Assembly: GCA_016840085.1 (NCBI GenBank)
Contig: JAEOTA010000052.1
Location: 1-64,000 of the forward strand
DNA from: Promethearchaeota archaeon
GTDB lineage: Archaea; Asgardarchaeota; Lokiarchaeia; Sigyniarchaeales; SOKP01
Length of the DNA stretch: 64,000 nucleotides
Direction of reading: 5' to 3'
The position numbers were made by a program, and so were the translations under genes. The notes under the pieces were generated by a model that searched no databases, was not told the origin of the DNA, and saw only the letters and a list, made by a program, of their open reading frames with translations. This document shows positions 1-64,000 of this stretch, piece by piece (within the stretch, counting starts at the first letter, position 1; each line of letters starts with the position of its first letter).

Positions 1-2
1 AA

Positions 3-83
3 AGAACGTGGAGAATTAGAGAGATAAATACTGGAAACATCGCTGAGTTTAAGAATAGAATTATGGGTTTAAAAAGAGCCTAA
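3..83 (+). CDS. 3' end of an unidentified gene (partial at window edge)
   Basis: Open frame RTWRIREINTGNIAEFKNRIMGLKRA* ending at TAA 81-83, followed by T-rich sequence. Confidence 0.4.
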   Translation, partial: RTWRIREINTGNIAEFKNRIMGLKRA

Positions 84-361
84 TCAAATTTGTCGAGTGA
101 GTGGGTTTTGACATTTAAGTTTTTTTTCAAAAAGTAAATAATTCAATAATTATTTCTTAATAAAGAAAACAGTTATAGTGTACCACATGCTTAGATGTAT
201 GCCCAATTAATAAAAAATTTAAAATAAAAAATATAGGATCTTAAAACAACAAGCTGATCAAGAATCATCATTAATCGCAAGAAATATAATAATTAATGGA
301 GTAAATGAAATTAAAGAAAAAGTTAATAAAATAGAAAAATCGAATAAATAACAATATTCTT

Positions 362-2122
362 ATGGATAACGAAGAAATTAAAAAAATCCTCTGGATCAAT
401 GGTTTGAAAAATGCGGTAGAATTTGGTGGGATCCCAAATAAGAAAGCGGTTATGGGAAGGTTAATGGCTGAAAAAAAAGATCTCCGATCTCAAACCCACA
501 TTATTATTCCAATTTTGGATAAGATTATAGAAGAGATTACCAATTTGAGTTTGGAGGAACAGACGAAAAAATTATTGTACTTAGATCCAAATGCTCTTGA
601 AAAAAAAGGAACAAAAGAAGAGAAAAAAGAATTACCCTCATTACCAAATATTGATAAATACAAGAAAGTAGTTATGCGGTTAGCCCCTTATCCCAGTGGT
701 GCATTACATATTGGAAATGCAAGGATGATTGTACTAAACGATGAGTATGTGAAAAAACATAATGGAGAACTTATACTATTTTATGATGATACAATTGGAA
801 GTCCTAAATCATTAAGAGATAGTCCGAAAGCTAAATATGTTTTACCAGAAGCATATGATTTAATAAAAGAAGGATTGGAATGGTTAGGTGTAAAATATTC
901 TAAAATACTTTATAAAAGCGATCGTTTGGAGATTTTTTATGATTATTGTGAGAAATTAATTAAAGATCATATCGCATATGTGTGCTTTTGCTCTGCTAAT
1001 GATTTCAGGGAAAAATATAAGAAAAAAAAAGTAGAATGCCCTCATAGGAATCAGTCGATTGAAAAGAATTTAGAGGAATGGAAAGCTATGCTAAATAAGA
1101 AATACCATGAAGGTGAAGCGGTTGTAAGACTAAAAACAGGAATGGATCAAAAGGATCCAGCTTTAAGAGATCAAATCATAATGAGGATATCCGAAGCAAA
1201 ACATCCAAGAGTAGGTAATAAATATATCATATGGCCAATGTTGGAGTACTCATGGGCAATTGATGATTATTTAATAGGCGCTTCTCATATATTAAGAGGA
1301 ATAGATTTAGTTAAGGAAGGTATTATCGAGGTATTTATTTGGGATCATTTTGGTTGGAAAAAAGCAGAACTACTGTATTATGGAAGACTCAATTTTGCTG
1401 ATATGAAATTAAGTAAAACAGAATCAAGAAATAATATACAAAAAGGCAAATATCAAGGGTGGGACGATCCAAGAACTTGGAGTTTACAATCTCTCAAGAA
1501 GCGTGGAATTAAACCTCAAGCATTAAGAGAATCCTTATTAGATCTCGGTATGTCTCAGTCTGGTATTACATTTTCGGTAAATTGGTTATATTCAAAAAAT
1601 CAAGATATAATTGATGAAATTTCAGAACGATACTTTTACGTTGAAGATCCAATATCAATTATCATTAATGATGTTCCCTCTGAAGAATATGTTGCTGAGC
1701 CCTTGTTGCTGCCTACAAACCCAGAAAGAGGGAAAAGAAAAATCAAATGTATTGTAAGAAATAAAAAATTGAGTGTATATATTGCTTTATCAGACGCTAA
1801 AGATATACAAGAAAATCAAATCATAAGGTTAAAGGATTTGATAAACATTCAAATTAGATCTAAAGATCTTAACAAAAAAATAGTAAGAGCCTCATTTCAT
1901 AGTAAGGAATTAAAAAGAGACTTTTCAATTATACACTGGGTACCTAAAGAGGAGTATATAAAGGTTTCAATTATTAAATCTGATGGTTCTCTATCACAAG
2001 GATTTGGAGAACTAAACCTTTTAAAAATCCCTATGAATAATACTATACAATTCGAACGTTTTGGTTTTGTAAATCCTATTGAATTAAAAGGGGATTGTCT
2101 CTTCTGTTATTTTACTCACTAA
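362..2122 (+). CDS. gltX: Glutamate--tRNA ligase (archaeal type)
   Basis: RLAPYPSGALHIGN (HIGH motif), KLSKT (KMSKS motif), GWDDPR, C-terminal QFERFGF. Confidence 0.96.
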   Translation: MDNEEIKKILWINGLKNAVEFGGIPNKKAVMGRLMAEKKDLRSQTHIIIPILDKIIEEITNLSLEEQTKKLLYLDPNALEKKGTKEEKKELPSLPNIDKYKKVVMRLAPYPSGALHIGNARMIVLNDEYVKKHNGELILFYDDTIGSPKSLRDSPKAKYVLPEAYDLIKEGLEWLGVKYSKILYKSDRLEIFYDYCEKLIKDHIAYVCFCSANDFREKYKKKKVECPHRNQSIEKNLEEWKAMLNKKYHEGEAVVRLKTGMDQKDPALRDQIIMRISEAKHPRVGNKYIIWPMLEYSWAIDDYLIGASHILRGIDLVKEGIIEVFIWDHFGWKKAELLYYGRLNFADMKLSKTESRNNIQKGKYQGWDDPRTWSLQSLKKRGIKPQALRESLLDLGMSQSGITFSVNWLYSKNQDIIDEISERYFYVEDPISIIINDVPSEEYVAEPLLLPTNPERGKRKIKCIVRNKKLSVYIALSDAKDIQENQIIRLKDLINIQIRSKDLNKKIVRASFHSKELKRDFSIIHWVPKEEYIKVSIIKSDGSLSQGFGELNLLKIPMNNTIQFERFGFVNPIELKGDCLFCYFTH

Positions 2123-2271
2123 ATATTTTGAAACATTATATTCTAAATAACTCATCAAAATATTATGATAATTAAAGTTCTATTAAAAAAAATTTAATAA
2201 TTAACGATATAATTATAACTGTATAAGAATAGAAATAGCTTATAAAACTAATTAATAAGATACTGAAGTCG

Positions 2272-4173
2272 ATGCCTCATCTACCCTGTAAAAAGTGCGG
2301 TAGTTGTTTGCCCTTAGTTAAAGGGGCTGTTATTCAGTGTCCTTATTGTGGGTCAAAAACTTTTTATATAGAATCAGTTTACTCTTTTAAATATTATATT
2401 TCAGAGATCTTGAATCTCACATCAATAAAACAGAAAAGAAAAATTGATGATAGAGAGCTTGAGAGAAGAAAATTACTTATTAAATCATATTTTCATAAGA
2501 TATATACTAAATTCAATGAATATAGGCATTTAGTAATTACAAAATTAGACGAAATTAATATTGATCTGGTAAAATTATTCAATTTAATTCGAGAAGCAGG
2601 TAATTTTGAGATTATTATCGAAGAATTTCTTTTAAACCATTTACCAGAAGGTAATGGAAAAATTAAATTTCAAGAAATTAGAGATTTATCTTATCTTATT
2701 AATAAATCTCTATTAGGATTATATTATAGCTATTTAGCTAAAGATATAAAACATATTGACCATTGCTGTAAATTCTATTATTATGCTGAACGAAATTTTC
2801 AGAATGTTGTAGATTATTGTCATATCACAAAATTTGAAAATGAAGCTTCACCGATCTGTAAAAAGGAAGAAATTTATTCTATTCTTGTTAAATTTGTATC
2901 TATTCTAAGAAATATCTTAAATAAAAATCCAAGGTATTACTCTGAGAAATTAGAAGATTTGCTTGAACGTTTGGGAAAAATTGGAGAAGCAGATATTCAA
3001 ACATATAATTTATATACGCAAATCGATCATATATATCAATTAGAACGAGATACCACTGTATTATTGGAAAAAGTAAGAATCGATAATCCGTTTTCGCAAG
3101 CAGAACCATTGAATGAGAATTTAATACTTAACATGGAAGATGATATTAAAAAATTAAATCATATAAGAAATTGGATTAAAGACATATCTGAAAAATTTTA
3201 TATTTATCAAAAAAATCTTCTAAAATTACATTCTGGAAGGTTAGTCAAATATTTAGGATCTTATCGTGAGGAATTTTTAAGCTATAAAAACAAGAATGCT
3301 GAGAAGATTGATGATTTATTAGGAACTATGGTAAATAAAGCATTAGATACTTATAATTCAGAAATTATTGAAGCTTTAGATATTTTAAGTTATTTTATGC
3401 AGAAAAACATTTATAATAAAGAAGTTATAGAAAGATTTGAAATTGAGCATGATGATTTTATCAAAATGGAGGAGTTACTCAAAAATTTTATTAATAATTT
3501 GTTTAAAAGACCACTTCTCAGAAATATTGAATCTGAATATTATAAAAAACTAATTTCTCTAATTTCAGGCAAACGCACTGAATTTGATAAAAATATCTTA
3601 AAATATATTGATCGTTTACTAAAAGATTTTGAAGAAATTAGAAATAAGAAAGTGTTGTCCTTAGAAGAACAACGTAATCAGTTTAGTTTAGAGATTAAAC
3701 CTAATCTTCAGAAACTCATTAATTTAAGTTTTACTTTAAATGAAGAAAATTTACCATATCCACTTTTCATAGATATAAGTTTTGAAAACAAAAAATTAAA
3801 AGTAGATTACCCAGAAATCGTTACTCTTACAATAGAAAATCCAAATTTAACAGATATAAAGGATATAAAAATTTATTTCTTTATGCCAGACTCTTTTCAA
3901 TCTAAATTAAAATTTACAAATATTAAAAGATTAAAAGCCAATGAAACGAGAAAAATAAAAACTAGAATCATACCAAGAGAACGGGGAACATTTTTATCTA
4001 TGGTTATGATGGAATATCAGCATACTAACAAAACATTTTGGATGCCCTCAATTAAATTTGAATTAGAAGTTGAAGATATTAAGAGGTATGCATATCATCC
4101 TATAAATAAAGCCAGTTATGAGCATGTACTTGAGGCTAACCATCGGTTAAAATTTATTAGAAGTTTTATTTAA
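2272..4173 (+). CDS. Zn-ribbon + long helical region + C-terminal Ig-like beta-sandwich protein
   Basis: N-terminal CKKC..CPYC; helical middle; C-terminal VTLTIENPNLTDIKDIKI..LKANETRKIKTRIIP Ig/ear-like pattern. Confidence 0.6.
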   Translation: MPHLPCKKCGSCLPLVKGAVIQCPYCGSKTFYIESVYSFKYYISEILNLTSIKQKRKIDDRELERRKLLIKSYFHKIYTKFNEYRHLVITKLDEINIDLVKLFNLIREAGNFEIIIEEFLLNHLPEGNGKIKFQEIRDLSYLINKSLLGLYYSYLAKDIKHIDHCCKFYYYAERNFQNVVDYCHITKFENEASPICKKEEIYSILVKFVSILRNILNKNPRYYSEKLEDLLERLGKIGEADIQTYNLYTQIDHIYQLERDTTVLLEKVRIDNPFSQAEPLNENLILNMEDDIKKLNHIRNWIKDISEKFYIYQKNLLKLHSGRLVKYLGSYREEFLSYKNKNAEKIDDLLGTMVNKALDTYNSEIIEALDILSYFMQKNIYNKEVIERFEIEHDDFIKMEELLKNFINNLFKRPLLRNIESEYYKKLISLISGKRTEFDKNILKYIDRLLKDFEEIRNKKVLSLEEQRNQFSLEIKPNLQKLINLSFTLNEENLPYPLFIDISFENKKLKVDYPEIVTLTIENPNLTDIKDIKIYFFMPDSFQSKLKFTNIKRLKANETRKIKTRIIPRERGTFLSMVMMEYQHTNKTFWMPSIKFELEVEDIKRYAYHPINKASYEHVLEANHRLKFIRSFI

Positions 4174-4265
4174 AAATTATATCCTAAAATTACTAACTTT
4201 TTCCAATAATGGAACATTCTTAGAAAACTTGAAGTAGATAAATGCAACAAATTTAAAATTGATTC

Positions 4266-5605
4266 CTATGAAAAAAATACATTTACGTTAGCACCAAACA
4301 TCTTTTGAATGTCTTTAATATCGTTACTGCTTATCGGATTTCCTATGAGGTCAACTTCCTGTAGTTCTGGTAATTGTGGAAAATCTCTAACTTTCGAGAT
4401 ATTATTTTTATAAAATGAAATCTCCTTAAGACGTGTGAGGTTCTCAATCCCCTTTATTTCAGAAATCTTATTGGAATTAAGTATCAACACCCTCAAATTC
4501 CTAAGATTTTCTAATCCTTGAATCTCTGAGATTTGATTCCCCCCAGAGCTAATTTCCTTAAATCTCTAAGAGTCTCAAGCCCTTCAATAGCTTTGATTTT
4601 GTTATCCCAAAGGCTTAAAACTTTTAACTTTGTTAGACTCTCAAGCCCTTCTATCTTTTTGATTTGATTACTGGAAAGATTTAAAAACTCTAATTCTGTT
4701 AGATTCTCAAGCCCCTTAATCTTAGAAATGTGATTTAAGGGGAGTGAAAGATGTCTTAGATATCTTAGATGATCAATATTTTTGATTTCGCAGATTTTAT
4801 TCATGTTCAAGGCAAGTTCTCTTAAATAAGTAAAATTGTCAAGTCCTTTAATTTCAACGATATAGTTCTGGAGAAGGGCTGAACGAGTAATATCTGTAAG
4901 CGATTTGAGTTCTTTAATGTCAGTTATATCATTAATTGGCTTTAAATGATCATACTTACGAGTAAAAGATGCCGAAAATTCCTTTGGTCGAATTTTTTTT
5001 TTATACCCCTGTAATTCGTGCTTGTCAAAAAGGTGTGCTCTTTCATCTTTTGAAAAATATATGTTCGCAAAATACGCAGTAGTATAAAGTTCATTGAGCA
5101 TTTCATTGATTATCTCTCTCTCCTCGAAATTAAAGTCGCGTAAGAACCCTCCCTCAAGAAAAAAAAGCTTCATTTGATTCGAACCGTTAATAAACCGAGT
5201 AATTATCTCATCCTTAAAAATCCTTTTAGCTCTGATGTCACCTAACCTACATAATTCTTTTAAAAGAGGGAAGGCTAAACTATGATGCAGGATTCTCGTG
5301 TCATAATCACTTTCTATCCACACTTGAATATTCGAACAATGACCCCAAAATTCCTCTTCTGGGCTCAAATCTGATTGATTGTATCCCGGACGAGGATATA
5401 CTTGCTCTAAATCGTCAATAGAAGTAATATCATCATATTTATCCAATCTTTTTATTGGAATATGAATCATTAAGGACTTACATTGTCTAAATAATCGATT
5501 GTTGACATAAATATTCGTCCTACCTCTCTCTAATTTCAGAGAAATGTGCCTATTAAGCTGAACTTCATTTCCTTTAAAATGAGGATAAATAATTTTATTA
5601 TGCAT
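4266..5605 (-). pseudogene. Lokiarchaeal LRR protein, frameshifted at a G6 run (4539-4544)
   Basis: Family N-terminal domain (SLKLERGRTNIYVN..EEEFWGHCSNIQVW) plus SDS22-like LRRs. One extra G joins ORFs 4511-5605 and 4266-4496 as LALGGNQISEIQGLENLRNLRVLIL, 446 aa. Confidence 0.85.
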
Positions 5606-5699
5606 TGCTAAACTTAATTATATTTCTACTATGATACGAAGGAATTACCCATATAAAAAAATATGGTGCTATTTAAATTATTTATTACCTAAGAAATGA

Positions 5700-6026
5700 T
5701 CTAAGCCCAATTGGGTGCTTGGATCTTCTCCAATCATAATTGTATCGCCTGAAGGAAATAATCCTAAGTTAATTAACTATAACAATTTTCTAAGTTATGG
5801 AGCAAATTTTATCGCAGTCAAGGATTTCGGCTCAAGACAATTAATGAAGGAAGTTATTGATCTCTTCAGAGAATATTATATGCTGAGGATTCCATCTCGA
5901 AGAGAAAAGATTGACAAATATATGGACTTCTTTGAAAGTTTATTCGCCTTAACAGAGGGAAGATTGTATATTAAATTCCCATGGAATAAGCTCAAGGTAG
6001 TTAAAAATGGAATATCTTTTGGATGA
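5700..6026 (+). pseudogene. Probable 5'-truncated C-terminal fragment of an unknown protein
   Basis: Open frame from just after TGA 5697-5699 to TGA 6026; no convincing start or RBS; no motif recognised. Confidence 0.4.
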
Positions 6027-6221
6027 AGAGGCAAAGAAAAGTTTATCTAATTTTTTTTTTTATTTTTACTTATCTTTACTAAATTTACAACCATAGTAGA
6101 ATAATGAAGATAGTCGAAAATATATTAAAAATATCATCAAGAATATCATTGGAACTTTAAATTTATATTTAATATAAAAAGTAAAATTTTTAGTAGTTAA
6201 ACTTCTTCCTCTAATTTAACA

Positions 6222-7304
6222 ATGAACGATAAAGAAATTCAAAAAAAATCTAGCTATGAAGAAGAATTTATATATTGCCCTATTTGTGGGGCTAAGCTTC
6301 CACAAGTTCAAAACATTAAATTTTGTGTAAAGTGTGGTACAAATATCGACTTTATCAGAGAACACAAACAATTACCACCTCGACAAATAACTAATCCATA
6401 TAGAATAACTACGGTACAACCTCAATATCCTCCTTCTTTTATTGATTATGGACCTGCAAAAATATCAGATGATACTATTCTCAATACTAAAGATCGTAAA
6501 TTGTGGAGTACACTTACATCTATTGGATTACCTTTAGGAGCGTTTCTTGCATTAGAATTATTATTAGCAGGGTTATTTACAATAATAATATTTTTTACTT
6601 ATGATTTAGATATACTCTATGATCTAATCTCTAATTCTTATTTTACTATACTAATTTCTCTTTTTGAATTCGTTTTTATTATTTTTCCAGCGCTATATGC
6701 TGGAAAATATCTTCAGAATCCAACTTTAAAAAATAGATTAACTTTATTGGGTTTTACATCAAAAGGTTATGAGAGAAAAAAAATCATTAAAGAGATTTTA
6801 ATAGGGCTAGGTTTTGCGGTAATTGGATATATTGTTGTAATATCTGTGTCGATACTTATTGAGGTTATTTTAGAACTAGGTCTAGGAATCGAAATAGTAA
6901 CTGATGATAGTAGTATAGAGGGGTCTATAATTCCCTCTGATATTTTAAGTTTAATCCTCTTTGTTGTAGTTATGATATTAATTGTGGGAACATCTGAGGA
7001 GATTCTATTTAGAGGGTTTATGCAAAAAGGCTTAGTACGGAATTTAGGAAATAGATGGGGATTAATCTTAACTGCATTTATCTTTTCAATAATTCACTTA
7101 ATTGGAATCTTTCTCCTAATGGAATCACCTGTAACTATTTTTATATCTTTTATTATATCATTTATCCCTTATTTTGCAATTTCCTTAATTTTAGGATGGC
7201 TATACTATTGGAGAGATGAAAATTTGATTGCAAATATGATTTGTCATGGTGTATACAATGCCTTAACGATTATTTTAGCCTACATTTTTATAGGAGCATT
7301 TTAA
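6222..7304 (+). CDS. Zn-ribbon-fused CPBP/Abi (CAAX-type II) intramembrane metalloprotease
   Basis: CPIC..CVKC; EEILFRG, FSIIH and HGVYN motifs; multiple TM helices. Confidence 0.9.
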   Translation: MNDKEIQKKSSYEEEFIYCPICGAKLPQVQNIKFCVKCGTNIDFIREHKQLPPRQITNPYRITTVQPQYPPSFIDYGPAKISDDTILNTKDRKLWSTLTSIGLPLGAFLALELLLAGLFTIIIFFTYDLDILYDLISNSYFTILISLFEFVFIIFPALYAGKYLQNPTLKNRLTLLGFTSKGYERKKIIKEILIGLGFAVIGYIVVISVSILIEVILELGLGIEIVTDDSSIEGSIIPSDILSLILFVVVMILIVGTSEEILFRGFMQKGLVRNLGNRWGLILTAFIFSIIHLIGIFLLMESPVTIFISFIISFIPYFAISLILGWLYYWRDENLIANMICHGVYNALTIILAYIFIGAF

Positions 7305-7330
7305 ATTTAAAACCATTATTAAAGGTAAAT

Positions 7331-8191
7331 ATGAACTTATTACATAAATTTGAATTGTTAGCTAAAGGAAAGGATATAAAAATTGGAATAGGATTGGGAG
7401 AATCGGATTTTCATAACCAAAAAATCCTGAAAGCAAGTAAGTCTTTTTTAGAGGAGTATAAGTCGGAAATTTTAATCTTTGGAAATAAAAGGTTTTTAAA
7501 TTCCCTGAAGAAACAAGTTTCTACTAAAAAAGGCCAATCACATCTTAGATTAATCGATTGTGAAAATCCAGAAGAAAGTATTTATGAATTTTTTAATAAT
7601 AATATGATTCAAGCTATTGTTAGAGGGTCATTAAGTTCAAGTAAATTTCTAAAAAACCTAAAAAAATCGTTGAATATCACGGATATAAATAGACTTGCAT
7701 TACTGGAAACAATTAAAGGACACCAATTCTTTTATGGGCCAGTTGGTATTGATGAATGTAATACGTTAGAAAGAAAAAGGGTATTTATAGAGAATGCATT
7801 AAAACAGTTTGGAATACTTGATATTACCCCTAAAATTAGTATTTTAAGTGGTGGTAGGGAAAGTGATATCGGCAGAGATGATAAAGTAGATGAGACAATT
7901 AAAGATGCCGAAAACTTAGTTCAGATATTGAGAGAGATATATCCTGAATTAAGCATTACTCATGATGAAATTTTAATAGAAAACGCCATTGAAAAGAAAT
8001 CGAATTTAATTATTGCTCCTGATGGTGTTTCAGGTAATCTAATATATCGTACACTAGTCCATTTAGGAGGGGGAAAAGCTTATGGTGCGATTTATATAGG
8101 GATAGAAAAAATTATAATAGACACTTCTAGAGTTGGTGAATTTTCTGAAATTTATGGTGCTTTATTACTAGCACTTGCTTTATCAAGATAA
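7331..8191 (+). CDS. mtxX: MtxX / methanogenesis marker 4-like protein (phosphotransacetylase-like fold)
   Basis: VRGSLSS, GPVGIDE, LSGGRESDIGR, APDGVSGNLIYRTLVHLGGG, DTSR motifs; ATG at 7331. Confidence 0.8.
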   Translation: MNLLHKFELLAKGKDIKIGIGLGESDFHNQKILKASKSFLEEYKSEILIFGNKRFLNSLKKQVSTKKGQSHLRLIDCENPEESIYEFFNNNMIQAIVRGSLSSSKFLKNLKKSLNITDINRLALLETIKGHQFFYGPVGIDECNTLERKRVFIENALKQFGILDITPKISILSGGRESDIGRDDKVDETIKDAENLVQILREIYPELSITHDEILIENAIEKKSNLIIAPDGVSGNLIYRTLVHLGGGKAYGAIYIGIEKIIIDTSRVGEFSEIYGALLLALALSR

Positions 8192-8199
8192 TTTATTTT

Positions 8200-10668
8200 T
8201 TAATTTTTGTTAATAATTACCTTAGTAAAGAATTGTTTGTCTTTTTGTTTAAGAATTAAAGGTTCACCTACAATTGAAAATCTTCCTGTTAATTTGACAT
8301 CCTTCTTAGCAAATAAGTCTTCCCTTAGATCTAATTGCCTTGAATCATAATTTGAATGAATACTCCCAATATACACATCAATATATCCTGGTTCAACAAT
8401 AAAATTCATATTTTCATTATAGAACCCAAGTTGTTTCATAGAAATTATAAAACTAATTCTTGTACTTTCTCTAGGTTCTAGAGTTATTCGCTTGAACCCC
8501 AATAATTCTTCCACTGGACGTGTAATAGTAGCTTCACGATCATGTAAATATAATTGCATTACTTCATCACCCCTAATTTTACCTGTATTTTTAAGGTTTA
8601 ATGAAATCTCAACTGACCCATTAATATCTACTTCTGAGGGGTTAATTTCTAGATTACTATATTCAAATTGAGTATAACTTAACCCAAATCCAAACGGAAA
8701 TAATGGTTCTGTATTTTCTTCCACATAATTCCATGTCCAGACAGAGAGATTACCTGTAGGTTTATTATTATGAAAAACAGGAATCTGTCCTGTATTTCGC
8801 GGGATTGATATTGGTAATTTTCCTCCAGGATTATAATCACCGAATAACACATCAACAACAGCATTCGCGCCCTCTTCCCCGGGTAACCAAGCTTCTATGA
8901 TTGCGGGGATATGGTCTTTTTCCCAAGGAATTGATAAAGGACGTCCATTTATTAAAATTAAAACTATAGGTGTTCCAGTAGAATATATTTCACGAATTAA
9001 CTCTTCTTGGACTCCAGGTATAGTTAATCTATTACGATCTCGACCCTCTCCGCTTGTACAATCCTTTATCATTCCAGATTTTCCCCCCAAAACAAGAACG
9101 GCAACTTCAGATTTTTTAGCCAATTCTATAGCATTTTTAAAATCATTTCTATCATCTCCAAGAATTTTACACCCCTCTGTGTAAAAAACATTAGTAGTCG
9201 TGGAAATTTTTTGTTTAATTGCTTCCAAAATACTTTTAATACCGTATATCTTTCGAGTAAACAAATCTTTATCTTTACTTTCAATTATATCTTTAAAAAA
9301 TGCAGCTGTTTCTTCATCAAGATCACGAATTCCTGTAGCATTGGTTGCTGAAGCTTCAAATTGGCTTATAAACGTATAATCTCCCAGTAGATTGCGCACA
9401 CTATTAGCATTTGGGCCTATAACAGCTATATTTTTAAGATTTTTCTTAAGAGGCAAAAGATTATTATCATTCTTTAATAATACTATAGACTTTTGAGCAA
9501 TCTTTCTTGCAAGTATTTTAGTTTTTGTGTTTGAAAATACATCAGTTATTTTTTCAATCTTCTCTTCTACATAAGGTTTTTCAAATAAACCAAGTTCGAA
9601 CTTTTTTCTAAGAATTCGGGCAACTGAACGATTTAGCAACTCTTCACTAACTTTACCATTTTTTACAGTTCGTATAAAACCGTTTCCATATCCTACGGTT
9701 CTAGGTAATTCAATATCTAAGCCAGCTTTGATCGCGAGAATTGCTGCTTCAGTAGGATTAGAAGCTACGCGGTGTAACCTACATGCAAGATCGATTGTTA
9801 CATAATCTGATACAACAATTCCAGTGAATCCCCATTTATTTCTTAAAAGATCGGTTAATAATTCATGAGAAATACCACATGGAATTCCATCAATTTCATG
9901 ATATGCGTTCATCACTGAACCCATATTAGATTCAGTAATAGCAACCTCAAAGGGTTTTGAAAATATTTCCAATAATTCTCGCTTCGGTATAAATGCAGGA
10001 GCCCAGTTTCTACCTCCCTGTGATAATCCATATCCTACAAAATGCTTGCCAGTAGCTATTATTCCTGTTTTTAAGGAGTCTCCCTGTAATCCCTTTACAT
10101 AAGCTGCTCCCATTCGAGATACAAGATAAGGATCTTCTCCAAAAGTCTCTTCTGTTCGACCCCATCTAGGATCCCGTGCAATATCAAGAACAGGAGAGAG
10201 TCCCTGATGAGCACCAACTGTTCTCATTTGTTTTTTAATCTCACTAGTCATAGCTTCTGCTAAATCTGGATCCCATGTAGAAGCTAATCCAATCATCTGC
10301 GGAAATATTGTTCCATTTCTAGCACAATACCCACTTAAACATTCCTCATGAACGATTGTCGGAATGCCAAGACGAGTTTCTTCCTTTAAGAATCTTTGTA
10401 TTTCATTAGCTATTTTTACTGACTCTTGGGGTTTTATTTTTAAACTTCCCCCTAATCTTGTAATTTGTCCAATCCCATGGCGAAGTTTTCTCTTCATTTT
10501 CTCTAAAGACAACTTATTTGATTCCATCAGATCAATTGGGTAAAATGACCCAAGTTGAGCTACTTTTTCTTCAATGCTCATTCTTGAAATTAGGTCTTCA
10601 ACTCTTTTCTCAATAGAATGAGTAGGATCTAAATAAATTGGCTTAATTCTTTTCTCTTTTGAATTCAT
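8200..10668 (-). CDS. Glycoside hydrolase family 3 (beta-glucosidase/xylosidase) with FnIII domain
   Basis: RDPRWGRTEETFGED, KHF, VVSDY nucleophile, PLFPFGFGLSYT. Confidence 0.95.
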   Translation of the reverse strand: MNSKEKRIKPIYLDPTHSIEKRVEDLISRMSIEEKVAQLGSFYPIDLMESNKLSLEKMKRKLRHGIGQITRLGGSLKIKPQESVKIANEIQRFLKEETRLGIPTIVHEECLSGYCARNGTIFPQMIGLASTWDPDLAEAMTSEIKKQMRTVGAHQGLSPVLDIARDPRWGRTEETFGEDPYLVSRMGAAYVKGLQGDSLKTGIIATGKHFVGYGLSQGGRNWAPAFIPKRELLEIFSKPFEVAITESNMGSVMNAYHEIDGIPCGISHELLTDLLRNKWGFTGIVVSDYVTIDLACRLHRVASNPTEAAILAIKAGLDIELPRTVGYGNGFIRTVKNGKVSEELLNRSVARILRKKFELGLFEKPYVEEKIEKITDVFSNTKTKILARKIAQKSIVLLKNDNNLLPLKKNLKNIAVIGPNANSVRNLLGDYTFISQFEASATNATGIRDLDEETAAFFKDIIESKDKDLFTRKIYGIKSILEAIKQKISTTTNVFYTEGCKILGDDRNDFKNAIELAKKSEVAVLVLGGKSGMIKDCTSGEGRDRNRLTIPGVQEELIREIYSTGTPIVLILINGRPLSIPWEKDHIPAIIEAWLPGEEGANAVVDVLFGDYNPGGKLPISIPRNTGQIPVFHNNKPTGNLSVWTWNYVEENTEPLFPFGFGLSYTQFEYSNLEINPSEVDINGSVEISLNLKNTGKIRGDEVMQLYLHDREATITRPVEELLGFKRITLEPRESTRISFIISMKQLGFYNENMNFIVEPGYIDVYIGSIHSNYDSRQLDLREDLFAKKDVKLTGRFSIVGEPLILKQKDKQFFTKVIINKN

Positions 10669-10785
10669 ATCATCTCAACTTAATGTGAAAAAATCCTAAT
10701 TTCCTTTATAGTATAAATAGTATCTAATTTAAAAAAATTAAGAGAAATAATTCCAGAAATGATGCTAATAAAATATTTAATTCTA

Positions 10786-11658
10786 TTATTTATTATTGAA
10801 TTCTTTGAGGAGTGTTGAAAAATCCTTCTCTTCCTCTGAAGCCTTTAAAAAAGCAAGAACTTCATATAATTCTTGATTATTTTTAACTCCTGGTATAACA
10901 GTTGAGACACCAGTTTGAGAAAGAGTGTAATTCATGCATTTTATTGGACTAATACTTTTAGGTATCTTCTTTTTCAAACTAATACCACCTGTTTGATATT
11001 TCGCAATAGTTACTGTCCTATTTGTTTGAAGGAGTTTTCCTCCAGCAAAAGGTTTAATAGCCACTAGTCCTACTTTATTTTTTATACATGCTTTTAAAAA
11101 TTCTTCTCTTCCGAGCATAGTATGATTTACCATATTAATTTGGTGCATTACTACATCAAAATGCCCACTGTTAGCAGCATTTAATCCTATAGAATTACTA
11201 TGAGTACTTATCCCAATAAATTTTGCCTTTCCCTCTTTTTGTAGCTTTTTTGCTAAATCTAATAATCCTCCCGTAGCTATTAAGGATTCATATTCTTTTT
11301 CTTTAACAAACTGTAAATTAATAATATCTATGTAATCTCTTCTTAATAAAGACAATGTTTTTAATATTGTCTTCTCACAATCTCTGATATTACGAGTTCT
11401 TCGAACTTTTCCCTCATATTCTATTGATCCTAAATGGCACGCAATTTTTACCTTATCTCTTTTGTCTTTAATCGCCGCACTAATGTTCTCAATATAATTA
11501 GACACATTGAAAACTAGATCAAAATAATTTATTCCATTTTCAATTGCCTCTTGAATTACAGAAATAACAGTCTCACGAGGTTGACGATATAAATATTCAG
11601 TACCTAAACCAATCTCACTTACCTTTAAACCAGTTGTTCCTAATTCACGCAATTTCAT
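10786..11658 (-). CDS. Aldo/keto reductase
   Basis: LGTTGLKVSEIGLG, GINYFD, KFIGISTH, IKPFAGG. Confidence 0.88.
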   Translation of the reverse strand: MKLRELGTTGLKVSEIGLGTEYLYRQPRETVISVIQEAIENGINYFDLVFNVSNYIENISAAIKDKRDKVKIACHLGSIEYEGKVRRTRNIRDCEKTILKTLSLLRRDYIDIINLQFVKEKEYESLIATGGLLDLAKKLQKEGKAKFIGISTHSNSIGLNAANSGHFDVVMHQINMVNHTMLGREEFLKACIKNKVGLVAIKPFAGGKLLQTNRTVTIAKYQTGGISLKKKIPKSISPIKCMNYTLSQTGVSTVIPGVKNNQELYEVLAFLKASEEEKDFSTLLKEFNNK

Positions 11659-11787
11659 GTTTTATATTAACTTGTATTTTATTCTTAATAAGTAATGTAT
11701 ATAAATTATAGTTTAAACAAAATTTAAAAAGTGAAGTAGTATAGAGAATTTTTATAAAAGAAAAGAGAAAAAATATTTTTTATAGAA

Positions 11788-12087
11788 TTAACTTATTGCT
11801 CCTAGAAATGTTGCTAGAAGTACAATTATACCACCTATTAAGCTTGCAAAGACTATTAAAAGTATTCCTAAAATTCCTATAAAAACAGGTGCATAATGTA
11901 TTGGTTTAACACCTAATCCAATAGCTAAAATGGAGAATATTAACGCAAAGATGCCACCAACCATGCCAAATCCATATAGTAAATAATCTATCCCAATTAT
12001 TTCGACTATAGCTTCAATTAAAGCAATAATACCTCCAATTATAGCCATAATTCGCATTGTTTTATCTGTTTCCTGCACTTCACCCAT
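11788..12087 (-). CDS. Small multi-pass membrane protein
   Basis: 99 aa, 3-4 Gly-rich hydrophobic helices. Confidence 0.7.
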   Translation of the reverse strand: MGEVQETDKTMRIMAIIGGIIALIEAIVEIIGIDYLLYGFGMVGGIFALIFSILAIGLGVKPIHYAPVFIGILGILLIVFASLIGGIIVLLATFLGAIS

Positions 12088-12213
12088 ACAAATTCACTAA
12101 CTATTTTTTTTTAATTATTAATTAAAAAGAAGATCAACAACACTTAAAAACTTATAAAAATTAGTAGATGTTTATTTTTAATATCTATTCTTTTATTGTG
12201 ATACTATTAAATT

Positions 12214-13731
12214 ATGTCTTCAGAACAATTTCAACTGCTACTCAAAACAATTAGAACTGGAGATCTATCTCAATTTGAAGACTTTTGTGCCTATTTTAAC
12301 AATATGGAATTTCTGGATTTGTCTGATATGGTTGATTTTATGGAAATTGAAGATAATAAAGAAAAATGCTATTATTTAGCTCTCTCCAGATTACTTTCCT
12401 CGTTAAGATTTGGAGAATTTGAGCAATTAATTGATCATTCTGATAAGATGGGGATTTTTATTGAAGTTAGAAAAATTCCATTTAGATTTAAAATTATTGC
12501 AGATTTACATTTAGATGGTATGCAAAGAGGTATGACTGGCAGGATTTTTGAAATCATACGATTTTTTAATAAATACAATTTATTTGAAATGAATTTTACA
12601 AATGAGGAATTAGAATTAATCGAAGATATAAAAAAAAGTAATAGATCTCTTGTCGCTAATTTAAAAGATTTATTTGGAAAAGTATCAAATTCATTGATTT
12701 TTTATTCTTGTAAAATTATGCCTTATGATCTATATTTAAATTTTGTTGTAAGAGTCAAATCCTATTTACGTAACGAATTACGCTCTGAATTAAGAGGTAG
12801 ATTCAATATAAGATTTTTAAAAAACTGGACTGATTGGTATTCAATGTATGGTTTAAGTGTTAGGTATTTAAGCACCGTGCAGCAATTCATGGACACGCTC
12901 GAGAAAAATTACGGATTTTATGAAAACTTAGCAATCAAAGAAAAGAAAAAGGATTTTTACGAAAATAAGGATTTTTTAGAATTTAATGTCATGTACCGAA
13001 CTTTTTATGACATTGAAGAGAATCAAGAATATCGTGAAATAAAAAAGCATTTCGTTTCTCTCGACAATGTTCTAAAAAATAAAGAAAATATTTTGAAAAA
13101 AGATAATTATAAGTTCTATAGCCTTTCTATGGTACTTTTTGGAGGATTAGGACCTCAAGGATTAGGATTTACTTATTCCACTCCGAGGGGAGAAGTCATT
13201 GAAATCTGTTCCGATCAAAAAGAAGCTGAAGCAATTATAATAAAATTCAAGCAATATTTAAAAAGGAAATTTCTGGGTAAACTTGATGAGGAACTAGAAA
13301 ATTTGGGAATAGACGCTGACATTAGAACTAAAATAAATGACTATTTATTAGAGCTCCTAAATCCAAAAGATTTAATTAGTTATTATGATAGAGACCCGAT
13401 TTTAAAAAAGATCAGGTCCTTTCTATATCAAATTGAGGAATTTCAACAGACTTATAAATCAGAACTAAAATCAGTTATAAAGAAAATTTCTAAAGCTGTT
13501 ACTATTATTCTTAGGAGGATTAAAGTAAAGGATCAATTCATAACACGGATGGATCTCGTCGCAAAAGGTAAAATTAAATCTGAAGATATCGCAAAATTAA
13601 CAAGTCTGAGGGGAAAGTCTCATTATGATGTTTTGAGGGAAAGATTTTTCTTTCAAAATGAAATAAATTGGTTTTTCGAGGATTATTCTGAAGAAATAAA
13701 TGAACTTGACAAACAATTTTCAATGTTTTAA
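12214..13731 (+). CDS. Hypothetical protein
   Basis: 505-aa ORF with genome-typical composition; only a GGLGPQGLGFTYSTPRGE segment stands out. Confidence 0.7.
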   Translation: MSSEQFQLLLKTIRTGDLSQFEDFCAYFNNMEFLDLSDMVDFMEIEDNKEKCYYLALSRLLSSLRFGEFEQLIDHSDKMGIFIEVRKIPFRFKIIADLHLDGMQRGMTGRIFEIIRFFNKYNLFEMNFTNEELELIEDIKKSNRSLVANLKDLFGKVSNSLIFYSCKIMPYDLYLNFVVRVKSYLRNELRSELRGRFNIRFLKNWTDWYSMYGLSVRYLSTVQQFMDTLEKNYGFYENLAIKEKKKDFYENKDFLEFNVMYRTFYDIEENQEYREIKKHFVSLDNVLKNKENILKKDNYKFYSLSMVLFGGLGPQGLGFTYSTPRGEVIEICSDQKEAEAIIIKFKQYLKRKFLGKLDEELENLGIDADIRTKINDYLLELLNPKDLISYYDRDPILKKIRSFLYQIEEFQQTYKSELKSVIKKISKAVTIILRRIKVKDQFITRMDLVAKGKIKSEDIAKLTSLRGKSHYDVLRERFFFQNEINWFFEDYSEEINELDKQFSMF

Positions 13732-13751
13732 ATGGATATTGATTCTGAAAA

Positions 13752-13855
13752 TGGGAGAGGGGGGAATTGAACCCCCGACCAGTACCTTATCGCTAAGATA
13801 TTAAGCGACTTCTCGGCCCCCAGCCGAGTATCATACCAAGCTAGACCACCCTCCC
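13752..13855 (-). tRNA. tRNA-Pro(GGG) with ~30-nt insert (probable non-canonical intron, ~13781-13810) in the variable region
   Basis: Acceptor GGGAGGG/CTCTCCC-A; anticodon arm CTCGG-CTGGGGG-CCGAG; T arm GGGGG-TTCAATT-CCCCC; 104 nt total versus 74 nt mature. Confidence 0.9.
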
Positions 13856-14064
13856 TTTCAGAAAAGGGGGTTTCTCGTAAAAGATATTTGTGAAAAAAAG
13901 TTCTAAATAGAATCTGTATTATTAAGAATCATAAATTCTATTTATTTTTAATTATCATTAGTAAAAATGATTATAGTTCAATAATTTATTCTGATAATTT
14001 TTAAATTCTTTTGAGAGTTTACATTATTAATTTTTTTTTACATTTTTCTTTATCAATTACAATC

Positions 14065-14361
14065 ATGCGTTCTAGAAAACCATTCATTATTTTTTGGCCT
14101 CAATATTTCGATGCAAAAAGAAGTCGAGGTAGAGGTAGAAGGATACCTAAAAAATTTGCGATAGATAAAATTTCACTTAATGATATCTCTAAAGCAGCGA
14201 AAAATTTAGGATATAACGCTCAGATTGAAAAAGGCTATAAATATTCTAGAACGTGGTGGGAAGATCCTGGAAGGGTTTTGATAGACACGAAGGGAAAGCA
14301 AAAATCGAAAGTTTTACTCGAAGTTGCTAAAGAAATTAGAAAAATTCAATCAAAAACTTAG
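14065..14361 (+). CDS. srp19: Signal recognition particle protein SRP19
   Basis: IFWPQYFDAKRSRGRGRRIPK, YSRTWWEDPGRV; ATG at 14065. Confidence 0.93.
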   Translation: MRSRKPFIIFWPQYFDAKRSRGRGRRIPKKFAIDKISLNDISKAAKNLGYNAQIEKGYKYSRTWWEDPGRVLIDTKGKQKSKVLLEVAKEIRKIQSKT

Positions 14362-14371
14362 AACAAGAATT

Positions 14372-14743
14372 ATGCATGAATTTTCATTTGCTTACGATAT
14401 TTTTAAAGTAGCTGAATCTACAGCATTAAAATATAATGCGACAAAAATAACTGAAGTTCTTCTTGAAATTGGAGAATTAACTCTTATTGTACCTGAACTT
14501 CTTAAACGTTCCTTTGAGATGGCCACAAAAGGATCAATAGCTGAGGGAGCGAAATTGAATATTAAAATGCTCCCTGGAAAAATCAAATGTAGAGAATGCG
14601 ATAAAGTATCAGAAGTCTCGATAACTAAGGAAGCACAATTAACTGGATTACAATTATTTCAATGTTCTCATTGTGGGAGCAATAATACTGAAATAGTTGA
14701 AGGGAAAAAAGCTAATGTTAAAAATATTAAAATCCAAGAATAG
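14372..14743 (+). CDS. hypA: Hydrogenase maturation nickel metallochaperone HypA
   Basis: N-terminal MHE, IGELT, CREC..CSHC; ATG at 14372. Confidence 0.93.
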   Translation: MHEFSFAYDIFKVAESTALKYNATKITEVLLEIGELTLIVPELLKRSFEMATKGSIAEGAKLNIKMLPGKIKCRECDKVSEVSITKEAQLTGLQLFQCSHCGSNNTEIVEGKKANVKNIKIQE

Positions 14744-14815
14744 CCACTAATTAGGCAAAACCTATCTCTAAATATTATTTATAAATTTCTACTTCAAGTA
14801 AAAGAATATTTAACT

Positions 14816-15193
14816 TCAAATAAGGACTCCATTCAACACGCCATGCTGCCCGGGTCTACTAGTAATTCTTGCATTCCCTAATTCCGTTTCTACAACAGCT
14901 CCTTTTGTTAGTACATGTCTTCGATTCAAATCCTTTGAAGCAGCATTACTCTCAAATCCTAGGATCCTAGTTTTTGTTGTTTTATTCGTATTTGGGTCAG
15001 TTACATTAATATAATTTGTGGAAAATAACCTGATCTTTCTATTGTCCCCCATCGTCCTTTGTGGCTTCTTCTTATCTGGACCTATGAGCGTATCAATAGT
15101 AGGGCGTTCAAGTTCTCTTTTCCTTTTCTTTCTAAAACGCTTATATTTTTTCCCAGTATACTTACGCTTACTACGCGCATGACTTCGTGCCAT
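14816..15193 (-). CDS. rps8e: Ribosomal protein S8e
   Basis: RSKRKYTGK, LTKGAVVETELG, TSRPGQHGVLNG. Confidence 0.97.
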   Translation of the reverse strand: MARSHARSKRKYTGKKYKRFRKKRKRELERPTIDTLIGPDKKKPQRTMGDNRKIRLFSTNYINVTDPNTNKTTKTRILGFESNAASKDLNRRHVLTKGAVVETELGNARITSRPGQHGVLNGVLI

Positions 15194-15373
15194 TAAATAT
15201 TAACCTAAGAGAATATTACAGATTATTATTGATAACGAAGGATATCTTTAAAATTTTTTTAAAAAATTGAATTAAATTATGTTTTATTAAAGTAAAATAA
15301 ATATAGAAATATTATTTATTATATTATATCTTTCAAATAGCTATTTATTACAGAAAAAAGCGTATTAATTAAA

Positions 15374-16015
15374 ATGATGGAAAATAACAGTAATCTTAAA
15401 CAATTAGATCAAGAACAGCTTGAAAAAATGCTCAAATCTGGCACCACAACCGTTGGAATAATCATTAAAAATGGAGTGATTATGGGTACAGAATCACAAG
15501 CAACTGCGGGTTATACTGTTGCTTCTAAACAAGCACAAAAATTATTTGAGATTAATAAGTTTACAGCAGCTACCATCGCAGGGGGAGTAGCTGATTGTCA
15601 ATATGTTGTAAATCAAGTACGAGCATTATCACGCTTAAAAGAAGTTGAAGAAGCAGAAGTTCCAGAACCTAAGTATGTTGCAAGTATAACCAGAAACATA
15701 TTATTCAGTGGAAGAACATATTTTATTGCTATGATGCTTGTTGGGGGCTATTCACAAAGAGAGAAAAAAGGCAAGCTGTATGGAATTGACCTATTAGGTG
15801 CACTCTACGAGGAACCAGAGTATCTTTCTTTCGGCTCCGGATCGCCCTTTTCTTTAGGTGTGTTAGAGGCGGATTGGAAGCCAAATATGACTAAAAAAGC
15901 CGGACTCGATCTTATTAAAACAGCAATTTCAAGTTCACGAGAAAGAGATGTGGGATCAGGATCTAAATTTCAACTTTGTACCATTAACAAAGATGGTTTT
16001 ATACAAGTTGAATAA
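15374..16015 (+). CDS. psmB: Proteasome beta subunit
   Basis: Propeptide then KSG|TTTVG (catalytic Thr), AGGVADCQ, GSGS, RDVGSG. Confidence 0.95.
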   Translation: MMENNSNLKQLDQEQLEKMLKSGTTTVGIIIKNGVIMGTESQATAGYTVASKQAQKLFEINKFTAATIAGGVADCQYVVNQVRALSRLKEVEEAEVPEPKYVASITRNILFSGRTYFIAMMLVGGYSQREKKGKLYGIDLLGALYEEPEYLSFGSGSPFSLGVLEADWKPNMTKKAGLDLIKTAISSSRERDVGSGSKFQLCTINKDGFIQVE

Positions 16016-16023
16016 ATGAATTT

Positions 16024-16107
16024 GTCATTAGCGGCTCAAAAAAACGAGACGCAGGATCAGGGTATGAAATGCAAATATGCACTATTGATAAGAATAGCTC
16101 CATATAA
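16024..16107 (+). pseudogene. Diverged duplicate of the psmB 3' end
   Basis: VISGSKKRDAGSGYEMQICTIDKNSSI* versus PsmB AISSSRERDVGSGSKFQLCTINKDGFI (from 15923): 14/27 identical, ungapped. Confidence 0.8.
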
Positions 16108-16217
16108 ATTTAATTAATATTTACATGATTCACTTAACATTAATTAGTTGATAATTACTTAATAAATCAACTGTGAGGATAAGATTAAATTAGTAAAATA
16201 TCATCTTAATATTATAT

Positions 16218-17240
16218 ATGGTTAACCAAGACAGAAAAGAATTTGTTATCAATAGCCACTTGACTCTAAAATTAGAGAATGGAAAAACGATAATTTACAT
16301 TGATAATGAAGAATTCCTTATTTGTAAGACAGCAATTCTAGATATTCCTAAAGATATAATATCTGAAATTAAGTCAATAGATGATATTATAGATGTATCA
16401 AAAATTGTTGAAAAAGAAGATTTAGCAAAGTATAAAATCACTTCATTAACTGAATTTTGGGCTCATTGTTCAAACCTTCAGATATGGGCTGAAAATGAAT
16501 ATAACTCTGATTTTTTAGATAGTAGATTAACATTCCCTCTGTTAAAGCGGTTAACAGAAGTGGGAGATAGAATTGCTAAAAAAAAATTTAAAGAAGAAAT
16601 CGCACGAAGATATGCACATGGCACATATGACACAAAATCCTTCTTAGAATTTGAGGGGTTTCTCGACGATTTTACTATGGAGGAATTAATAATTGGTGGT
16701 TTGAGCTTTGAGGAAAGCTCCTTATTATTAGACATTATTGAATTTATGAAAAAAAAAGAAATAACTTACGAAATGGTTCTGTCATTTGATGAAGATAAAG
16801 TTCGTCATAGACTAAGCTCTTCTGAACGATTTTTAACCTTAGAGAATGGAGACGTATATATCTTTGAATTCGACTTGTTTGACAACTCTGCACACCTATT
16901 TAACAGATTCTCATCATTTAAAGGCATGCGAAATTTAATTATATTTCTAGGGGATCTTAAGGAACAATTGCCTGATTTTTCCAAAATTAAATGTAAATCA
17001 ATAATTGCTTTAGAAATTTCTCATTATTCTTTTTCAGAAATTCCTTCTAAAATATTTTTTTGTTTCCCAAATTTAGAATATTTAAGAATTTATAGTCCAT
17101 TTAAACCTAGTCTAAAAAATGTAGATTCTATAATTTCTCTGGAAAAATTAAAAATGATAAGGATTAATGATTGCCTTGATGGAGAAAATTATCAGAAAAT
17201 ACTCTCTCTTAAAAAAAGGGGTGTAGAAATAAAAAATTAA
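16218..17240 (+). CDS. Lokiarchaeal LRR-family protein (conserved N-terminal domain + degenerate LRRs)
   Basis: LTLKLENGKTIIYID..EFWAHCSNLQIW matches the N-domain of 4266-5605; FPNLEYLRI and LEKLKMIRI repeats. Confidence 0.8.
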   Translation: MVNQDRKEFVINSHLTLKLENGKTIIYIDNEEFLICKTAILDIPKDIISEIKSIDDIIDVSKIVEKEDLAKYKITSLTEFWAHCSNLQIWAENEYNSDFLDSRLTFPLLKRLTEVGDRIAKKKFKEEIARRYAHGTYDTKSFLEFEGFLDDFTMEELIIGGLSFEESSLLLDIIEFMKKKEITYEMVLSFDEDKVRHRLSSSERFLTLENGDVYIFEFDLFDNSAHLFNRFSSFKGMRNLIIFLGDLKEQLPDFSKIKCKSIIALEISHYSFSEIPSKIFFCFPNLEYLRIYSPFKPSLKNVDSIISLEKLKMIRINDCLDGENYQKILSLKKRGVEIKN

Positions 17241-17253
17241 AAAAACTAATTTA

Positions 17254-17676
17254 CTAAATATAACCATGCCATAGAATATATTGTGAAAAGCCTTTACTCC
17301 TCATATAAGTCTCTAAATCACTTAATAAGCTGTCATGATAAATCCATGCCTCATTCTTGTGATTAAATGTTATACAAACTACTTTTTTTACACCATATTC
17401 CTTCTTTAAAATTTTAGCATAAACAGCCACTTGAGGTATTGATTGAATGAAACTACTTGACAAAACGGTGGTCTTGGGGTCTCCTAATCCATCAGGCTTG
17501 TAATCACATACGAATAAAGTATCTCCAACCTTTAAAAGTATATCAAGATGTCCAGTTAATAGACCTGCCTTAGATTTTACCCAAAGTGGTAATTCTGTAG
17601 ATATTAAGTAAGACGCTAATCTTTTCTTAATCTCCTTTTGTATACCGCTATGGGAAAGGTGGTTCCAACCTTTCAA
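17254..17676 (-). pseudogene. PD-(D/E)XK (RecB/Cas4-like) nuclease domain, probably 5'-truncated
   Basis: E..LTGHLDIL..VCDYKP..QVAVY motifs; only a TTG start next to a tandem AAGACTTAA repeat. Confidence 0.7.
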
Positions 17677-17705
17677 GACTTAAAAGACTTAAAAATAACT
17701 ACAAA

Positions 17706-18363
17706 ATGCTTATGTTAATATCTTGGTTGTTAGCAGGAATATTCTTACTATTTGGTATACTAAATACTGTAATAGTGATTGTTCCTGAAGGATACATTGA
17801 AAGAATAGTAGGGGCTTTTGTGGCGGGAGGAGTTGCAACCATACTTGGTTTTATTTTTAGAATGCTCAAAGTAAAAAAAAAATGAGAAAATTCAGTCTAT
17901 CCGGCAGCAATTACGAGGTAAAGCAAGAAATTTCGAAGGATATATAAACCAATTAAGAGAAGAGAAATTTCAATATATTTGCAGTAAATGTTTTAATGGA
18001 GTTATTCTTGATAAAAAAGCACCATCAAGGCAAGAAAAAATAGAAAAAGCAGCTAAATTTTCAATAGTATTTTGTGAAAAGTGTGGATTCAAAAATAAAA
18101 TCGAGAATAAATTTTGTAGCGATTGTGGATATACTTTAGAATCAATAAGAACTTTTGTTAATACTCGTTCAAGACACATACCTAGTCATGTGCGTCAAGA
18201 GGTATATTTAAGGGATATGGGAAAATGTGTAGAATGTGACAGTAGAGAAAATATTCAATATGATCATATTATTCCTTTTAGCAAAGGGGGGGCACATAGT
18301 GTTGAAAATATACAAATATTATGTCAGCGATGTAATTTAGCAAAATCAGATAAAATTGTGTAA
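17706..18363 (+). pseudogene. Membrane-anchored Zn-ribbon HNH endonuclease, frameshifted at A10 (17873-17882)
   Basis: 17706-17885 encodes two TM helices. The +1 frame encodes CSKC, CEKC..CSDC and RDMGKCVEC..YDHIIPFSKGG..ENIQILCQRCNLAKSDKI*. A9 would give 218 aa. Absent from the ORF track. Confidence 0.85.
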
Positions 18364-18437
18364 ATAAAAAATAAATTGCTGAATAAAGTAGAAGGTGTTT
18401 TTAATACTAATTTCTAACTTCTTTTTTTTTAATTTTT

Positions 18438-18611
18438 TTATTCTTTTTGTTTTACAAGCGAATATAAATTCACACCCTTAATAGTTCGAGTTATAAAAAC
18501 TTTTCCTTCGGCCTCTAATACCTTCAAGTAAGTGCTAACCGTGTTTCGATGATACCTTGCTCCATCTGCGACTTCTTGGATTTTGGATGTGATTCCTCTA
18601 AGAAGTCTCAA
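18438..18611 (-). pseudogene. Winged-helix DNA-binding domain fragment
   Basis: IQEVADGARYHRNTVSTYLKVLEAEGKVFITRTIKGVNLYSL; 5' end runs into the gltX duplicate. Confidence 0.65.
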
Positions 18612-18763
18612 TCGTAAAACCTGACGGATCTATAGCATACGGTAAGGGTGAAATTAATCTTTTGGATATAAAGATGAATCATACCATTCAATTCGAACGT
18701 TTTGGATTTGTGAATCCTATTGAATTGAAAAATAATCTTCTTTATTGTTATTTTACTCATTGA
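18602..18763 (+). pseudogene. Diverged duplicate of the gltX 3' end
   Basis: EVSIVKPDGSIAYGKGEINLLDIKMNHTIQFERFGFVNPIELKNNLLYCYFTH* is 38/53 identical, ungapped, to the GltX C-terminus (1961-2122). Confidence 0.92.
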
Positions 18764-19019
18764 ATAACTTCTTCTATTTTATTTGTAATAAATCCATTGT
18801 AATAATACTTTTTAATGATTTAAGTACAGAATAATATCAATCAATCAAAATAATACTAAATGTTAGAGAAAGATTTAAATTCATATAAATTGAATATGAT
18901 CGTATAAAAAATTTCAAAATTCATTATAAAAAATGGGTGCACATGAAATCTTCTAAAGAAAGATTGGCTGAATATAAAGAAAAGAAACTTATGTGCTTAT
19001 CATTGAGAGGTATTATGCA

Positions 19020-19802
19020 ATGATACGATTTGTTCACTTTTTCAACTATACTAAGGATATTTCAATCGAAAATGGTGAATTATGGTACTTAAATGAGCAT
19101 GCTCCTCGAGCTAGAAAACTACCAGGTGTACTTCATTACCTTTCATGGCATTCAATCGATCCTGGTATTCCATTTCCTCATATTGCTTCACCAACACCCT
19201 TCGATCAATTTATACGTAGAAGTGAATTGGGTTTCAAGGATTTGAAGGCATGGCAGCGTGCTATGGAAACAGATCCGGAACTTTGGACATCTTCTCTGAA
19301 AGAAAAACCGGGGTTCCGAGAGTTTGAGTGTATGCTCCTAACAGAGGAACCACAATTCGATCTCTTACGGGATGCACCACCTCAACAATATAAATATATG
19401 ACACTTCCACTCTGGTGGCCAAATGGTCGACCAGAAGTCGACGAGAATGCGGATATATTTATAGATAGTTATTGTCTCCTATACAATCCTAAAATCCCAG
19501 TTGATATTGGTGAAGATTGGTATCTTGGTCATCACACACGTGAAGGCAAGCAGTTGCCCGGAATGAAACATTATAAAACTTGGAAGACAATTTACATGCC
19601 TGAGAAACCAGAAAATTCTTTCCTAAAAATTAACAAATGGTATCGTATGACCGAGTTGGGTATGAGTATAGAAGCATTTCATGCTACTATGGTAAATAAA
19701 GAAACACGAATAAGATTCACTCCATCACCATTTGGTAATATAATAGGGGGGTGGTTGAATATCGGAATCAAGTTGGATGATGTGCAAGATCTTATGAATT
19801 AA
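19020..19802 (+). CDS. Tandem EthD-like dimeric alpha/beta barrel protein
   Basis: Two related halves (GELWYLNEHAPRARKLPG / GEDWYLGHHTREGKQLPG); GAGAGG RBS before ATG 19020. Confidence 0.65.
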   Translation: MIRFVHFFNYTKDISIENGELWYLNEHAPRARKLPGVLHYLSWHSIDPGIPFPHIASPTPFDQFIRRSELGFKDLKAWQRAMETDPELWTSSLKEKPGFREFECMLLTEEPQFDLLRDAPPQQYKYMTLPLWWPNGRPEVDENADIFIDSYCLLYNPKIPVDIGEDWYLGHHTREGKQLPGMKHYKTWKTIYMPEKPENSFLKINKWYRMTELGMSIEAFHATMVNKETRIRFTPSPFGNIIGGWLNIGIKLDDVQDLMN

Positions 19803-20008
19803 TTGTCTTCATGAGTTATATTTCTCTATTATTTTTTTACTATTTTTCTTTTGTTATAACTAATATTTAACTTATTATTTAAAAAAAAAGATAGAATTTA
19901 TTTTATTTGCCAAGTTAATCTTTCTATTACAAATAGACATATCTATTTAAATTAAAATGAAAAATCATTTCAATAATAAAAAAATAAATTTAGAGGAATG
20001 AATAAAAA

Positions 20009-21022
20009 ATGCCATGGGAAGAAGCAAAAAACATCTTAAGACCAGATTTTGTAAATGATGTACATATGGGTGTAATGGAAGTAGATAAAACAAAATGTAC
20101 CAAATGTGGATTATGTATTCAAAATTGCCCATTCCTATGTTGGAAAGAAGACGAAGATGATTTTCCTATACTCAAAGAAGAATATACATGCTTTAGCTGT
20201 TTTAACTGCACTATTCCATGCCCTGTAGATGCAGTAAAAATTGTTGAAACTTATCATGCACATGATGGTTTTTGGAAAACTTATCCATATCCTTTACCTG
20301 TTAAAATGCCTCTTGAGCCTAAAGATGCTGAAGGAAACCCAACTGAATGGAATGCTATTGAAAAAGTAATACTTGAACGTAGAAGTGTTAGGAATTTTAA
20401 AGATAAACCTGTTCCAGATTCTTTAATTCAAAGAGTTCTTGAAGCTGGCAGATTTGCTCCAAGTGCTGGTAATTGTCAACCTTGGAAATTTTTTGTTATA
20501 ACTAATAAAGCAATAATAAAAGAAATAGAACAAATAACTACTCGCAACACAACATACACATATAATATGTATATAAATAACGAAGAAGTAAAGAAGTTAG
20601 AACCGTGGATTAGAGGTGGTGTAGGTGTTTTTGATCCACGGCTTGCTCTGGGTGGTATGGGAATGATTGCAAAACCAGAGATGGGAAGAACTCCCTCTTT
20701 TAATGCACCTGTTGTAATATTATTAGCTGCTGATGAAAGAGCCATTTCAGGTCCACAAATCAATATTGGAATTTGTGGGCAAAATATGAATTTAGTAGCC
20801 AATTCTCTAGGAATAAAAGCTCTTTGGAATGGTTTCATGGGAAGTGTAGTTAATAATATGGAATCGTTAAAGGAAAGATTAAGTATTAAACCTCCTTGGA
20901 CAATAATCACAGCGTTATGTTTAGGTTATCCAAAATTTAAGCAAGAAGGAATGGTTCCAAGGGAATATAGACCGGTAACTTGGTTTAGAGAAGGAAAAGA
21001 TGAAATAGAAATACAAAAATAA
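20009..21022 (+). CDS. Nitroreductase with N-terminal 2x[4Fe-4S] ferredoxin
   Basis: CTKCGLCIQNCP, CFSCFNCTIPCP, RRSVRNF, APSAGNCQPW. Confidence 0.92.
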   Translation: MPWEEAKNILRPDFVNDVHMGVMEVDKTKCTKCGLCIQNCPFLCWKEDEDDFPILKEEYTCFSCFNCTIPCPVDAVKIVETYHAHDGFWKTYPYPLPVKMPLEPKDAEGNPTEWNAIEKVILERRSVRNFKDKPVPDSLIQRVLEAGRFAPSAGNCQPWKFFVITNKAIIKEIEQITTRNTTYTYNMYINNEEVKKLEPWIRGGVGVFDPRLALGGMGMIAKPEMGRTPSFNAPVVILLAADERAISGPQINIGICGQNMNLVANSLGIKALWNGFMGSVVNNMESLKERLSIKPPWTIITALCLGYPKFKQEGMVPREYRPVTWFREGKDEIEIQK

Positions 21023-21144
21023 TTTAAAGATTGTTTGAATATAACAATGGGTACTTAAAGATACACATATAAAGTATTAGATTATTAGAGCTGCTTGCTC
21101 TATATCACATTAATTTTGAAAATTGAGCCTTACAAAAGATTAAA

Positions 21145-21178
21145 TGAATGAAACTATACAAATCGAATGTTTCATTCA
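21145..21178. terminator. Perfect 10-bp inverted repeat between convergent genes
   Basis: TGAATGAAAC-N14-GTTTCATTCA; terminator role is an inference. Confidence 0.35.
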
Positions 21179-21229
21179 AACATTTTGTCATTTAATTTAA
21201 AAAAGGACTAGAAAAACCTTTTCATTCAC

Positions 21230-22564
21230 CTATTTTATAACAGCCTGTTTTTTAAACTCCTCGATTTCATTTTTATTGTAACCAAACTGTTCCAGGATGG
21301 AAACCGAATCCTCCCCTAAAGTTGGGGCACCCTTTCCGGGTTTTACCGGATTTTTCATGAACCTAATCGGGTGACCGAACATTTTATAAGAGCCGAGTTC
21401 ACTGTTTTCAAGATCCCAGATCATATTCAGAGCCTTAACTTGAGGATCATAGAAAAGATTCGCACTGTAATTTACTTGTCCGCACGGTACGCCGACTTTT
21501 TCCAGAGCTTCGATCCATTCCTCATTTTTCTTTTCTCGAAAACGCTCTTCAAACTGATCTGTCATCGCTTTTTGATGGTTGATGACATCATCGTTCATCT
21601 CACTAAATTCAACTTTTGCCCCCTTTTCATAAATGCCTATCACTTCGCACACCTTTTTTCTTTGTGGGCTGGTGAGTGCGGCAATACTTATGAACCCATT
21701 TGCAGTTTCATAAATCCGATAATATGGATATGAATATCTGTCTGCAGGCCTGTGATTACAATCAGGAACATCGAGTATACGGGTTGATTCAGGCATTTCA
21801 TACCGGAGTCTTAAGTAGGCTAGCGCATCGATAATTTCTGTATGAGATTTTCCATCCCGAAAAGCGCTGCTCAAAAGATCCAATTCCTCCTGATGTCTTT
21901 CCTTATCCAGTTTTTCGACCTGTGCGAAGCCTGTAGTCAACAAAGCCATACCAGTAGTGAAGAGCGATGTTTCAATTTTTTGACCCTCTCCAGTTTTCGT
22001 TCTAGAAAAAAGAGCAGCTACAGCGCTGAGGGCATTGAGCATACCAGTACCGATATCTACATACGGGCTTCCTCCAGGTCCGCGTGGTTTACCGTCTTCA
22101 TCAGCATAGTGGGCCATAATGCCAGAAGCGGCGTGTGCGATAATATCAAAGCCTTTACGATTCTGATAGGGGCCAATTTCACCGAATGCAGTGCTTGAGA
22201 TAAAAATCAGTCTCTTATTGATGGTTGAAAGGGTTTCATAATCTATCCCGAGTCTTTTAGCGACTCCAGGGGCATAATTTTGGATTACGATATCGGTCTT
22301 TTCAACCAGATGGTAGACAATCTTCTTGGCTTCTTCCTTTCCCATGTCCAAACAAAGACTTTTCTTGCCTCTGTTCATAGTTAAGGCCATTCTTGTATTG
22401 CCTTTATATCGTGAGGATCTGCCCCATCGTCTCTCTTCCGATCCATCGGGGGGTTCGATTTTTATCACCTCTGCGCCCAGATCCGCAAGCAGAAACCCGC
22501 AGTATGGACCGGCGATGTATTCAGAAAAATCCAATACTAATATACCATCTAAAATCCCGCTCAT
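21230..22564 (-). CDS. CoA transferase family III (CaiB/BaiF)
   Basis: IAGPYC..LADLGAEVIKIEPP, NRGKKS, APTLGED. Confidence 0.93.
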   Translation of the reverse strand: MSGILDGILVLDFSEYIAGPYCGFLLADLGAEVIKIEPPDGSEERRWGRSSRYKGNTRMALTMNRGKKSLCLDMGKEEAKKIVYHLVEKTDIVIQNYAPGVAKRLGIDYETLSTINKRLIFISSTAFGEIGPYQNRKGFDIIAHAASGIMAHYADEDGKPRGPGGSPYVDIGTGMLNALSAVAALFSRTKTGEGQKIETSLFTTGMALLTTGFAQVEKLDKERHQEELDLLSSAFRDGKSHTEIIDALAYLRLRYEMPESTRILDVPDCNHRPADRYSYPYYRIYETANGFISIAALTSPQRKKVCEVIGIYEKGAKVEFSEMNDDVINHQKAMTDQFEERFREKKNEEWIEALEKVGVPCGQVNYSANLFYDPQVKALNMIWDLENSELGSYKMFGHPIRFMKNPVKPGKGAPTLGEDSVSILEQFGYNKNEIEEFKKQAVIK

Positions 22565-22664
22565 TTATTATTTTCTCCTTTATTGATAATATTTATAATA
22601 ATTACATATTGTTTATTAAATATTATCATAAAAATAGCCATTAACTAGTCAAAGATAATGATTA

Positions 22665-22688
22665 TTTCAGAAATGTTAATTTCTGAAA
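22665..22688. promoter_or_regulatory. Palindrome upstream of the CoA transferase (possible operator or hairpin)
   Basis: TTTCAGAAAT-GTTA-ATTTCTGAAA, a perfect 10-bp inverted repeat. Confidence 0.3.
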
Positions 22689-22810
22689 AACTAGAGAAAG
22701 AGATATTTTCTAATGAGCAGTATATTAACACAAGATAAAAATGAAAAAAATATGTAATTGAGATTATTGTGATTGTTTAAATTTCTCTCCAATTTACTAC
22801 TTTCTTTTTT

Positions 22811-23326
22811 TCATTTAATCTCTAACCGGATTTGTTGTACCTGTTTTTCTAGATAAATGAATCCATTTAATTTAAAATCAGATGAATCCATTATCGTCCA
22901 TATTTGGTTTTTTATAGCGGTTTTAACCATCATTGGTGAGTTTACTACAGCATTATAGAATTTGTATAGATATTTCATATACTTAACATCAAATCTGCTT
23001 GGATAAGCTTCAGCAGGATGAGAATGGAAGATGCTTAGAACTCTTCTATTATATTTTTCATAAGCATTTTTAATTATCCTATGTAATTCTTCAATATTTT
23101 CCATTAAGAAGTCTACAGGTGAACTTTTATCGGATTCAATACATTCAAATATTTCTGCGTTATAGTGGTATTGAAATTCATTTGGAACCTCTAAAATAAT
23201 CTCTCTTGGTTTAGGACCGATTAAAAGTCCAAAAGATTCATTAGGACTTGCTTTTTCGACACATTTTTTCATTTTTTCATAAATTTCTTGACTGATAAAA
23301 AGAATAATATCCTTTTCATATTTCAT
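22811..23326 (-). CDS. JAB/MPN (JAMM) metalloprotease
   Basis: PNESFGLLIG and FHSHPAEAYPSRFD, matching the JAMM E..HSH..S..D motif. Confidence 0.88.
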   Translation of the reverse strand: MKYEKDIILFISQEIYEKMKKCVEKASPNESFGLLIGPKPREIILEVPNEFQYHYNAEIFECIESDKSSPVDFLMENIEELHRIIKNAYEKYNRRVLSIFHSHPAEAYPSRFDVKYMKYLYKFYNAVVNSPMMVKTAIKNQIWTIMDSSDFKLNGFIYLEKQVQQIRLEIK

Positions 23327-23347
23327 TTCAATGACCTTTATCTTATA

Positions 23348-24044
23348 TTAAATTAAAGTTAAAGCCGCATTCATGGCAGCAAGCCTAGCCTTTTTAATAT
23401 CATCACCTAAACCAATGATAATAACATCACCCCTTTCTAAATTCAATGATATACGCATGTTTTTACTATGAAATGTTTTAAAATATTTGTCTAATCTTTC
23501 ACTCACTTTCCAATGTTGTTTGTCATCTTCAGGCAAAGATTTCTCAGGAAATACAAGATTTTCCCCGTTATAGATTAAACATGTTGCTCCATTTCCATTA
23601 ATTTTAATTGCAGCGTCTCGTTGAGCAATTCCATTTGTAATTTTATTTGCACTGTTTTTGACTTGGCAAATATAAGGATTTATTTTTTCAGATTCAATTA
23701 TAATTTCTTTTAAAATTGACAAATCTCCTTCTTCAATGAGAGGAATTTTCTCTTTAATCTTTTTTAGAAAAGTTAATCCTTTCTTAGTAAGAATATGACC
23801 CTTTCGCTTATTCTCATCAGTTAAGACAGTTATAAAATTAATTGTTTTATTTAACTTTTTGATTAAAGATCTTGCTGTTCCTGATCCAATTAATAACTCT
23901 TTTTGTAGTCGATATCTTCCAATTCCTTCCTTATTCTGTTCAAATATGAATAATGCTAAAATAATATGAACCTTTTCAAACGTAGGTTTAATAGTAGTAC
24001 TCTGAAATAAGGGTTCTAACTCTTCTAACATTATTACATTCATG
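23348..24044 (-). CDS. Winged-HTH domain protein (DUF4443-like)
   Basis: IGRYRLQKELLIGSGTARSLIKKL, GIAQRDAAIKING, GDVIIIG; start codon uncertain. Confidence 0.7.
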
Positions 24045-24168
24045 TATAAATAAGTAATCAAAGAAAAAAAATAATATTAAAAAATATAAATCAATCTGTC
24101 ATTTTATTATTTATCTAGATTCTTGGAATTCAACTCTAAAATCCCTAATTAAATCAAAACAATTCGAC

Positions 24169-25158
24169 ATGACAGATGAAAAAAAGGAATTTAACTCAAA
24201 AAAAACACAAGATTTAGTGATTTTCACAGCTAAAGAAGAAGATCAAAGCACAGCAGTAGATAAATACACATTTGAAAAAATTGATCAAGAAGATAAAATA
24301 AAATTATTTAATGATTTCAGACGTTACGGAGGTCATTATAAATATTCAATTCAATTAATTAATGAAAGTATAGCACCAATTACTGATGTTAAGATTAAAA
24401 TAATCTACCCTAAATTCTTAAAAGTTTCCAGATGGACTCCCCCAACAATATATTTACCTGAATCTATTGAAGATAAAGATATAATGCGTATAATCCTTGA
24501 ATACGATGAGGTGGTAGAGAATAGTTCAAAAGCAATTAATTTATATTTTACTCCTACTGCTTTAAATAATGAAGGTGAAATTAGAACAGTCATAACTTAT
24601 GTAAATAATAAAGATTTTGTAAGAGTTCTTGATTCCGATGTAGCAAAAGTAAATATTCATAAACTAACCATAAATCCTAAAGTAATTCCAAGTTCACAAA
24701 TAAGGCAAATTTCACAAACTCCAGGGATAATAAAAGTTATTAAAAGCTTAGGGATTGGAACAAACCTTAGATGGGATATTGACCTTTATTTCAATATTTT
24801 AGAACAATTTTTCTTGATTCATAACTTTCAACTTGTAACTAAAGACCCTGTCAAGAGGATTTTATGGTTCTTTGGCACAGATTTAGAATCTGAAGTAGAT
24901 ATATTAGCTATAGGGCAAATCATATCAAATAAAATAGAATTAATAGCCACTTCTCAAAACCAAGAAGTATTAATATCGCTTTTAACATTGTTTACAAATG
25001 ATTTTACTGAACAACTTATAAGAAGAGGTTTGATAAATTCTGAAGACCAGATTTTTGAATTAGAATGCGAAATTTGTGGGGCTATTCTACCTTATTTTCC
25101 TAAAAAAGGGGAAGAAATTGAATGTACTAAGTGTAATTACGAACAAATGGTTTGGTAA
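24169..25158 (+). CDS. Adaptin-appendage-like (Ig ear + platform) protein with C-terminal Zn ribbon
   Basis: YSIQLINESIAPITDVKIKI..AINLYFTP..EIRTVITY sandwich, then an alpha/beta platform-like segment and CEIC..CTKC. Confidence 0.55.
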   Translation: MTDEKKEFNSKKTQDLVIFTAKEEDQSTAVDKYTFEKIDQEDKIKLFNDFRRYGGHYKYSIQLINESIAPITDVKIKIIYPKFLKVSRWTPPTIYLPESIEDKDIMRIILEYDEVVENSSKAINLYFTPTALNNEGEIRTVITYVNNKDFVRVLDSDVAKVNIHKLTINPKVIPSSQIRQISQTPGIIKVIKSLGIGTNLRWDIDLYFNILEQFFLIHNFQLVTKDPVKRILWFFGTDLESEVDILAIGQIISNKIELIATSQNQEVLISLLTLFTNDFTEQLIRRGLINSEDQIFELECEICGAILPYFPKKGEEIECTKCNYEQMVW

Positions 25159-25240
25159 AAAAATTAATATTTTCATTCTAATTTATTTATATAATTCCAA
25201 ATCTACATAATAGACTTCTTTTATAAAAACAATAAAAATA

Positions 25241-26659
25241 ATGAGTACAATAAAAAAGGAATTTGTACCTACAATGGTTGAAATGATGACATGGACTACT
25301 GAAATATTCAACCAAGGCATTCGACGTCCAGGATATCCCGCAGATTGTTGGGCAGAAAAATGGGTTAAAGCTCAATTTGAAACTTTTGGCTTACATAATA
25401 TAATTCTTGATCCTGTTTCTGTAAAAAAGTGGGAAAATGATGATGCAAAACTTAGAATTTGGTTGGTTAATAATCCTAATGATGTAACTGATATCCCTTG
25501 TTTTCCAATCCCATATACTAGATCAGTAGATGGTCTTGAAGCCGAATTATGCATGATTTCAGATAAATCTCCTTTACCAAGGAAAATTAATGTTATGGAA
25601 TTAAATTTGTTTAAGTTACCAGCAAAACTACTAAAATCTTTACCTGGGATAGATAGATATTTTGATCCTAAGAATGAATTTGATAATCTAACACAAATAA
25701 TTCCATTTGATTTCACAATGCGGACTTTTTTAGATACTACATCAGAAAATAATGCAATTGGTTTCATTGGAATTCTTTCTGGCTATCCTTGGGAAACAGA
25801 TAAATACTATGTTCCTTATGATGCTGTTGAGAGAAATATATCTGGGGTATACGTCAGTCGAAATAACGGGAAAAAAATTTCGAAATTACTTGAAAAAGGG
25901 ACAGTGAAGGCTAACATGTCGTATAATGCTAAGATCTCTGAGGTTATTTCTTATAATATTACAGGTACATTACAAGGAATGTCTGATGAATGGATTATAA
26001 TAGGTACTCACCATGATGGACCTTGGAAGTCGGCAGTAGAAGATGCTTCAGGAATGGCTTTAGTTTTAGCTCAAGCAAAATATTGGTCTCAAATTCCTAA
26101 AGAACAGCGTCCATTCAACTTAATGTTTTTAATGAATTGCGCACATATGGCAGGAGCCAAAGGTGCTATTAATTTTATACACACAAATAAAGAACTGTTG
26201 AAAAAGGTGATTGTCGGCATTCATTTGGAACATGTTGCTCGTGATGTAAAAAGTGAAAATGGAAATTTAATTCCACTAGATGATCCTACTATACGCTGGT
26301 GGTTTGTAAGTCGAATATTACCTCTTGAAGAAATTGTAGAAGATGCTATTATAAAAGAAAATTTAGAACGCTCTATTTTACTCCCCCCTGATGGTTTTCC
26401 TCCTGAAAGAGATAGTCCTCCTACTGATGGCAGTTTTTATCATCCAGAAGGAATTCCTTTCATATCATTTTTAACAGCACCCCCATACCTATTTGATACT
26501 GCTGATACATTGGATAAAATCCACGAAGAAAGTTATGAACCTCTTACTCGAACAGTTATTAGAATAATTAATTCATTAAAGAATCATACTGCCGAAGAAT
26601 TAAAAAGCCTTGTTTTAACTAAGAAAGAACGACAAAAAATAAGAAAAAAAGTGAAATAA
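25241..26659 (+). CDS. M28-family peptidase-like protein with PA-like insert
   Basis: IIIGTHHDG..AVEDASG, HLEH, DTLDKI; usual EE motif replaced by AHM. Confidence 0.75.
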   Translation: MSTIKKEFVPTMVEMMTWTTEIFNQGIRRPGYPADCWAEKWVKAQFETFGLHNIILDPVSVKKWENDDAKLRIWLVNNPNDVTDIPCFPIPYTRSVDGLEAELCMISDKSPLPRKINVMELNLFKLPAKLLKSLPGIDRYFDPKNEFDNLTQIIPFDFTMRTFLDTTSENNAIGFIGILSGYPWETDKYYVPYDAVERNISGVYVSRNNGKKISKLLEKGTVKANMSYNAKISEVISYNITGTLQGMSDEWIIIGTHHDGPWKSAVEDASGMALVLAQAKYWSQIPKEQRPFNLMFLMNCAHMAGAKGAINFIHTNKELLKKVIVGIHLEHVARDVKSENGNLIPLDDPTIRWWFVSRILPLEEIVEDAIIKENLERSILLPPDGFPPERDSPPTDGSFYHPEGIPFISFLTAPPYLFDTADTLDKIHEESYEPLTRTVIRIINSLKNHTAEELKSLVLTKKERQKIRKKVK

Positions 26660-26668
26660 GATAAGAAA

Positions 26669-27112
26669 ATGGAATATAAAGATATTTTAAATAAATTAGC
26701 TCCATGTGGGCTCAATTGTTATAAATGTTTTGCTAACTCTGAGGGTGCTATAAGAAAAACTAGTATAAAACTTCAAAATTTATTAGGCTCATTTGATATA
26801 TACGCCGAAAGATTTTCGTCATTTCTACCAATTTTTAAAAAATATCCTTCTTTTAAAGCATTACTTACTTATTTAACAGAAGAGAATTGTCCAGGATGTA
26901 GGAAAGGCTCTTGTTTATATCCTGACTGTGGTGTAAAAGATTGTTATAAAGATAAAAATATTGATTTCTGTTTCCAATGTGATGAATTTCCTTGCGAAAA
27001 AACTAATTTTGATCCCCATCTTAAGCGAAGATGGATGCAAATTAATAATCGAATGAAAAAAATAGGTATCGAGTCATATTATCAAGAGACTAAAGATGTA
27101 CCAAGATATTGA
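26669..27112 (+). CDS. Cys-rich DUF3795-like protein
   Basis: APCGLNCYKC, CPGCR, CGVKDC, FCFQCDEFPC. Confidence 0.8.
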   Translation: MEYKDILNKLAPCGLNCYKCFANSEGAIRKTSIKLQNLLGSFDIYAERFSSFLPIFKKYPSFKALLTYLTEENCPGCRKGSCLYPDCGVKDCYKDKNIDFCFQCDEFPCEKTNFDPHLKRRWMQINNRMKKIGIESYYQETKDVPRY

Positions 27113-27640
27113 TTATAATTTAAAAGCTAACTGTAGAAAACTTGTTTGAATTTTCTTTTTATTTAAAAAAAACTTAAGTTTAACTTTATTATATTGATTT
27201 TTCTCTCCAATATTCATGATTAAATTTAAATTTTTAATCTTAAAGATTCTATGGTCCCAAATATTAAAAATAAATCATTTAGTAAATCTTCAAAAATTTT
27301 CTAATATAGCGTTTCACAATTTGAACATTTTTGCCTTATCTCTTTAATTTTCAACGATATTTTTTTCAGAGCAAATCTTAGAAAGGATTATATTAAAAAA
27401 ATCCCTAAATTTCAACAAAAATCTAATTTCCATAAAAAAATCCAAACTTCCACGAAATTGATCATTTGTATTATTCTGAATTTTGTCGTGTAACTTTTTT
27501 TATTTTTTTTCCCATACAACTAAGCATGAATCAAAATCTTTAAATATATTATAGATGTATATCTATATAACAAACTCTTAAAAAATAACAAATTTCAATA
27601 CTAAAAAATATTTAATTATAAAAAAGTGGAGGAAATAAAA

Positions 27641-27856
27641 ATGGCAGGTTCTGAATATATAAGTTGGAGTCCTATTAGAAGATTAATGAAACATAATGGG
27701 GCTATTATTGTCGCTCGAGATGCAGTTGATGAATTAGTTGATTGGATGGGTCAATCAGCCGAAAAAATCACAAAAACCGCATTAACTTTAACCAAGCATT
27801 CCAAAAGAAAGAAAGTAACTCGGGACGACATCCTTTTAGCTATTAAATACTTCTAA
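27641..27856 (+). CDS. Archaeal histone (HMf-like)
   Basis: SPIRRLMKHNGA..VARDA..HSKRKKVTRDDILLA; GGAGGA RBS. Confidence 0.93.
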   Translation: MAGSEYISWSPIRRLMKHNGAIIVARDAVDELVDWMGQSAEKITKTALTLTKHSKRKKVTRDDILLAIKYF

Positions 27857-27988
27857 ATAGGTAAACTTTTTAAAATTCTCTTTTATTTTTTTTTTTTAAT
27901 TTTCTTACTTAAAATAATTAAATACCACAAGAAATATTAAAATACTATACGTTCAATTTAATTTATATCAATTAAATTGTGATAAAAA

Positions 27989-28717
27989 TTGGATGTAGAA
28001 GAGAAGATTGAGCAATATTTAAAATTTAAACGTAGTCTTAAATTTCCTATTAATCCTCAAGAGTGTGCTCTCATAATTATTGATATGCAAAATTATCAAG
28101 TCAAAGAAACATCTCCTACTGTAGAATTTTTTGAAAAATTTGCTTCAGGCTTAACTCAATATTTTGTAAAGCAAGTTGATGAGGTAGTAAATCCAAATAT
28201 ATCTCGATTATTAGAATTCTTTAGAGCAAATAAAATCCCAATATACTATACTAAATTCGCTTGCCGCAGAAATGATCGTAAAGATTATGCAATTAATATA
28301 CGTACAATAAACGAATTATCCGAAAATTTGATTGGTAAATATATTTTTCCATCTATTCAAGATCCTCTTGCGGATATTATCTCTGAACTAAAACCAGAAG
28401 AAAATGATATGATTATTCCTAAGACGACCAGTGGCACATTTAGTTCAACAGATCTTGAGCATCAATTAAGAAGCTTAGGAGTAAACTCTGTAATAATTAC
28501 TGGAGTCGTTACTCACATGTGTGTAGAAAATACAGCTAGAATCGCATCTGATTTAGGATTCAACGTTTTTGTAGTCGATGATGCATGTGCGGGATGGTCC
28601 CCAACTTTACATAATGCAGCATTAAGAGCTTTGGAATTAATCTTTGCTAATATCGTTACTACTGATGAAATTCTAAAAACTTTGAATAGACAGGTCCAAA
28701 AGGTTAATAAAAATTAA
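27989..28717 (+). CDS. Isochorismatase-family cysteine hydrolase
   Basis: IIIDMQN, K, TGVVTHMCVENTAR, DACA; TTG start. Confidence 0.9.
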   Translation: MDVEEKIEQYLKFKRSLKFPINPQECALIIIDMQNYQVKETSPTVEFFEKFASGLTQYFVKQVDEVVNPNISRLLEFFRANKIPIYYTKFACRRNDRKDYAINIRTINELSENLIGKYIFPSIQDPLADIISELKPEENDMIIPKTTSGTFSSTDLEHQLRSLGVNSVIITGVVTHMCVENTARIASDLGFNVFVVDDACAGWSPTLHNAALRALELIFANIVTTDEILKTLNRQVQKVNKN

Positions 28718-28788
28718 TTGTTTTTACTTCTATAATATTAAAATATTAAAAACACTATGCAAAATTAATCAATGATCAAAAAACAGAA

Positions 28789-30654
28789 ATGTCAGCATCA
28801 AACAAAGCAAATCAAAAAGAAGAAAAAAAGGGGCCATATATCATATCTCAAGAAGAGTATAAAAGCAAGATCCAGCCATCATGGAATTTGAAAACTCCTT
28901 TAATAATGAAAGGTGCAGCATGGATGGTTGAGCATCCATCTGATTCAAAATACTCTATAGGACTTCGAATTGAAGAACTCGCGGTTGCGTATCCTGATAA
29001 ATTGGCTTTACTATATGAAGATGAAAAATATACTCATAAAGAGTTTAATCAATGGATTAATCGTTATGCCAATTATTTTATTGATTTCGGTTTAAGACGT
29101 GGGGATATAGCTGTTATATTCGTGGAAAATCGTTCAGAATATATGTTCATAATTTTAGCATTGGGTAAATTAGGGGTCATTTCTTCATTAATTAACACCA
29201 ATCTACGTGAGAATCCACTTATTCACAGTATGACACATACTCCCGGCAAGGTGTATATTATTGGAGAAGAACTTATTCAAGCGTTTGAAGATGTTAAATC
29301 TAGACTAGCATTAATTGATGAGCAAAAAAATAGTATCTTTTTTTTGCCTGATAAAGGTGAATTGAACACACCTGAAGGATACATCAATCTTAAAGAATTT
29401 ATTAAGGATTCTGATACTAATAATCCCCCTACAACTTCAGAGATTCTAATGAGAGATCCATTCATCTACATTTTTACTTCTGGAACTACAGGACTTCCAA
29501 AGGCTGCGATCTTAAAAAATAGTTCAATATTGACTGCGATGACATGGTGGGGAGATATGGTTGTTGGAATGAAAGCTGATGATATAATATATATTACAAC
29601 TCCATTATTTCATAGTCATGGGATAAAAGTAGCTTTTGCTGCGGCACTGTATAGAGGATCTGCAATGGCAATCGCTAGAAAATTTAGTGCGAGTAAATTT
29701 TGGGATGAAGCTAGAAAGTTTAATGCTACTTGTTTTAATTATGTAGGAGAAATATGCAGGTATTTGTATAACCAACCTCTAAAACCAGACGATGCAGATA
29801 ATCCTATTGTAAAAATAGTTGGGAATGGGCTTAGACCCGATATTTGGCTAGAATTCAAGAAAAGATTTAATATCCAAGAGATAAGAGAGTTTTATGGCGC
29901 AACAGAGGATTTTGTTCCTAATTTTGCTAATATACATAATCTCGATAAAACTTGCGGGGTATGTTTAACACCTTGTGCAATTGTCAAATATGATATTGAA
30001 GCAGATGAACCAGTCAGAAATGAGAGAGGTCGTATGAAGAAGGTAAAGACAGGTGAAATTGGGCTATTACTGGGGCAAATCACAGATCCCGATAATTTTT
30101 ATATGTATAAAGACGAAAAGGCTACTGAAAAAAAAGTATTTCGTGATGTCTTCAGGAAAGGAGATATGTATATCAATACAGGAGATCTATTAAGAAATAT
30201 TGGTTATGGTCATGTTCAATTTGTGGATCGCTTAGGTGATACATTTAGGTGGAAGGGTGAAAATGTATCTACAGAGGAAGTTGAATTTGTAATTAATACT
30301 TTTGAACAAATTGATATGTGTTCTGTTTATGGCGTGTTGATTCCACATACAGAGGGTCGTGCGGGTATGGCATCAGTACATAAAAGTATTGCTGATGAGT
30401 TCGATTTCGAAGGGTTTTTGAACATTTTACAAAAGTACTTACCACATTATGCCATTCCTAAGTTTATTCGAATAATTGATAAATTTAGTTTTACTGCTAC
30501 ACATAAGATTCAAAAAGTAAATCTAAAAAAAGAGGGATATAATATTAATGAGCTAAATGATCCTATATTTGTTCTTTTACCAGGTAGTTCTGAGTATATT
30601 CTCCTAACAGAAGAAATTTATCAAGGAATCTCTGAAGGAAAATATCCATTTTAG
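28789..30654 (+). CDS. Long-chain acyl-CoA synthetase (FATP/SLC27-like)
   Basis: IFTSGTTGLPK, FYGATE, FVDRLGDTFRWKGENVST. Confidence 0.93.
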   Translation: MSASNKANQKEEKKGPYIISQEEYKSKIQPSWNLKTPLIMKGAAWMVEHPSDSKYSIGLRIEELAVAYPDKLALLYEDEKYTHKEFNQWINRYANYFIDFGLRRGDIAVIFVENRSEYMFIILALGKLGVISSLINTNLRENPLIHSMTHTPGKVYIIGEELIQAFEDVKSRLALIDEQKNSIFFLPDKGELNTPEGYINLKEFIKDSDTNNPPTTSEILMRDPFIYIFTSGTTGLPKAAILKNSSILTAMTWWGDMVVGMKADDIIYITTPLFHSHGIKVAFAAALYRGSAMAIARKFSASKFWDEARKFNATCFNYVGEICRYLYNQPLKPDDADNPIVKIVGNGLRPDIWLEFKKRFNIQEIREFYGATEDFVPNFANIHNLDKTCGVCLTPCAIVKYDIEADEPVRNERGRMKKVKTGEIGLLLGQITDPDNFYMYKDEKATEKKVFRDVFRKGDMYINTGDLLRNIGYGHVQFVDRLGDTFRWKGENVSTEEVEFVINTFEQIDMCSVYGVLIPHTEGRAGMASVHKSIADEFDFEGFLNILQKYLPHYAIPKFIRIIDKFSFTATHKIQKVNLKKEGYNINELNDPIFVLLPGSSEYILLTEEIYQGISEGKYPF

Positions 30655-30679
30655 GATGAAAACTTAATAATTAATAGAA

Positions 30680-31159
30680 TTAATTAATTATTTCTTCTCT
30701 TTTTTTTATTTTTTTTTTGTAATAAATCTTTCTAATTACTACTATCAGTAAACCCGCAGGAATTGAAAGAGCAAACCCCCATAGTGGAGATTTAAATATA
30801 AATATGATACTACCAACTGGATAAAAAAAGCGAAAAAGAAATTTAAATTTTCGACTCTTAAGTGGCTTTTTTTTTATAATTTGAATTGAATATTGGAAAA
30901 TTGAAGGGAGCCAGCATAAAAAGAAAAAAATAAGAATTATAGGTAAGCTAACGAAATTTATGATATAATAATAAAATAAGTTACCTAAAATTAGCGCAAC
31001 AACAACACCCAAAAAAAAAGAAAAACAACCTATACATACAGCATAGTTAAATATATAAAAAACATGATCATCGAAATCAACGCGGTTTGGATTATGATGT
31101 GCTAGCCAATTGATAATTATTCTTTTGTCCTTTCGATGATCATCTTTCGGAGGATTCAT
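30680..31159 (-). CDS. Membrane protein (DUF2085-like)
   Basis: AHH..HVF..VCIGC followed by 4 TM helices. Confidence 0.55.
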   Translation of the reverse strand: MNPPKDDHRKDKRIIINWLAHHNPNRVDFDDHVFYIFNYAVCIGCFSFFLGVVVALILGNLFYYYIINFVSLPIILIFFFLCWLPSIFQYSIQIIKKKPLKSRKFKFLFRFFYPVGSIIFIFKSPLWGFALSIPAGLLIVVIRKIYYKKKIKKREEIIN

Positions 31160-31250
31160 CTTCCTATTTCATTTATATAATAGAAAATTTGATTATTTTA
31201 GTGTAAATTTGAGATTTATGAATCAATGTATATATATAGGAATCATTTTA

Positions 31251-31697
31251 TTACGAACCAGCACAGTCACAGTCTCCACAGTCACAGTCTCCACAATCGC
31301 AGCCACCACCATCACAACCGCCACCGTAATATCCGCCGCCTCTGCGACGTCTTCCCATACTACAACAGCTACATGCTATACAAAGAATTATAATAGCTGC
31401 TATTACAAGCATTGTTATTCCTGTAGAAGGGAAGATAGGAATGTAAAATACTCCAAAGGACAATAATATAATTCCAACTATTACTACAAAGATAACAGCA
31501 ATTATTGCACCAGCTCCCCCTCTTGATGGTTTTGGTTGGGTTACAGGAGTTCCTTGGAATGGTTGGGGAGGTTGGGGGGGTTGAGGTTGTTGTGTTGGTT
31601 GTATTGGAGGAGTAACTGATTGATCAAACTTTGATCCACAATATGTACAAAATTTTGCATTATCAGGATTTTCTGAACCACAATTAGGACAATACAT
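31251..31697 (-). CDS. Zn-ribbon / Pro-Gln linker / 2-TM protein with Cys-Asp-Gly repeat tail
   Basis: CPNC..CTYC, PQPPQPPQP, two TMs, CIACSCC, RRRR, GCDGGGCDCGDCDCGDCDCAGS. Confidence 0.8.
   Translation of the reverse strand: MYCPNCGSENPDNAKFCTYCGSKFDQSVTPPIQPTQQPQPPQPPQPFQGTPVTQPKPSRGGAGAIIAVIFVVIVGIILLSFGVFYIPIFPSTGITMLVIAAIIILCIACSCCSMGRRRRGGGYYGGGCDGGGCDCGDCDCGDCDCAGS
31262..31303. repeat. 15-bp tandem repeat encoding the CDCGD units
   Basis: CACAGTCACAGTCTC twice plus a degenerate third copy. Confidence 0.7.
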
Positions 31698-31807
31698 TTT
31701 AAATCATGATTTTTTTATTATATTTCATTCTATTATTATAAAGTAAAAGAAGTAACTATCTAATTTAAATAGTTAACAAACATTGGGAAATAAGTAAAAA
31801 TATATTG

Positions 31808-32548
31808 TTAGATATCAGTTCCATAAAAATTGTTTAGAATAAACTTTCTATCTGGAACCTTAAGTCTGATATAATCACTTTTTAATTTAGATTCATCATA
31901 TTTTAAGTTCTTAAAGATAAAATTCCATCCATTATTATTTGTCTCAATTATGCAAAATGATATCGTAGAGGGAAGTATTGAACACCCTAGAGAACCAGGA
32001 TTCACAAAAATCTTATTCTTTCTATTTAGATATAGTTGTTCATGCATATGTCCAAATAGGATTATTTGAGCTTTATCTGGATAATCTTTTATAAAAGCAT
32101 CTAAAGATTTCCCTTGATATAATAGAGGTATATCCCATGAATTTTGAAATTGATTATCAATTTGTCTTGAATGAACCATAAAAAATTTCATATTATTCAT
32201 TTCCAGAATTCTTGATGTAGGGATTTTCTGAATCTTCTCTAGTAAAACAGAACCCAATTGTTTTTCAGTCCATTTTCTATGTTGCAATTCTTCTTCCCGT
32301 GTTTCTATATTTATTTTTTCGGTTATGACAATTTCATTATTTCCTAAAATATTAATAAATCTGTCATCTGAGAGGATAATTTCTGTTACTTCTTTTGGAT
32401 GAGGACCAATTTGAAGAAAATCTCCTAGATTTAATATGTAATCAACCTCTAATTCTCTCTCGATATAATTAAGAAATTTTGTTAATGCATATTTATTAGC
32501 ATGGATATCTGCTACAACAGCAATTTGCTTTACATTAGCAATTTTCAT
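31808..32548 (-). CDS. Calcineurin-like metallophosphoesterase
   Basis: DIHAN, GD, GNNE, H, GHMH, NPGS. Confidence 0.9.
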   Translation of the reverse strand: MKIANVKQIAVVADIHANKYALTKFLNYIERELEVDYILNLGDFLQIGPHPKEVTEIILSDDRFINILGNNEIVITEKINIETREEELQHRKWTEKQLGSVLLEKIQKIPTSRILEMNNMKFFMVHSRQIDNQFQNSWDIPLLYQGKSLDAFIKDYPDKAQIILFGHMHEQLYLNRKNKIFVNPGSLGCSILPSTISFCIIETNNNGWNFIFKNLKYDESKLKSDYIRLKVPDRKFILNNFYGTDI

Positions 32549-32702
32549 TATTTTAGTTCTACGGATTGCAGTCTATATATAAATACAAAATGGAGAATGG
32601 GTGTATTATATATAACTATTGGATATCAATTTTTTTATATTTTCACTTACTTTTTTAGTTAATTATTGATTATATCCTGATAAAATATTTAAAAGTGAAT
32701 TT

Positions 32703-33560
32703 ATGATGGTTATTGATATGCATGTTCACCCTTTTTGCAAAGAAGCTCACTATGGCGATAAGAAAAAGATTGCTGATGCTATGAGTGGAAATGATCCAAT
32801 TAAGTTAAAGAGAGTAAATCGCATGTTAAATGCTATAATGGAACAATATACTTTAGAAGATTATATAGCAATAATGGATAAATTCAATATCAATAAAGCT
32901 GTCATTGTATCTCTTAATGTATCTTCTGCTTATGGATTTATCATGGTAACAAATGAAGATATAGCAGATTTTGTGAAAAGGTTTCCTGATAGATTTATCG
33001 GATTTGCTTGTATTGACGTTCCTGCAGCAGATGCATCGGAACAACTTGATTATGCTATTAATTCTTTAAATCTGAAAGGTATTAAGTTAGTTCCACCAGC
33101 TCAAAAATTTGACATATCTGAAAGAAAATATGATTCCTTATGGAAAAAGATGATTGACTTAAATATTCCATTATGGACTCATGGAGGGCATCAAGGCTCA
33201 TTTTATGGCTCTATTGCTAGATACGGTCATCCTTTATTAATAGATGATATTGCATTAAGACATAAAGAATTAACAATTGTTATAGGTCATATGGGGGTTC
33301 CATGGATGTGGGATGCTTGGTCTGTAGTAATGAGACATAAAAACGTTTATATTGACATATCAGCTTATCCTAATCTTTATAATTGGTTCCCATGGGACGC
33401 GTTTATTACAGAAAATCTAACATATAAGATACTTTTTGCTTCAGATTATCCTTTAAAACACTATAGTGAAATTTTTAATGCTTTTGAAAAAGTTCAAATT
33501 AATGATTCCTTGAAAAACGCAATTTTAGAAAAAAATGCGAAGAAAATTCTAAAAATTTAG
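32703..33560 (+). CDS. Amidohydrolase_2 family protein
   Basis: IDMHVH, GIKL, HGG, GHMG, FASDYP. Confidence 0.9.
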   Translation: MMVIDMHVHPFCKEAHYGDKKKIADAMSGNDPIKLKRVNRMLNAIMEQYTLEDYIAIMDKFNINKAVIVSLNVSSAYGFIMVTNEDIADFVKRFPDRFIGFACIDVPAADASEQLDYAINSLNLKGIKLVPPAQKFDISERKYDSLWKKMIDLNIPLWTHGGHQGSFYGSIARYGHPLLIDDIALRHKELTIVIGHMGVPWMWDAWSVVMRHKNVYIDISAYPNLYNWFPWDAFITENLTYKILFASDYPLKHYSEIFNAFEKVQINDSLKNAILEKNAKKILKI

Positions 33561-33636
33561 AATCGCAAACTTTTTTTTTTCCTTTTCTTATAGTCTTAAG
33601 TAATGAAAATAGCAGATATAATTTAATAAAATTATT

Positions 33637-34842
33637 ATGAGCTTTGAAAAATCTAAAGTATATTTTGGCTCAGTCCAACATGGCAAGATCGCTTTATTTG
33701 CTTCATTTGCGGCAAAAGTAGAAAAAATTACTGAAATACTGATCAACCAGACAGAAATTGAAGAGAAAGATAAAATAGCCATAAAAATGCATCTAGGGTA
33801 TTATGATGGGTATCAAACAATTCCTGTTTTCTTTGTACGACGTATTGTTGAAGCCTTAAAAAAAACAGGTGGTTATCCTTTCATTACGGATAATCCGACT
33901 GCAGTGTATAATGCGGTAAATAGGGGATACACGCAAGAAACTTGCGGATGCCCAATTATCCCTATTGCTGGTGTAAAGGATGGTTATACTACTCCTGTAG
34001 AAATTAACTTTAGAGGTTTTGATTCTCTCGAAATGGGAGGGGTATTAAAGGATGCTGATGTATTGGTTGATTTATCTCATGCTAAAGGGCATGGAGCATG
34101 TGGTTATGGGGGTGCTATTAAGAATCTAGCTCTTGGAGGATATTCAGGATCCACTCGTTGGAGGAAAATACATGGTGTTGCACAAATTGATAAGTACTGG
34201 GATAAAGAGAAAGGTTCTCCAGAACATGCAAAAAAGCTTGTTGATGCTTGTCCATACGGAGCTCTTCACTATAATGAAGAAAAGGGCGATCTAATACGTA
34301 ATTATCATAATTGTCGTCAATGTTTTACATGTTTAGAGATTGATCATGACATAGGTGCCGTAAAACTTCCAAAAGAAAGTTATACTGCTTTCCAAGAAAT
34401 GATGGCTATATCTACAAAAAAAGTGCTTGAAACTTTTAAACCCAAAAAAGTATTTTACTTAAATTTTTTAATTCAAATCACGACTTTTTGTGATTGTATG
34501 GGAATGGGGCAACCTTCTATTATCAATGATATAGGTGTATTAGGTTCAAAAGATATTATTGCAATTGAAACCGCAACGCTTGATCTAATAAAAAAGGAGG
34601 GAATAATAGAAAAAAACATACCTCCCTATTTCAAAGATGTTAATCTTAACCCCAACGAAGATCTCCATCCTTTTACGAGATTGCATGGACCATATAAGGA
34701 TCCCTATGAGAGTGTGAGATTTCTAGAGAAAATGGGGGTAGGGAACTCTAATTATGAATTAATTGAGATTTTAGCTCCTGAAGAAACAGCTGAAATGAAG
34801 CCACCAAAAATGGAGTTTGAAGGAGAACCAACCTTCTTCTAG
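33637..34842 (+). CDS. DUF362 Fe-S protein
   Basis: AIKMHLG, SHAKGH, GGAIKNLALG, CRQCFTC, CDC. Confidence 0.85.
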   Translation: MSFEKSKVYFGSVQHGKIALFASFAAKVEKITEILINQTEIEEKDKIAIKMHLGYYDGYQTIPVFFVRRIVEALKKTGGYPFITDNPTAVYNAVNRGYTQETCGCPIIPIAGVKDGYTTPVEINFRGFDSLEMGGVLKDADVLVDLSHAKGHGACGYGGAIKNLALGGYSGSTRWRKIHGVAQIDKYWDKEKGSPEHAKKLVDACPYGALHYNEEKGDLIRNYHNCRQCFTCLEIDHDIGAVKLPKESYTAFQEMMAISTKKVLETFKPKKVFYLNFLIQITTFCDCMGMGQPSIINDIGVLGSKDIIAIETATLDLIKKEGIIEKNIPPYFKDVNLNPNEDLHPFTRLHGPYKDPYESVRFLEKMGVGNSNYELIEILAPEETAEMKPPKMEFEGEPTFF

Positions 34843-35111
34843 TTATTTAAGAAAATCTTTACAATCTCTCTTTCCTTTTCTATTATTTTTATAAATATTC
34901 AAGTATTTTTCGACACTTCATCCTGTTAATTAATATCTCCAAATTAAGCAAAAAATAGTTCGGTTGACTAGACGAAAAATCTTAATAAAGAAATTTACTT
35001 TTTTTTTAATTTAGATAAAAGATATTATGATTCCATACCCATCTTGTACTAAATTTTTAGAATATGATTGAAAAATAAAATATCATATTAAATAAAAAGA
35101 AAAAATATGAT

Positions 35112-37892
35112 TTAGGTTTTAGTTCTCTTCCTGAGATAAATTATTGCAATAGCAGCAACAACAGCTATACCCCCAACAATGCTAATAATTACAGTTACGA
35201 TAATCCACGTTAAGTCTTTCTTAGTTGGTTCAGGACCATCATCCCAAATAGGAAAATTATCTTGGCTTCCTGCTGAACCTGGAATATCATAGGGAGTATC
35301 ACCTATACCATCATCATTCTTATCTTTACCAGCGTAATCATGCCAATAATTTCCAAGTTCACCATTATCCCATCGATTATTTGTTCCATTATCCACAGCA
35401 TTTATCCCTGCAGGATTAGTAAAATTGTTATTATAGAAGAGATTGTTTTCACATTTTCCAGATTCCTCTATTAAGCTTACTCCTTTAACATCATTTTCAA
35501 TGATATCATTATTGAAGAATGTATTATTATTACACCCATCTAATCCTAAACCCTCATTACTATTATATATCGTATTATCAGAGAAGATGGAGTTATTAAC
35601 TCTATTTAAGACTAATCCAGCAAAATTATTATTGTTTATAGTATTATCTGAAATAACACTATCATTACTTTTATGAATTTGTAATCCAACATCGTTGAAA
35701 TTAATAATATTTCCAATGAAATCGTTAGAATTACCATCCGATTGTACTCCGTAATCATTATATGTGATCGTATTTCCTGAAATAATATTATTAGAACTTT
35801 CTAAAATATACATACCTGCTCCGCCTTTATTATCATTTAAAGTATTTTCTGAAATAGCATTGTTATCACTATACCAGATATTCATCCCCATACCAAAGTT
35901 GTTATCTGCTTTGTTATTTGAGATTGTGTTATTATGACTTTCTATTATAGCAATCCCGGCTTCGTAATTTGATGTACAGTTATTATTGCTTATCATTCCA
36001 TTATTTACTCGGAATAAAGCGATTCCTCCGTATCCCCAACCAGAACTTGAATTGATTATAGTACAATCTCTAATTATGAAATACTTACTTGACTCTCTAA
36101 TCGCAATACAACTGCTCGAATTTTCACCGTTTATAGTGATATCTTCGATAATATAAGGATCGTCCCAAGTGCCAGAACCATTACAAAAGGGTATAAATTT
36201 AGCAGCCTGAACCCATGTAAGAGCACCAGAAGTCCCTCCACTATCATCAATAATAAACGAAGAAATTATACCGCTGCAATTATTAGCCATAAAGATATTT
36301 CCCTTGGAGTCATATTCTGATATACAGTATGTATTTCCATTTAAAGTATTTCCAATAACTTTTGTATAATTGCTTTCATCTAGTCTTATCCCCGCATAAT
36401 CGTTTCCGCTCGCGATATTTGTCAAAATTGCATTGTTATTGCTCTTAAATAATTCTATTCCTTGATCATTGTAATTTGCGGTATTTCCTGAGAGAGTGTT
36501 ATTATTACTTGACCACATCAAATAAATTCCAGGACCTGTATTATAGCAAGCAGTATTTTCCGAGAGTGTATTATTTTCACTTTCTATTAAAAATATACCA
36601 GAATGAGGGTTATTATTTGCAATATTGCCTGAAACAGTGTTATTAAAACTACTTTCTAAATGTATACCTTCCCGATTGTTAAATGAACAGTTATTATCAA
36701 TAATTTGGGAATTATTTACATTTTCTAGTTTAATTCCTGCTTGATAAGCTCCAGCACTTGCATTAAACAATGTACAATCCCTTATTATAAAATATACACT
36801 AGAATCTCGAACTAAAATACAATCAGTTGAATTATTGCCATTTATAGTGATGTCTTCGATGATGTAAGGATCCTTCCAAGTACCAGAACCGCTAACCCAT
36901 GCTAAATATTTAGCAGCTTCAGCCCAAGTAAAATTCCCACCTCCGATATCCCTAATATAAATACTAGGAGAAACTTCACCTTCACAGTTATTCCACTTGA
37001 TGACATTTTCTTTGGCTTCTGATTCAATAATACACATACCATTACCAATTAACACATTTCCAATTACTATAGTATAATTACTCATTTCTAAAGCTATTCC
37101 ATATCCATTGGAATTTATGGTATTTCCATAGACATCTGTATTGTTACTTTTATGTAAATATATCCCCAACATATTTTCATTAATTTCGATGTTTCCCGAA
37201 ATAGTATTATTAGTACATTCACCTAAAAATATCCCAAAGATGTTATTATTAAGGGTATTTCCAGAAATAGTGTTGTTATTATTCCACCATCCTCCTATAC
37301 CCGAACCATTCCAGTGGTTAATTAAGATATTTCCCAAAAATGTATTGTTTTGGGTGGTCTCCATATATATTCCATTTATAGAATTGTTATTTGCTATATT
37401 TCCAAGGAGGGTGTTATTATAACTAAAATAAACTCGAATACCATGGCCATTATTGAACGAACAATTATTATTAATTATTTGCGAATTGTTAACATTTTCC
37501 AAAGAGATGCCACCGTAACCCATACTTTTACTTGAATTGTAAAATGTACAATTTCTGATGATAAAAGGAACATTAGAGTTTTTAATATGAATACAGTTAG
37601 ACGAATTATCACCATTAATAGTAACATTTTCTATCACATAAAATCCATTAACAAAACTACACCAAACTTGACCGACAGCCCAAGCCCAATCACTACCTGA
37701 AACGGTATCATCAATATAAATTGGATTTTCAACCCAATAATCCGAAGTTTTGATTTTAGTATCATTTCGGATTTCCACGTCCTCTTCATTACTTAATGAT
37801 TTATAGCTGAATCCTATAAAATTAATATTTAATAAAGCAATAATTATTGATAATCCAATTAAAAATACAATTTTTTTTTTACGTAATTTCAT
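35112..37892 (-). CDS. Membrane-anchored right-handed beta-helix (NosD-like) surface protein
   Basis: Signal-like N-terminus, Asn-rich PbH1 repeats in three modules, GNYWHDY..DGIGDTPY, C-terminal TM + basic tail. Confidence 0.88.
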   Translation of the reverse strand: MKLRKKKIVFLIGLSIIIALLNINFIGFSYKSLSNEEDVEIRNDTKIKTSDYWVENPIYIDDTVSGSDWAWAVGQVWCSFVNGFYVIENVTINGDNSSNCIHIKNSNVPFIIRNCTFYNSSKSMGYGGISLENVNNSQIINNNCSFNNGHGIRVYFSYNNTLLGNIANNNSINGIYMETTQNNTFLGNILINHWNGSGIGGWWNNNNTISGNTLNNNIFGIFLGECTNNTISGNIEINENMLGIYLHKSNNTDVYGNTINSNGYGIALEMSNYTIVIGNVLIGNGMCIIESEAKENVIKWNNCEGEVSPSIYIRDIGGGNFTWAEAAKYLAWVSGSGTWKDPYIIEDITINGNNSTDCILVRDSSVYFIIRDCTLFNASAGAYQAGIKLENVNNSQIIDNNCSFNNREGIHLESSFNNTVSGNIANNNPHSGIFLIESENNTLSENTACYNTGPGIYLMWSSNNNTLSGNTANYNDQGIELFKSNNNAILTNIASGNDYAGIRLDESNYTKVIGNTLNGNTYCISEYDSKGNIFMANNCSGIISSFIIDDSGGTSGALTWVQAAKFIPFCNGSGTWDDPYIIEDITINGENSSSCIAIRESSKYFIIRDCTIINSSSGWGYGGIALFRVNNGMISNNNCTSNYEAGIAIIESHNNTISNNKADNNFGMGMNIWYSDNNAISENTLNDNKGGAGMYILESSNNIISGNTITYNDYGVQSDGNSNDFIGNIINFNDVGLQIHKSNDSVISDNTINNNNFAGLVLNRVNNSIFSDNTIYNSNEGLGLDGCNNNTFFNNDIIENDVKGVSLIEESGKCENNLFYNNNFTNPAGINAVDNGTNNRWDNGELGNYWHDYAGKDKNDDGIGDTPYDIPGSAGSQDNFPIWDDGPEPTKKDLTWIIVTVIISIVGGIAVVAAIAIIYLRKRTKT

Positions 37893-38136
37893 ATTACTTC
37901 ACCAAATGACTTAAATGTCTATTTTTATAATATATACTTATATTTAACTTTTATACAAAAATATCATAAATTTTTTTTTTAAATTTTCTTCTGAGACAGT
38001 GGCCTTAATCCATGAGGCTTAAAAAATTGTTATGTATAAGTAATGAAGTTTTATAGTATTTTTTGAAAATGCTATTGAAATTTTCATTTATTGTGTATCA
38101 AAAAACTTTTTTTGGACTATTATTTATCAAATTCGA

Positions 38137-39132
38137 ATGAAAGAAATTTATCCTGAAATATTTTTAATTGAGGAAAAGGGAATATTCAGACCCTCAGACA
38201 ACATTTATGTCTTAGCTGGGAATGATGGTATAATTTATGATGCTGGGTACGGAAATAAAAAAGCTCTAAAACAATTCTTTAAACAATTTAAAGAAATTGA
38301 AACTTATTATAAAGATCAACACATGAAATTTGAAATCACACATATAATTGTATCTCATGCTCATTCTGACCATTTTAGCGGTTTAAAAGCGATAAGTGAT
38401 GGATTAGATTTAAAAGTTGTATTAACAGATAAAATCGCTAAAATAATAAAGGATAAAATTAGTTTCAATAATAGTTATCAAGCTGATGACTATGAAGATT
38501 ATTTAAGAATTAGAAGAAATTATATTCGCAAAATCCGGAATTTTCTTCGTAATCTTGGTGAGAGGACATTTTATAAAAAGATATTTGGTCTTTCTTATTT
38601 TGATACTCCAGATGAAATTATTGATGAAAATTCAATTATCATAATTAATGATGAGCCTTGGAAAGTTTTCCCCTCTCCAGGACATTGCCCGGATCACATA
38701 TCTCTCTATAATGAAGAAAAAGGAGTTCTCTTTTCGGGAGATAATATTCTAAACATGCGATCAACTTGGTTAGGTCCACCAGAATCTAATATTGCTGAGT
38801 ATATAGAAACTATTCGAAATTTGCAAAATTTACCTAATTTAAAATTAATTCTTCCAGCTCATGGTGAAATTATTAAAAACCCAAAAGAAACACTTACTGC
38901 GATATTAGAACGCATGCAAGAACGAGAAGAACAATTATTGAATGCAATTTATAAACATTCTAAGAAAGGTTTATCACCAGAAGATATCGTTAAAATTATT
39001 TATTCCAATGAAAATAAAATGGTACGAATAATAGCACGTGGTTGGGTTGTTTTAACTCTAAAAATGATAGAAAAAGAAAATAAGATAAAAAGAAAAGTCA
39101 TAAAAAAGAAAATATTGTTTTTTCCCTCATAA
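38137..39132 (+). CDS. Metallo-beta-lactamase fold hydrolase with C-terminal wH
   Basis: SHAHSDH, PGHCPDH, FSGD, PAHG. Confidence 0.9.
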   Translation: MKEIYPEIFLIEEKGIFRPSDNIYVLAGNDGIIYDAGYGNKKALKQFFKQFKEIETYYKDQHMKFEITHIIVSHAHSDHFSGLKAISDGLDLKVVLTDKIAKIIKDKISFNNSYQADDYEDYLRIRRNYIRKIRNFLRNLGERTFYKKIFGLSYFDTPDEIIDENSIIIINDEPWKVFPSPGHCPDHISLYNEEKGVLFSGDNILNMRSTWLGPPESNIAEYIETIRNLQNLPNLKLILPAHGEIIKNPKETLTAILERMQEREEQLLNAIYKHSKKGLSPEDIVKIIYSNENKMVRIIARGWVVLTLKMIEKENKIKRKVIKKKILFFPS

Positions 39133-39311
39133 AGAAACTTAAATTAAAAAACAAATGCTCTTGACATAAACCATTCCCAATTTACATGGAATTTATTTAC
39201 TTATTTCGGAATTAATAAATAAATTCTATTAGTTAAACCCCAACTTAAATATTATACAAATTTTGCAGCGATATTAAATTTAAAAGTAAATAATTTTCAC
39301 ATATTTTAAAC

Positions 39312-41465
39312 ATGCAAAAAGAACACCTAAACTATTTCAATGGACCATTTTTAAAAAGGAAGAGCATTCTTTATCGACATTATCAAAATAATATTGTCAA
39401 TAGTTGTAAAAATAAAAATTCCTTAGTAGTTTTACCAACTGGTTTAGGTAAAACAATAATAGCTATTTTATTAATTGATCATACTCTTAAAAAATATCCA
39501 AGTTCTAAAATTATAATTCTTGCGCCTACAAGGCCCTTAGTATCTCAACATAGGGATTCTTGTGAAAAGTTTCTTAATATTGATCCCGAAGAAATCACAT
39601 TACTTACAGGAAAGATTACTCCTGAAAAACGAATTATTTTATTTAAAAACTCAAAAATTATAATTTCTACTCCACAAGTTATAAAAAATGATTTGATGAG
39701 AGGACGATATGATTTAACTCAAGTATCATTGATAGTTTTTGATGAGGCTCATAAAACAAAGGGAAATTATGCATATAATTTTCTTTCAAAAGAATATATT
39801 GATACTTGTAATGATCCATTGATTCTTGGTTTGACCGCTTCACCTGGTAAGAATTATGAACGTATACAAGAAATATGTGATAATTTATATATTGAAAATA
39901 TTGTCTTTAAAAGTTATGAAGACGAAGATGTAAAAGACTATATATTCGATATTGATACTTATATAAATTTTATCAGCTTACCTATAAAAGTAGTGGAACT
40001 AAGTGAAGTGTGGTATAACCTTTTTATAATATTCTTAAGATTTTTCATTAAAAGTAAACTATTACCTCCGAATAAACCATATTATTCAAAACTGGATTTC
40101 TTAGGAATAAGTCGCGATTTAACATTGTCATTACAATTAGAAAGAGATGAATATTTAGAACTTTCTGATGAGGAGATTTTGGAGCATCTCTATTATAAAT
40201 CTCCAAAAATTATAGATATTGTTAAGAAAAATAAGCTTAATGTAGAATCAATCTTCTCATATTGTTCAAGCTGTATTTCTCTCCTTCATGCCAAAGATTT
40301 ACTAGAAACTCAAGATATTTCACTATTTAAATCATTTGTTGAGAAAATTGAATACAGGGCAGATGATGATCTATTATCTGCTAAAAGAATAGTGAATTCA
40401 GAACATTTTAAATATATAAACTCAGTCTTAGAAAAGGAAGACCAAGCAAAATTAACTCATCCTAAAGTGAATAAGATAATTTCTATTATAAAAGAAGAAA
40501 ATGAAGAATTTAACAATACGAAAATTCTAATATTCACTCAATATCGAGATATGGCTGAGTTTCTAAAAAGAATACTATGTAATGTCTTTAATGATCAATT
40601 AAAAGTTGAAAAATTCATAGGTCAGACAAACAAGATTGATGATAATGGATTTTCTCAACGTGAACAAATTGAAATTTTAAAAAAATTCAGAGAAGGAAAA
40701 ATTAATATCTTAATTGCTACAAGTGTAGCAGAAGAGGGTTTAGATATACCTAATGTAGATGCCATAATTTTTTACGAACCTGTTCCCTCTGAAATCAGAT
40801 TAATTCAAAGAAGAGGAAGGACTGGACGATTTGCTCCAGGAAGATGTTATATACTTGTAACTGAAAACACAGTTGATGTTCCGTTTCACATCGTTGCAAG
40901 GAGAAAAGAAGGATTTATGAAGTCAGTTTTATCTTATCCTGAACAAATTAAGTTAATTACTAATTTAGATCGTAAAAGCATTACATTTTCAACACTTAAT
41001 TCCAAATGTTCAGAATTAGGTCTTATTACTAATTTTAATGATAGAAAAGAAAAAGAAAATGAGTTTTTAGCAAATCGTTCAATTGAAGATATCATTACCC
41101 AATTAGATAAATTTTGTAATAGCAAAGGATTTCAAAAACTTAAAGAATGTGGTGTTACATTTTATTCAGATTTGATAAAAATGGAATTACCCTCATTAAA
41201 AGATAAAATACTTAAATTAAAAGGAAAAAAAACTAAACAACATAAAAGTAAAAAAATTTATTTAAATAAAAATGTAAAAACTTTAATTAAAATTGTTAAA
41301 ACTTATGGTGAAAATGGAAAATTAGAGTTTAAAAGATTCCAAGACCTTGCCTGTATTGAAGAAATAATTGATCATAAGTTTAACGTTCACTTTAATCAAG
41401 CGTGTTATTTAGGTTACCTTAAAAAACAAGATAATTTAGTTCATTATCTCATGGATTATGAATAA
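39312..41465 (+). CDS. hef: Hef/FANCM-like SF2 helicase without an evident ERCC4 nuclease domain
   Basis: LPTGLGKT, DEAH, TASPG, EEGLDIP, YEPVPSEIRLIQRRGRTGR. Confidence 0.88.
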   Translation: MQKEHLNYFNGPFLKRKSILYRHYQNNIVNSCKNKNSLVVLPTGLGKTIIAILLIDHTLKKYPSSKIIILAPTRPLVSQHRDSCEKFLNIDPEEITLLTGKITPEKRIILFKNSKIIISTPQVIKNDLMRGRYDLTQVSLIVFDEAHKTKGNYAYNFLSKEYIDTCNDPLILGLTASPGKNYERIQEICDNLYIENIVFKSYEDEDVKDYIFDIDTYINFISLPIKVVELSEVWYNLFIIFLRFFIKSKLLPPNKPYYSKLDFLGISRDLTLSLQLERDEYLELSDEEILEHLYYKSPKIIDIVKKNKLNVESIFSYCSSCISLLHAKDLLETQDISLFKSFVEKIEYRADDDLLSAKRIVNSEHFKYINSVLEKEDQAKLTHPKVNKIISIIKEENEEFNNTKILIFTQYRDMAEFLKRILCNVFNDQLKVEKFIGQTNKIDDNGFSQREQIEILKKFREGKINILIATSVAEEGLDIPNVDAIIFYEPVPSEIRLIQRRGRTGRFAPGRCYILVTENTVDVPFHIVARRKEGFMKSVLSYPEQIKLITNLDRKSITFSTLNSKCSELGLITNFNDRKEKENEFLANRSIEDIITQLDKFCNSKGFQKLKECGVTFYSDLIKMELPSLKDKILKLKGKKTKQHKSKKIYLNKNVKTLIKIVKTYGENGKLEFKRFQDLACIEEIIDHKFNVHFNQACYLGYLKKQDNLVHYLMDYE

Positions 41466-41472
41466 CAACATT

Positions 41473-44400
41473 TTACTTAACTTTCTCTTCTTTTTTTTTT
41501 TTAAATAAGTAATAACCTAATACAAAAATAGTTAATATTATTGGAAAGGCAAGCAAAGCAGGATTTCCTCCACTAAAAAGGAATAAATAATATGATAGGG
41601 TTATAATTGATGTAAAAAATGCAATAATAGTATAATATTGACTAGTGAAGTTTTTCAAGCGATTAAGAGCCATGTATACTTTAAAATTTGTATTTTTAAT
41701 CACTTCAAGCTCTGACTCATCGATATCATTTAATACTTCAGGATTTTCAAAATAAATCCCCCATCTAGGATCATACTTTCCTTGTAATTTCTCTTCACTT
41801 ATTAAATATAATAAATGATCCTGAATGTTTTGCTTCTTGATTTTTAATTCCTGGTTCAGGAACGCAATCGTTAAATATTCATTTGCGACTGCTTTAATAG
41901 TCATTTCAATATAAGCTTTTAGAATCAATCTTTCTAATGCTTTAACTTTCTCATTTAGTATCTCCATATATTCGTTTATAAATTTATCAAAATCTTCTAG
42001 AATAAACTTAGAGATTTGATTAAAATTCTTTGATTGTCTATTAAATTCTTTAATCTTAACATTAGCAATTTTATTTATTTCTTTTATCTCGGTTTCAATA
42101 CTTTTTGCTCTTTTTTGAATAATTACATTAAGTTTTTTAAATTCCTTAATTTCGATGTGATCCTCAACTTTTCTTTCTAAATTACCAAGTAATTGGCTTA
42201 AATGGATTTTTTTATTATTAATAAATGCTAATAATTTCCCACGGAAAGATTCATTTTTTAAAAGCTCAATTTGCTCATTAGTTTTTTCCATTTTATTGTT
42301 ATAATCATTTAAGAAATCATTCTTTCTTTTAACATAAAATTCTCTAATTTCAGGAATTAATTTTTCTGAATCATTAGTCTTACTTGATAATTTTTTAATT
42401 TCCTCTTCTATATTACCCCTTGATTGGTTTAATTTCTCTTTAAAATATTCTTCCTTATTCTTAAGAATCTCTTCAACTTCAAAAAAAGAATCCCTTTTTT
42501 CAGATTCCTTTATGAATTTGTTAAAAAATTCTTTTAATTCAATTCTAAGAGAATTATATTTATTTTCGATATAATTTTGCATTTTATTAAAAAGATCTAA
42601 GTTGGTTTTTATAGTTTTAATAGCTAATTCATCATTTTCTAAAGTCGATTCAAAATATTGTTTAGTTGCAATAAATTCTTCTCTTTCTTTATTTATTCCT
42701 AATTCATTCAATTTGTCATAAAATTGTTTCGGAATGATTTCTTTAAAAATTTGTAAATCTTTAATTCGATTTTGAAGTTCTAACATGTTTGTATTTAATG
42801 TTCTATTTCTTATACTTGAATCATAAAGTGCTAAAATCTTCCCAATTCTTTCTCTATTTAACTTCAATAAATTATTGTCTATATAATTCCTGAGTTCTTT
42901 ATTTGAGTAATAAAAATCAGTAAAAACTAAGAGTGATTTATCATCTTCGTTAAGCTGTGCATTTATTTTTGAAATATCAATAATATTTTTTAATCTATTA
43001 ATTAAAAATTTACAAGAAAGTTTTAGCTCCTTCTTTAGGTCAAGAAGATCAATATTATCCGTTTTTTTCTCAACTACCATGGAATGAATTCTGTTAGTAA
43101 TGATATTATTAATATATTCATCTTTTAGGACCGAAATCTCATTGTTGAAAAAATTAGTAAATTTTTCCCATTGCATAATAGTTAATTTGGACTTTTCATT
43201 AAAATCTTCAATTTCTTTTTGACAATCACTTAATTTTTTTAAGTATAATTTGTTAGCTTTTTCAAAATCTGAATTTAGAGAGTCACATTGTTTTATTACA
43301 ATCTCAACCTTTAAATTATCTGATTGATTAAAATAATTTCTGATTTCTGTTAATTTGGATTTAAATTTGAGAATTTCTTGTGTTGTAAAGTTGTCAAAAT
43401 CTTCTATTTTAGATCTATTTCTCTCTTCTAAGACTTTATTCTTTAAAGATTGAACCTGTTTTGCTATTAAATCAATAATATATGATTCTAAATTGTCTAG
43501 TTTTTCTTGTAAATGTTTATATAATATAAAGAGCTTCTGTTTTTGTTTTATCTCATTTTTAATAACAACATGAAGATCTTTAATTTCATTTATTTTTGCA
43601 GATAATAATAAATCAGATTCTTTTTTAATAATTGTAAAAGCTTCTTGAAATTGATTTGAATTAATTTTATATCTAGCTTTTTCACCAATTTCGGATATAT
43701 GAACACTAACTTTTTCTTCTATTTCTTCAACTTCTTTTAATTTATTGTTAAAAAATTGAAAACCATCTGTATAAAAATTAAATACATTTTCGAATTTTTC
43801 TTTAACTTTTACCCAATTATTAATTACTTTCTTATGTTTTTTAACGACTTTCCTTTCTTTTGACGTTATTTGTTGAGAGACTTTATAAATTAAACTATCA
43901 TATTTTCTAACATTTTGAGTTATTATATCTAATTCTTTAATCATTAGATTAAATTTTTCATTCTTGTATTCTTTTTCTAAGACTTCCCTAAATTTTTTCG
44001 TAAAAGCATCAAATTTCTTATTTAAATCATCTTCTATTATTACAACTTTTTCCTTTAAATTGTCTAATATATCATTTAAATTTCTTAGCTCTTCTTTTTC
44101 TTGTATTTTTCCCTTTAGATATGCTTCAACTTCTGCTAGCTTCTTTGGTAAGATAGAATAAGTCTGCTCCCATTCAGCAATCTCTGACCTTAATACTGCT
44201 TGAAGGTTAATATAATATAAAATTTCATTAAATGAATTTTCAATGTTCTCATTTAAAAAATCAGCTTCCATTAAAGCATCTCGGATAATAAATTTTAATC
44301 TTTCTTTGGAATAGTTAATTTCATTAATTAAGAGGTAACTTTCTATTTCTTCTTTTATTTGATAATCAATTTTTTTAAGCTTTAATGTCATATTATAAAT

Positions 44401-45873
44401 ATCATTCTTAATATCCACCAATTTCTCTTTTTCCTCTAAGATTCTCTCAGTATTTATTTCTGTATCGCAAATAATTATTTTTTTATAAATATAGTCCAAA
44501 TAAAATAGATATCTTGTTTTTGATAAAAATCGTTTCTTAGCTTTAATTTTTCCCTTGAAAAAATTTCTCTCTATCATTTCTTTAATAATTGGAAAGATGC
44601 TTTCTCTCAGTTTCAATGTTTCATAGTTTAAAGTTTTATATTTCTTATAAAGAGCAGAAAGAGAAACAATACTATTTTTATTAATTTGATCATAAAATTC
44701 TTTAATGAATTCTTGCCTCCCTTGACTCAAATTTCTAAGAAAATTTTTGAATTCAATCTTGTTATCTAAAATTCTTAACTTAAAATTATAATTAAGATTA
44801 ATATATGATATTATATCTTCAACATCGTTAAGTAAACCAAAATTAGTTTTTAATTGAATTAAATCTATGAATTTTTCTTTCTCAATTTGCTTAAATAAGG
44901 TTCTTTCTACTTCATCAATGAATTTCTTCCACACAAATGATAAAAGGATTGTCAATTTTGAAACATCATGTAATTTATAAACATTCCAATTTGATTGATT
45001 ACTCAGAATCTCATTTAATTTATTATTTATAAAGGAATATATTCCTGCAGGATTATAATCTAAAAACCATGAATATAGGTTAAGAACATACACAATCCAA
45101 AAAGTATCATTAATATTTCCCAGATGATTTAAATTAAAACCACCACTTTCATTTTGAAATTGGTGTAGATATTGGATTTCCTTATCTTTAACTTCAGAAT
45201 CTAAATCCAAATATTTTTGGCAAAGTAATTTAAAAATTAACCCATAACCTTTTTTTCTACTTTCATCAAAAAACCCTCGAAATTGATCTCTATTAAGACG
45301 AACATCAACTCCTATAATTGTAAATATTTCTAAAACAAAAAATAAAGTTCTTCCTGGTGAAATCTTTTTGCATACGTCACATTGCTCATCATGACAGTGC
45401 ATAAAAGTATTTTTCTTTTCATGTGATAAAACAAAGTTTTTAATCTCTAACTTAATATTTTCAGAGGATAAATATTCTTCTAAAAATCCTAAATTTTTCA
45501 AACACGCTAATGCTAAATATGTTGAGTAGATATCAGGAATTTTTTGTATATTAGGAGATAATTTAAATCCTAATTTTTCATTTTGTTGAATTTCACATTT
45601 TTTAATAAAATCAAATATTTCATTCTTTTTTATCTTCTTTTCGTCTTTAAGATATTTCTTTAGTAATAAAAACCAAAAAATGTTTTCTAGCGTTAAATTA
45701 GAGGTATTTACTAAATTATTATTAAAAAATTCATAGAACTTAATAAGATCATTATAGTCACTTAAATAAAAGTTCCCTATATCTTTTTGTTTTACTATAA
45801 TAAAAGATTTAAATGGTTCTTTTTTGAATTCAGTAATATACGGATAAGCAGATTTCTGTTGAACATTAGCCAA
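41473..45873 (-). CDS. Large membrane-tethered protein: prenyltransferase-like repeats, winged-helix/PCI-like domains, long coiled coil, 2 C-terminal TMs
   Basis: GFKLSP..PDIYSTYLAL, QNESGGF; K/E/I-rich heptads; LYLISEEKLQGKYDPRWGIY. Likely TTG start at 45873. Confidence 0.7.
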   Translation of the reverse strand: MANVQQKSAYPYITEFKKEPFKSFIIVKQKDIGNFYLSDYNDLIKFYEFFNNNLVNTSNLTLENIFWFLLLKKYLKDEKKIKKNEIFDFIKKCEIQQNEKLGFKLSPNIQKIPDIYSTYLALACLKNLGFLEEYLSSENIKLEIKNFVLSHEKKNTFMHCHDEQCDVCKKISPGRTLFFVLEIFTIIGVDVRLNRDQFRGFFDESRKKGYGLIFKLLCQKYLDLDSEVKDKEIQYLHQFQNESGGFNLNHLGNINDTFWIVYVLNLYSWFLDYNPAGIYSFINNKLNEILSNQSNWNVYKLHDVSKLTILLSFVWKKFIDEVERTLFKQIEKEKFIDLIQLKTNFGLLNDVEDIISYINLNYNFKLRILDNKIEFKNFLRNLSQGRQEFIKEFYDQINKNSIVSLSALYKKYKTLNYETLKLRESIFPIIKEMIERNFFKGKIKAKKRFLSKTRYLFYLDYIYKKIIICDTEINTERILEEKEKLVDIKNDIYNMTLKLKKIDYQIKEEIESYLLINEINYSKERLKFIIRDALMEADFLNENIENSFNEILYYINLQAVLRSEIAEWEQTYSILPKKLAEVEAYLKGKIQEKEELRNLNDILDNLKEKVVIIEDDLNKKFDAFTKKFREVLEKEYKNEKFNLMIKELDIITQNVRKYDSLIYKVSQQITSKERKVVKKHKKVINNWVKVKEKFENVFNFYTDGFQFFNNKLKEVEEIEEKVSVHISEIGEKARYKINSNQFQEAFTIIKKESDLLLSAKINEIKDLHVVIKNEIKQKQKLFILYKHLQEKLDNLESYIIDLIAKQVQSLKNKVLEERNRSKIEDFDNFTTQEILKFKSKLTEIRNYFNQSDNLKVEIVIKQCDSLNSDFEKANKLYLKKLSDCQKEIEDFNEKSKLTIMQWEKFTNFFNNEISVLKDEYINNIITNRIHSMVVEKKTDNIDLLDLKKELKLSCKFLINRLKNIIDISKINAQLNEDDKSLLVFTDFYYSNKELRNYIDNNLLKLNRERIGKILALYDSSIRNRTLNTNMLELQNRIKDLQIFKEIIPKQFYDKLNELGINKEREEFIATKQYFESTLENDELAIKTIKTNLDLFNKMQNYIENKYNSLRIELKEFFNKFIKESEKRDSFFEVEEILKNKEEYFKEKLNQSRGNIEEEIKKLSSKTNDSEKLIPEIREFYVKRKNDFLNDYNNKMEKTNEQIELLKNESFRGKLLAFINNKKIHLSQLLGNLERKVEDHIEIKEFKKLNVIIQKRAKSIETEIKEINKIANVKIKEFNRQSKNFNQISKFILEDFDKFINEYMEILNEKVKALERLILKAYIEMTIKAVANEYLTIAFLNQELKIKKQNIQDHLLYLISEEKLQGKYDPRWGIYFENPEVLNDIDESELEVIKNTNFKVYMALNRLKNFTSQYYTIIAFFTSIITLSYYLFLFSGGNPALLAFPIILTIFVLGYYLFKKKKEEKVK

Positions 45874-46080
45874 ACTAAAATAAACCCCAAAAACAGTGTT
45901 TTTTATTATTTTGTAATTAATGAAAATTTTAACATATATTTTTTTTGGATAAAAAAAATAATTAATATCTTTTGTTGAAAATAACATTTAGTTGTCATTT
46001 TCATACTTTTTAAATCTCTTTATGAATATTAGCTCTTGAATTAAAAATCACTTGATTCAAAAAAAGTATGATTTAAAGAT

Positions 46081-46701
46081 CTACTTTTTTTCCGTAGTTC
46101 TGATAAAGGCACTTTTTTTTCTAATGTAAACGAAAATAAGTGCGAAAATTATGCAGACAAAAAAAATATAGATTGCCACATTTAGAATACCTGGAGATAA
46201 TTTTTCTGATAGGTTTAAAATAATATAATATGCTCTAGACCAATTATTATTACCATTAAGTGATGAATCTTTAGCCCAAACTTCAATTTTGTAGAACTCA
46301 TAATTAGGATAAGAAGAAATATTCTCCCAAGTAAAAAACCAAAGTTCATCTCCTTTTAGAGCCATTGTGGCATTAAATAATGAGGTGCTAATGTTCGAAA
46401 TTTGAACAATAACATTACCAGACACAGGCGGGTGATCATCGGAAACATTAACAATGATCTCATAGAAATTTTTCTTAATAACTGAATTATTCGTGGATGG
46501 CTGAACAAATGTAATTACTGGAGCAACTGTATCATTATTAGCGGATTGTTTTATATCATGCACATTTATATCTTCCATTTTATTATTTGAAATTGTAGAT
46601 ATAAATGGTTCTTGTTGTATTAGAAATGAGGTATTAAGAGTTATTAAAATAATAATTAAAGAAAAAATGAAGAGTTTATTCTTTTCAAACATTATCTTCA
46701 T
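46081..46701 (-). CDS. Membrane-anchored Ig-like domain protein
   Basis: N-terminal TM, DTVAPVITF..VWAKDSSLN, C-terminal TM + basic tail. Confidence 0.7.
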   Translation of the reverse strand: MKIMFEKNKLFIFSLIIILITLNTSFLIQQEPFISTISNNKMEDINVHDIKQSANNDTVAPVITFVQPSTNNSVIKKNFYEIIVNVSDDHPPVSGNVIVQISNISTSLFNATMALKGDELWFFTWENISSYPNYEFYKIEVWAKDSSLNGNNNWSRAYYIILNLSEKLSPGILNVAIYIFFVCIIFALIFVYIRKKSAFIRTTEKK

Positions 46702-46884
46702 TATAGTCCGTTATTGGTATCAACTTAATTAAGAATTAATTCTAAGTATAATTTAAACTTAAGGTACATAAAAATTAGCTTTATTAAAAAACCAACAAGT
46801 TAGCTAATTTCATCTCCACCTTAAATTCTCTGAGATTTCAGGAAATTATAAATAAAAAAGATATGAAATTATGAAATATTACAT

Positions 46885-48384
46885 TTACAATTGAGGAATG
46901 CTATTAAAACTCCAAGTATCTTTAATTCGTAAATTATCTTGTATTAATGGGTTTTGTATTTGAATAATAGGAATTTTTTGTCCTGCGGGAATATAATTTT
47001 TAGCATAGTCAAATGCATCTTCTATTGTTTGATTTTGATTTAAACGATCCCAAAATATATGGAAAAACCAAGAACCAGCAAAACCATCTAAATTATTATT
47101 ATCTCGCCAATACCAAGAGAAAACATCTGTTGTTGATGTTATAAGAATGGAATTGGATATATTATACCAACTTTGTCCTATATCTGAATTTATGTTTAAA
47201 AAATTACCACTAAAACAACTATCGATGTTTATCATCATACGATCACAATCGATCTGTCTAACTAAATTAAAAAATTCGGTTTCAGATATATAGCTATCAT
47301 CTGCTTCAAAATGATATGTAGCATTACCACCACCGGCTATTTTATTCGATCCATGGTCAACCATATAAATTATTAATTGATCTTTTGATTTGATGCTAGA
47401 AGCAAACGATCCTTCGATTGAAACATTTAGTTCTTGTTTGAATCTACTATTATTTACATCATCATCTTCCACATCAATAATAGCTTCTGTTAAATCGTTT
47501 GAGACACCGTCATTCGCATTTATATCAATTATATTATCATTTTTATGATATAACATTAGGAATATATTTTCATCAGAATATCCATGATGCTTCAAGATCC
47601 AATAGACTTGGAGTGCTTGCGCAGGAAATCCATCTGAGTCAATTTTACCTGGAGGTGGAATTGGATTTATAGGATTTGTTACATTAACAGAAATCCATCG
47701 TTCTACTCTAACATCATCAAAAAGCACCATATCAGTACCTGTCATATTGCCCTCAACTGCTAAAACTAAATGTAATTGAGTAATTTCGTTTAAGGTAGAA
47801 TTGTCGACGATGCCTGTTACATTTAGATTAATCCATCCTGTTTTAGTTTCAAAAATCCCCTTTGACCAGTCCGTTCTCACTACACCATTGCTAGAATTTA
47901 ACCACCGTAACCCTATTCTTGCCCCTGGTCCTGGAGGTATTATTGTAGCAGGTGTCATTGGACAACAATTAGTTGTAATATTAACCCAAGCAGAAAGATT
48001 ATAGATAGCAAATTCATATAGTGGATAATATTTCGTCCAATTAAATACATATTCCATATTAACATAGCCGCCCCCGGAATAAGCAATTAATTTTATAACT
48101 CCAGGAGCACCATCATGACCAAGGTCATTATCTATTCCTCCATAACCATTAGTGCAATTTTCCACCCATCGACCTGTCTCACTACTAAAATTTGCATCAG
48201 TTCCTTCATTGAAATCATCCTCTGGTTCACTTTTTTGAAAATCATTCGCACTTGCTATAATAATAGCTTTTCTCGCACTGGGGATTGGTTTTTTACCTGG
48301 TGGAATAAATATTATGAGTATAACAATAACTAAGGCAGCAATCATCACTAAAGCTATAATTGGAATTAATTTCTTTTTATTCAT
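46885..48384 (-). CDS. Membrane-anchored clan CD (C13 legumain/Gpi8-like) peptidase with inserted CBM-like sandwich
   Basis: N-terminal TM; GYSDENIFLM; YMVDHG (His) and IDSCFSG (Cys); insert ending VLFDDVRV. Confidence 0.8.
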   Translation of the reverse strand: MNKKKLIPIIALVMIAALVIVILIIFIPPGKKPIPSARKAIIIASANDFQKSEPEDDFNEGTDANFSSETGRWVENCTNGYGGIDNDLGHDGAPGVIKLIAYSGGGYVNMEYVFNWTKYYPLYEFAIYNLSAWVNITTNCCPMTPATIIPPGPGARIGLRWLNSSNGVVRTDWSKGIFETKTGWINLNVTGIVDNSTLNEITQLHLVLAVEGNMTGTDMVLFDDVRVERWISVNVTNPINPIPPPGKIDSDGFPAQALQVYWILKHHGYSDENIFLMLYHKNDNIIDINANDGVSNDLTEAIIDVEDDDVNNSRFKQELNVSIEGSFASSIKSKDQLIIYMVDHGSNKIAGGGNATYHFEADDSYISETEFFNLVRQIDCDRMMINIDSCFSGNFLNINSDIGQSWYNISNSILITSTTDVFSWYWRDNNNLDGFAGSWFFHIFWDRLNQNQTIEDAFDYAKNYIPAGQKIPIIQIQNPLIQDNLRIKDTWSFNSIPQL

Positions 48385-48622
48385 ACAATAACACAAAAAT
48401 GTATAGTAAATTTCTTAATTAAGCATTAAGTTTGCTAACTTTTTAAATATATCTCCTAAAATTAAAGATGAATCTAGATAAATAATTAAAAAAAGTTAAA
48501 ATAGATATAATTTCACTATGCTCCTATTAATTCACTTAAATTTAGTAGCAATAGTGTAATTAACTAATTAAATAGTAGTAAAATATAATATTATAAAAAA
48601 AAGTGAAATTATTTTATTTATT

Positions 48623-50032
48623 CTATATTGCTCGGCCTATTATTGCTATAATATCTTCGTGTGTGGGTTCTTCAAGAACCTCTAATAAATCATACTCATT
48701 AATCATCTCAAGAATTCCTAATACTTGCAATTCGTGATTATACAAATCATTCGCATCAGATAGATTTCTCCAACAGAATGGGCATTCGGTTGTTAAAATA
48801 TCGGCATTTACAGCATTGGCTTCGTCACATCTTAAACTAGAGGTTCTCAGAGAAAAGTCTGGATATCCTGCACGAACTCCCCCTCCCGCACCACAACACA
48901 TTGAATCCATCTTAATACGATACATCTCAACAAATTTTATTCCAACATCTTCTTCAAGTTTTCTAAGAATTACTCTCGGCTTATCATACCATACTTCTAT
49001 TTGTTGTTTAACTTTCCTCATGTCAATCATTAAGTTCTTAGATTTTTCAATCATCCTTTGCTCCATATCGAGGCCGAAATGTCTACCTGTGTGGCAGGGA
49101 TCATGATAAGTCACTACCTTCCCTTTTAATTCCTTATTTGGTTTAAATTTAATTTTTTCTTTCACAATTAATTCAGATATCATTTCGAATGCATGTTTAG
49201 TTTTAAAGGGAAGTTCATCTTCTTCTATCCATTTGGGATAATCTACTAAAAAGGTTCTATAACATCCCGCACAAGAGAAAAATACCATGTCAAAGTCTTT
49301 AAAATTTTCAAGATTTTTCTTCATTAGATCTTTAGCTGTTGTTACAGAACCAATTCTAAAGAATGGGCTTCCACAACATACCTCATCATTAACTAAAGTA
49401 AAATCTATCCCTAATTTTTCGAAAATTCTACATGTCGCGATAGCTATATTAGTTTGGCGATAACTTGCGGTACATCCAACATAATAGGCATATTTGGCCC
49501 CTTTTTTATCAATATATTTCTCTAATCCCGCATCTTTAGCCCATTTAAATCGTTCTTCTGCTTTCCCACCATAAGGATTATTTAACTCTTTCACTAATTT
49601 ATCTACGTATTGATGCCTTTCTATCATTGGAACACCAGATTCACTACATGCTGCTCTTAAGGATTCAATTATATCCACTGTGCGAACTTTGCTTTCACAT
49701 TGGGCAGCACATTGACCACATGTAATGCAAGGCATGAAAACATCTCTTACTTCCTCTGAGAATTCTAAGTCATCATTAAGAATGGAACGCGCAATCCACA
49801 TCTTTCCAGCATTCCAAAACGCTTCCCATCCATATTCTATACCCGCTGGACAAGCTTCAACCATTCCTTCATATAAAAACGTTCTATTCGTTTTACCCTT
49901 CCATTCACCAACTCCGTCTCTACTTGGTTCACCAGAATAAGCAAATTTACAAGCTTTACAATGAATACAGCGGTATATATCTTTTTTTAATTCTTCTAAT
50001 CTTTTCATTCCTGTAATATTTTTTATAGACAT
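48623..50032 (-). CDS. HdrD/GlpC-like Fe-S oxidoreductase (2 CCG domains)
   Basis: CIHCKAC..CP, CITCGQC, YYVGC..CCGSP..CAGC, YHDPCH..CCGAGGG..CPFC. Confidence 0.92.
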   Translation of the reverse strand: MSIKNITGMKRLEELKKDIYRCIHCKACKFAYSGEPSRDGVGEWKGKTNRTFLYEGMVEACPAGIEYGWEAFWNAGKMWIARSILNDDLEFSEEVRDVFMPCITCGQCAAQCESKVRTVDIIESLRAACSESGVPMIERHQYVDKLVKELNNPYGGKAEERFKWAKDAGLEKYIDKKGAKYAYYVGCTASYRQTNIAIATCRIFEKLGIDFTLVNDEVCCGSPFFRIGSVTTAKDLMKKNLENFKDFDMVFFSCAGCYRTFLVDYPKWIEEDELPFKTKHAFEMISELIVKEKIKFKPNKELKGKVVTYHDPCHTGRHFGLDMEQRMIEKSKNLMIDMRKVKQQIEVWYDKPRVILRKLEEDVGIKFVEMYRIKMDSMCCGAGGGVRAGYPDFSLRTSSLRCDEANAVNADILTTECPFCWRNLSDANDLYNHELQVLGILEMINEYDLLEVLEEPTHEDIIAIIGRAI

Positions 50033-50055
50033 TTTTTTATCACACCTCCTTTATT

Positions 50056-51572
50056 TTATGGAAGGGCAAGCCTCCCAGGATGTAAAATTCCATTTGGATC
50101 AACCAGTTTCTTAATTGCTCGTAAATATTTCCAGTACATTCCAGATTGATAATAAGCTTTAATGTGAATGTATGGATCTGGTCGATAATTCAACCATCCT
50201 TGTTTCAAACCATACTCAGTAGTCTCTCTATTCAATTCTTGAACTCTTTCGATTTCTTCTGTCTTTGTGCTATCAAAGCAAATGATAGGCATACAAATTG
50301 CTTGTCTACCACGCTCAATTGAAGCAACCCACATCGTGGGGGGAAAACCATATTTTTCCATTGCGTTACAATATACTTCACAGAAATGGGCACATTCTGG
50401 CCATGGAGTGTACCATGTAATAAATAGAAAACCGGCATCCCAGAAACTATAAGGAACAGCAATTTTGTTCGGCTTTTTTAATCTGCTTGCGATTTGTTTT
50501 GGATGGAGCTTCTGAGGTTTTATTGAATCAGGGTCTTTAGCTCTATTCTTTTTGTAATCTTTTGCCATTTCATCAATTCTATTTGTAACATAGTCTAATT
50601 CTTCCTGTGTTTGAGCCCAGCATTCAAAATTCATCCACCATTTCGAAATACCTATTTCTTCATAGAATTTATAATCGAGAGGTATTTTATCCTTTGGCCA
50701 TCGAGTCATTACTAGTTGATAATTGCCCCCTTGGACCATTACACAATGATGGGAAATCCCAAATTCTTGCTTTTGGATTTCTAATGTTAAATTCTGCATG
50801 TCATAGGGATTTGACATGCCCCATACAACTATTGTTTTAAATTCGGGATGTGGATAAATCTTTACAACCACTTTTGTGATTACCCCCATGGTCCCTTGAC
50901 TGCCCATTAAAAACGACCATATATCAGGACCAATTCCATATTTGTAGAATGGTTTCGCAGTTGGTAATGCCCAAGAACCAGTCCTTAAAACATCGCCATT
51001 TGGAAACACAACTTCAGCGCACATAAAATTGTCACCTTGTGGTCCCACACTTGAAGTGTATAATGAAAATCCTCTATCAATAGCATCACCCATAACTGTA
51101 GAGGCTGGTGGAGCTCCATCTGGTATTGGTGGTGCCCAATCAGGATGATTTTTATGCATATATGCCCAGAGTTCTCCTATGGTAACTCCCGGTTCGACGA
51201 CACAAAACCGATTTTCTTCATCGATTTCAATAATTCTATCCATTCTTCCTAAATCAAGAAGAACTCCTCCAGGTTTGATCGTTGGACACGAAAAACCGCC
51301 AGATAATCCACCAGAGACAGGACTTACAGCTATTTTTTCTTGAGTACAATATACTAAAATCTTACGAATCTCTTCAACATATTTGGGGCGAACGACGATA
51401 TCAGGGATTTGGCTCTTTAGTCATAATCCGCTTTGGGATAATGGATTTCTAAACCCATCACTGATTTCGCCAGGTAAGATGCTGTAATCGCTTTGTTATT
51501 TGAAGCGTATTCCTTGCCGACGATGCCTATCATGGCCTCCAGATCTTTTTCATCCGGTAATTTGTAGCTCAT
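50056..51572 (-). CDS. FAD-binding oxidoreductase (GlcD/D-lactate dehydrogenase-like); two exons 51572-51447 and 51414-50056, 494 aa
   Basis: Exon 1 MSYKLP..IVGKEYASN..MGLE joins SQIPDIVVRP..GGVLLDLGRMDRI..VEPGVT..GSQGTMGVIT..DPNGILHPG once 32 nt are removed. Confidence 0.9.
51415..51446 (-). other. Bulge-helix-bulge intron in mRNA (32 nt)
   Basis: GGU-UUAG-AA^A-[UCCAUUAUCC CAAAGC GGAUUAUGA]-CUAA-AG^A-GCC: perfect 4-bp central helix, two 3-nt bulges, cuts restore the frame. Confidence 0.88.
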
Positions 51573-51962
51573 AATTTCTAACCTTTTGATTTATCTTTCT
51601 ATTTTTGATTTTTTATTTTAATAATTGATATTTGGGAAAATTAAATACAGAATATTAAATTTTCTCATATCTTATTCAAACATGCGAGGTTTTTTTCTTA
51701 TGATTAATATGTGATTACTGGTAAACTTCATTAAAAAAGACATAAATATGAACAAAATTGTAAGAATATTTATTATTATTTTGAACCTTTGAAAGAAATA
51801 AAAATTAAAGTTTAATATGGATAAAAGAAAAGAATTAAATCAATTTTGAAGGACAATTTAATTTAAAAAATATAACTTTAAATTTTCTATAAATATCGTA
51901 GTAAAGTCGCTCTACTTTTGAAATAGGTGTATTATATAAAAAAATTAAATAAAAAAAGGGAT

Positions 51963-53381
51963 TTATTTTATTAATTTTAATCGCTTTTTAAACAGTATTA
52001 TTGAAACTAGGCCAACTACGCCGATCACTATATATATTGAGTATCCTGGAATTGCACCATCACTGGGTTCTTCCTCCTCTTCTTCCTCTTCCCCTACTTC
52101 TGCAGGTGATTCAATCTCAAAATAATCACTAAAAGTGTATGTAGAAGGATAAGAAGCATCAGAGATTTTTATCCGATATTGATCAGAATTATTGAGATCT
52201 GTTGGTATATCCCAAGTGTAAGAGCCATCGTTAGATGTACTTGCAATGATTCCCAACATAAACCCACCGTTCTTATAGAGTTCGATTTTTACGTTTGTAA
52301 TGGTACCTGTCGAGGTCCAAGTAATATTTTGAGAAGTACCTGTCTCCCATACAGATAGGCTATTAGGAATAGTGACTTTTATAGACTCAGGAGTGAATAT
52401 CTCAAAATAGGAGCTGAAATCGTAGGTGTCGGGATTCGCAACATCACTGATTTTTATCTGATATAGAGTAGAATCCACAAGGGTTGTAGGTATTAACCAA
52501 GAAAAATCACCATCATTAGGTATGCTTGCCACAATTTCCATAACAAATATATCATTCTCATATAATTCTATTTTGACATCAGAAATACTACCTGTTGATA
52601 TCCAGTTAATGGGATGAGAACTATCTGTTTCCCAAGAACTCGTAATATCAGGTGTATTAACAGTGAGAGAATCAGGATAAGTAAATAATATTGAAAAATC
52701 ATCAGTTAAATCGTTTAAGCCTTGATATGAATTATAATAATTTGTATCCACCCCTAAATTTAACCCACAAGTATATCCATTATCGAGATCCATATAATCA
52801 AGGTAATCGTAATTAAAAATGATACTTCCATTCTCATATAAAACCAGTTCAAATGATCCGAGTAAATATCCATGATAATGATCTACATTTAACCACTCCG
52901 CCACCCAATAAGTACCAAAAGATTGTACATAGATACTTCCACTGCCACCTGCATAAGCAATTCTTACATCATCCCAAAATGGAGCAATTACATAATGAAA
53001 CTTTGGATCTGCTAGAGGGAATTGTAAATTATTCCATTCCTCAGGATATTGATAAGTAAAACTAAAATATCCATTTGTACATAAATATATTTTAGAAAAT
53101 GTTTGATCATAAAAGGAAAAAGAAAATGGTAAAACTATTTCTTTCCAATGGTCTGTACTTAAAAGTAACTCCTCTCCACCAGAAGCATCTATCCAATTAT
53201 AGGGAGCTCCAAGAGTCATAGTATAATTGAAAATAGGCAAAGTATTAATTTTTACTCTATTCTCTTGAATTGAAATATCACTAGGATTAATTTCAATAAG
53301 TCTATTAGGAGTAAATAAACTTAGACAAAGCAGAAGAATAGTTGCTAAAATTACATAATCTATTTTTCTTACATTTTTCAT
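51963..53381 (-). CDS. Surface protein: nidogen-like domain + two Ser/Thr-rich Kre9/Knh1-like Ig domains + Loki-CTERM-like tail
   Basis: LPFSFSFY..TNGY..IAPFWDD; two INWISTG..VKIELY..NDG..W.IP repeats; poly-Glu linker; IPGY + TM + KKR. Confidence 0.8.
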   Translation of the reverse strand: MKNVRKIDYVILATILLLCLSLFTPNRLIEINPSDISIQENRVKINTLPIFNYTMTLGAPYNWIDASGGEELLLSTDHWKEIVLPFSFSFYDQTFSKIYLCTNGYFSFTYQYPEEWNNLQFPLADPKFHYVIAPFWDDVRIAYAGGSGSIYVQSFGTYWVAEWLNVDHYHGYLLGSFELVLYENGSIIFNYDYLDYMDLDNGYTCGLNLGVDTNYYNSYQGLNDLTDDFSILFTYPDSLTVNTPDITSSWETDSSHPINWISTGSISDVKIELYENDIFVMEIVASIPNDGDFSWLIPTTLVDSTLYQIKISDVANPDTYDFSSYFEIFTPESIKVTIPNSLSVWETGTSQNITWTSTGTITNVKIELYKNGGFMLGIIASTSNDGSYTWDIPTDLNNSDQYRIKISDASYPSTYTFSDYFEIESPAEVGEEEEEEEEPSDGAIPGYSIYIVIGVVGLVSIILFKKRLKLIK

Positions 53382-53556
53382 TAGCTTTCTCCCATTTTTG
53401 TAGATTTTTTCACATTTAAGTAGAATATACCCAAATGCTTAATATAGGTATAAGTATAGGTTATATTTAAAGGTATTAAGTCCAAAATTTAACAAAAACA
53501 ATTTAATTATAAGAAGAGAGATTTATTTATCTTTAATTAGATTTCCTTCTTTAATT

Positions 53557-54102
53557 CTAGTGATTAGATATTTGGTTTAAATTAGTATATTTTGCAATAT
53601 TTTTACGTTTTTTATCATTAATAATAAACTTTTGAAATTCACTATTATCATCATCGATAAATTCCCAAAATTCATCATAAATTTCTTTTAAAGTCATTTT
53701 TTTATTTTTAGTTTTAATACTAGTGTTTGGTTTATAGCCACTATTTTCTCTATTTTCAACCTTGTTTAGGGGGGCATACTTAACGTTATTACTGTCAAGA
53801 GTTATTGTTTCAAATAAGTTAGAATTATCTTTTTCTTTCTGATTGAAAGCTTTTACACCATTTCTTAGTTTTATTGAATTATCTTGATTTAATTCAAGAT
53901 CTACTTTTTGATATCCGCGAATTTGAAAATTCTTATCTACGAAAACCTGAAAATGATGGGGGCATATCAATCCTTTTTGGATTGAAACTGTAGTTAAATG
54001 ATTGTTATTTTTTAGTTCTCTTTCTGGAATACCGATGATATCTCTTGTTTTACAAATGGGACAGATTACTTGGATTTTATTGGTTTTGCAATAAACAACC
54101 AT
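53557..54102 (-). CDS. Lokiarchaeal Zn-finger domain protein
   Basis: CPIC..ICPHHFQVFVDKNFQIRGYQKVD. Confidence 0.65.
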   Translation of the reverse strand: MVVYCKTNKIQVICPICKTRDIIGIPERELKNNNHLTTVSIQKGLICPHHFQVFVDKNFQIRGYQKVDLELNQDNSIKLRNGVKAFNQKEKDNSNLFETITLDSNNVKYAPLNKVENRENSGYKPNTSIKTKNKKMTLKEIYDEFWEFIDDDNSEFQKFIINDKKRKNIAKYTNLNQISNH

Positions 54103-54199
54103 AATAATTATAGAAATAACAAGTTAAATCTAAGGATTAGTAATACTTCTAAATTGTAATATTTAAACTTATTATAAAATAAAAAGAATAATTAAAAAA

Positions 54200-55003
54200 T
54201 TAGTCCTTTAAAAACTTTTTTGATGAATATCTCATACCAAGAAAGAGAAAAAACAGTGAAAATATTAAACTTAAGGGTAAATTTCCAATAACAATATAAG
54301 CGAAATTGGGTGCTATTGAATAAAAATATAGCGTAATAGAAATCACGAGATAAATGAAGGAATTTAAGACCGCAATTTTCCAGTTTGGAGCTAAAAAGCC
54401 TAGAACTAAATTTGGAAGCAAAAATAAAATGATAATGTTTACTGTCGATAATAATATTAAATACGGCATAAATCTATCGAATAATTGTTCTGGAGTCACG
54501 AATCGGTTTAATCTAAAAAAATCATATATGAAGTATGTTACGTTGATACTCAATAGTATCAAAAAGTAAGACAAAGGCCCTGCGATCAACCAAGACATTA
54601 ACATTCTTATCCTAGGGGATTGCATGGTTTTCCCTTTTAAATTATTATTAATAATTCTTTCCATGTCATCAGGGAAAATTGTATTCGGGTCATAATCAGG
54701 CGAAAAAGCATCAATAAAATCTTGCATGATATTTGTAAGAATAAGTCTGACCAGCGCGTTATTATCATTATCACTTACAATAGCGGCTCCAAGAATTCTT
54801 TCTTCTGATATTGGTACTAAAATGAGTTTATTATTTTCCCCTAGATCAACATTTTTAACGATAGTTCCTAATGCCTCTCTGCTAAAGTTAGAGATTGATG
54901 AGAAAAAACCTATTAATATATTTTGATCGTATTTTTTTTTCATGTAATTTTTGGAATATAACAGGATTCCATTCTCATCCAAGATATATAAACTTTTTAT
55001 CAT
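54200..55003 (-). CDS. Longin-like domain fused to ~4 TM helices
   Basis: MIKSLYILDENGILLYSKNY..ILIGFFSSISNFSRE..LILTNIMQDFIDAF longin pattern; hydrophobic C-terminal half. Confidence 0.75.
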   Translation of the reverse strand: MIKSLYILDENGILLYSKNYMKKKYDQNILIGFFSSISNFSREALGTIVKNVDLGENNKLILVPISEERILGAAIVSDNDNNALVRLILTNIMQDFIDAFSPDYDPNTIFPDDMERIINNNLKGKTMQSPRIRMLMSWLIAGPLSYFLILLSINVTYFIYDFFRLNRFVTPEQLFDRFMPYLILLSTVNIIILFLLPNLVLGFLAPNWKIAVLNSFIYLVISITLYFYSIAPNFAYIVIGNLPLSLIFSLFFLFLGMRYSSKKFLKD

Positions 55004-55039
55004 AATTCACAACTTTTTTTATAATATTTTAATAAATTT

Positions 55040-56785
55040 TTATGTATTTTCAAAAAATTCCAAATAATCCCCTAAAGATGCCTTATATCTTTTAAAACTA
55101 AATAGATATTGACCAAATAATTCTGTTAATCGAATTACCATCTGATTAGGGTCAGAGTTTAAATATAATTTATATTTTTCATTTTTTCGTTCTTCTCTGA
55201 TTTTAGCTATTTCCTCAAATTTAAAAAGTTTTTTTATCAATTTTTCATCAGGATGATTTAATTCAATTGTTATTATTTCACCAGATTGAGGTAATTCTTC
55301 AATTAGTTTATTATATGTTCCAATCTTAGATTCATCTTTACTAATAGTCAATATCTGATCGCAATTTGATACAATTCCTTCAGGGCCATGAAATACTAAT
55401 ATCACACGGAATTCTTTTTTAATTTTCTCTATGTAATTATTAAATTTTTCATATTCTAGTCGATCTAAAATTATAAGTGGTATCAAAAACGTAATTATTG
55501 AGGGTGATTGAAGTAAGGCTCTTCCAATTGAAAATAAGAGAAATTCTAATTGTGTTAATTTTGAAAATCTTTTATTCTTTTTATTTAATAATCCCGTAAC
55601 TTCTAAAGCACTGTTGATATACGCTCTTTTTTTGAAAATCATTCTCATTGCTGCTTTTGCAAATAAATCACTCATAATTTCATCTAAACTAGGAGTTATT
55701 CCTGCTTTTTTTAAAATTTGGTTTAAAATTGATTTCTTCTGTTCAATAATTTCTTTAATATTTATACCATAGTAGATTGCTTTCTTAATTTTCATATTTA
55801 GTATTTTTGATTCATAGGCTTGAGGTAAAATAAAGATGCTCTCTTTTTCCTTTTTTTCTAATAATTGAATAGGCGTTCCAAAAATTTCAATAGTTCCAGA
55901 AAAATCGGAGTAACTACCAGAAATAGCTTGAAATAAATTCAAAATATCATAATCATGACTTACATTCTTCAAGTGTTCATCTTCAAAAATTATCCCTATT
56001 GATTTACCTTTATGAATTTTAAATGAAACATTCTTAATACTATCATTTATGGATAGGTTTTTAATAACTAAATATTGAGAGTGTTCCCTTAATAGATCAA
56101 TTTTAAGACGTCTTGATACAAGTTCACATACTTTTTCGATTAATTGATAAATATGTGGTGGATTTATTTCATTCCAATTTTTAATTATCTCTTCTTCATT
56201 AAACTCTCTTTCTTTTAAAACTTTTAAAAGTGTTTTTGAAAAAGAAAATGACGGAATAAGAGGATAATTTTCAAAATTTACCTTTAGTTCTATAACAAAA
56301 TAAGGGAAAGATATTCTTATTTCTTTATGATAAGGATTATTATCAATTACATAATTTTCAAATTTTTCATCAATTAATTTTGCTTCAGTTTCTAGAAGAG
56401 CCAGATGTTTTTGAAATTCCCTTCTAATTAATTTCCTCATACGTCCTATAATTTTACTTGGACTAACAAGACCATCTTCATCAAAATCAGGTTCCACAAT
56501 AATTTCATTAAAATCAATTTCCTCTTCTATTGGAGTATAAATTTCTAATAATGGCACTCCTTTTTCCATAACATCTTTGTTTGTAAAGAATAATACTTCA
56601 AAAAAGGATTTTTTATAAATTAAATTCAAAATTGATGCAATACCAAATGTATTTTCTCTATAAGTCATCCAAAAACGTCTAGAAAATCTAATTGCGTCTA
56701 AAATTTTTAATCTTAGACGCTCCAATTCAATGTTTCTCGGTTCCTCCATTAATTTAGCTTTTTTTAATGCACTAGAGTTTTTCAA
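55040..56785 (-). CDS. UBC/RWD-like domains fused to a degenerate ABC ATPase
   Basis: VNFENYPLIPSFSF..IKNWNEINPPHIYQLI; ABC fold (NVSFKIHKG, IGRALLQSP) with Walker A, signature and Walker B lost. TTG start after GGAGGTG. Confidence 0.7.
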   Translation of the reverse strand: MKNSSALKKAKLMEEPRNIELERLRLKILDAIRFSRRFWMTYRENTFGIASILNLIYKKSFFEVLFFTNKDVMEKGVPLLEIYTPIEEEIDFNEIIVEPDFDEDGLVSPSKIIGRMRKLIRREFQKHLALLETEAKLIDEKFENYVIDNNPYHKEIRISFPYFVIELKVNFENYPLIPSFSFSKTLLKVLKEREFNEEEIIKNWNEINPPHIYQLIEKVCELVSRRLKIDLLREHSQYLVIKNLSINDSIKNVSFKIHKGKSIGIIFEDEHLKNVSHDYDILNLFQAISGSYSDFSGTIEIFGTPIQLLEKKEKESIFILPQAYESKILNMKIKKAIYYGINIKEIIEQKKSILNQILKKAGITPSLDEIMSDLFAKAAMRMIFKKRAYINSALEVTGLLNKKNKRFSKLTQLEFLLFSIGRALLQSPSIITFLIPLIILDRLEYEKFNNYIEKIKKEFRVILVFHGPEGIVSNCDQILTISKDESKIGTYNKLIEELPQSGEIITIELNHPDEKLIKKLFKFEEIAKIREERKNEKYKLYLNSDPNQMVIRLTELFGQYLFSFKRYKASLGDYLEFFENT

Positions 56786-59700
56786 CTTTAGGCACCTCCA
56801 TTGCTTTATAACGGAAATATTGTTCCATTTTAGAATCAATTTGTTTTATTTCTTGAATTGAATCTTTACCTGTCTCTTCTTCAATTTTTTCTATCAGATC
56901 ATCAATATTTAAATTAGTAAATATTGAAAAATCTGTACCTGCTTTGTTTTCTAAAACCTTTTCTATCCCTTCAATCATTTCAAGTCTTTCTATCATATTC
57001 TCTTGTATATCAGTGAAAATTATTTCAATTGACCTGCCTTTCCCAGGTAAATTACTTAAAAGCATTTTAGGATCTCCATAATCTATCATTCCACGTTTTC
57101 TACCAAAAATTGCGACAAGATTACAAAATCTGGATTCTTCAGGATAATGTGTTATAACTACTAATGTTGTATTAAATTGTTCATTAATTTTTGTTAATAC
57201 AATCCATAGATGCTCCCTTACCACAGGATCAAGACCTGACGTCGGTTCATCACATATTAAGAACATAGGAGAATGAATTAATCCTATTGCGATACTAACC
57301 CGTCTTTTTTGTCCACCCGACAGATTTTTGACTAATTCATCCATTTTATCTTCAATTTCCAAGCTACGTAAAATTCTTTTAGCTTTACTTATTATTTCTT
57401 TTTCTGTAAGCCCATATTGATTCCCAAAATATAATAAATTCTCAAACGTCGTAAAATTGTGGTATATTTTACCTAAATCTTGCGGGACATAACCATATAT
57501 AGGTCGAATTCTTCTTGATGTACTTCTATTCATATCCATTCCATACACTTGACAGAATCCTGTAATTTTTCTCATACCGAGTAAACCTTTAATGAAAGTA
57601 GATTTACCGGCACCACTCTCTCCTAAAATTCCTAATATTCTACCGTGTTCTACATTCATAGAGACAGAATCTACGATTAGCTTTCCCCCTGCATAAACAC
57701 TTAAATTTTCACAATTTATGGCAGAAAGTTTTTCTAAATAAACTTTATTAAGTTTTCCACCAATTCCTAATAATAACTTAATCCTTTGTGGTATTGAAAG
57801 TCTTTGATACAATTTGAATAAAATGAATAAAGCAATTCCAGCAGCTTCTAGTAATAAGATATAAATTAATAATTGTGTCCATGGTTTAGAATCAAAACTC
57901 TGGTCATATTTTAATTCATCTATGATTATAATACCATTAGCAGTATTTCTTAAATCTCCCCCAAATCCTGGATTATCTCCAACTCCTCCTGTATTTGAAC
58001 TAATACATTGAGCAAACCAATTTAATGTATTTCTAATATTTTCGGGTTGAAATCTATAATCATAAAGACCTTTTGATCCAAAATATGTTATTAAAAATGT
58101 TGATGGCAATCCTAAATAGGCTCCAAGGGCGGGTAAAACTGAAAATGAACCATCAGAAGTCTGTGCATTTTTTAAAAATTCGATTGAAGCTATTTTAGAC
58201 ATTGGTTCAGAATTTAATAAATCTGTAAATATCTCTAATGCAAAATACGTTGAAATCACATCACTATGAAATCCCACAAATATTGAAAATCCACCATCAG
58301 GATTTTGACATGATCTCAACCAATGAGTAAGATTAACATTATCGATAAAAGCTAACCTGTCAAGAATATCAAGTGAATATAATCCCCAATATGTACTCTC
58401 CATAGTAGAAATGTTGGAATTAATGAAATACAAGAAAACTTGATGAAATGGACCATACATTGATAAAATTACATCCACATCTCCCCCGATCTTAAAACCA
58501 CCATCAGGATTCTGGAGATCAACCAAATATTTTGTTATATTCCCAATTTCAAATTCATCAAACCATTTATTAGTAGAAGGGTAAAGCATGTTGTAAATAT
58601 TCAACCCACAATAAGTAGCAAATAGAGTTGTGTTTTCCCCTGGAGTGGATGCAAAACCTCCTTCATATTGATTATAACATTGGTCAACAAAGAGCAAAAT
58701 ATTCTCTAAGATATCTTTAGTAATGAAATCTTCATCAATATATACAGAATTATATTTATAAAGTGCAGATACTCCATAAAAATTAGCTTCAATCGTCGTA
58801 CGACCAAATAAAGAATTTTTACCTTGAAACAAATGAAGCCATTCATAATATCTTAAAGTAGAATTTATAATATCATTATTATTTATTAATTTATCTTGTT
58901 TGAGAATTTCAATTGATTTCAGTGCAGCCCATCCAGGAGTAAAATCTGAAATAGAATCTGATCCCGGACGTGATCCAAAACCTCCATCTGAATTAGAGCA
59001 GTTAATAATATATTCAAGGGTTTTATTCTCATTAAAAGATAAAGGTTTTGGTAAATTTAGTATTTTTAAAGATGATAAAGCATAATATGTTGATTCTACA
59101 TCAGAAACTCCCCCTGGAATGTTTGCAAATCCTCCATCTATAATACTATAAAGTGACCCTATATAAATCCAAATTGCAAATTCTTCTGTAGCTGTATAAG
59201 TCATGTTCATTCCAAGAAAAGCTTTTATTCCATAATATGTTATTTCGGCTGATGCAATACTCAGATCATCATTCGTTAATTTATAGCTACCAGCAAGCCA
59301 AGTGGCATTAATATATTTTGATATGTTTTCATTTTTGAGAACAACACCAGCATTTAACATATTCGCCAAATCAATAGCACAAGATGTAGAAATTATATCT
59401 GATTCATTAAGGAATGATATTAACTTAAACCCCTCGCCATTATCTTTCAAGGAATTATTAAGATAATTTACAATATTTTCTGTCTTATTTTGTTGAATTT
59501 TTCGATTCAAATAAGATTTATTGGCAATCTCAAGAGTTTTTATTGCACTATGGGTAGAAATCATACTCCCAAGTCCACCCACATCTGAATATGAACCATC
59601 GTAGTTTTGTTTTTCAAAAATATAATCAAAAAAGATATTTGGTCTTAGTTTTCTTATGTATTTATTTGAAATATTATTAGGATTTTCTAAACTAGAAGAA

Positions 59701-59966
59701 AATTCCTCAGCAATAGAAAAGTTTATTGAGTCAATTGCTCTGAAATTTGAATCTAAATTAGGTTCAATAAATAAGCCAAGATCATTTTGATGAGTCCATG
59801 CAAAAAAAGCAACGTTATCTTTAATGAATTTAACATCATCTTCTTCTATGTATGATGTATAACGAACATTCACTAGCGCTAATGTAATAATAGGTACACC
59901 AACGAGAATACCTAGAATTATTATTAATTTTAGTAATCGCTTACTTTTGCGACCTAAACTTATTAT
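56772..59966 (-). CDS. TM - prenyltransferase/squalene-cyclase-like repeat toroid - TM - ABC ATPase fusion
   Basis: Repeats QNYDGSY, CSNSDGGF, QNPDGGF x2, QTSDGSF; GESGAGKS, LSGGQ, ICDEP. The frame extends upstream of GTG 59873 through a TM to ATA 59966. Confidence 0.85.
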   Translation of the reverse strand: MISLGRKSKRLLKLIIILGILVGVPIITLALVNVRYTSYIEEDDVKFIKDNVAFFAWTHQNDLGLFIEPNLDSNFRAIDSINFSIAEEFSSSLENPNNISNKYIRKLRPNIFFDYIFEKQNYDGSYSDVGGLGSMISTHSAIKTLEIANKSYLNRKIQQNKTENIVNYLNNSLKDNGEGFKLISFLNESDIISTSCAIDLANMLNAGVVLKNENISKYINATWLAGSYKLTNDDLSIASAEITYYGIKAFLGMNMTYTATEEFAIWIYIGSLYSIIDGGFANIPGGVSDVESTYYALSSLKILNLPKPLSFNENKTLEYIINCSNSDGGFGSRPGSDSISDFTPGWAALKSIEILKQDKLINNNDIINSTLRYYEWLHLFQGKNSLFGRTTIEANFYGVSALYKYNSVYIDEDFITKDILENILLFVDQCYNQYEGGFASTPGENTTLFATYCGLNIYNMLYPSTNKWFDEFEIGNITKYLVDLQNPDGGFKIGGDVDVILSMYGPFHQVFLYFINSNISTMESTYWGLYSLDILDRLAFIDNVNLTHWLRSCQNPDGGFSIFVGFHSDVISTYFALEIFTDLLNSEPMSKIASIEFLKNAQTSDGSFSVLPALGAYLGLPSTFLITYFGSKGLYDYRFQPENIRNTLNWFAQCISSNTGGVGDNPGFGGDLRNTANGIIIIDELKYDQSFDSKPWTQLLIYILLLEAAGIALFILFKLYQRLSIPQRIKLLLGIGGKLNKVYLEKLSAINCENLSVYAGGKLIVDSVSMNVEHGRILGILGESGAGKSTFIKGLLGMRKITGFCQVYGMDMNRSTSRRIRPIYGYVPQDLGKIYHNFTTFENLLYFGNQYGLTEKEIISKAKRILRSLEIEDKMDELVKNLSGGQKRRVSIAIGLIHSPMFLICDEPTSGLDPVVREHLWIVLTKINEQFNTTLVVITHYPEESRFCNLVAIFGRKRGMIDYGDPKMLLSNLPGKGRSIEIIFTDIQENMIERLEMIEGIEKVLENKAGTDFSIFTNLNIDDLIEKIEEETGKDSIQEIKQIDSKMEQYFRYKAMEVPKVEKL

Positions 59967-60997
59967 TTTTTTATCACCTTCACGTTCTCGAGACTTTTTT
60001 CTTTTTCTTCTTCCATTTGAATCCGTATTTGAAAGTATCGTCTAAAAGTAGCAATGTCTTTACTCATTGATTTAACAATTATATTATTTTCAATCATATA
60101 GTGAATCAATTTTGGCAGATTTTCTTCAAAATCTCCCAAGAGAACTTCAATTGCTTCATTTCCAACCCTAATAATTCTTCTTATCGGTGGAAAATTTCTA
60201 ATAAATTCGATAATCCTTTCATTTAGATTTTCAATTGTAAATCTTGCTATTAATCCTTCACTTGGTAAAGAGGAAATTAGGTTTTGAGAAGTATCAAACT
60301 CTAATAGCTTTCCTTCCCTTAGAATAGCCGCTTTATCACATATTAAAGCGGCTTCCAAATCATGTGTAATTATAAACATCGTTGTATTCAATTTCTGGTT
60401 TAATTTCTTTAAATAACTTAGTATATCATAGCGTTTTGAAGCGTCAACCCCCGTTGTTGGCTCATCTAGGAATAGAACGTCGGGGTTATGAATTAATCCG
60501 ATAGCCATTGATAATCGCTTTTTTTCTCCCCCACTCATCCGTTTAACACTCTTATTCCATGTATCTTCAGGGATATCAAGGATTTTAAATAACCTTTCAG
60601 CAGTTTCTTGTGCTTTTTGTTTATTCATTCCATAGGTAGATGTGAAAACTTCTACATTTACCATCGGATCTAATTCAAAATACAAATTCAACAATTCGAG
60701 TTGTGGAACATAACCGATATTGCTAAGAATCCGAGCATGGTTACTCTTTTTTTCAGGAGATAACCCAGTTACCTTCACCGTTCCAGTCCAATGCTTTTTT
60801 TCGATTTGACATGTCATTACTCTCACTATAGTTGTTTTTCCAGCTCCTGAGATTCCAAAAAGTCCAATAATTTCTCCCTGATTAACAACAAAGGAAACAT
60901 CATGAACAACATGTTTTTCACCGAATTTAACATTTAGATCCCTAACATCTACCATTCTCTTTTTTGATTTCAATGAAATGATATTTCTACACCTCAT
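59963..60997 (-). CDS. ABC transporter ATP-binding protein
   Basis: GISGAGKT, VPQ, MSGGE, FLDEP, ITH; exact start uncertain. Confidence 0.93.
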   Translation of the reverse strand: MRCRNIISLKSKKRMVDVRDLNVKFGEKHVVHDVSFVVNQGEIIGLFGISGAGKTTIVRVMTCQIEKKHWTGTVKVTGLSPEKKSNHARILSNIGYVPQLELLNLYFELDPMVNVEVFTSTYGMNKQKAQETAERLFKILDIPEDTWNKSVKRMSGGEKKRLSMAIGLIHNPDVLFLDEPTTGVDASKRYDILSYLKKLNQKLNTTMFIITHDLEAALICDKAAILREGKLLEFDTSQNLISSLPSEGLIARFTIENLNERIIEFIRNFPPIRRIIRVGNEAIEVLLGDFEENLPKLIHYMIENNIIVKSMSKDIATFRRYFQIRIQMEEEKEKSLENVKVIKK

Positions 60998-62306
60998 ATT
61001 GTCTTCTTTTGAAAATTAAAAAGGAAACCACTATTAACACTATACTAATTGCTAATAACCAAAAGAAGTGGAGTCCAAATATAGACTGACCTTTTTGAAT
61101 TATGCCACGAAGCAACGGGTCTCCATGAGATAATGGTAGAATATATGCGATAACTTGTAAATAGGGAGGCATGTTTTCAATAGGAATGAATATACCACTT
61201 AATAAAACAGCCACAAGAAAAGTAGCGAGAAATAATTGGTTAGCCTGAGTTTTTGTTTTGCTTTGTGAACTAATAAAAACACCCATCGTTAATCCAGAAA
61301 ACCCTATCATAAACAACGCTAGAAATAAATCTGGGATGGTACCAGCTACATATAAACCCATAGATAAACCGCTAATTATTAATAGAGTAACTTGAAATAG
61401 TAATACAAGGGTATAGGTGATATATTTAGAAAGTAAAATCTCTGATCTCTTTACAGGAGTAAGTAAAAGTCGTGCTATTGGTTTCTCCTGGACAATTACT
61501 AAAATAGATAACACTAATGCAATACCAAAAACCATAAAAGAGAGAGCCATAATTATGCTAGTATTGAAATTTCTGCTATACCCTTCAGGAATAGCAAATT
61601 CTTCAAACCCTTGAACCGTAAATTGTGGAGTCAGATTATTGTCATTTATGAATATTTTGATTGAATCATAGACAGAATTTAGATTCTGTTGAATATATTG
61701 AATATTTGAGGAATCAGGAATACAATCGATCAAACCAGGTAATCCCCATTCTAGGAATTCAGTAAAATCGACCGGTAATGATATGATAACATTGATTGTT
61801 CCTGATAGTAATTCATTTCTAGCCTCTTCCATAGCATAAATTTCCTCTGTTGCATTATAAAATCGAACTAATTCAAGCATTTTTGATTTATTTACTGCGT
61901 CTACATACGGCATAGTATAGTTATCTAATTTTGATTCAGTAAAGTCATTTTGATTGATAAATGTATTAGAATCATAAGATATTAATATACAGGGTATGGC
62001 GTCGGTTTCTTGAGGCACATCTGTCAATGTAAAGCCCAACATGATAATTATTAAAGGGGGCATCACAATTGCTAGGAATAAATTGAATTTATCCGTCCAT
62101 AAAAGCCTAAACTCTTTTTTAACTTGTTTTAAGATTCTAAGAGCATTGGTTTTTAAACCTGAAATTTTTTTAATAACTTTTTTAGAATCAGGTTTTAATG
62201 TTAATATTCTATTTTTGACTTTTTCAAGATTTGGTTTTAATTTCGAAAATTTATTTTTGAATTTTTTAATACCAGGCTTTAAAGATCTCTTCTTCAATTT
62301 TGTCAT
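60987..62306 (-). CDS. ABC-2 type permease
   Basis: TM1, large external loop, EK..RLLLTP..EILLSK, LSGIFIPIENMP..LPLSH. Confidence 0.92.
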   Translation of the reverse strand: MTKLKKRSLKPGIKKFKNKFSKLKPNLEKVKNRILTLKPDSKKVIKKISGLKTNALRILKQVKKEFRLLWTDKFNLFLAIVMPPLIIIMLGFTLTDVPQETDAIPCILISYDSNTFINQNDFTESKLDNYTMPYVDAVNKSKMLELVRFYNATEEIYAMEEARNELLSGTINVIISLPVDFTEFLEWGLPGLIDCIPDSSNIQYIQQNLNSVYDSIKIFINDNNLTPQFTVQGFEEFAIPEGYSRNFNTSIIMALSFMVFGIALVLSILVIVQEKPIARLLLTPVKRSEILLSKYITYTLVLLFQVTLLIISGLSMGLYVAGTIPDLFLALFMIGFSGLTMGVFISSQSKTKTQANQLFLATFLVAVLLSGIFIPIENMPPYLQVIAYILPLSHGDPLLRGIIQKGQSIFGLHFFWLLAISIVLIVVSFLIFKRRQYEV

Positions 62307-63461
62307 TTACACCTCCAATTTCTTAAACATATAGATGATATAAGCTAATGTAACGTAAATCAAAGAACTTAAGTTAAGCCAAAATAGACTTACCAAATTT
62401 GGTGATAATCCTTTTAGAGTTATATCTGTTATCATTGGTATAGCATTAGATAATGGAAGTAAATTCATAAAAATTTGCATTCCTCCTTCAGTATCACCTA
62501 AAGGAAGAAGGCTTCCTGAAAAAAGCATTATTACTATGAACATAATTAAGTACATTTGATTTGCACTTTGTTCCGTAGGGCTTAAAGCCGAAATAAATAA
62601 TCCAATACAAATACCGCTAAAACCAATCATAATTAAAACTAAAAAGAATAAAAACAACGAACCTAAACTGTATAATCCAAAGAAAGCGGTCATTACAAAA
62701 ATTTCAGTTGATTGTAATAACATAATTACAGAATTCGCAATTAATTTGCTTAAAATTATTTCTCTTTTAGCAGTTGGAGTTATAAGCATCCGAGGAAGTG
62801 GTGCCTCAGAAACTATTGAGAGTGAAGTTAAATTCATGGTAGTTCCAAGAATTATAATGGGCAAAATTAATGGGATTGCATAATTTAGAATTGCTGACTC
62901 CCAAAAGGGTACATCAAATTCTAGATATGGTACCATAATCGTAAAATTAGCTATCATATCTGTTTGGGCTCTAAATAAAGCGATCGGCTCTTGAATAGCT
63001 ATTTCAATGGCTGATATTGCTTGGAAATCTGATCCATCAATATGATAAATTAGAACTGGATTTGTTTTATTTTCAACTGATTCTGAAAAATTTTCTGGTA
63101 AAATAATGATTATGTCAATATCACCATTCTTAAGAAAATTATAACAATTTTGATATGCATTATCAAATTCTTCTGAATCTGTTGCATTATAATACTTGTA
63201 AAGATCCCATGTTGAGGTTTCATTTTGCATTATCGAAATAAACATCTTATCATGCTTTGAAGAATTAGATGGAAAATCATCATATGTTGGCATATAATCT
63301 CTAGTTACAATAGCTCCGGTAAAGAATTTTGTGGGACCTCCTCCTGTAGTAAGACCAAAAACAAGAATTAAAATTACTGGGATTATAAATAATAAAATTA
63401 ATGTCCTTTTATCAGATTTAATTCTTCCAAATTCTTTTCTGATTAATCCGCCTAGATACAT
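62307..63461 (-). CDS. ABC-2 type permease
   Basis: KEF..DKRTLILLFIIP, RMLITP..EIILSK, FSGSLLP..LPLS. Confidence 0.92.
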   Translation of the reverse strand: MYLGGLIRKEFGRIKSDKRTLILLFIIPVILILVFGLTTGGGPTKFFTGAIVTRDYMPTYDDFPSNSSKHDKMFISIMQNETSTWDLYKYYNATDSEEFDNAYQNCYNFLKNGDIDIIIILPENFSESVENKTNPVLIYHIDGSDFQAISAIEIAIQEPIALFRAQTDMIANFTIMVPYLEFDVPFWESAILNYAIPLILPIIILGTTMNLTSLSIVSEAPLPRMLITPTAKREIILSKLIANSVIMLLQSTEIFVMTAFFGLYSLGSLFLFFLVLIMIGFSGICIGLFISALSPTEQSANQMYLIMFIVIMLFSGSLLPLGDTEGGMQIFMNLLPLSNAIPMITDITLKGLSPNLVSLFWLNLSSLIYVTLAYIIYMFKKLEV

Positions 63462-63702
63462 TATTTAAGGCTTAAAAGTAAAATTGTTGTAATCTTAAGA
63501 GTTAATAAGATGCTTTTATAATAAACATTTATTGTCAAAATTATCCAATTACCTTAATATTTTTTCTACAAAATATATTTTATTTAAAGAAGTTATTCTA
63601 TTCTAACTAAATAATCTAAATCTTTAAGTTATATTAATTATTTTTGTAATTATTATTTCTCATTCAATTGATTCTAAATAGAGGTTGACTACTACGTCAG
63701 AT

Positions 63703-64000
63703 ATGGAGATTTTTTTTAATCCTAAAACAGTAGCCATAATAGGAGCATCAGAAAAACCAAAATTTGGTATAGGAACAACGACCTACCTTCTAAATTCAAA
63801 TTTTAAAACATATCCGGTTAATATTAACAGCGATATTATTTTTGGTCATAAAGCTTATAAAACTGTTAAAGATATACCTGAGAGTATTGATTTAGCAATA
63901 ATAATCGTTAGCAATGAATTTGTGCTTCAAGCCATAAAAGATTGTGTTGAAAAAGAAGTAAAAGGAATAATTATAGAATCAGCAGGATTTGCGGAAACAG
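63703..64000 (+). CDS. Acyl-CoA synthetase (NDP-forming) alpha subunit, CoA-binding domain, partial
   Basis: FFNPKTVAIIGAS..YPVN..DIPESIDLAII..SAGFAET; runs off the window end. Confidence 0.88.
   Translation, partial: MEIFFNPKTVAIIGASEKPKFGIGTTTYLLNSNFKTYPVNINSDIIFGHKAYKTVKDIPESIDLAIIIVSNEFVLQAIKDCVEKEVKGIIIESAGFAET

What the first reader, a model, noticed from the sequence alone, without database searches (positions are those of the whole stretch)
51405..51460. Canonical BHB intron inside a metabolic protein-coding gene of an Asgard archaeon
Seen: the FAD-oxidoreductase frame from ATG 51572 stops after 52 codons, and the conserved FAD-binding N-terminus continues in another frame. The minus-strand RNA reads GGU UUAG AA^A UCCAUUAUCC-CAAAGC-GGAUUAUGA CUAA AG^A GCC. 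UUAG/CUAA form a perfect 4-bp helix flanked by two 3-nt bulges, closed by GGU/GCC outside and a hairpin inside. Cutting after the 2nd nt of each bulge removes exactly 51446-51415 (32 nt, including the stop) and joins ..MGLE|SQIPDIVVRP.. into 494 aa. Established: EndA cleaves BHB motifs at these positions and RtcB ligates; archaeal mRNA introns are best known from crenarchaeal cbf5; eukaryotic HAC1/XBP1 splicing also uses endonuclease cleavage plus a tRNA ligase. Inference: this organism splices a metabolic mRNA with its tRNA-splicing machinery, possibly as an expression switch.
Basis: partly seen in the sequence, partly recalled or inferred. Interest (0 to 1): 0.95.

Follow-up and report, generated by a model that had tools for sequence, protein, structure and literature searches.

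The report
tRNA-type intron in Asgard enzyme gene
A 32-base hairpin that seems to break an FAD-enzyme gene of a Loki-type Asgard archaeon is very probably a real intron, cut from the messenger RNA by the tRNA-splicing enzymes; the same gene carries such inserts at eight positions across relatives and this genome has about 15 more candidates in other protein genes, whereas the papers I could search confirm this inside an archaeal coding region only for cbf5.

Summary
Observation confirmed. Removing 51446-51415 (minus strand) at the canonical bulge-helix-bulge (BHB) cuts gives a 494-aa VAO/PCMH-type FAD oxidoreductase. Across the genus, 12 genomes carry the 32-nt insert and 35 have the exact junction without it; none has both. 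The insert is identical in four sequencing runs. Both exons of interrupted alleles stay under purifying selection (pN/pS 0.08, 0.12), and silent sites in the pairing arms are frozen. Decisive: sequence-unrelated 31- and 36-nt inserts sit at the same junction with a compensatory U-A to C-G change in the central helix, and seven other positions of this gene carry 28-32-nt BHB-shaped inserts in other lineages. A motif-blind comparison finds 7 of 10 gene-breaking 28-32-nt inserts of this genome in strict BHB register (EF-2, uS3, SepSecS, a Rab-like GTPase). Caveats: no RNA reads could be examined; the catalytic EndA subunit falls in an apparent assembly gap; this allele's BHB is predicted only about 10% populated. 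The 'expression switch' idea is unsupported. The scan noted this intron and the wider pattern before in other genomes.

The parts
51447..51572 (-). Exon 1: codons 1-42 (ATG 51572 to Glu42) of the FAD oxidoreductase; two N-terminal helices of the FAD-binding domain
   Evidence: pN/pS 0.08 in intron-bearing alleles; helices 8-18 and 27-36 at pLDDT about 90 in the model of an intronless orthologue; aligns with solved relatives from residue 8-15
51415..51446 (-). 32-nt BHB intron; shifts the frame and contains the stop TAA 51419-51417
51449..51452 (-). Central helix, 5' strand UUAG (exonic)
   Evidence: invariant in 14 alleles; CUAG with a matching partner in L261 and L266
51446..51448 (-). 5' bulge AA^A; predicted cut between 51447 and 51446
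   Evidence: canonical BHB geometry; junction matches intronless orthologues
51421..51445 (-). Inner hairpin of the intron
   Evidence: 96% of cells paired, C-G/A-U covariation at the loop-closing pair
51417..51420 (-). Central helix, 3' strand CUAA (intronic; includes the premature stop)
51414..51416 (-). 3' bulge AG^A; predicted cut between 51415 and 51414; middle base varies G/U/A among alleles
51453..51465 (-). Outer (exon-exon) helix, 5' arm; synonymous sites frozen in intron-bearing alleles
51400..51413 (-). Outer (exon-exon) helix, 3' arm
50056..51414 (-). Exon 2: codons 43-494 and stop; FAD_binding_4 (PF01565) domain and cap domain; no ATG/GTG/TTG start before codon 100
   Evidence: pN/pS 0.12
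48623..50032 (-). Downstream partner gene, 469 aa, 4Fe-4S dicluster plus two CCG domains (GlcF/HdrD-like); probably the same operon
   Evidence: same neighbour in L258, L259, L266

Best explanation
A genuine, endonuclease-spliced mRNA intron. The pre-mRNA folds into a BHB (shown by sequence and covariation; folding in the cell inferred). The heteromeric (alpha-beta)2 EndA cuts after the second base of each 3-nt bulge and RtcB joins the exons (established chemistry for BHB substrates; inferred here). That releases 32 nt and yields the 494-aa flavoprotein that works with the downstream CCG/Fe-S protein. Unspliced RNA gives only a 51-aa peptide. The intron is best seen as a tolerated, largely neutral passenger: one of a population of 28-36-nt BHB introns that Loki-type archaea gain, lose and exchange by recombination in protein genes, kept in shape because the host gene needs correct removal. 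How they arrive is not shown.
For: Exact junction, no alignment gaps within 10 residues, in 27 intronless orthologues; M39-G40-L41-E42 invariant in 36 homologues. Mutually exclusive: 12 genus genomes with the insert, 35 without, none with both. Identical in 4 independent runs. pN/pS 0.08 and 0.12 in intron-bearing alleles against 0.10 and 0.13 in intronless ones; pS over the 12 junction codons 0.094 against a median of 0.47 (lowest of 81 windows), but 0.69 against 0.71 in intronless alleles. Unrelated 31-nt (L261) and 36-nt in-frame, stop-containing (L266) inserts at the same junction with central CUAG/CUAG; wobble CUGA in L263. Seven other positions of the same gene have 28-32-nt inserts in BHB register (3-4 of 4 central pairs); removing four of them from G034 gives exactly 494 aa. 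Motif-blind census against G006: 7 of 10 gene-breaking 28-32-nt inserts are strict BHB at the protein-optimal junction, against 0-1 for 14 control geometries, 0 of 30 harmless in-frame inserts, 0 of 11 other lengths, and 1.8e-4 per random register. RtcB and EndA beta in this genome; EndA alpha with the Tyr/His/Lys triad in six intron-bearing relatives.
Against: The catalytic EndA alpha subunit is absent from this assembly; its usual neighbours are missing too, which points to an assembly gap. Predicted BHB population is only about 10% in this allele (2-18% in AG-bulge alleles, 39-51% in AU-bulge alleles), against 0.55-0.99 for five other introns of the genome. Frozen arms could partly reflect recent spread by short recombination tracts.
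Confidence: 0.92

Rival explanations
1. Spliced intron that also serves as a regulatory switch: a marginally stable BHB competes with a GGUUU/GAGCC fold and with ribosomes, so splicing gates expression. This is an addition to the best explanation, not an alternative to splicing.
For: Low predicted BHB population and a competing fold; long conserved exon arms; in Haloferax, intron removal from the HVO_1309 5' UTR seems important for efficient expression (PMC7714728).
Against: 35 of 47 genus genomes with the gene have no intron here; unrelated sequences fill the same site; inserts occur at seven other positions and in unrelated genes; the competing fold depends on a base that varies freely among alleles.
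Confidence: 0.12
2. Pseudogene: the insert simply killed the gene.
For: The insert shifts the frame and adds a stop; databases annotate the locus as 51-aa plus 395-450-aa fragments.
Against: Purifying selection on both exons across alleles up to 16% apart in protein, with no further stops in 12 full-length alleles; no intronless second copy; the same kind of insert lies in essential EF-2 and uS3 genes.
Confidence: 0.02
3. Translational recoding (-1 frameshift or ribosome bypass) rather than splicing.
For: A hairpin next to a stop codon; coupled translation in archaea.
Against: The exon-2 frame is closed by TGA inside the insert and there is no slippery run or matched take-off/landing codon; a frameshift would add about 10 residues where no orthologue has any; inserts of 31, 32 and 36 nt at one junction need three different frame outcomes but share one BHB register.
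Confidence: 0.02
4. Split gene: exon 1 and exon 2 are translated as separate chains that reassemble.
For: Gene callers find a 51-aa ORF and a downstream ORF.
Against: No ATG/GTG/TTG in the exon-2 frame before codon 100, which would delete the start of the FAD-binding domain; the tail of the 51-aa product is not conserved; it does not explain the BHB covariation.
Confidence: 0.02
5. Assembly artefact.
For: The genome is a metagenome assembly in 89 contigs.
Against: Identical in four independent runs; present with substitutions in 11 other genomes and several metagenome contigs.
Confidence: 0.005

Closest known systems
cbf5 (aCBF5 pseudouridine synthase) pre-mRNA intron of Desulfurococcales and Sulfolobales (Watanabe 2002; Yoshinari 2006; Yokobori 2009, PMC2738675)
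   Same: Short intron (16-44 nt there) inside a coding region, bounded by a BHB, cut between the second and third bulge base by a hetero-oligomeric EndA; variable interior; lineage-specific loss.
   Different: cbf5 is one gene and one ancient position, mostly with a relaxed motif, and splicing is shown experimentally.
HVO_1309 5' UTR BHB intron of Haloferax volcanii (PMC7714728)
   Same: An mRNA that is a substrate of the splicing endonuclease.
   Different: Untranslated region and a euryarchaeal EndA; does not break a reading frame.
Intron-rich tRNA genes of Asgard archaea (PMC11291895; bioRxiv 10.64898/2026.10.13.758758)
   Same: Same motif and enzyme, same phylum, repeated independent gains, no clear arrival route.
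   Different: Those reports concern tRNA genes only; the preprint has no occurrence of 'mRNA'.
HAC1/XBP1 unconventional splicing in eukaryotes (own knowledge)
   Same: Endonuclease cleavage plus tRNA ligase removes a short frame-shifting intron from an mRNA.
   Different: The nuclease is Ire1 acting on stem-loops, not EndA/TSEN on a BHB; it is a dedicated stress switch. Analogy only; no homology tested.
VAO/PCMH flavoprotein family; GlcD/GlcF and D-lactate dehydrogenase systems (host gene)
   Same: PF01565 plus weak PF02913; hits to p-cresol methylhydroxylase, vanillyl-alcohol oxidase, D-lactate dehydrogenase and LctD; CCG/Fe-S partner.
   Different: Far below the GlcD cut-off (77 against 568 bits); substrate unknown.

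Membership tests
Archaeal BHB (EndA-spliced) intron | 4-bp central helix between two 3-nt bulges on opposite strands | tested here: met
   UUAG/CUAA, 100% paired in 14 alleles; compensatory CUAG/CUAG and wobble variants
Archaeal BHB (EndA-spliced) intron | Flanking exon-exon and intron helices (hBHBh') | tested here: met
   Outer helix 97% and inner 96% paired; the outer helix is absent in the L261 variant
Archaeal BHB (EndA-spliced) intron | Cuts after the second bulge base restore the ancestral product | tested here: met
   494 aa, junction identical to intronless orthologues
Archaeal BHB (EndA-spliced) intron | BHB is the favoured fold of the precursor | tested here: inconclusive
   About 10% by ViennaRNA in this allele, up to 51% in others; nearest-neighbour models ignore enzyme binding
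Archaeal BHB (EndA-spliced) intron | Catalytic EndA encoded in the genome | tested here: inconclusive
   Only the beta-type subunit (no catalytic His) in this assembly; two subunits in most relatives, alpha with an intact triad in intron-bearing ones; alpha's neighbours also missing here
Archaeal BHB (EndA-spliced) intron | RtcB ligase encoded | tested here: met
   C83:46555-47862, E 1e-166
Archaeal BHB (EndA-spliced) intron | Spliced RNA, excised intron or in vitro cleavage observed | not testable with these tools
cbf5 intron family | Located in the catalytic Asp codon of cbf5 | tested here: not met
   Host is an FAD oxidoreductase; it works like the cbf5 intron but is not one
Homing-endonuclease (mobile) BHB intron, group I or group II intron | Internal ORF or ribozyme core | tested here: not met
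   32 nt, a single hairpin
Ire1-type (HAC1/XBP1) regulated intron | Signal-dependent cleavage at stem-loop sites by Ire1 | not tested
   The geometry is BHB rather than loop cleavage; regulation untested
GlcD glycolate oxidase subunit | TIGR00387 score above the cut-off | tested here: not met
   77 bits against 568 for orthologue P0004

The most novel reading that the evidence does not exclude
Loki-type Asgard archaea run routine, non-spliceosomal mRNA splicing: tens of protein genes per genome, essential ones included (EF-2, uS3, SepSecS, purA, ubiquitin-system genes), carry roughly 30-nt BHB introns that are still being gained, lost and exchanged, so the tRNA endonuclease acts as a general mRNA splicing enzyme and many 'split' Asgard genes are intact.
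Probability: 0.8. Interest if true: 0.9.

Novelty: new variant of a known kind. Interest (0 to 1): 0.8.

Why it matters
Archaeal coding regions are treated as intron-free apart from cbf5. If confirmed, the closest prokaryotic relatives of eukaryotes already splice many mRNAs, without a spliceosome or a nucleus, which bears on how introns can invade genes and how splicing competes with coupled translation. It also means Asgard annotations contain false fragments (here 51 + 395/450 aa), which affects gene inventories. This one gene, with eight intron positions and intron-bearing and intronless alleles in close relatives, is a compact, testable case of intron gain and loss in action.

Tried and rejected
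Exact spliced junction of the intron-bearing clade: no match in metagenome or genome contigs. Intronless contigs with the same TTAGAA|AGCCAA junction (L137, L148, L160) are about 81% identical lineages with different flanks, so they are genomic alleles, not spliced copies. Homology-free BHB scans: no excess over control geometries; one script timed out; a first census had a junction bias and was redone. Single-sequence AlphaFold failed (pLDDT 34); the alignment-based model (76.8) puts the junction in a low-confidence loop, which does not by itself argue for or against an insertion. Donor search: no copy of the intron elsewhere in the genome; a 16-18-nt match at C69:64035 (E 0.018) is the end of another gene and is treated as chance. 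Introns of the genome are mutually unrelated apart from two pairs at 63-67% (weak null). ARAGORN found only 13 tRNAs, so tRNA introns could not be compared. G006 could be tiled only to 2.62 of 3.34 Mb. PMC3064391 is not held.

Full report
Observation. The sequence is as described. The ORF from ATG 51572 ends at TAA 51419-51417 after 51 codons. Removing 51446-51415 joins Glu42 to Ser43 and gives 494 aa. The junctions form a canonical BHB: central UUAG/CUAA, bulges AA^A and AG^A, an exon-exon helix of about 11 pairs and an inner hairpin. The 66-nt region folds better than shuffles (z -2.5), but the lowest-energy fold leaves the central helix open (about 10%). BHB shape alone is common by chance in this 30% GC genome: three homology-free scans gave no excess over control geometries. 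The case therefore rests on comparison.

Host and gene. Relatives in the protein cluster are annotated as Promethearchaeota/Lokiarchaeota, including Loki_b32. The product is a VAO/PCMH-type flavoprotein (PF01565; hits to p-cresol methylhydroxylase, D-lactate dehydrogenase, LctD; below the GlcD cut-off) followed by a CCG/4Fe-4S gene. The substrate is unknown. Exon 1 supplies two confidently modelled N-terminal helices, and exon 2 has no ordinary start codon before residue 100.

Orthologues. Among 54 genus genomes, 12 have the 32-nt insert and 35 have the uninterrupted junction; none has both. Intronless proteins have no extra residue at the site. The insert is identical in contigs of four independent runs. 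In 14 alleles the central helix never varies and changes fall on the bulge, the loop or keep pairing (97% of cells paired; related sequences, so the shuffle test is only indicative). Interrupted alleles show pN/pS 0.08 (exon 1) and 0.12 (exon 2), like intronless ones, and silent variation collapses in the 12 codons that form the arms (0.094 against 0.47), which it does not do in intronless alleles.

Decisive comparison. Following up short database proteins with different tails after Glu42 gave further inserts at the same junction: 31 nt (L260, L263), 32 nt (L258, L264), and two of unrelated sequence, 31 nt (L261/L262) and 36 nt, in frame but with a stop (L266). All have four of four central pairs in the same register; L261 and L266 replace the first U-A by C-G on both sides. 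Three lengths mean three frame outcomes and one excision rule. The same gene is also interrupted elsewhere: G034 at residues 16, 48, 207 and 233, G021 at 234, L160 at 381, 403 and 456, each by 28-32 nt in BHB register with 3-4 central pairs; G034 with four cuts gives exactly 494 aa.

History. On the exon-2 tree the intron state needs at least 3-4 changes. G063 matches intron-bearing alleles only around the junction and intronless G029/G012 elsewhere; G020 and G030 show the reverse and use TCN for Ser43, whereas all intron-bearing alleles use AGY. This fits exchange by short recombination tracts plus gains and losses; direction and order are not resolved. One reverse transcriptase gene exists in the genome; no link was tested.

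Genome context. Led by earlier notes, I ran a motif-blind census against 2.62 Mb of G006 (1,959 orthologous segments). Of 10 gene-breaking inserts of 28-32 nt, 7 are strict BHBs at the protein-optimal junction and two more are relaxed; controls give 0-1. Hosts: EF-2 (two), uS3 (two), SepSecS, a Rab-like GTPase, an AMP-binding ligase, AMP phosphorylase, a small zinc ribbon. G006 has three of its own. Motif-restoring candidates without an orthologue test: ubiquitin-like protein, E2, purA, a CdhC-like gene, a zinc finger, C69:52816. About 15 candidates besides this one; a lower bound.

Machinery. RtcB is present. The only EndA in the assembly lacks the catalytic His and is the beta type. Most relatives have two subunits, and alpha has Tyr, His and Lys in six intron-bearing genomes. 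Alpha's usual neighbours are also missing here, so an assembly gap is likely. Asgard EndA is reported as (alpha-beta)2 with the L1 loop linked to broad specificity (PMC5829648).

Mechanism. Shown: anatomy, exact restoration, covariation, selection, recurrence. Established: EndA cuts BHB bulges after the second base, also in cbf5 pre-mRNA (PMC2738675), and RtcB ligates. Inferred: that this happens to this mRNA in the cell (0.92). Regulation is possible but unsupported (0.12). Pseudogene, recoding, split translation and artefact are each at 0.02 or less.

Novelty. The literature I could search names cbf5 as the archaeal coding-region case and HVO_1309 as a 5' UTR case (PMC7714728); Asgard intron papers deal with tRNAs; a search for Asgard mRNA introns found nothing. 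Subscription journals were not covered. The chemistry is known; the breadth, narrow size and ongoing turnover are not reported there: a new variant of a known kind. Earlier AI notes of this scan describe the same intron and the wider pattern in other genomes, two with claimed RNA support; I did not check those RNA claims and do not count them as evidence.

Noticed in passing
G000 C4:16302 and 16173 (-); C85:142161 and 142251 (+); C32:24483 (+); C24:30582 (+); C6:14028 (-); C9:138240 (-); C49:155064 (+): 30-31-nt BHB-type inserts, absent from G006, in EF-2 (two), uS3 (two), SepSecS, a Rab-like GTPase, an AMP-binding ligase, AMP phosphorylase and a small zinc ribbon.
   Followed up: partly
G000 C49:147258 (-); C4:202483 (+); C19:6047 (-); C78:52861 (+); C35:36836 (-); C69:52816 (-): Further BHB candidates whose removal restores a motif: purA P-loop, a CdhC-like gene, the ubiquitin-like Gly-Gly, E2 C-terminus, a zinc finger, one unidentified gene.
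   Followed up: partly
L071 (G034), L072 (G021), L160: The same oxidoreductase gene carries four, one and three other BHB-shaped inserts; the one at Pro233/234 is shared by G034 and G021 and has an A.G mismatch in the central helix.
   Followed up: yes
G006 1129379 (+), 1621977 (-), 1410049 (-) in the tiled coordinates: Three BHB inserts (28, 30, 30 nt) in G006 that this genome lacks.
   Followed up: no
G000 C79:3618-4223 (L031:1210-1818): Only the beta-type EndA is in the assembly; alpha and its MEMO-like and ATPase neighbours are missing.
   Followed up: partly
Introns found by homology in G000: The first base of the 3' bulge is A in all 10 and of the 5' bulge in 9 of 10, suggesting a sequence preference.
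   Followed up: no
Whole genome G000: ARAGORN finds only 13 tRNAs, most with odd introns, suggesting heavily interrupted tRNA genes.
   Followed up: no
G000 C74:13766-14365 (+): One reverse transcriptase gene in a 487-codon open frame; type not determined.
   Followed up: no
G000 C69:64035-64050: 16-18-nt exact match to the intron's 3' end at the end of another gene (E 0.018); probably chance.
   Followed up: partly
window 46885-48396 (-) and 51963-53381 (-): Neighbours: a peptidase C13 (legumain/GPI-transamidase-like) domain protein and a Kre9/KNH Ig-like membrane protein.
   Followed up: no
Protein databases, clusters 1 and 3: The locus is annotated as 51-aa 'hypothetical' plus 395-450-aa truncated proteins in many assemblies, including Loki_b32.
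   Followed up: yes

Follow-up and report, generated by a model that had tools for sequence, protein, structure and literature searches.

What kind of membrane machine is encoded by a cluster that sets the parts of an ABC-2 transporter beside domains of eukaryotic appearance? The six genes lie on the minus strand at positions 54200-63461 of the window, by which we mean the whole 64,000-nucleotide stretch of Promethearchaeota archaeon DNA analysed here. The original prediction read them as two permeases, an intact ATPase, a toroid-ATPase fusion, a UBC-like/dead-ATPase fusion and a longin-TM protein, and proposed that they link export to ubiquitin-like and small-GTPase modules. Our analysis bears out the anatomy, the domain calls, the conserved gene order and the lack of an earlier description, ties the cluster to ubiquitin and GTPases by folds only, and speaks against a eukaryote-like prenyltransferase.

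Gene order across Lokiarchaeia

Open reading frame, profile and synteny analyses confirmed that all six genes are real. From the first permease gene to the longin gene, the intergenic distances are 0, ~13, -4, -14 and 36 bases; the genes are co-oriented and abutting or overlapping, as had been proposed. The cluster was found in about half of the 161 Lokiarchaeia genomes sampled, with a nearly invariant gene order, and its three add-on genes co-occur in ~83-86 of the 161. The order is exact in 30 non-redundant loci and interrupted by small insertions in 7 more. The arrangement therefore exceeds chance, and the synteny comparison came out in favor of the original prediction. Since the longin gene is not adjacent to the cluster in deeper-branching loci, it is the loosest part. 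Among the 400 Asgard genomes searched, the RWD/dead-ATPase fusion is confined to the class; one relative outside the class has a dead ATPase without RWD domains. Given this restriction to Lokiarchaeia, the cluster is probably an innovation of this lineage and not directly ancestral to eukaryotes. In a literature search that covered subscription journals thinly, we found no published description of the architecture, in agreement with the original prediction, and none of an ABC ATPase with a fused ectodomain on the other side of the membrane or of a conserved third, dead ATPase.

Permeases and ATPases

Permease 1 (62307..63461, minus strand, 384 aa) consists of a first TM helix, an extracellular domain and further TM helices, and scores 106 bits against PF12698 (cut-off 31.6). 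Permease 2 (60987..62306, minus strand, 439 aa) scores 95 bits, has six hydrophobic segments and is 32% identical to permease 1 by tblastn. Both exceed the cut-offs of PF12698, PF01061 and PF12679, which upholds the call of two permeases, and Pfam together with a TM scan places an extracellular domain between TM1 and TM2 of the ABC-2 membrane domain in each copy. Their best solved match is Tribolium ABCH (ABCH-9C; PDB 8yzp/9ju6, E 2e-10), and ABCH is a ceramide exporter (PMC12578276).

The free ATPase, which we term A type (59963..60997, minus strand; PF00005 3.5e-24), carries a C-terminal regulatory domain and starts between 60997 and 60973. Its top PDB matches are ABCA3 and ABCA1. The similarity of the cluster to ABCH and ABCA is given as similarity only, with no claim of ancestry, and these eukaryotic transporters are fused chains whereas the Lokiarchaeial cluster consists of separate parts. 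A tRNA-type intron occurs in the free-ATPase gene of 12 relatives and is absent from this genome's copy; an apparent intron at L126 (plus strand) was discarded, since the pattern had matched an unrelated ATPase spuriously.

The free ATPase and the ATPase of the toroid fusion (B type) both score above the PF00005 cut-off and keep the Walker A, Q-loop, signature, Walker B, D-loop and H-loop motifs across ~44 homologues of each. The third ATPase has lost the catalytic motifs and retained the ABC fold. Of the cluster's three ATPase domains, two thus have the full set of catalytic motifs and one is a dead copy, just as the three ATPase calls required. This third protein (55040..56785, minus strand, 581 aa) comprises, in its AlphaFold2 model, a tandem RWD/UEV part, the dead ATPase and a C-terminal domain. 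Its gene starts with a TTG after a Shine-Dalgarno-like run. The pLDDT of the whole-protein model is 85, and a fold search with all 581 residues was filled by matches to the ATPase domain. The top Foldseek match of the ATPase fold is Thermotoga TM_1403 (PDB 4yer), and NosF with its regulatory domain is also among the structural matches.

In a phylogenetic tree with this genome's own ATPases as the sole outgroup, the A type forms a clade with support 99/96, and a B type uniting the toroid ATPase, the dead ATPase (on a long branch) and the fused ATPase of a sister module has support 96/99. By hhalign, the dead domain matches the B ATPase at 2e-25 and the A ATPase at 4e-20. Its grouping with the decorated B-type ATPases suggests that the dead ATPase is a copy from the B lineage. 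The sister module of Lokiarchaeia (loci L030-L039 and L109) contains an A ATPase, two permeases, a fused B-type ATPase and an S8 protease with a GIFT domain. It thus resembles the cluster in its A and B ATPase lineages, its permease pair and its large, sequon-rich protein at the surface, which is separate there and fused here, but has no toroid, dead ATPase or longin; its B ATPase carries instead, at the N terminus, a soluble domain that is winged-helix-like in L109. Since the dead ATPase appears to be a B-type copy and the sister module has A plus B alone, the A:B pair is likely the motor and the third ATPase an add-on. The subunit exchange suggested by the original prediction gains indirect support from the same two observations, in that the third ATPase might be a competitor for the B seat.

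The known type V exporters DrrAB, NodIJ, RbbA-YhhJ, YbhFSR and TM_1403 likewise have a pair of ABC-2 permeases in which TM1 is followed by an extracellular domain, and their ATPases likewise carry a C-terminal regulatory domain. The best NCBIfam matches are DrrA and RbbA, and all of the curated equivalog cut-offs (DrrA, RbbA, NodI, GldA) were missed, e.g., 187 bits against the 312 set for DrrA. To our knowledge, no prokaryotic type V exporter has an ectodomain-tethered ATPase, a third, dead RWD-ATPase or a longin subunit.

Toroid, RWD pair and longin domain

The ORF caller's GTG start at 59873 truncates the toroid-ATPase protein (56772..59963, minus strand, ~1063 aa). The corrected start lies ~90 bases upstream, at ~59963, and is likely an ATA that overlaps the upstream stop. 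The first TM helix (59859..59945, minus strand), which the caller missed, follows a basic patch and has a hydropathy of 3.0. Next come a toroid ectodomain of ~12 helical-hairpin repeats (57894..59801, minus strand; PF00432 6e-39, 135 bits against a cut-off of 26.5), a second TM helix identified by TM scan and homologue alignment (57804..57881, minus strand), basic residues, the intact B-type ATPase and a C-terminal domain. Both TM helices are present in 44/44 homologues. Since the protein has a TM helix at its N terminus, encoded ahead of the called GTG, the toroid, whose repeats would form two barrels, is predicted by topology to lie outside the cell. It has 10 conserved N-glycosylation sequons, at a density of 2.3 per 100 residues as compared to 1.0 in the ATPase part. 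Public annotations often drop TM1 and name the protein a prenyltransferase, which is misleading.

Alpha/alpha toroid repeats are common to this ectodomain, the RabGGT beta subunit and squalene-hopene-type cyclases, and the RabGGT-beta profile matches at 1e-26 with the zinc ligands replaced in the alignment. The original prediction of a prenyltransferase toroid therefore holds for the fold and not for a eukaryote-like prenyltransferase. Unlike RabGGT beta and the cyclases, the Lokiarchaeial toroid is predicted to be extracellular and glycosylated, has about twice the transferase's number of repeats, lacks the zinc triad and DxDD, and is joined across the membrane to an ATPase; its predicted position between two TM helices with conserved sequons is not the cytoplasmic location of a prenyltransferase beta subunit. 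Across the 44 homologues, no conserved set of zinc ligands (Asp-x-Cys, His) was found. Toroid ectodomains are also found on other, unrelated proteins of the Asgard cell surface, some of them fused to 7TM or ATP-grasp domains, so that the one here may be a plain scaffold.

The UBC-like part of the dead-ATPase protein (56096..56740, minus strand; model pLDDT 92) is, according to its model, a non-catalytic tandem of RWD/UEV domains; the UBC-like call thus stands as to fold, with the correction that there are two domains and no catalytic cysteine. Foldseek returned FANCL, KNL1, CENP-O and BRE as top matches, with weak E values, and the FANCL and KNL1 matches span both units. By VIA, the pair matches Ubc8 with Z 10.0 and rmsd 3.0 over 98 aligned residues, as expected for a UBC fold, and nearly all of the top 50 rows are UBC/RWD-fold chains. 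A profile match also ties this part to another protein encoded in the genome, which Pfam recognizes as UBC/RWD. The second unit, which contains a YPxxP motif, is well supported, and the first has weaker matches in its favor (Listerin RWD, Z 7.5, rmsd 3.2, 100 aligned). Profile alignment of the two units to each other gave no match. The E2 catalytic cysteine and HPN motif are absent from the pair; the sole cysteine, residue 220, lies in the last helix and is present in 18/47 sequences. The first RWD domain, with a mean identity of 72%, ranks with the best-conserved parts of the operon and comes close to the active ATPases in this respect. FANCL, KNL1, CENP-O/P, BRE and E2/UEV folds share with the pair two tandem UBC-fold domains without a catalytic cysteine and YPxxP in the second; the Lokiarchaeial pair differs from double-RWD proteins in being joined to a dead ABC ATPase. 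In Asgard archaea, single RWD/UEV-like domains alone have been noted (PMC6601020). An archaeal tandem bears on the origin of FANCL and the kinetochore double-RWD proteins (PMC6601020), an independent duplication being equally possible.

The sixth protein (54200..55003, minus strand, 267 aa) has a longin domain at residues 1-120, as supported by an iterated profile, and four TM helices by TM scan. The profile reaches TRAPP Bet5 (1.7e-5), Mon1 (1.5e-3) and VAMP7, which supports the predicted longin-TM protein. Family members match four longin Pfam families in all, with Fuz_longin_1 in 24/107 and Longin in 11/107; the window's protein alone has no score against Pfam. The one named lead from Atlas feature searches was Fuz_longin_1 (0.82); the rest were clusters without names. 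Neither RWD nor longin was detected by single-sequence Pfam searches or first-round PDB profiles, and the Rpb8 and EF-hand matches that these returned were set aside against the fold searches. Profile-level homology to TRAPP Bet5, Mon1, VAMP7 and AP sigma/mu covers ~100 residues. Unlike the known longins, this one belongs to a transporter operon and is joined almost directly to four TM helices, the first beginning at residue 134, ~14 residues past the longin, which leaves no room for a SNARE coiled coil. One longin-family member had matched PF12698; a split ABC-2 domain made of the longin protein's four TM helices and the toroid protein's two was rejected at an hhalign probability of 0.1%. Complex prediction for the longin-TM and RWD/dead-ATPase proteins scored 0.00, which bears neither for nor against their interaction.

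A putative exporter and its alternatives

The reading we prefer, with about even confidence, is that of a type V exporter (ABC-2; ABCA/ABCH/YbhFSR-like) that is specific to Lokiarchaeia and carries hydrophobic cargo, e.g., a lipid or isoprenoid. Its firm basis is the permease pair, the two full-motif ATPases and the conserved six-gene order. An exporter is suggested because the permeases pass the ABC-2 cut-offs and match ABCH best and because the free ATPase matches ABCA3/ABCA1 best, and the sister module, with its two permeases, A, B and separate S8 protease/GIFT protein, points to a plan of core plus ectodomain. In this exporter, the permease heterodimer would be powered by a heterodimer of the A-type and B-type ATPases. 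The two TM helices would tether the B-type ATPase to a glycosylated, non-catalytic double toroid above the exit, where it could bind or receive cargo or anchor the pump in the envelope. The solved relatives of this fold bind isoprenoids. Through its fold and C-terminal domain, the dead ATPase might dock on the B seat or swap into it. It would then serve as a brake or as an adaptor, with its RWD pair as the binding site for other proteins. In the weakest step, the longin-4TM protein would be a later addition, serving this regulatory arm as a membrane adaptor. Against the exporter count the recurrent toroids on unrelated proteins, the long branch of the dead ATPase, the non-adjacency of the longin gene and the relative without RWD domains, as well as the modest ABCA/ABCH matches, which leave the substrate unfixed; the known cargoes of prokaryotic ABC-2 systems include drugs and peptides (PMC7997004).

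The same core could instead transmit movement. NosDFY is a mechanotransducer ABC system and not a pump, and A:B cycles might likewise move the permease ectodomains and tethered toroid so that an envelope component is loaded, released or assembled while no cargo passes the membrane. The pairing of the core with a big surface protein in both Lokiarchaeial modules and the presence of NosF with its regulatory domain among the ATPase-fold matches are consistent with this, but the permeases match ABCH, a true exporter, and locus comparison revealed no conserved client enzyme gene nearby. We regard a mechanotransducer as unlikely, at perhaps one chance among several.

Somewhat less probable still is a receptor-like signalling or trafficking complex in which the toroid senses a ligand, the dead ATPase reads the ATPase state, and the RWD and longin domains act as recruitment sites for the ubiquitin system and small GTPases. 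The receptor-like topology of the toroid protein, the verified tandem RWD and longin folds, the conservation of the first RWD domain, and the true E2-family gene and longin-GTPase fusions elsewhere in the same genome would fit such a complex. Against it, the RWD pair has no catalytic cysteine, RWD domains have many non-ubiquitin roles (PMC6601020), and longin folds by themselves are no sign of trafficking (PMC4917890). In the partly annotated flanks, the conserved neighbors identified include no gene for ubiquitin, E1, E3 or a GTPase, the locus holds no small-GTPase candidate partner for the longin, and none of the tests run here for a link to ubiquitin or GTPases was positive. The proposed coupling of export to ubiquitin-like and small-GTPase modules thus comes down to the folds alone. 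A bolder version, in which ligand on the toroid flips the B seat between active and dead ATPase while the RWD and longin domains relay to the Asgard ubiquitin and GTPase systems, would make the cluster a prokaryotic precursor of membrane traffic or quality control coupled to a transporter; we consider this slightly more doubtful again.

Two units might also share one transcript, a four-gene exporter and an independent dead-ATPase/longin-TM pair. In one family the dead-ATPase gene is divergently transcribed and the longin gene lies elsewhere, one genome retains only a dead-ATPase remnant beside its longin gene, inserted genes separate the toroid ATPase from the dead ATPase in three genomes, and longin-4TM proteins belong to a wider family. 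However, the dead ATPase appears to derive from the B lineage and stays beside the core even when inverted, its gene overlaps the toroid-ATPase gene by 14 bases here, and an intact pair without the core was seen in no near-complete genome, so that we think two units improbable. Least probable is an active extracellular prenyltransferase or terpene cyclase that modifies exported cargo, as the similarity to RabGGT-beta and cyclases and the invariant D663, D670, R672 and N673 in the last repeat, at the presumed cavity site, are outweighed by the replaced zinc ligands, a DxC that is not conserved at the catalytic repeat, a DxDD protonation pattern in only 3/44 homologues and the lack of an alpha subunit at the locus.

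Asgard longin and UBC-fold proteins are regarded as eukaryotic signatures, mostly without a known partner (PMC4917890). In the Lokiarchaeial cluster these folds gain a concrete membrane context, and since they occur together with a membrane machine in one fixed, expressible operon, their function is directly testable.

A possible seventh member, outside the cluster as defined here, is a small Cys-pair (zinc-ribbon-like) protein encoded by the adjacent gene at 53557..54102 on the minus strand. It has five paralogues in the genome, and its gene borders the cluster in 23 loci; in 9 of them it lies downstream, and in 14 it precedes the first permease.

Operon organization and range

The operon at 54200-63461 of the window is a real, conserved variant of an ABC-2 exporter that is almost wholly confined to Lokiarchaeia. 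Its six genes encode permease 1, permease 2, a free ATPase, a toroid-ATPase, an RWD/dead-ATPase protein and a longin-4TM protein. All lie on the minus strand where the original prediction had placed them, with intergenic gaps of 0, about 13, -4, -14 and 36 bases in order, in a nearly complete genome of 4.7 Mb. The operon's upstream limit was set by a divergent CoA-binding-domain gene that begins at 63685. In the retrieved passages of a survey of Asgard transporters, ABC-2 systems are classed as drug or uncharacterised exporters and this architecture is absent (PMC7997004). We likewise found no published description of the operon in the literature searched, just as the original prediction had known of none, and it is apparently without prior description.

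The gene order is conserved: the exact six-gene order occurs in 30 non-redundant loci, and 7 more carry small insertions. Most remaining loci stop at contig edges, and in three genomes of one deeper family the block is rearranged and the longin gene does not adjoin it. Of 161 Lokiarchaeia genomes, 86 have the dead ATPase, about 85 the full toroid fusion and about 83 a longin orthologue; like the locus counts, these include related genomes, which are not independent, and incomplete genomes limit the absences. Mostly the same genomes carry all three, and the mismatches examined lie mostly at contig ends. Public homologues of the dead-ATPase protein are labelled Promethearchaeota or Lokiarchaeia. 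The full toroid fusion is present in one of 239 other Asgard genomes, at a five-gene locus with a dead ATPase that lacks RWD and with no adjoining longin gene; no RWD pair was found in these 239.

Two neighbours recur. A small Cys-pair protein (53557-54102, minus strand) adjoins the operon in 23 loci, swapping between its downstream and upstream sides, and is possibly a regulator or a seventh member. An FAD-linked oxidase and CCG/Fe-S gene pair (48623-51243, minus strand) comes after the operon in many members of the family and probably reflects neighbourhood rather than function.

Toroid, RWD and longin domains

The ORF caller starts the toroid-ATPase gene at a GTG at 59873. Upstream of this codon the frame stays open, coding for a basic patch and a strong transmembrane helix (TM1); this helix and a second one ahead of the ATPase (TM2) are present in 44 of 44 aligned sequences. 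No ATG, GTG or TTG lies within 22 codons before TM1 in 24 of 43 homologues, and an isoleucine codon usually stands directly before the basic patch. In the window itself (59960-59975), the stop of the upstream gene is overlapped by an ATA that follows a Shine-Dalgarno-like run. The sequence evidence suggests that the true start is probably a non-canonical isoleucine codon near 59963; public gene calls range from about 920 to 1067 residues. Since basic residues precede TM1 and follow TM2, the N terminus and ATPase are predicted to lie inside the cell and the toroid outside. Sequon density agrees with this placement: the toroid carries 2.3 sequons per 100 residues and the ATPase part 1.0, and ten toroid sequons recur in half or more of the sequences.

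The toroid has about 12 repeats, which would suffice for two barrels. It was originally predicted to be of prenyltransferase type, and the fold assignment holds, RabGGT-beta being matched at 1e-26, yet other residues stand in place of the zinc ligands; DxDD is confined to 3 of 44 sequences. Residues that are polar and invariant group together in its last repeat, hinting at a putative binding site. Further predicted surface proteins of the window's genome also carry toroids, and in other Asgard families toroids are joined to 7TM and ATP-grasp domains, next to a transglutaminase. Given the missing motifs and this recurrence on other surface proteins, the toroid reads best as an ectodomain module that is reused and non-catalytic. 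Loci L113-L123 and L125 from these other families share a conserved trio, made up of a toroid protein of 800 residues, a toroid-7TM-ATP-grasp fusion of 1,400 residues and a transglutaminase-like protein; L114 and L115 were the loci scanned for domains. Another prenyltransferase-type toroid (PF00432, 9e-9) lies about 8 kb from the operon, in a 1,504-residue protein (41473-45987, minus strand).

In the predicted model of the RWD/dead-ATPase protein (pLDDT 85), residues 235-581 adopt an ABC ATPase fold with a C-terminal domain as in TM_1403; Walker A, signature, Walker B and D-loop are lost family-wide. The N-terminal part, folded separately (pLDDT 92), forms two alpha/beta units. Foldseek ranked the double-RWD proteins FANCL, KNL1, CENP-O and BRE on top with weak E-values, and VIA matched Ubc8 (Z 10.0, rmsd 3.0, 98 aligned), nearly all of its top 50 rows being UBC or RWD folds. 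In the Atlas search a Loki RWD/UBC cluster ranks first; the profile retrieves its member in the window's genome at 1e-21, and that protein itself exceeds the Pfam thresholds of both UQ_con and RWD. These searches support the UBC-like domain originally proposed. Both the HPN motif and the cysteine at the E2 site are absent from the RWD pair. Over 29 loci the first RWD unit averages 72% identity, compared with 78% in the active ATPases and 50% in the dead ATPase, which indicates strong constraint on this unit. Single RWD- and UEV-like domains have been recorded in Asgard archaea (PMC6601020). The pair's closest paralogue in the window's genome is a 550-residue protein with several tandem UBC/RWD units (contig C78, L140:1045-2694).

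By itself, the window's longin-4TM sequence gave no matches in a Pfam scan. Its profile retrieved longin-like proteins and one longin-GTPase fusion from the window's genome and, when widened with 106 relatives, reached TRAPP Bet5 (1.7e-5), then Mon1, Trs23 and VAMP7. Family members match four longin Pfam families, and these profile matches support the longin domain originally proposed. Four transmembrane helices follow it immediately, and the protein has no SNARE coil. Longin-TM proteins form a wider family than the operon copies, and Loki longins by themselves do not imply trafficking (PMC4917890). One genome (L095:7314-8947) keeps its longin-TM gene next to a mere 3' remnant of the gene for the dead ATPase; the surrounding 20 kb analysed include none of the core genes, and the locus looks decayed.

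Transporter core, ATPase lineages and candidate mechanism

Both permeases, which share 32% identity, score above cut-off for three ABC-2 Pfam families. Among solved structures, permease 1 best matches Tribolium ABCH (E 2e-10), a transporter that exports ceramide (PMC12578276). The free ATPase best matches ABCA3 and ABCA1; its best NCBIfam models, DrrA and RbbA, score under their cut-offs. All catalytic motifs are kept in the free and toroid-fused ATPases (about 44 homologues).

A sister module in other Lokiarchaeia (L030-L039, L109) encodes a free ATPase, two permeases and an intact fused ATPase with a soluble N-terminal domain, which in L109 is winged-helix/UFL1-like. Its surface protein, a large S8 protease of 1,300-1,800 residues, is rich in sequons, carries a GIFT domain and recalls site-1 protease. 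We built a careful ATPase tree rooted on the other ABC ATPases of the window's genome, and a larger quick tree. In the careful tree, the free ATPases of both modules form an A clade (99/96), and the toroid, sister fused and dead ATPases form a B clade (96/99), within which the exact sister of the dead ATPase is not fixed because its branch is long. As A and B are the only ATPases of the sister module, the most economical motor is one A paired with one B. That leaves the dead ATPase as an extra copy of B type, hence its reading as a subunit that may compete for the B seat or act there as an adaptor.

Anatomy, gene order, range and the catalytic state read from motifs are established here; the exporter reading built on them we give, as a whole, about an even chance. 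An A:B motor would drive the permease heterodimer, and the cargo would be hydrophobic; the surface toroid would serve as acceptor or anchor, the dead ATPase as brake or adaptor, and the longin protein as membrane adaptor. A mechanotransducer, a role open to a surface toroid joined through the membrane to an ATPase, is unlikely beside permeases of exporter type. Receptor-like signalling to ubiquitin and GTPases would draw on the eukaryote-like folds, which are genuine but non-catalytic and have a putative link to those pathways; we regard it as improbable. Two independent units, to which the displaced longin gene of the deeper family would lend itself, sit poorly with the B-type lineage of the dead ATPase and are more doubtful again. 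An active extracellular enzyme, the RabGGT-beta match notwithstanding, is highly improbable given the toroid's missing motifs.

An intron in the free ATPase gene of relatives

The free ATPase gene is interrupted in 12 relatives by an insert of 31-34 bases, in each case at one shared codon directly downstream of Walker B; it is absent from the window copy (site near 60450) and from 41 others. The insert contains a hairpin and has the bulge-helix-bulge geometry of a tRNA-type intron, and excising it restores the reading frame. The copies lie at L080:11718-11749, L097:11708-11741, L100:4055-4087, L101:2286-2317, L106:7602-7632, L108:7681-7711, L126:4155-4186, L130:2930-2960, L131:4905-4935, L132:6831-6861, L133:9561-9591 and L134:9899-9929. 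In 10 copies all four positions of the central four-base helix are paired, and in 2 copies three of the four; between two sequence types the helix shows compensating changes.
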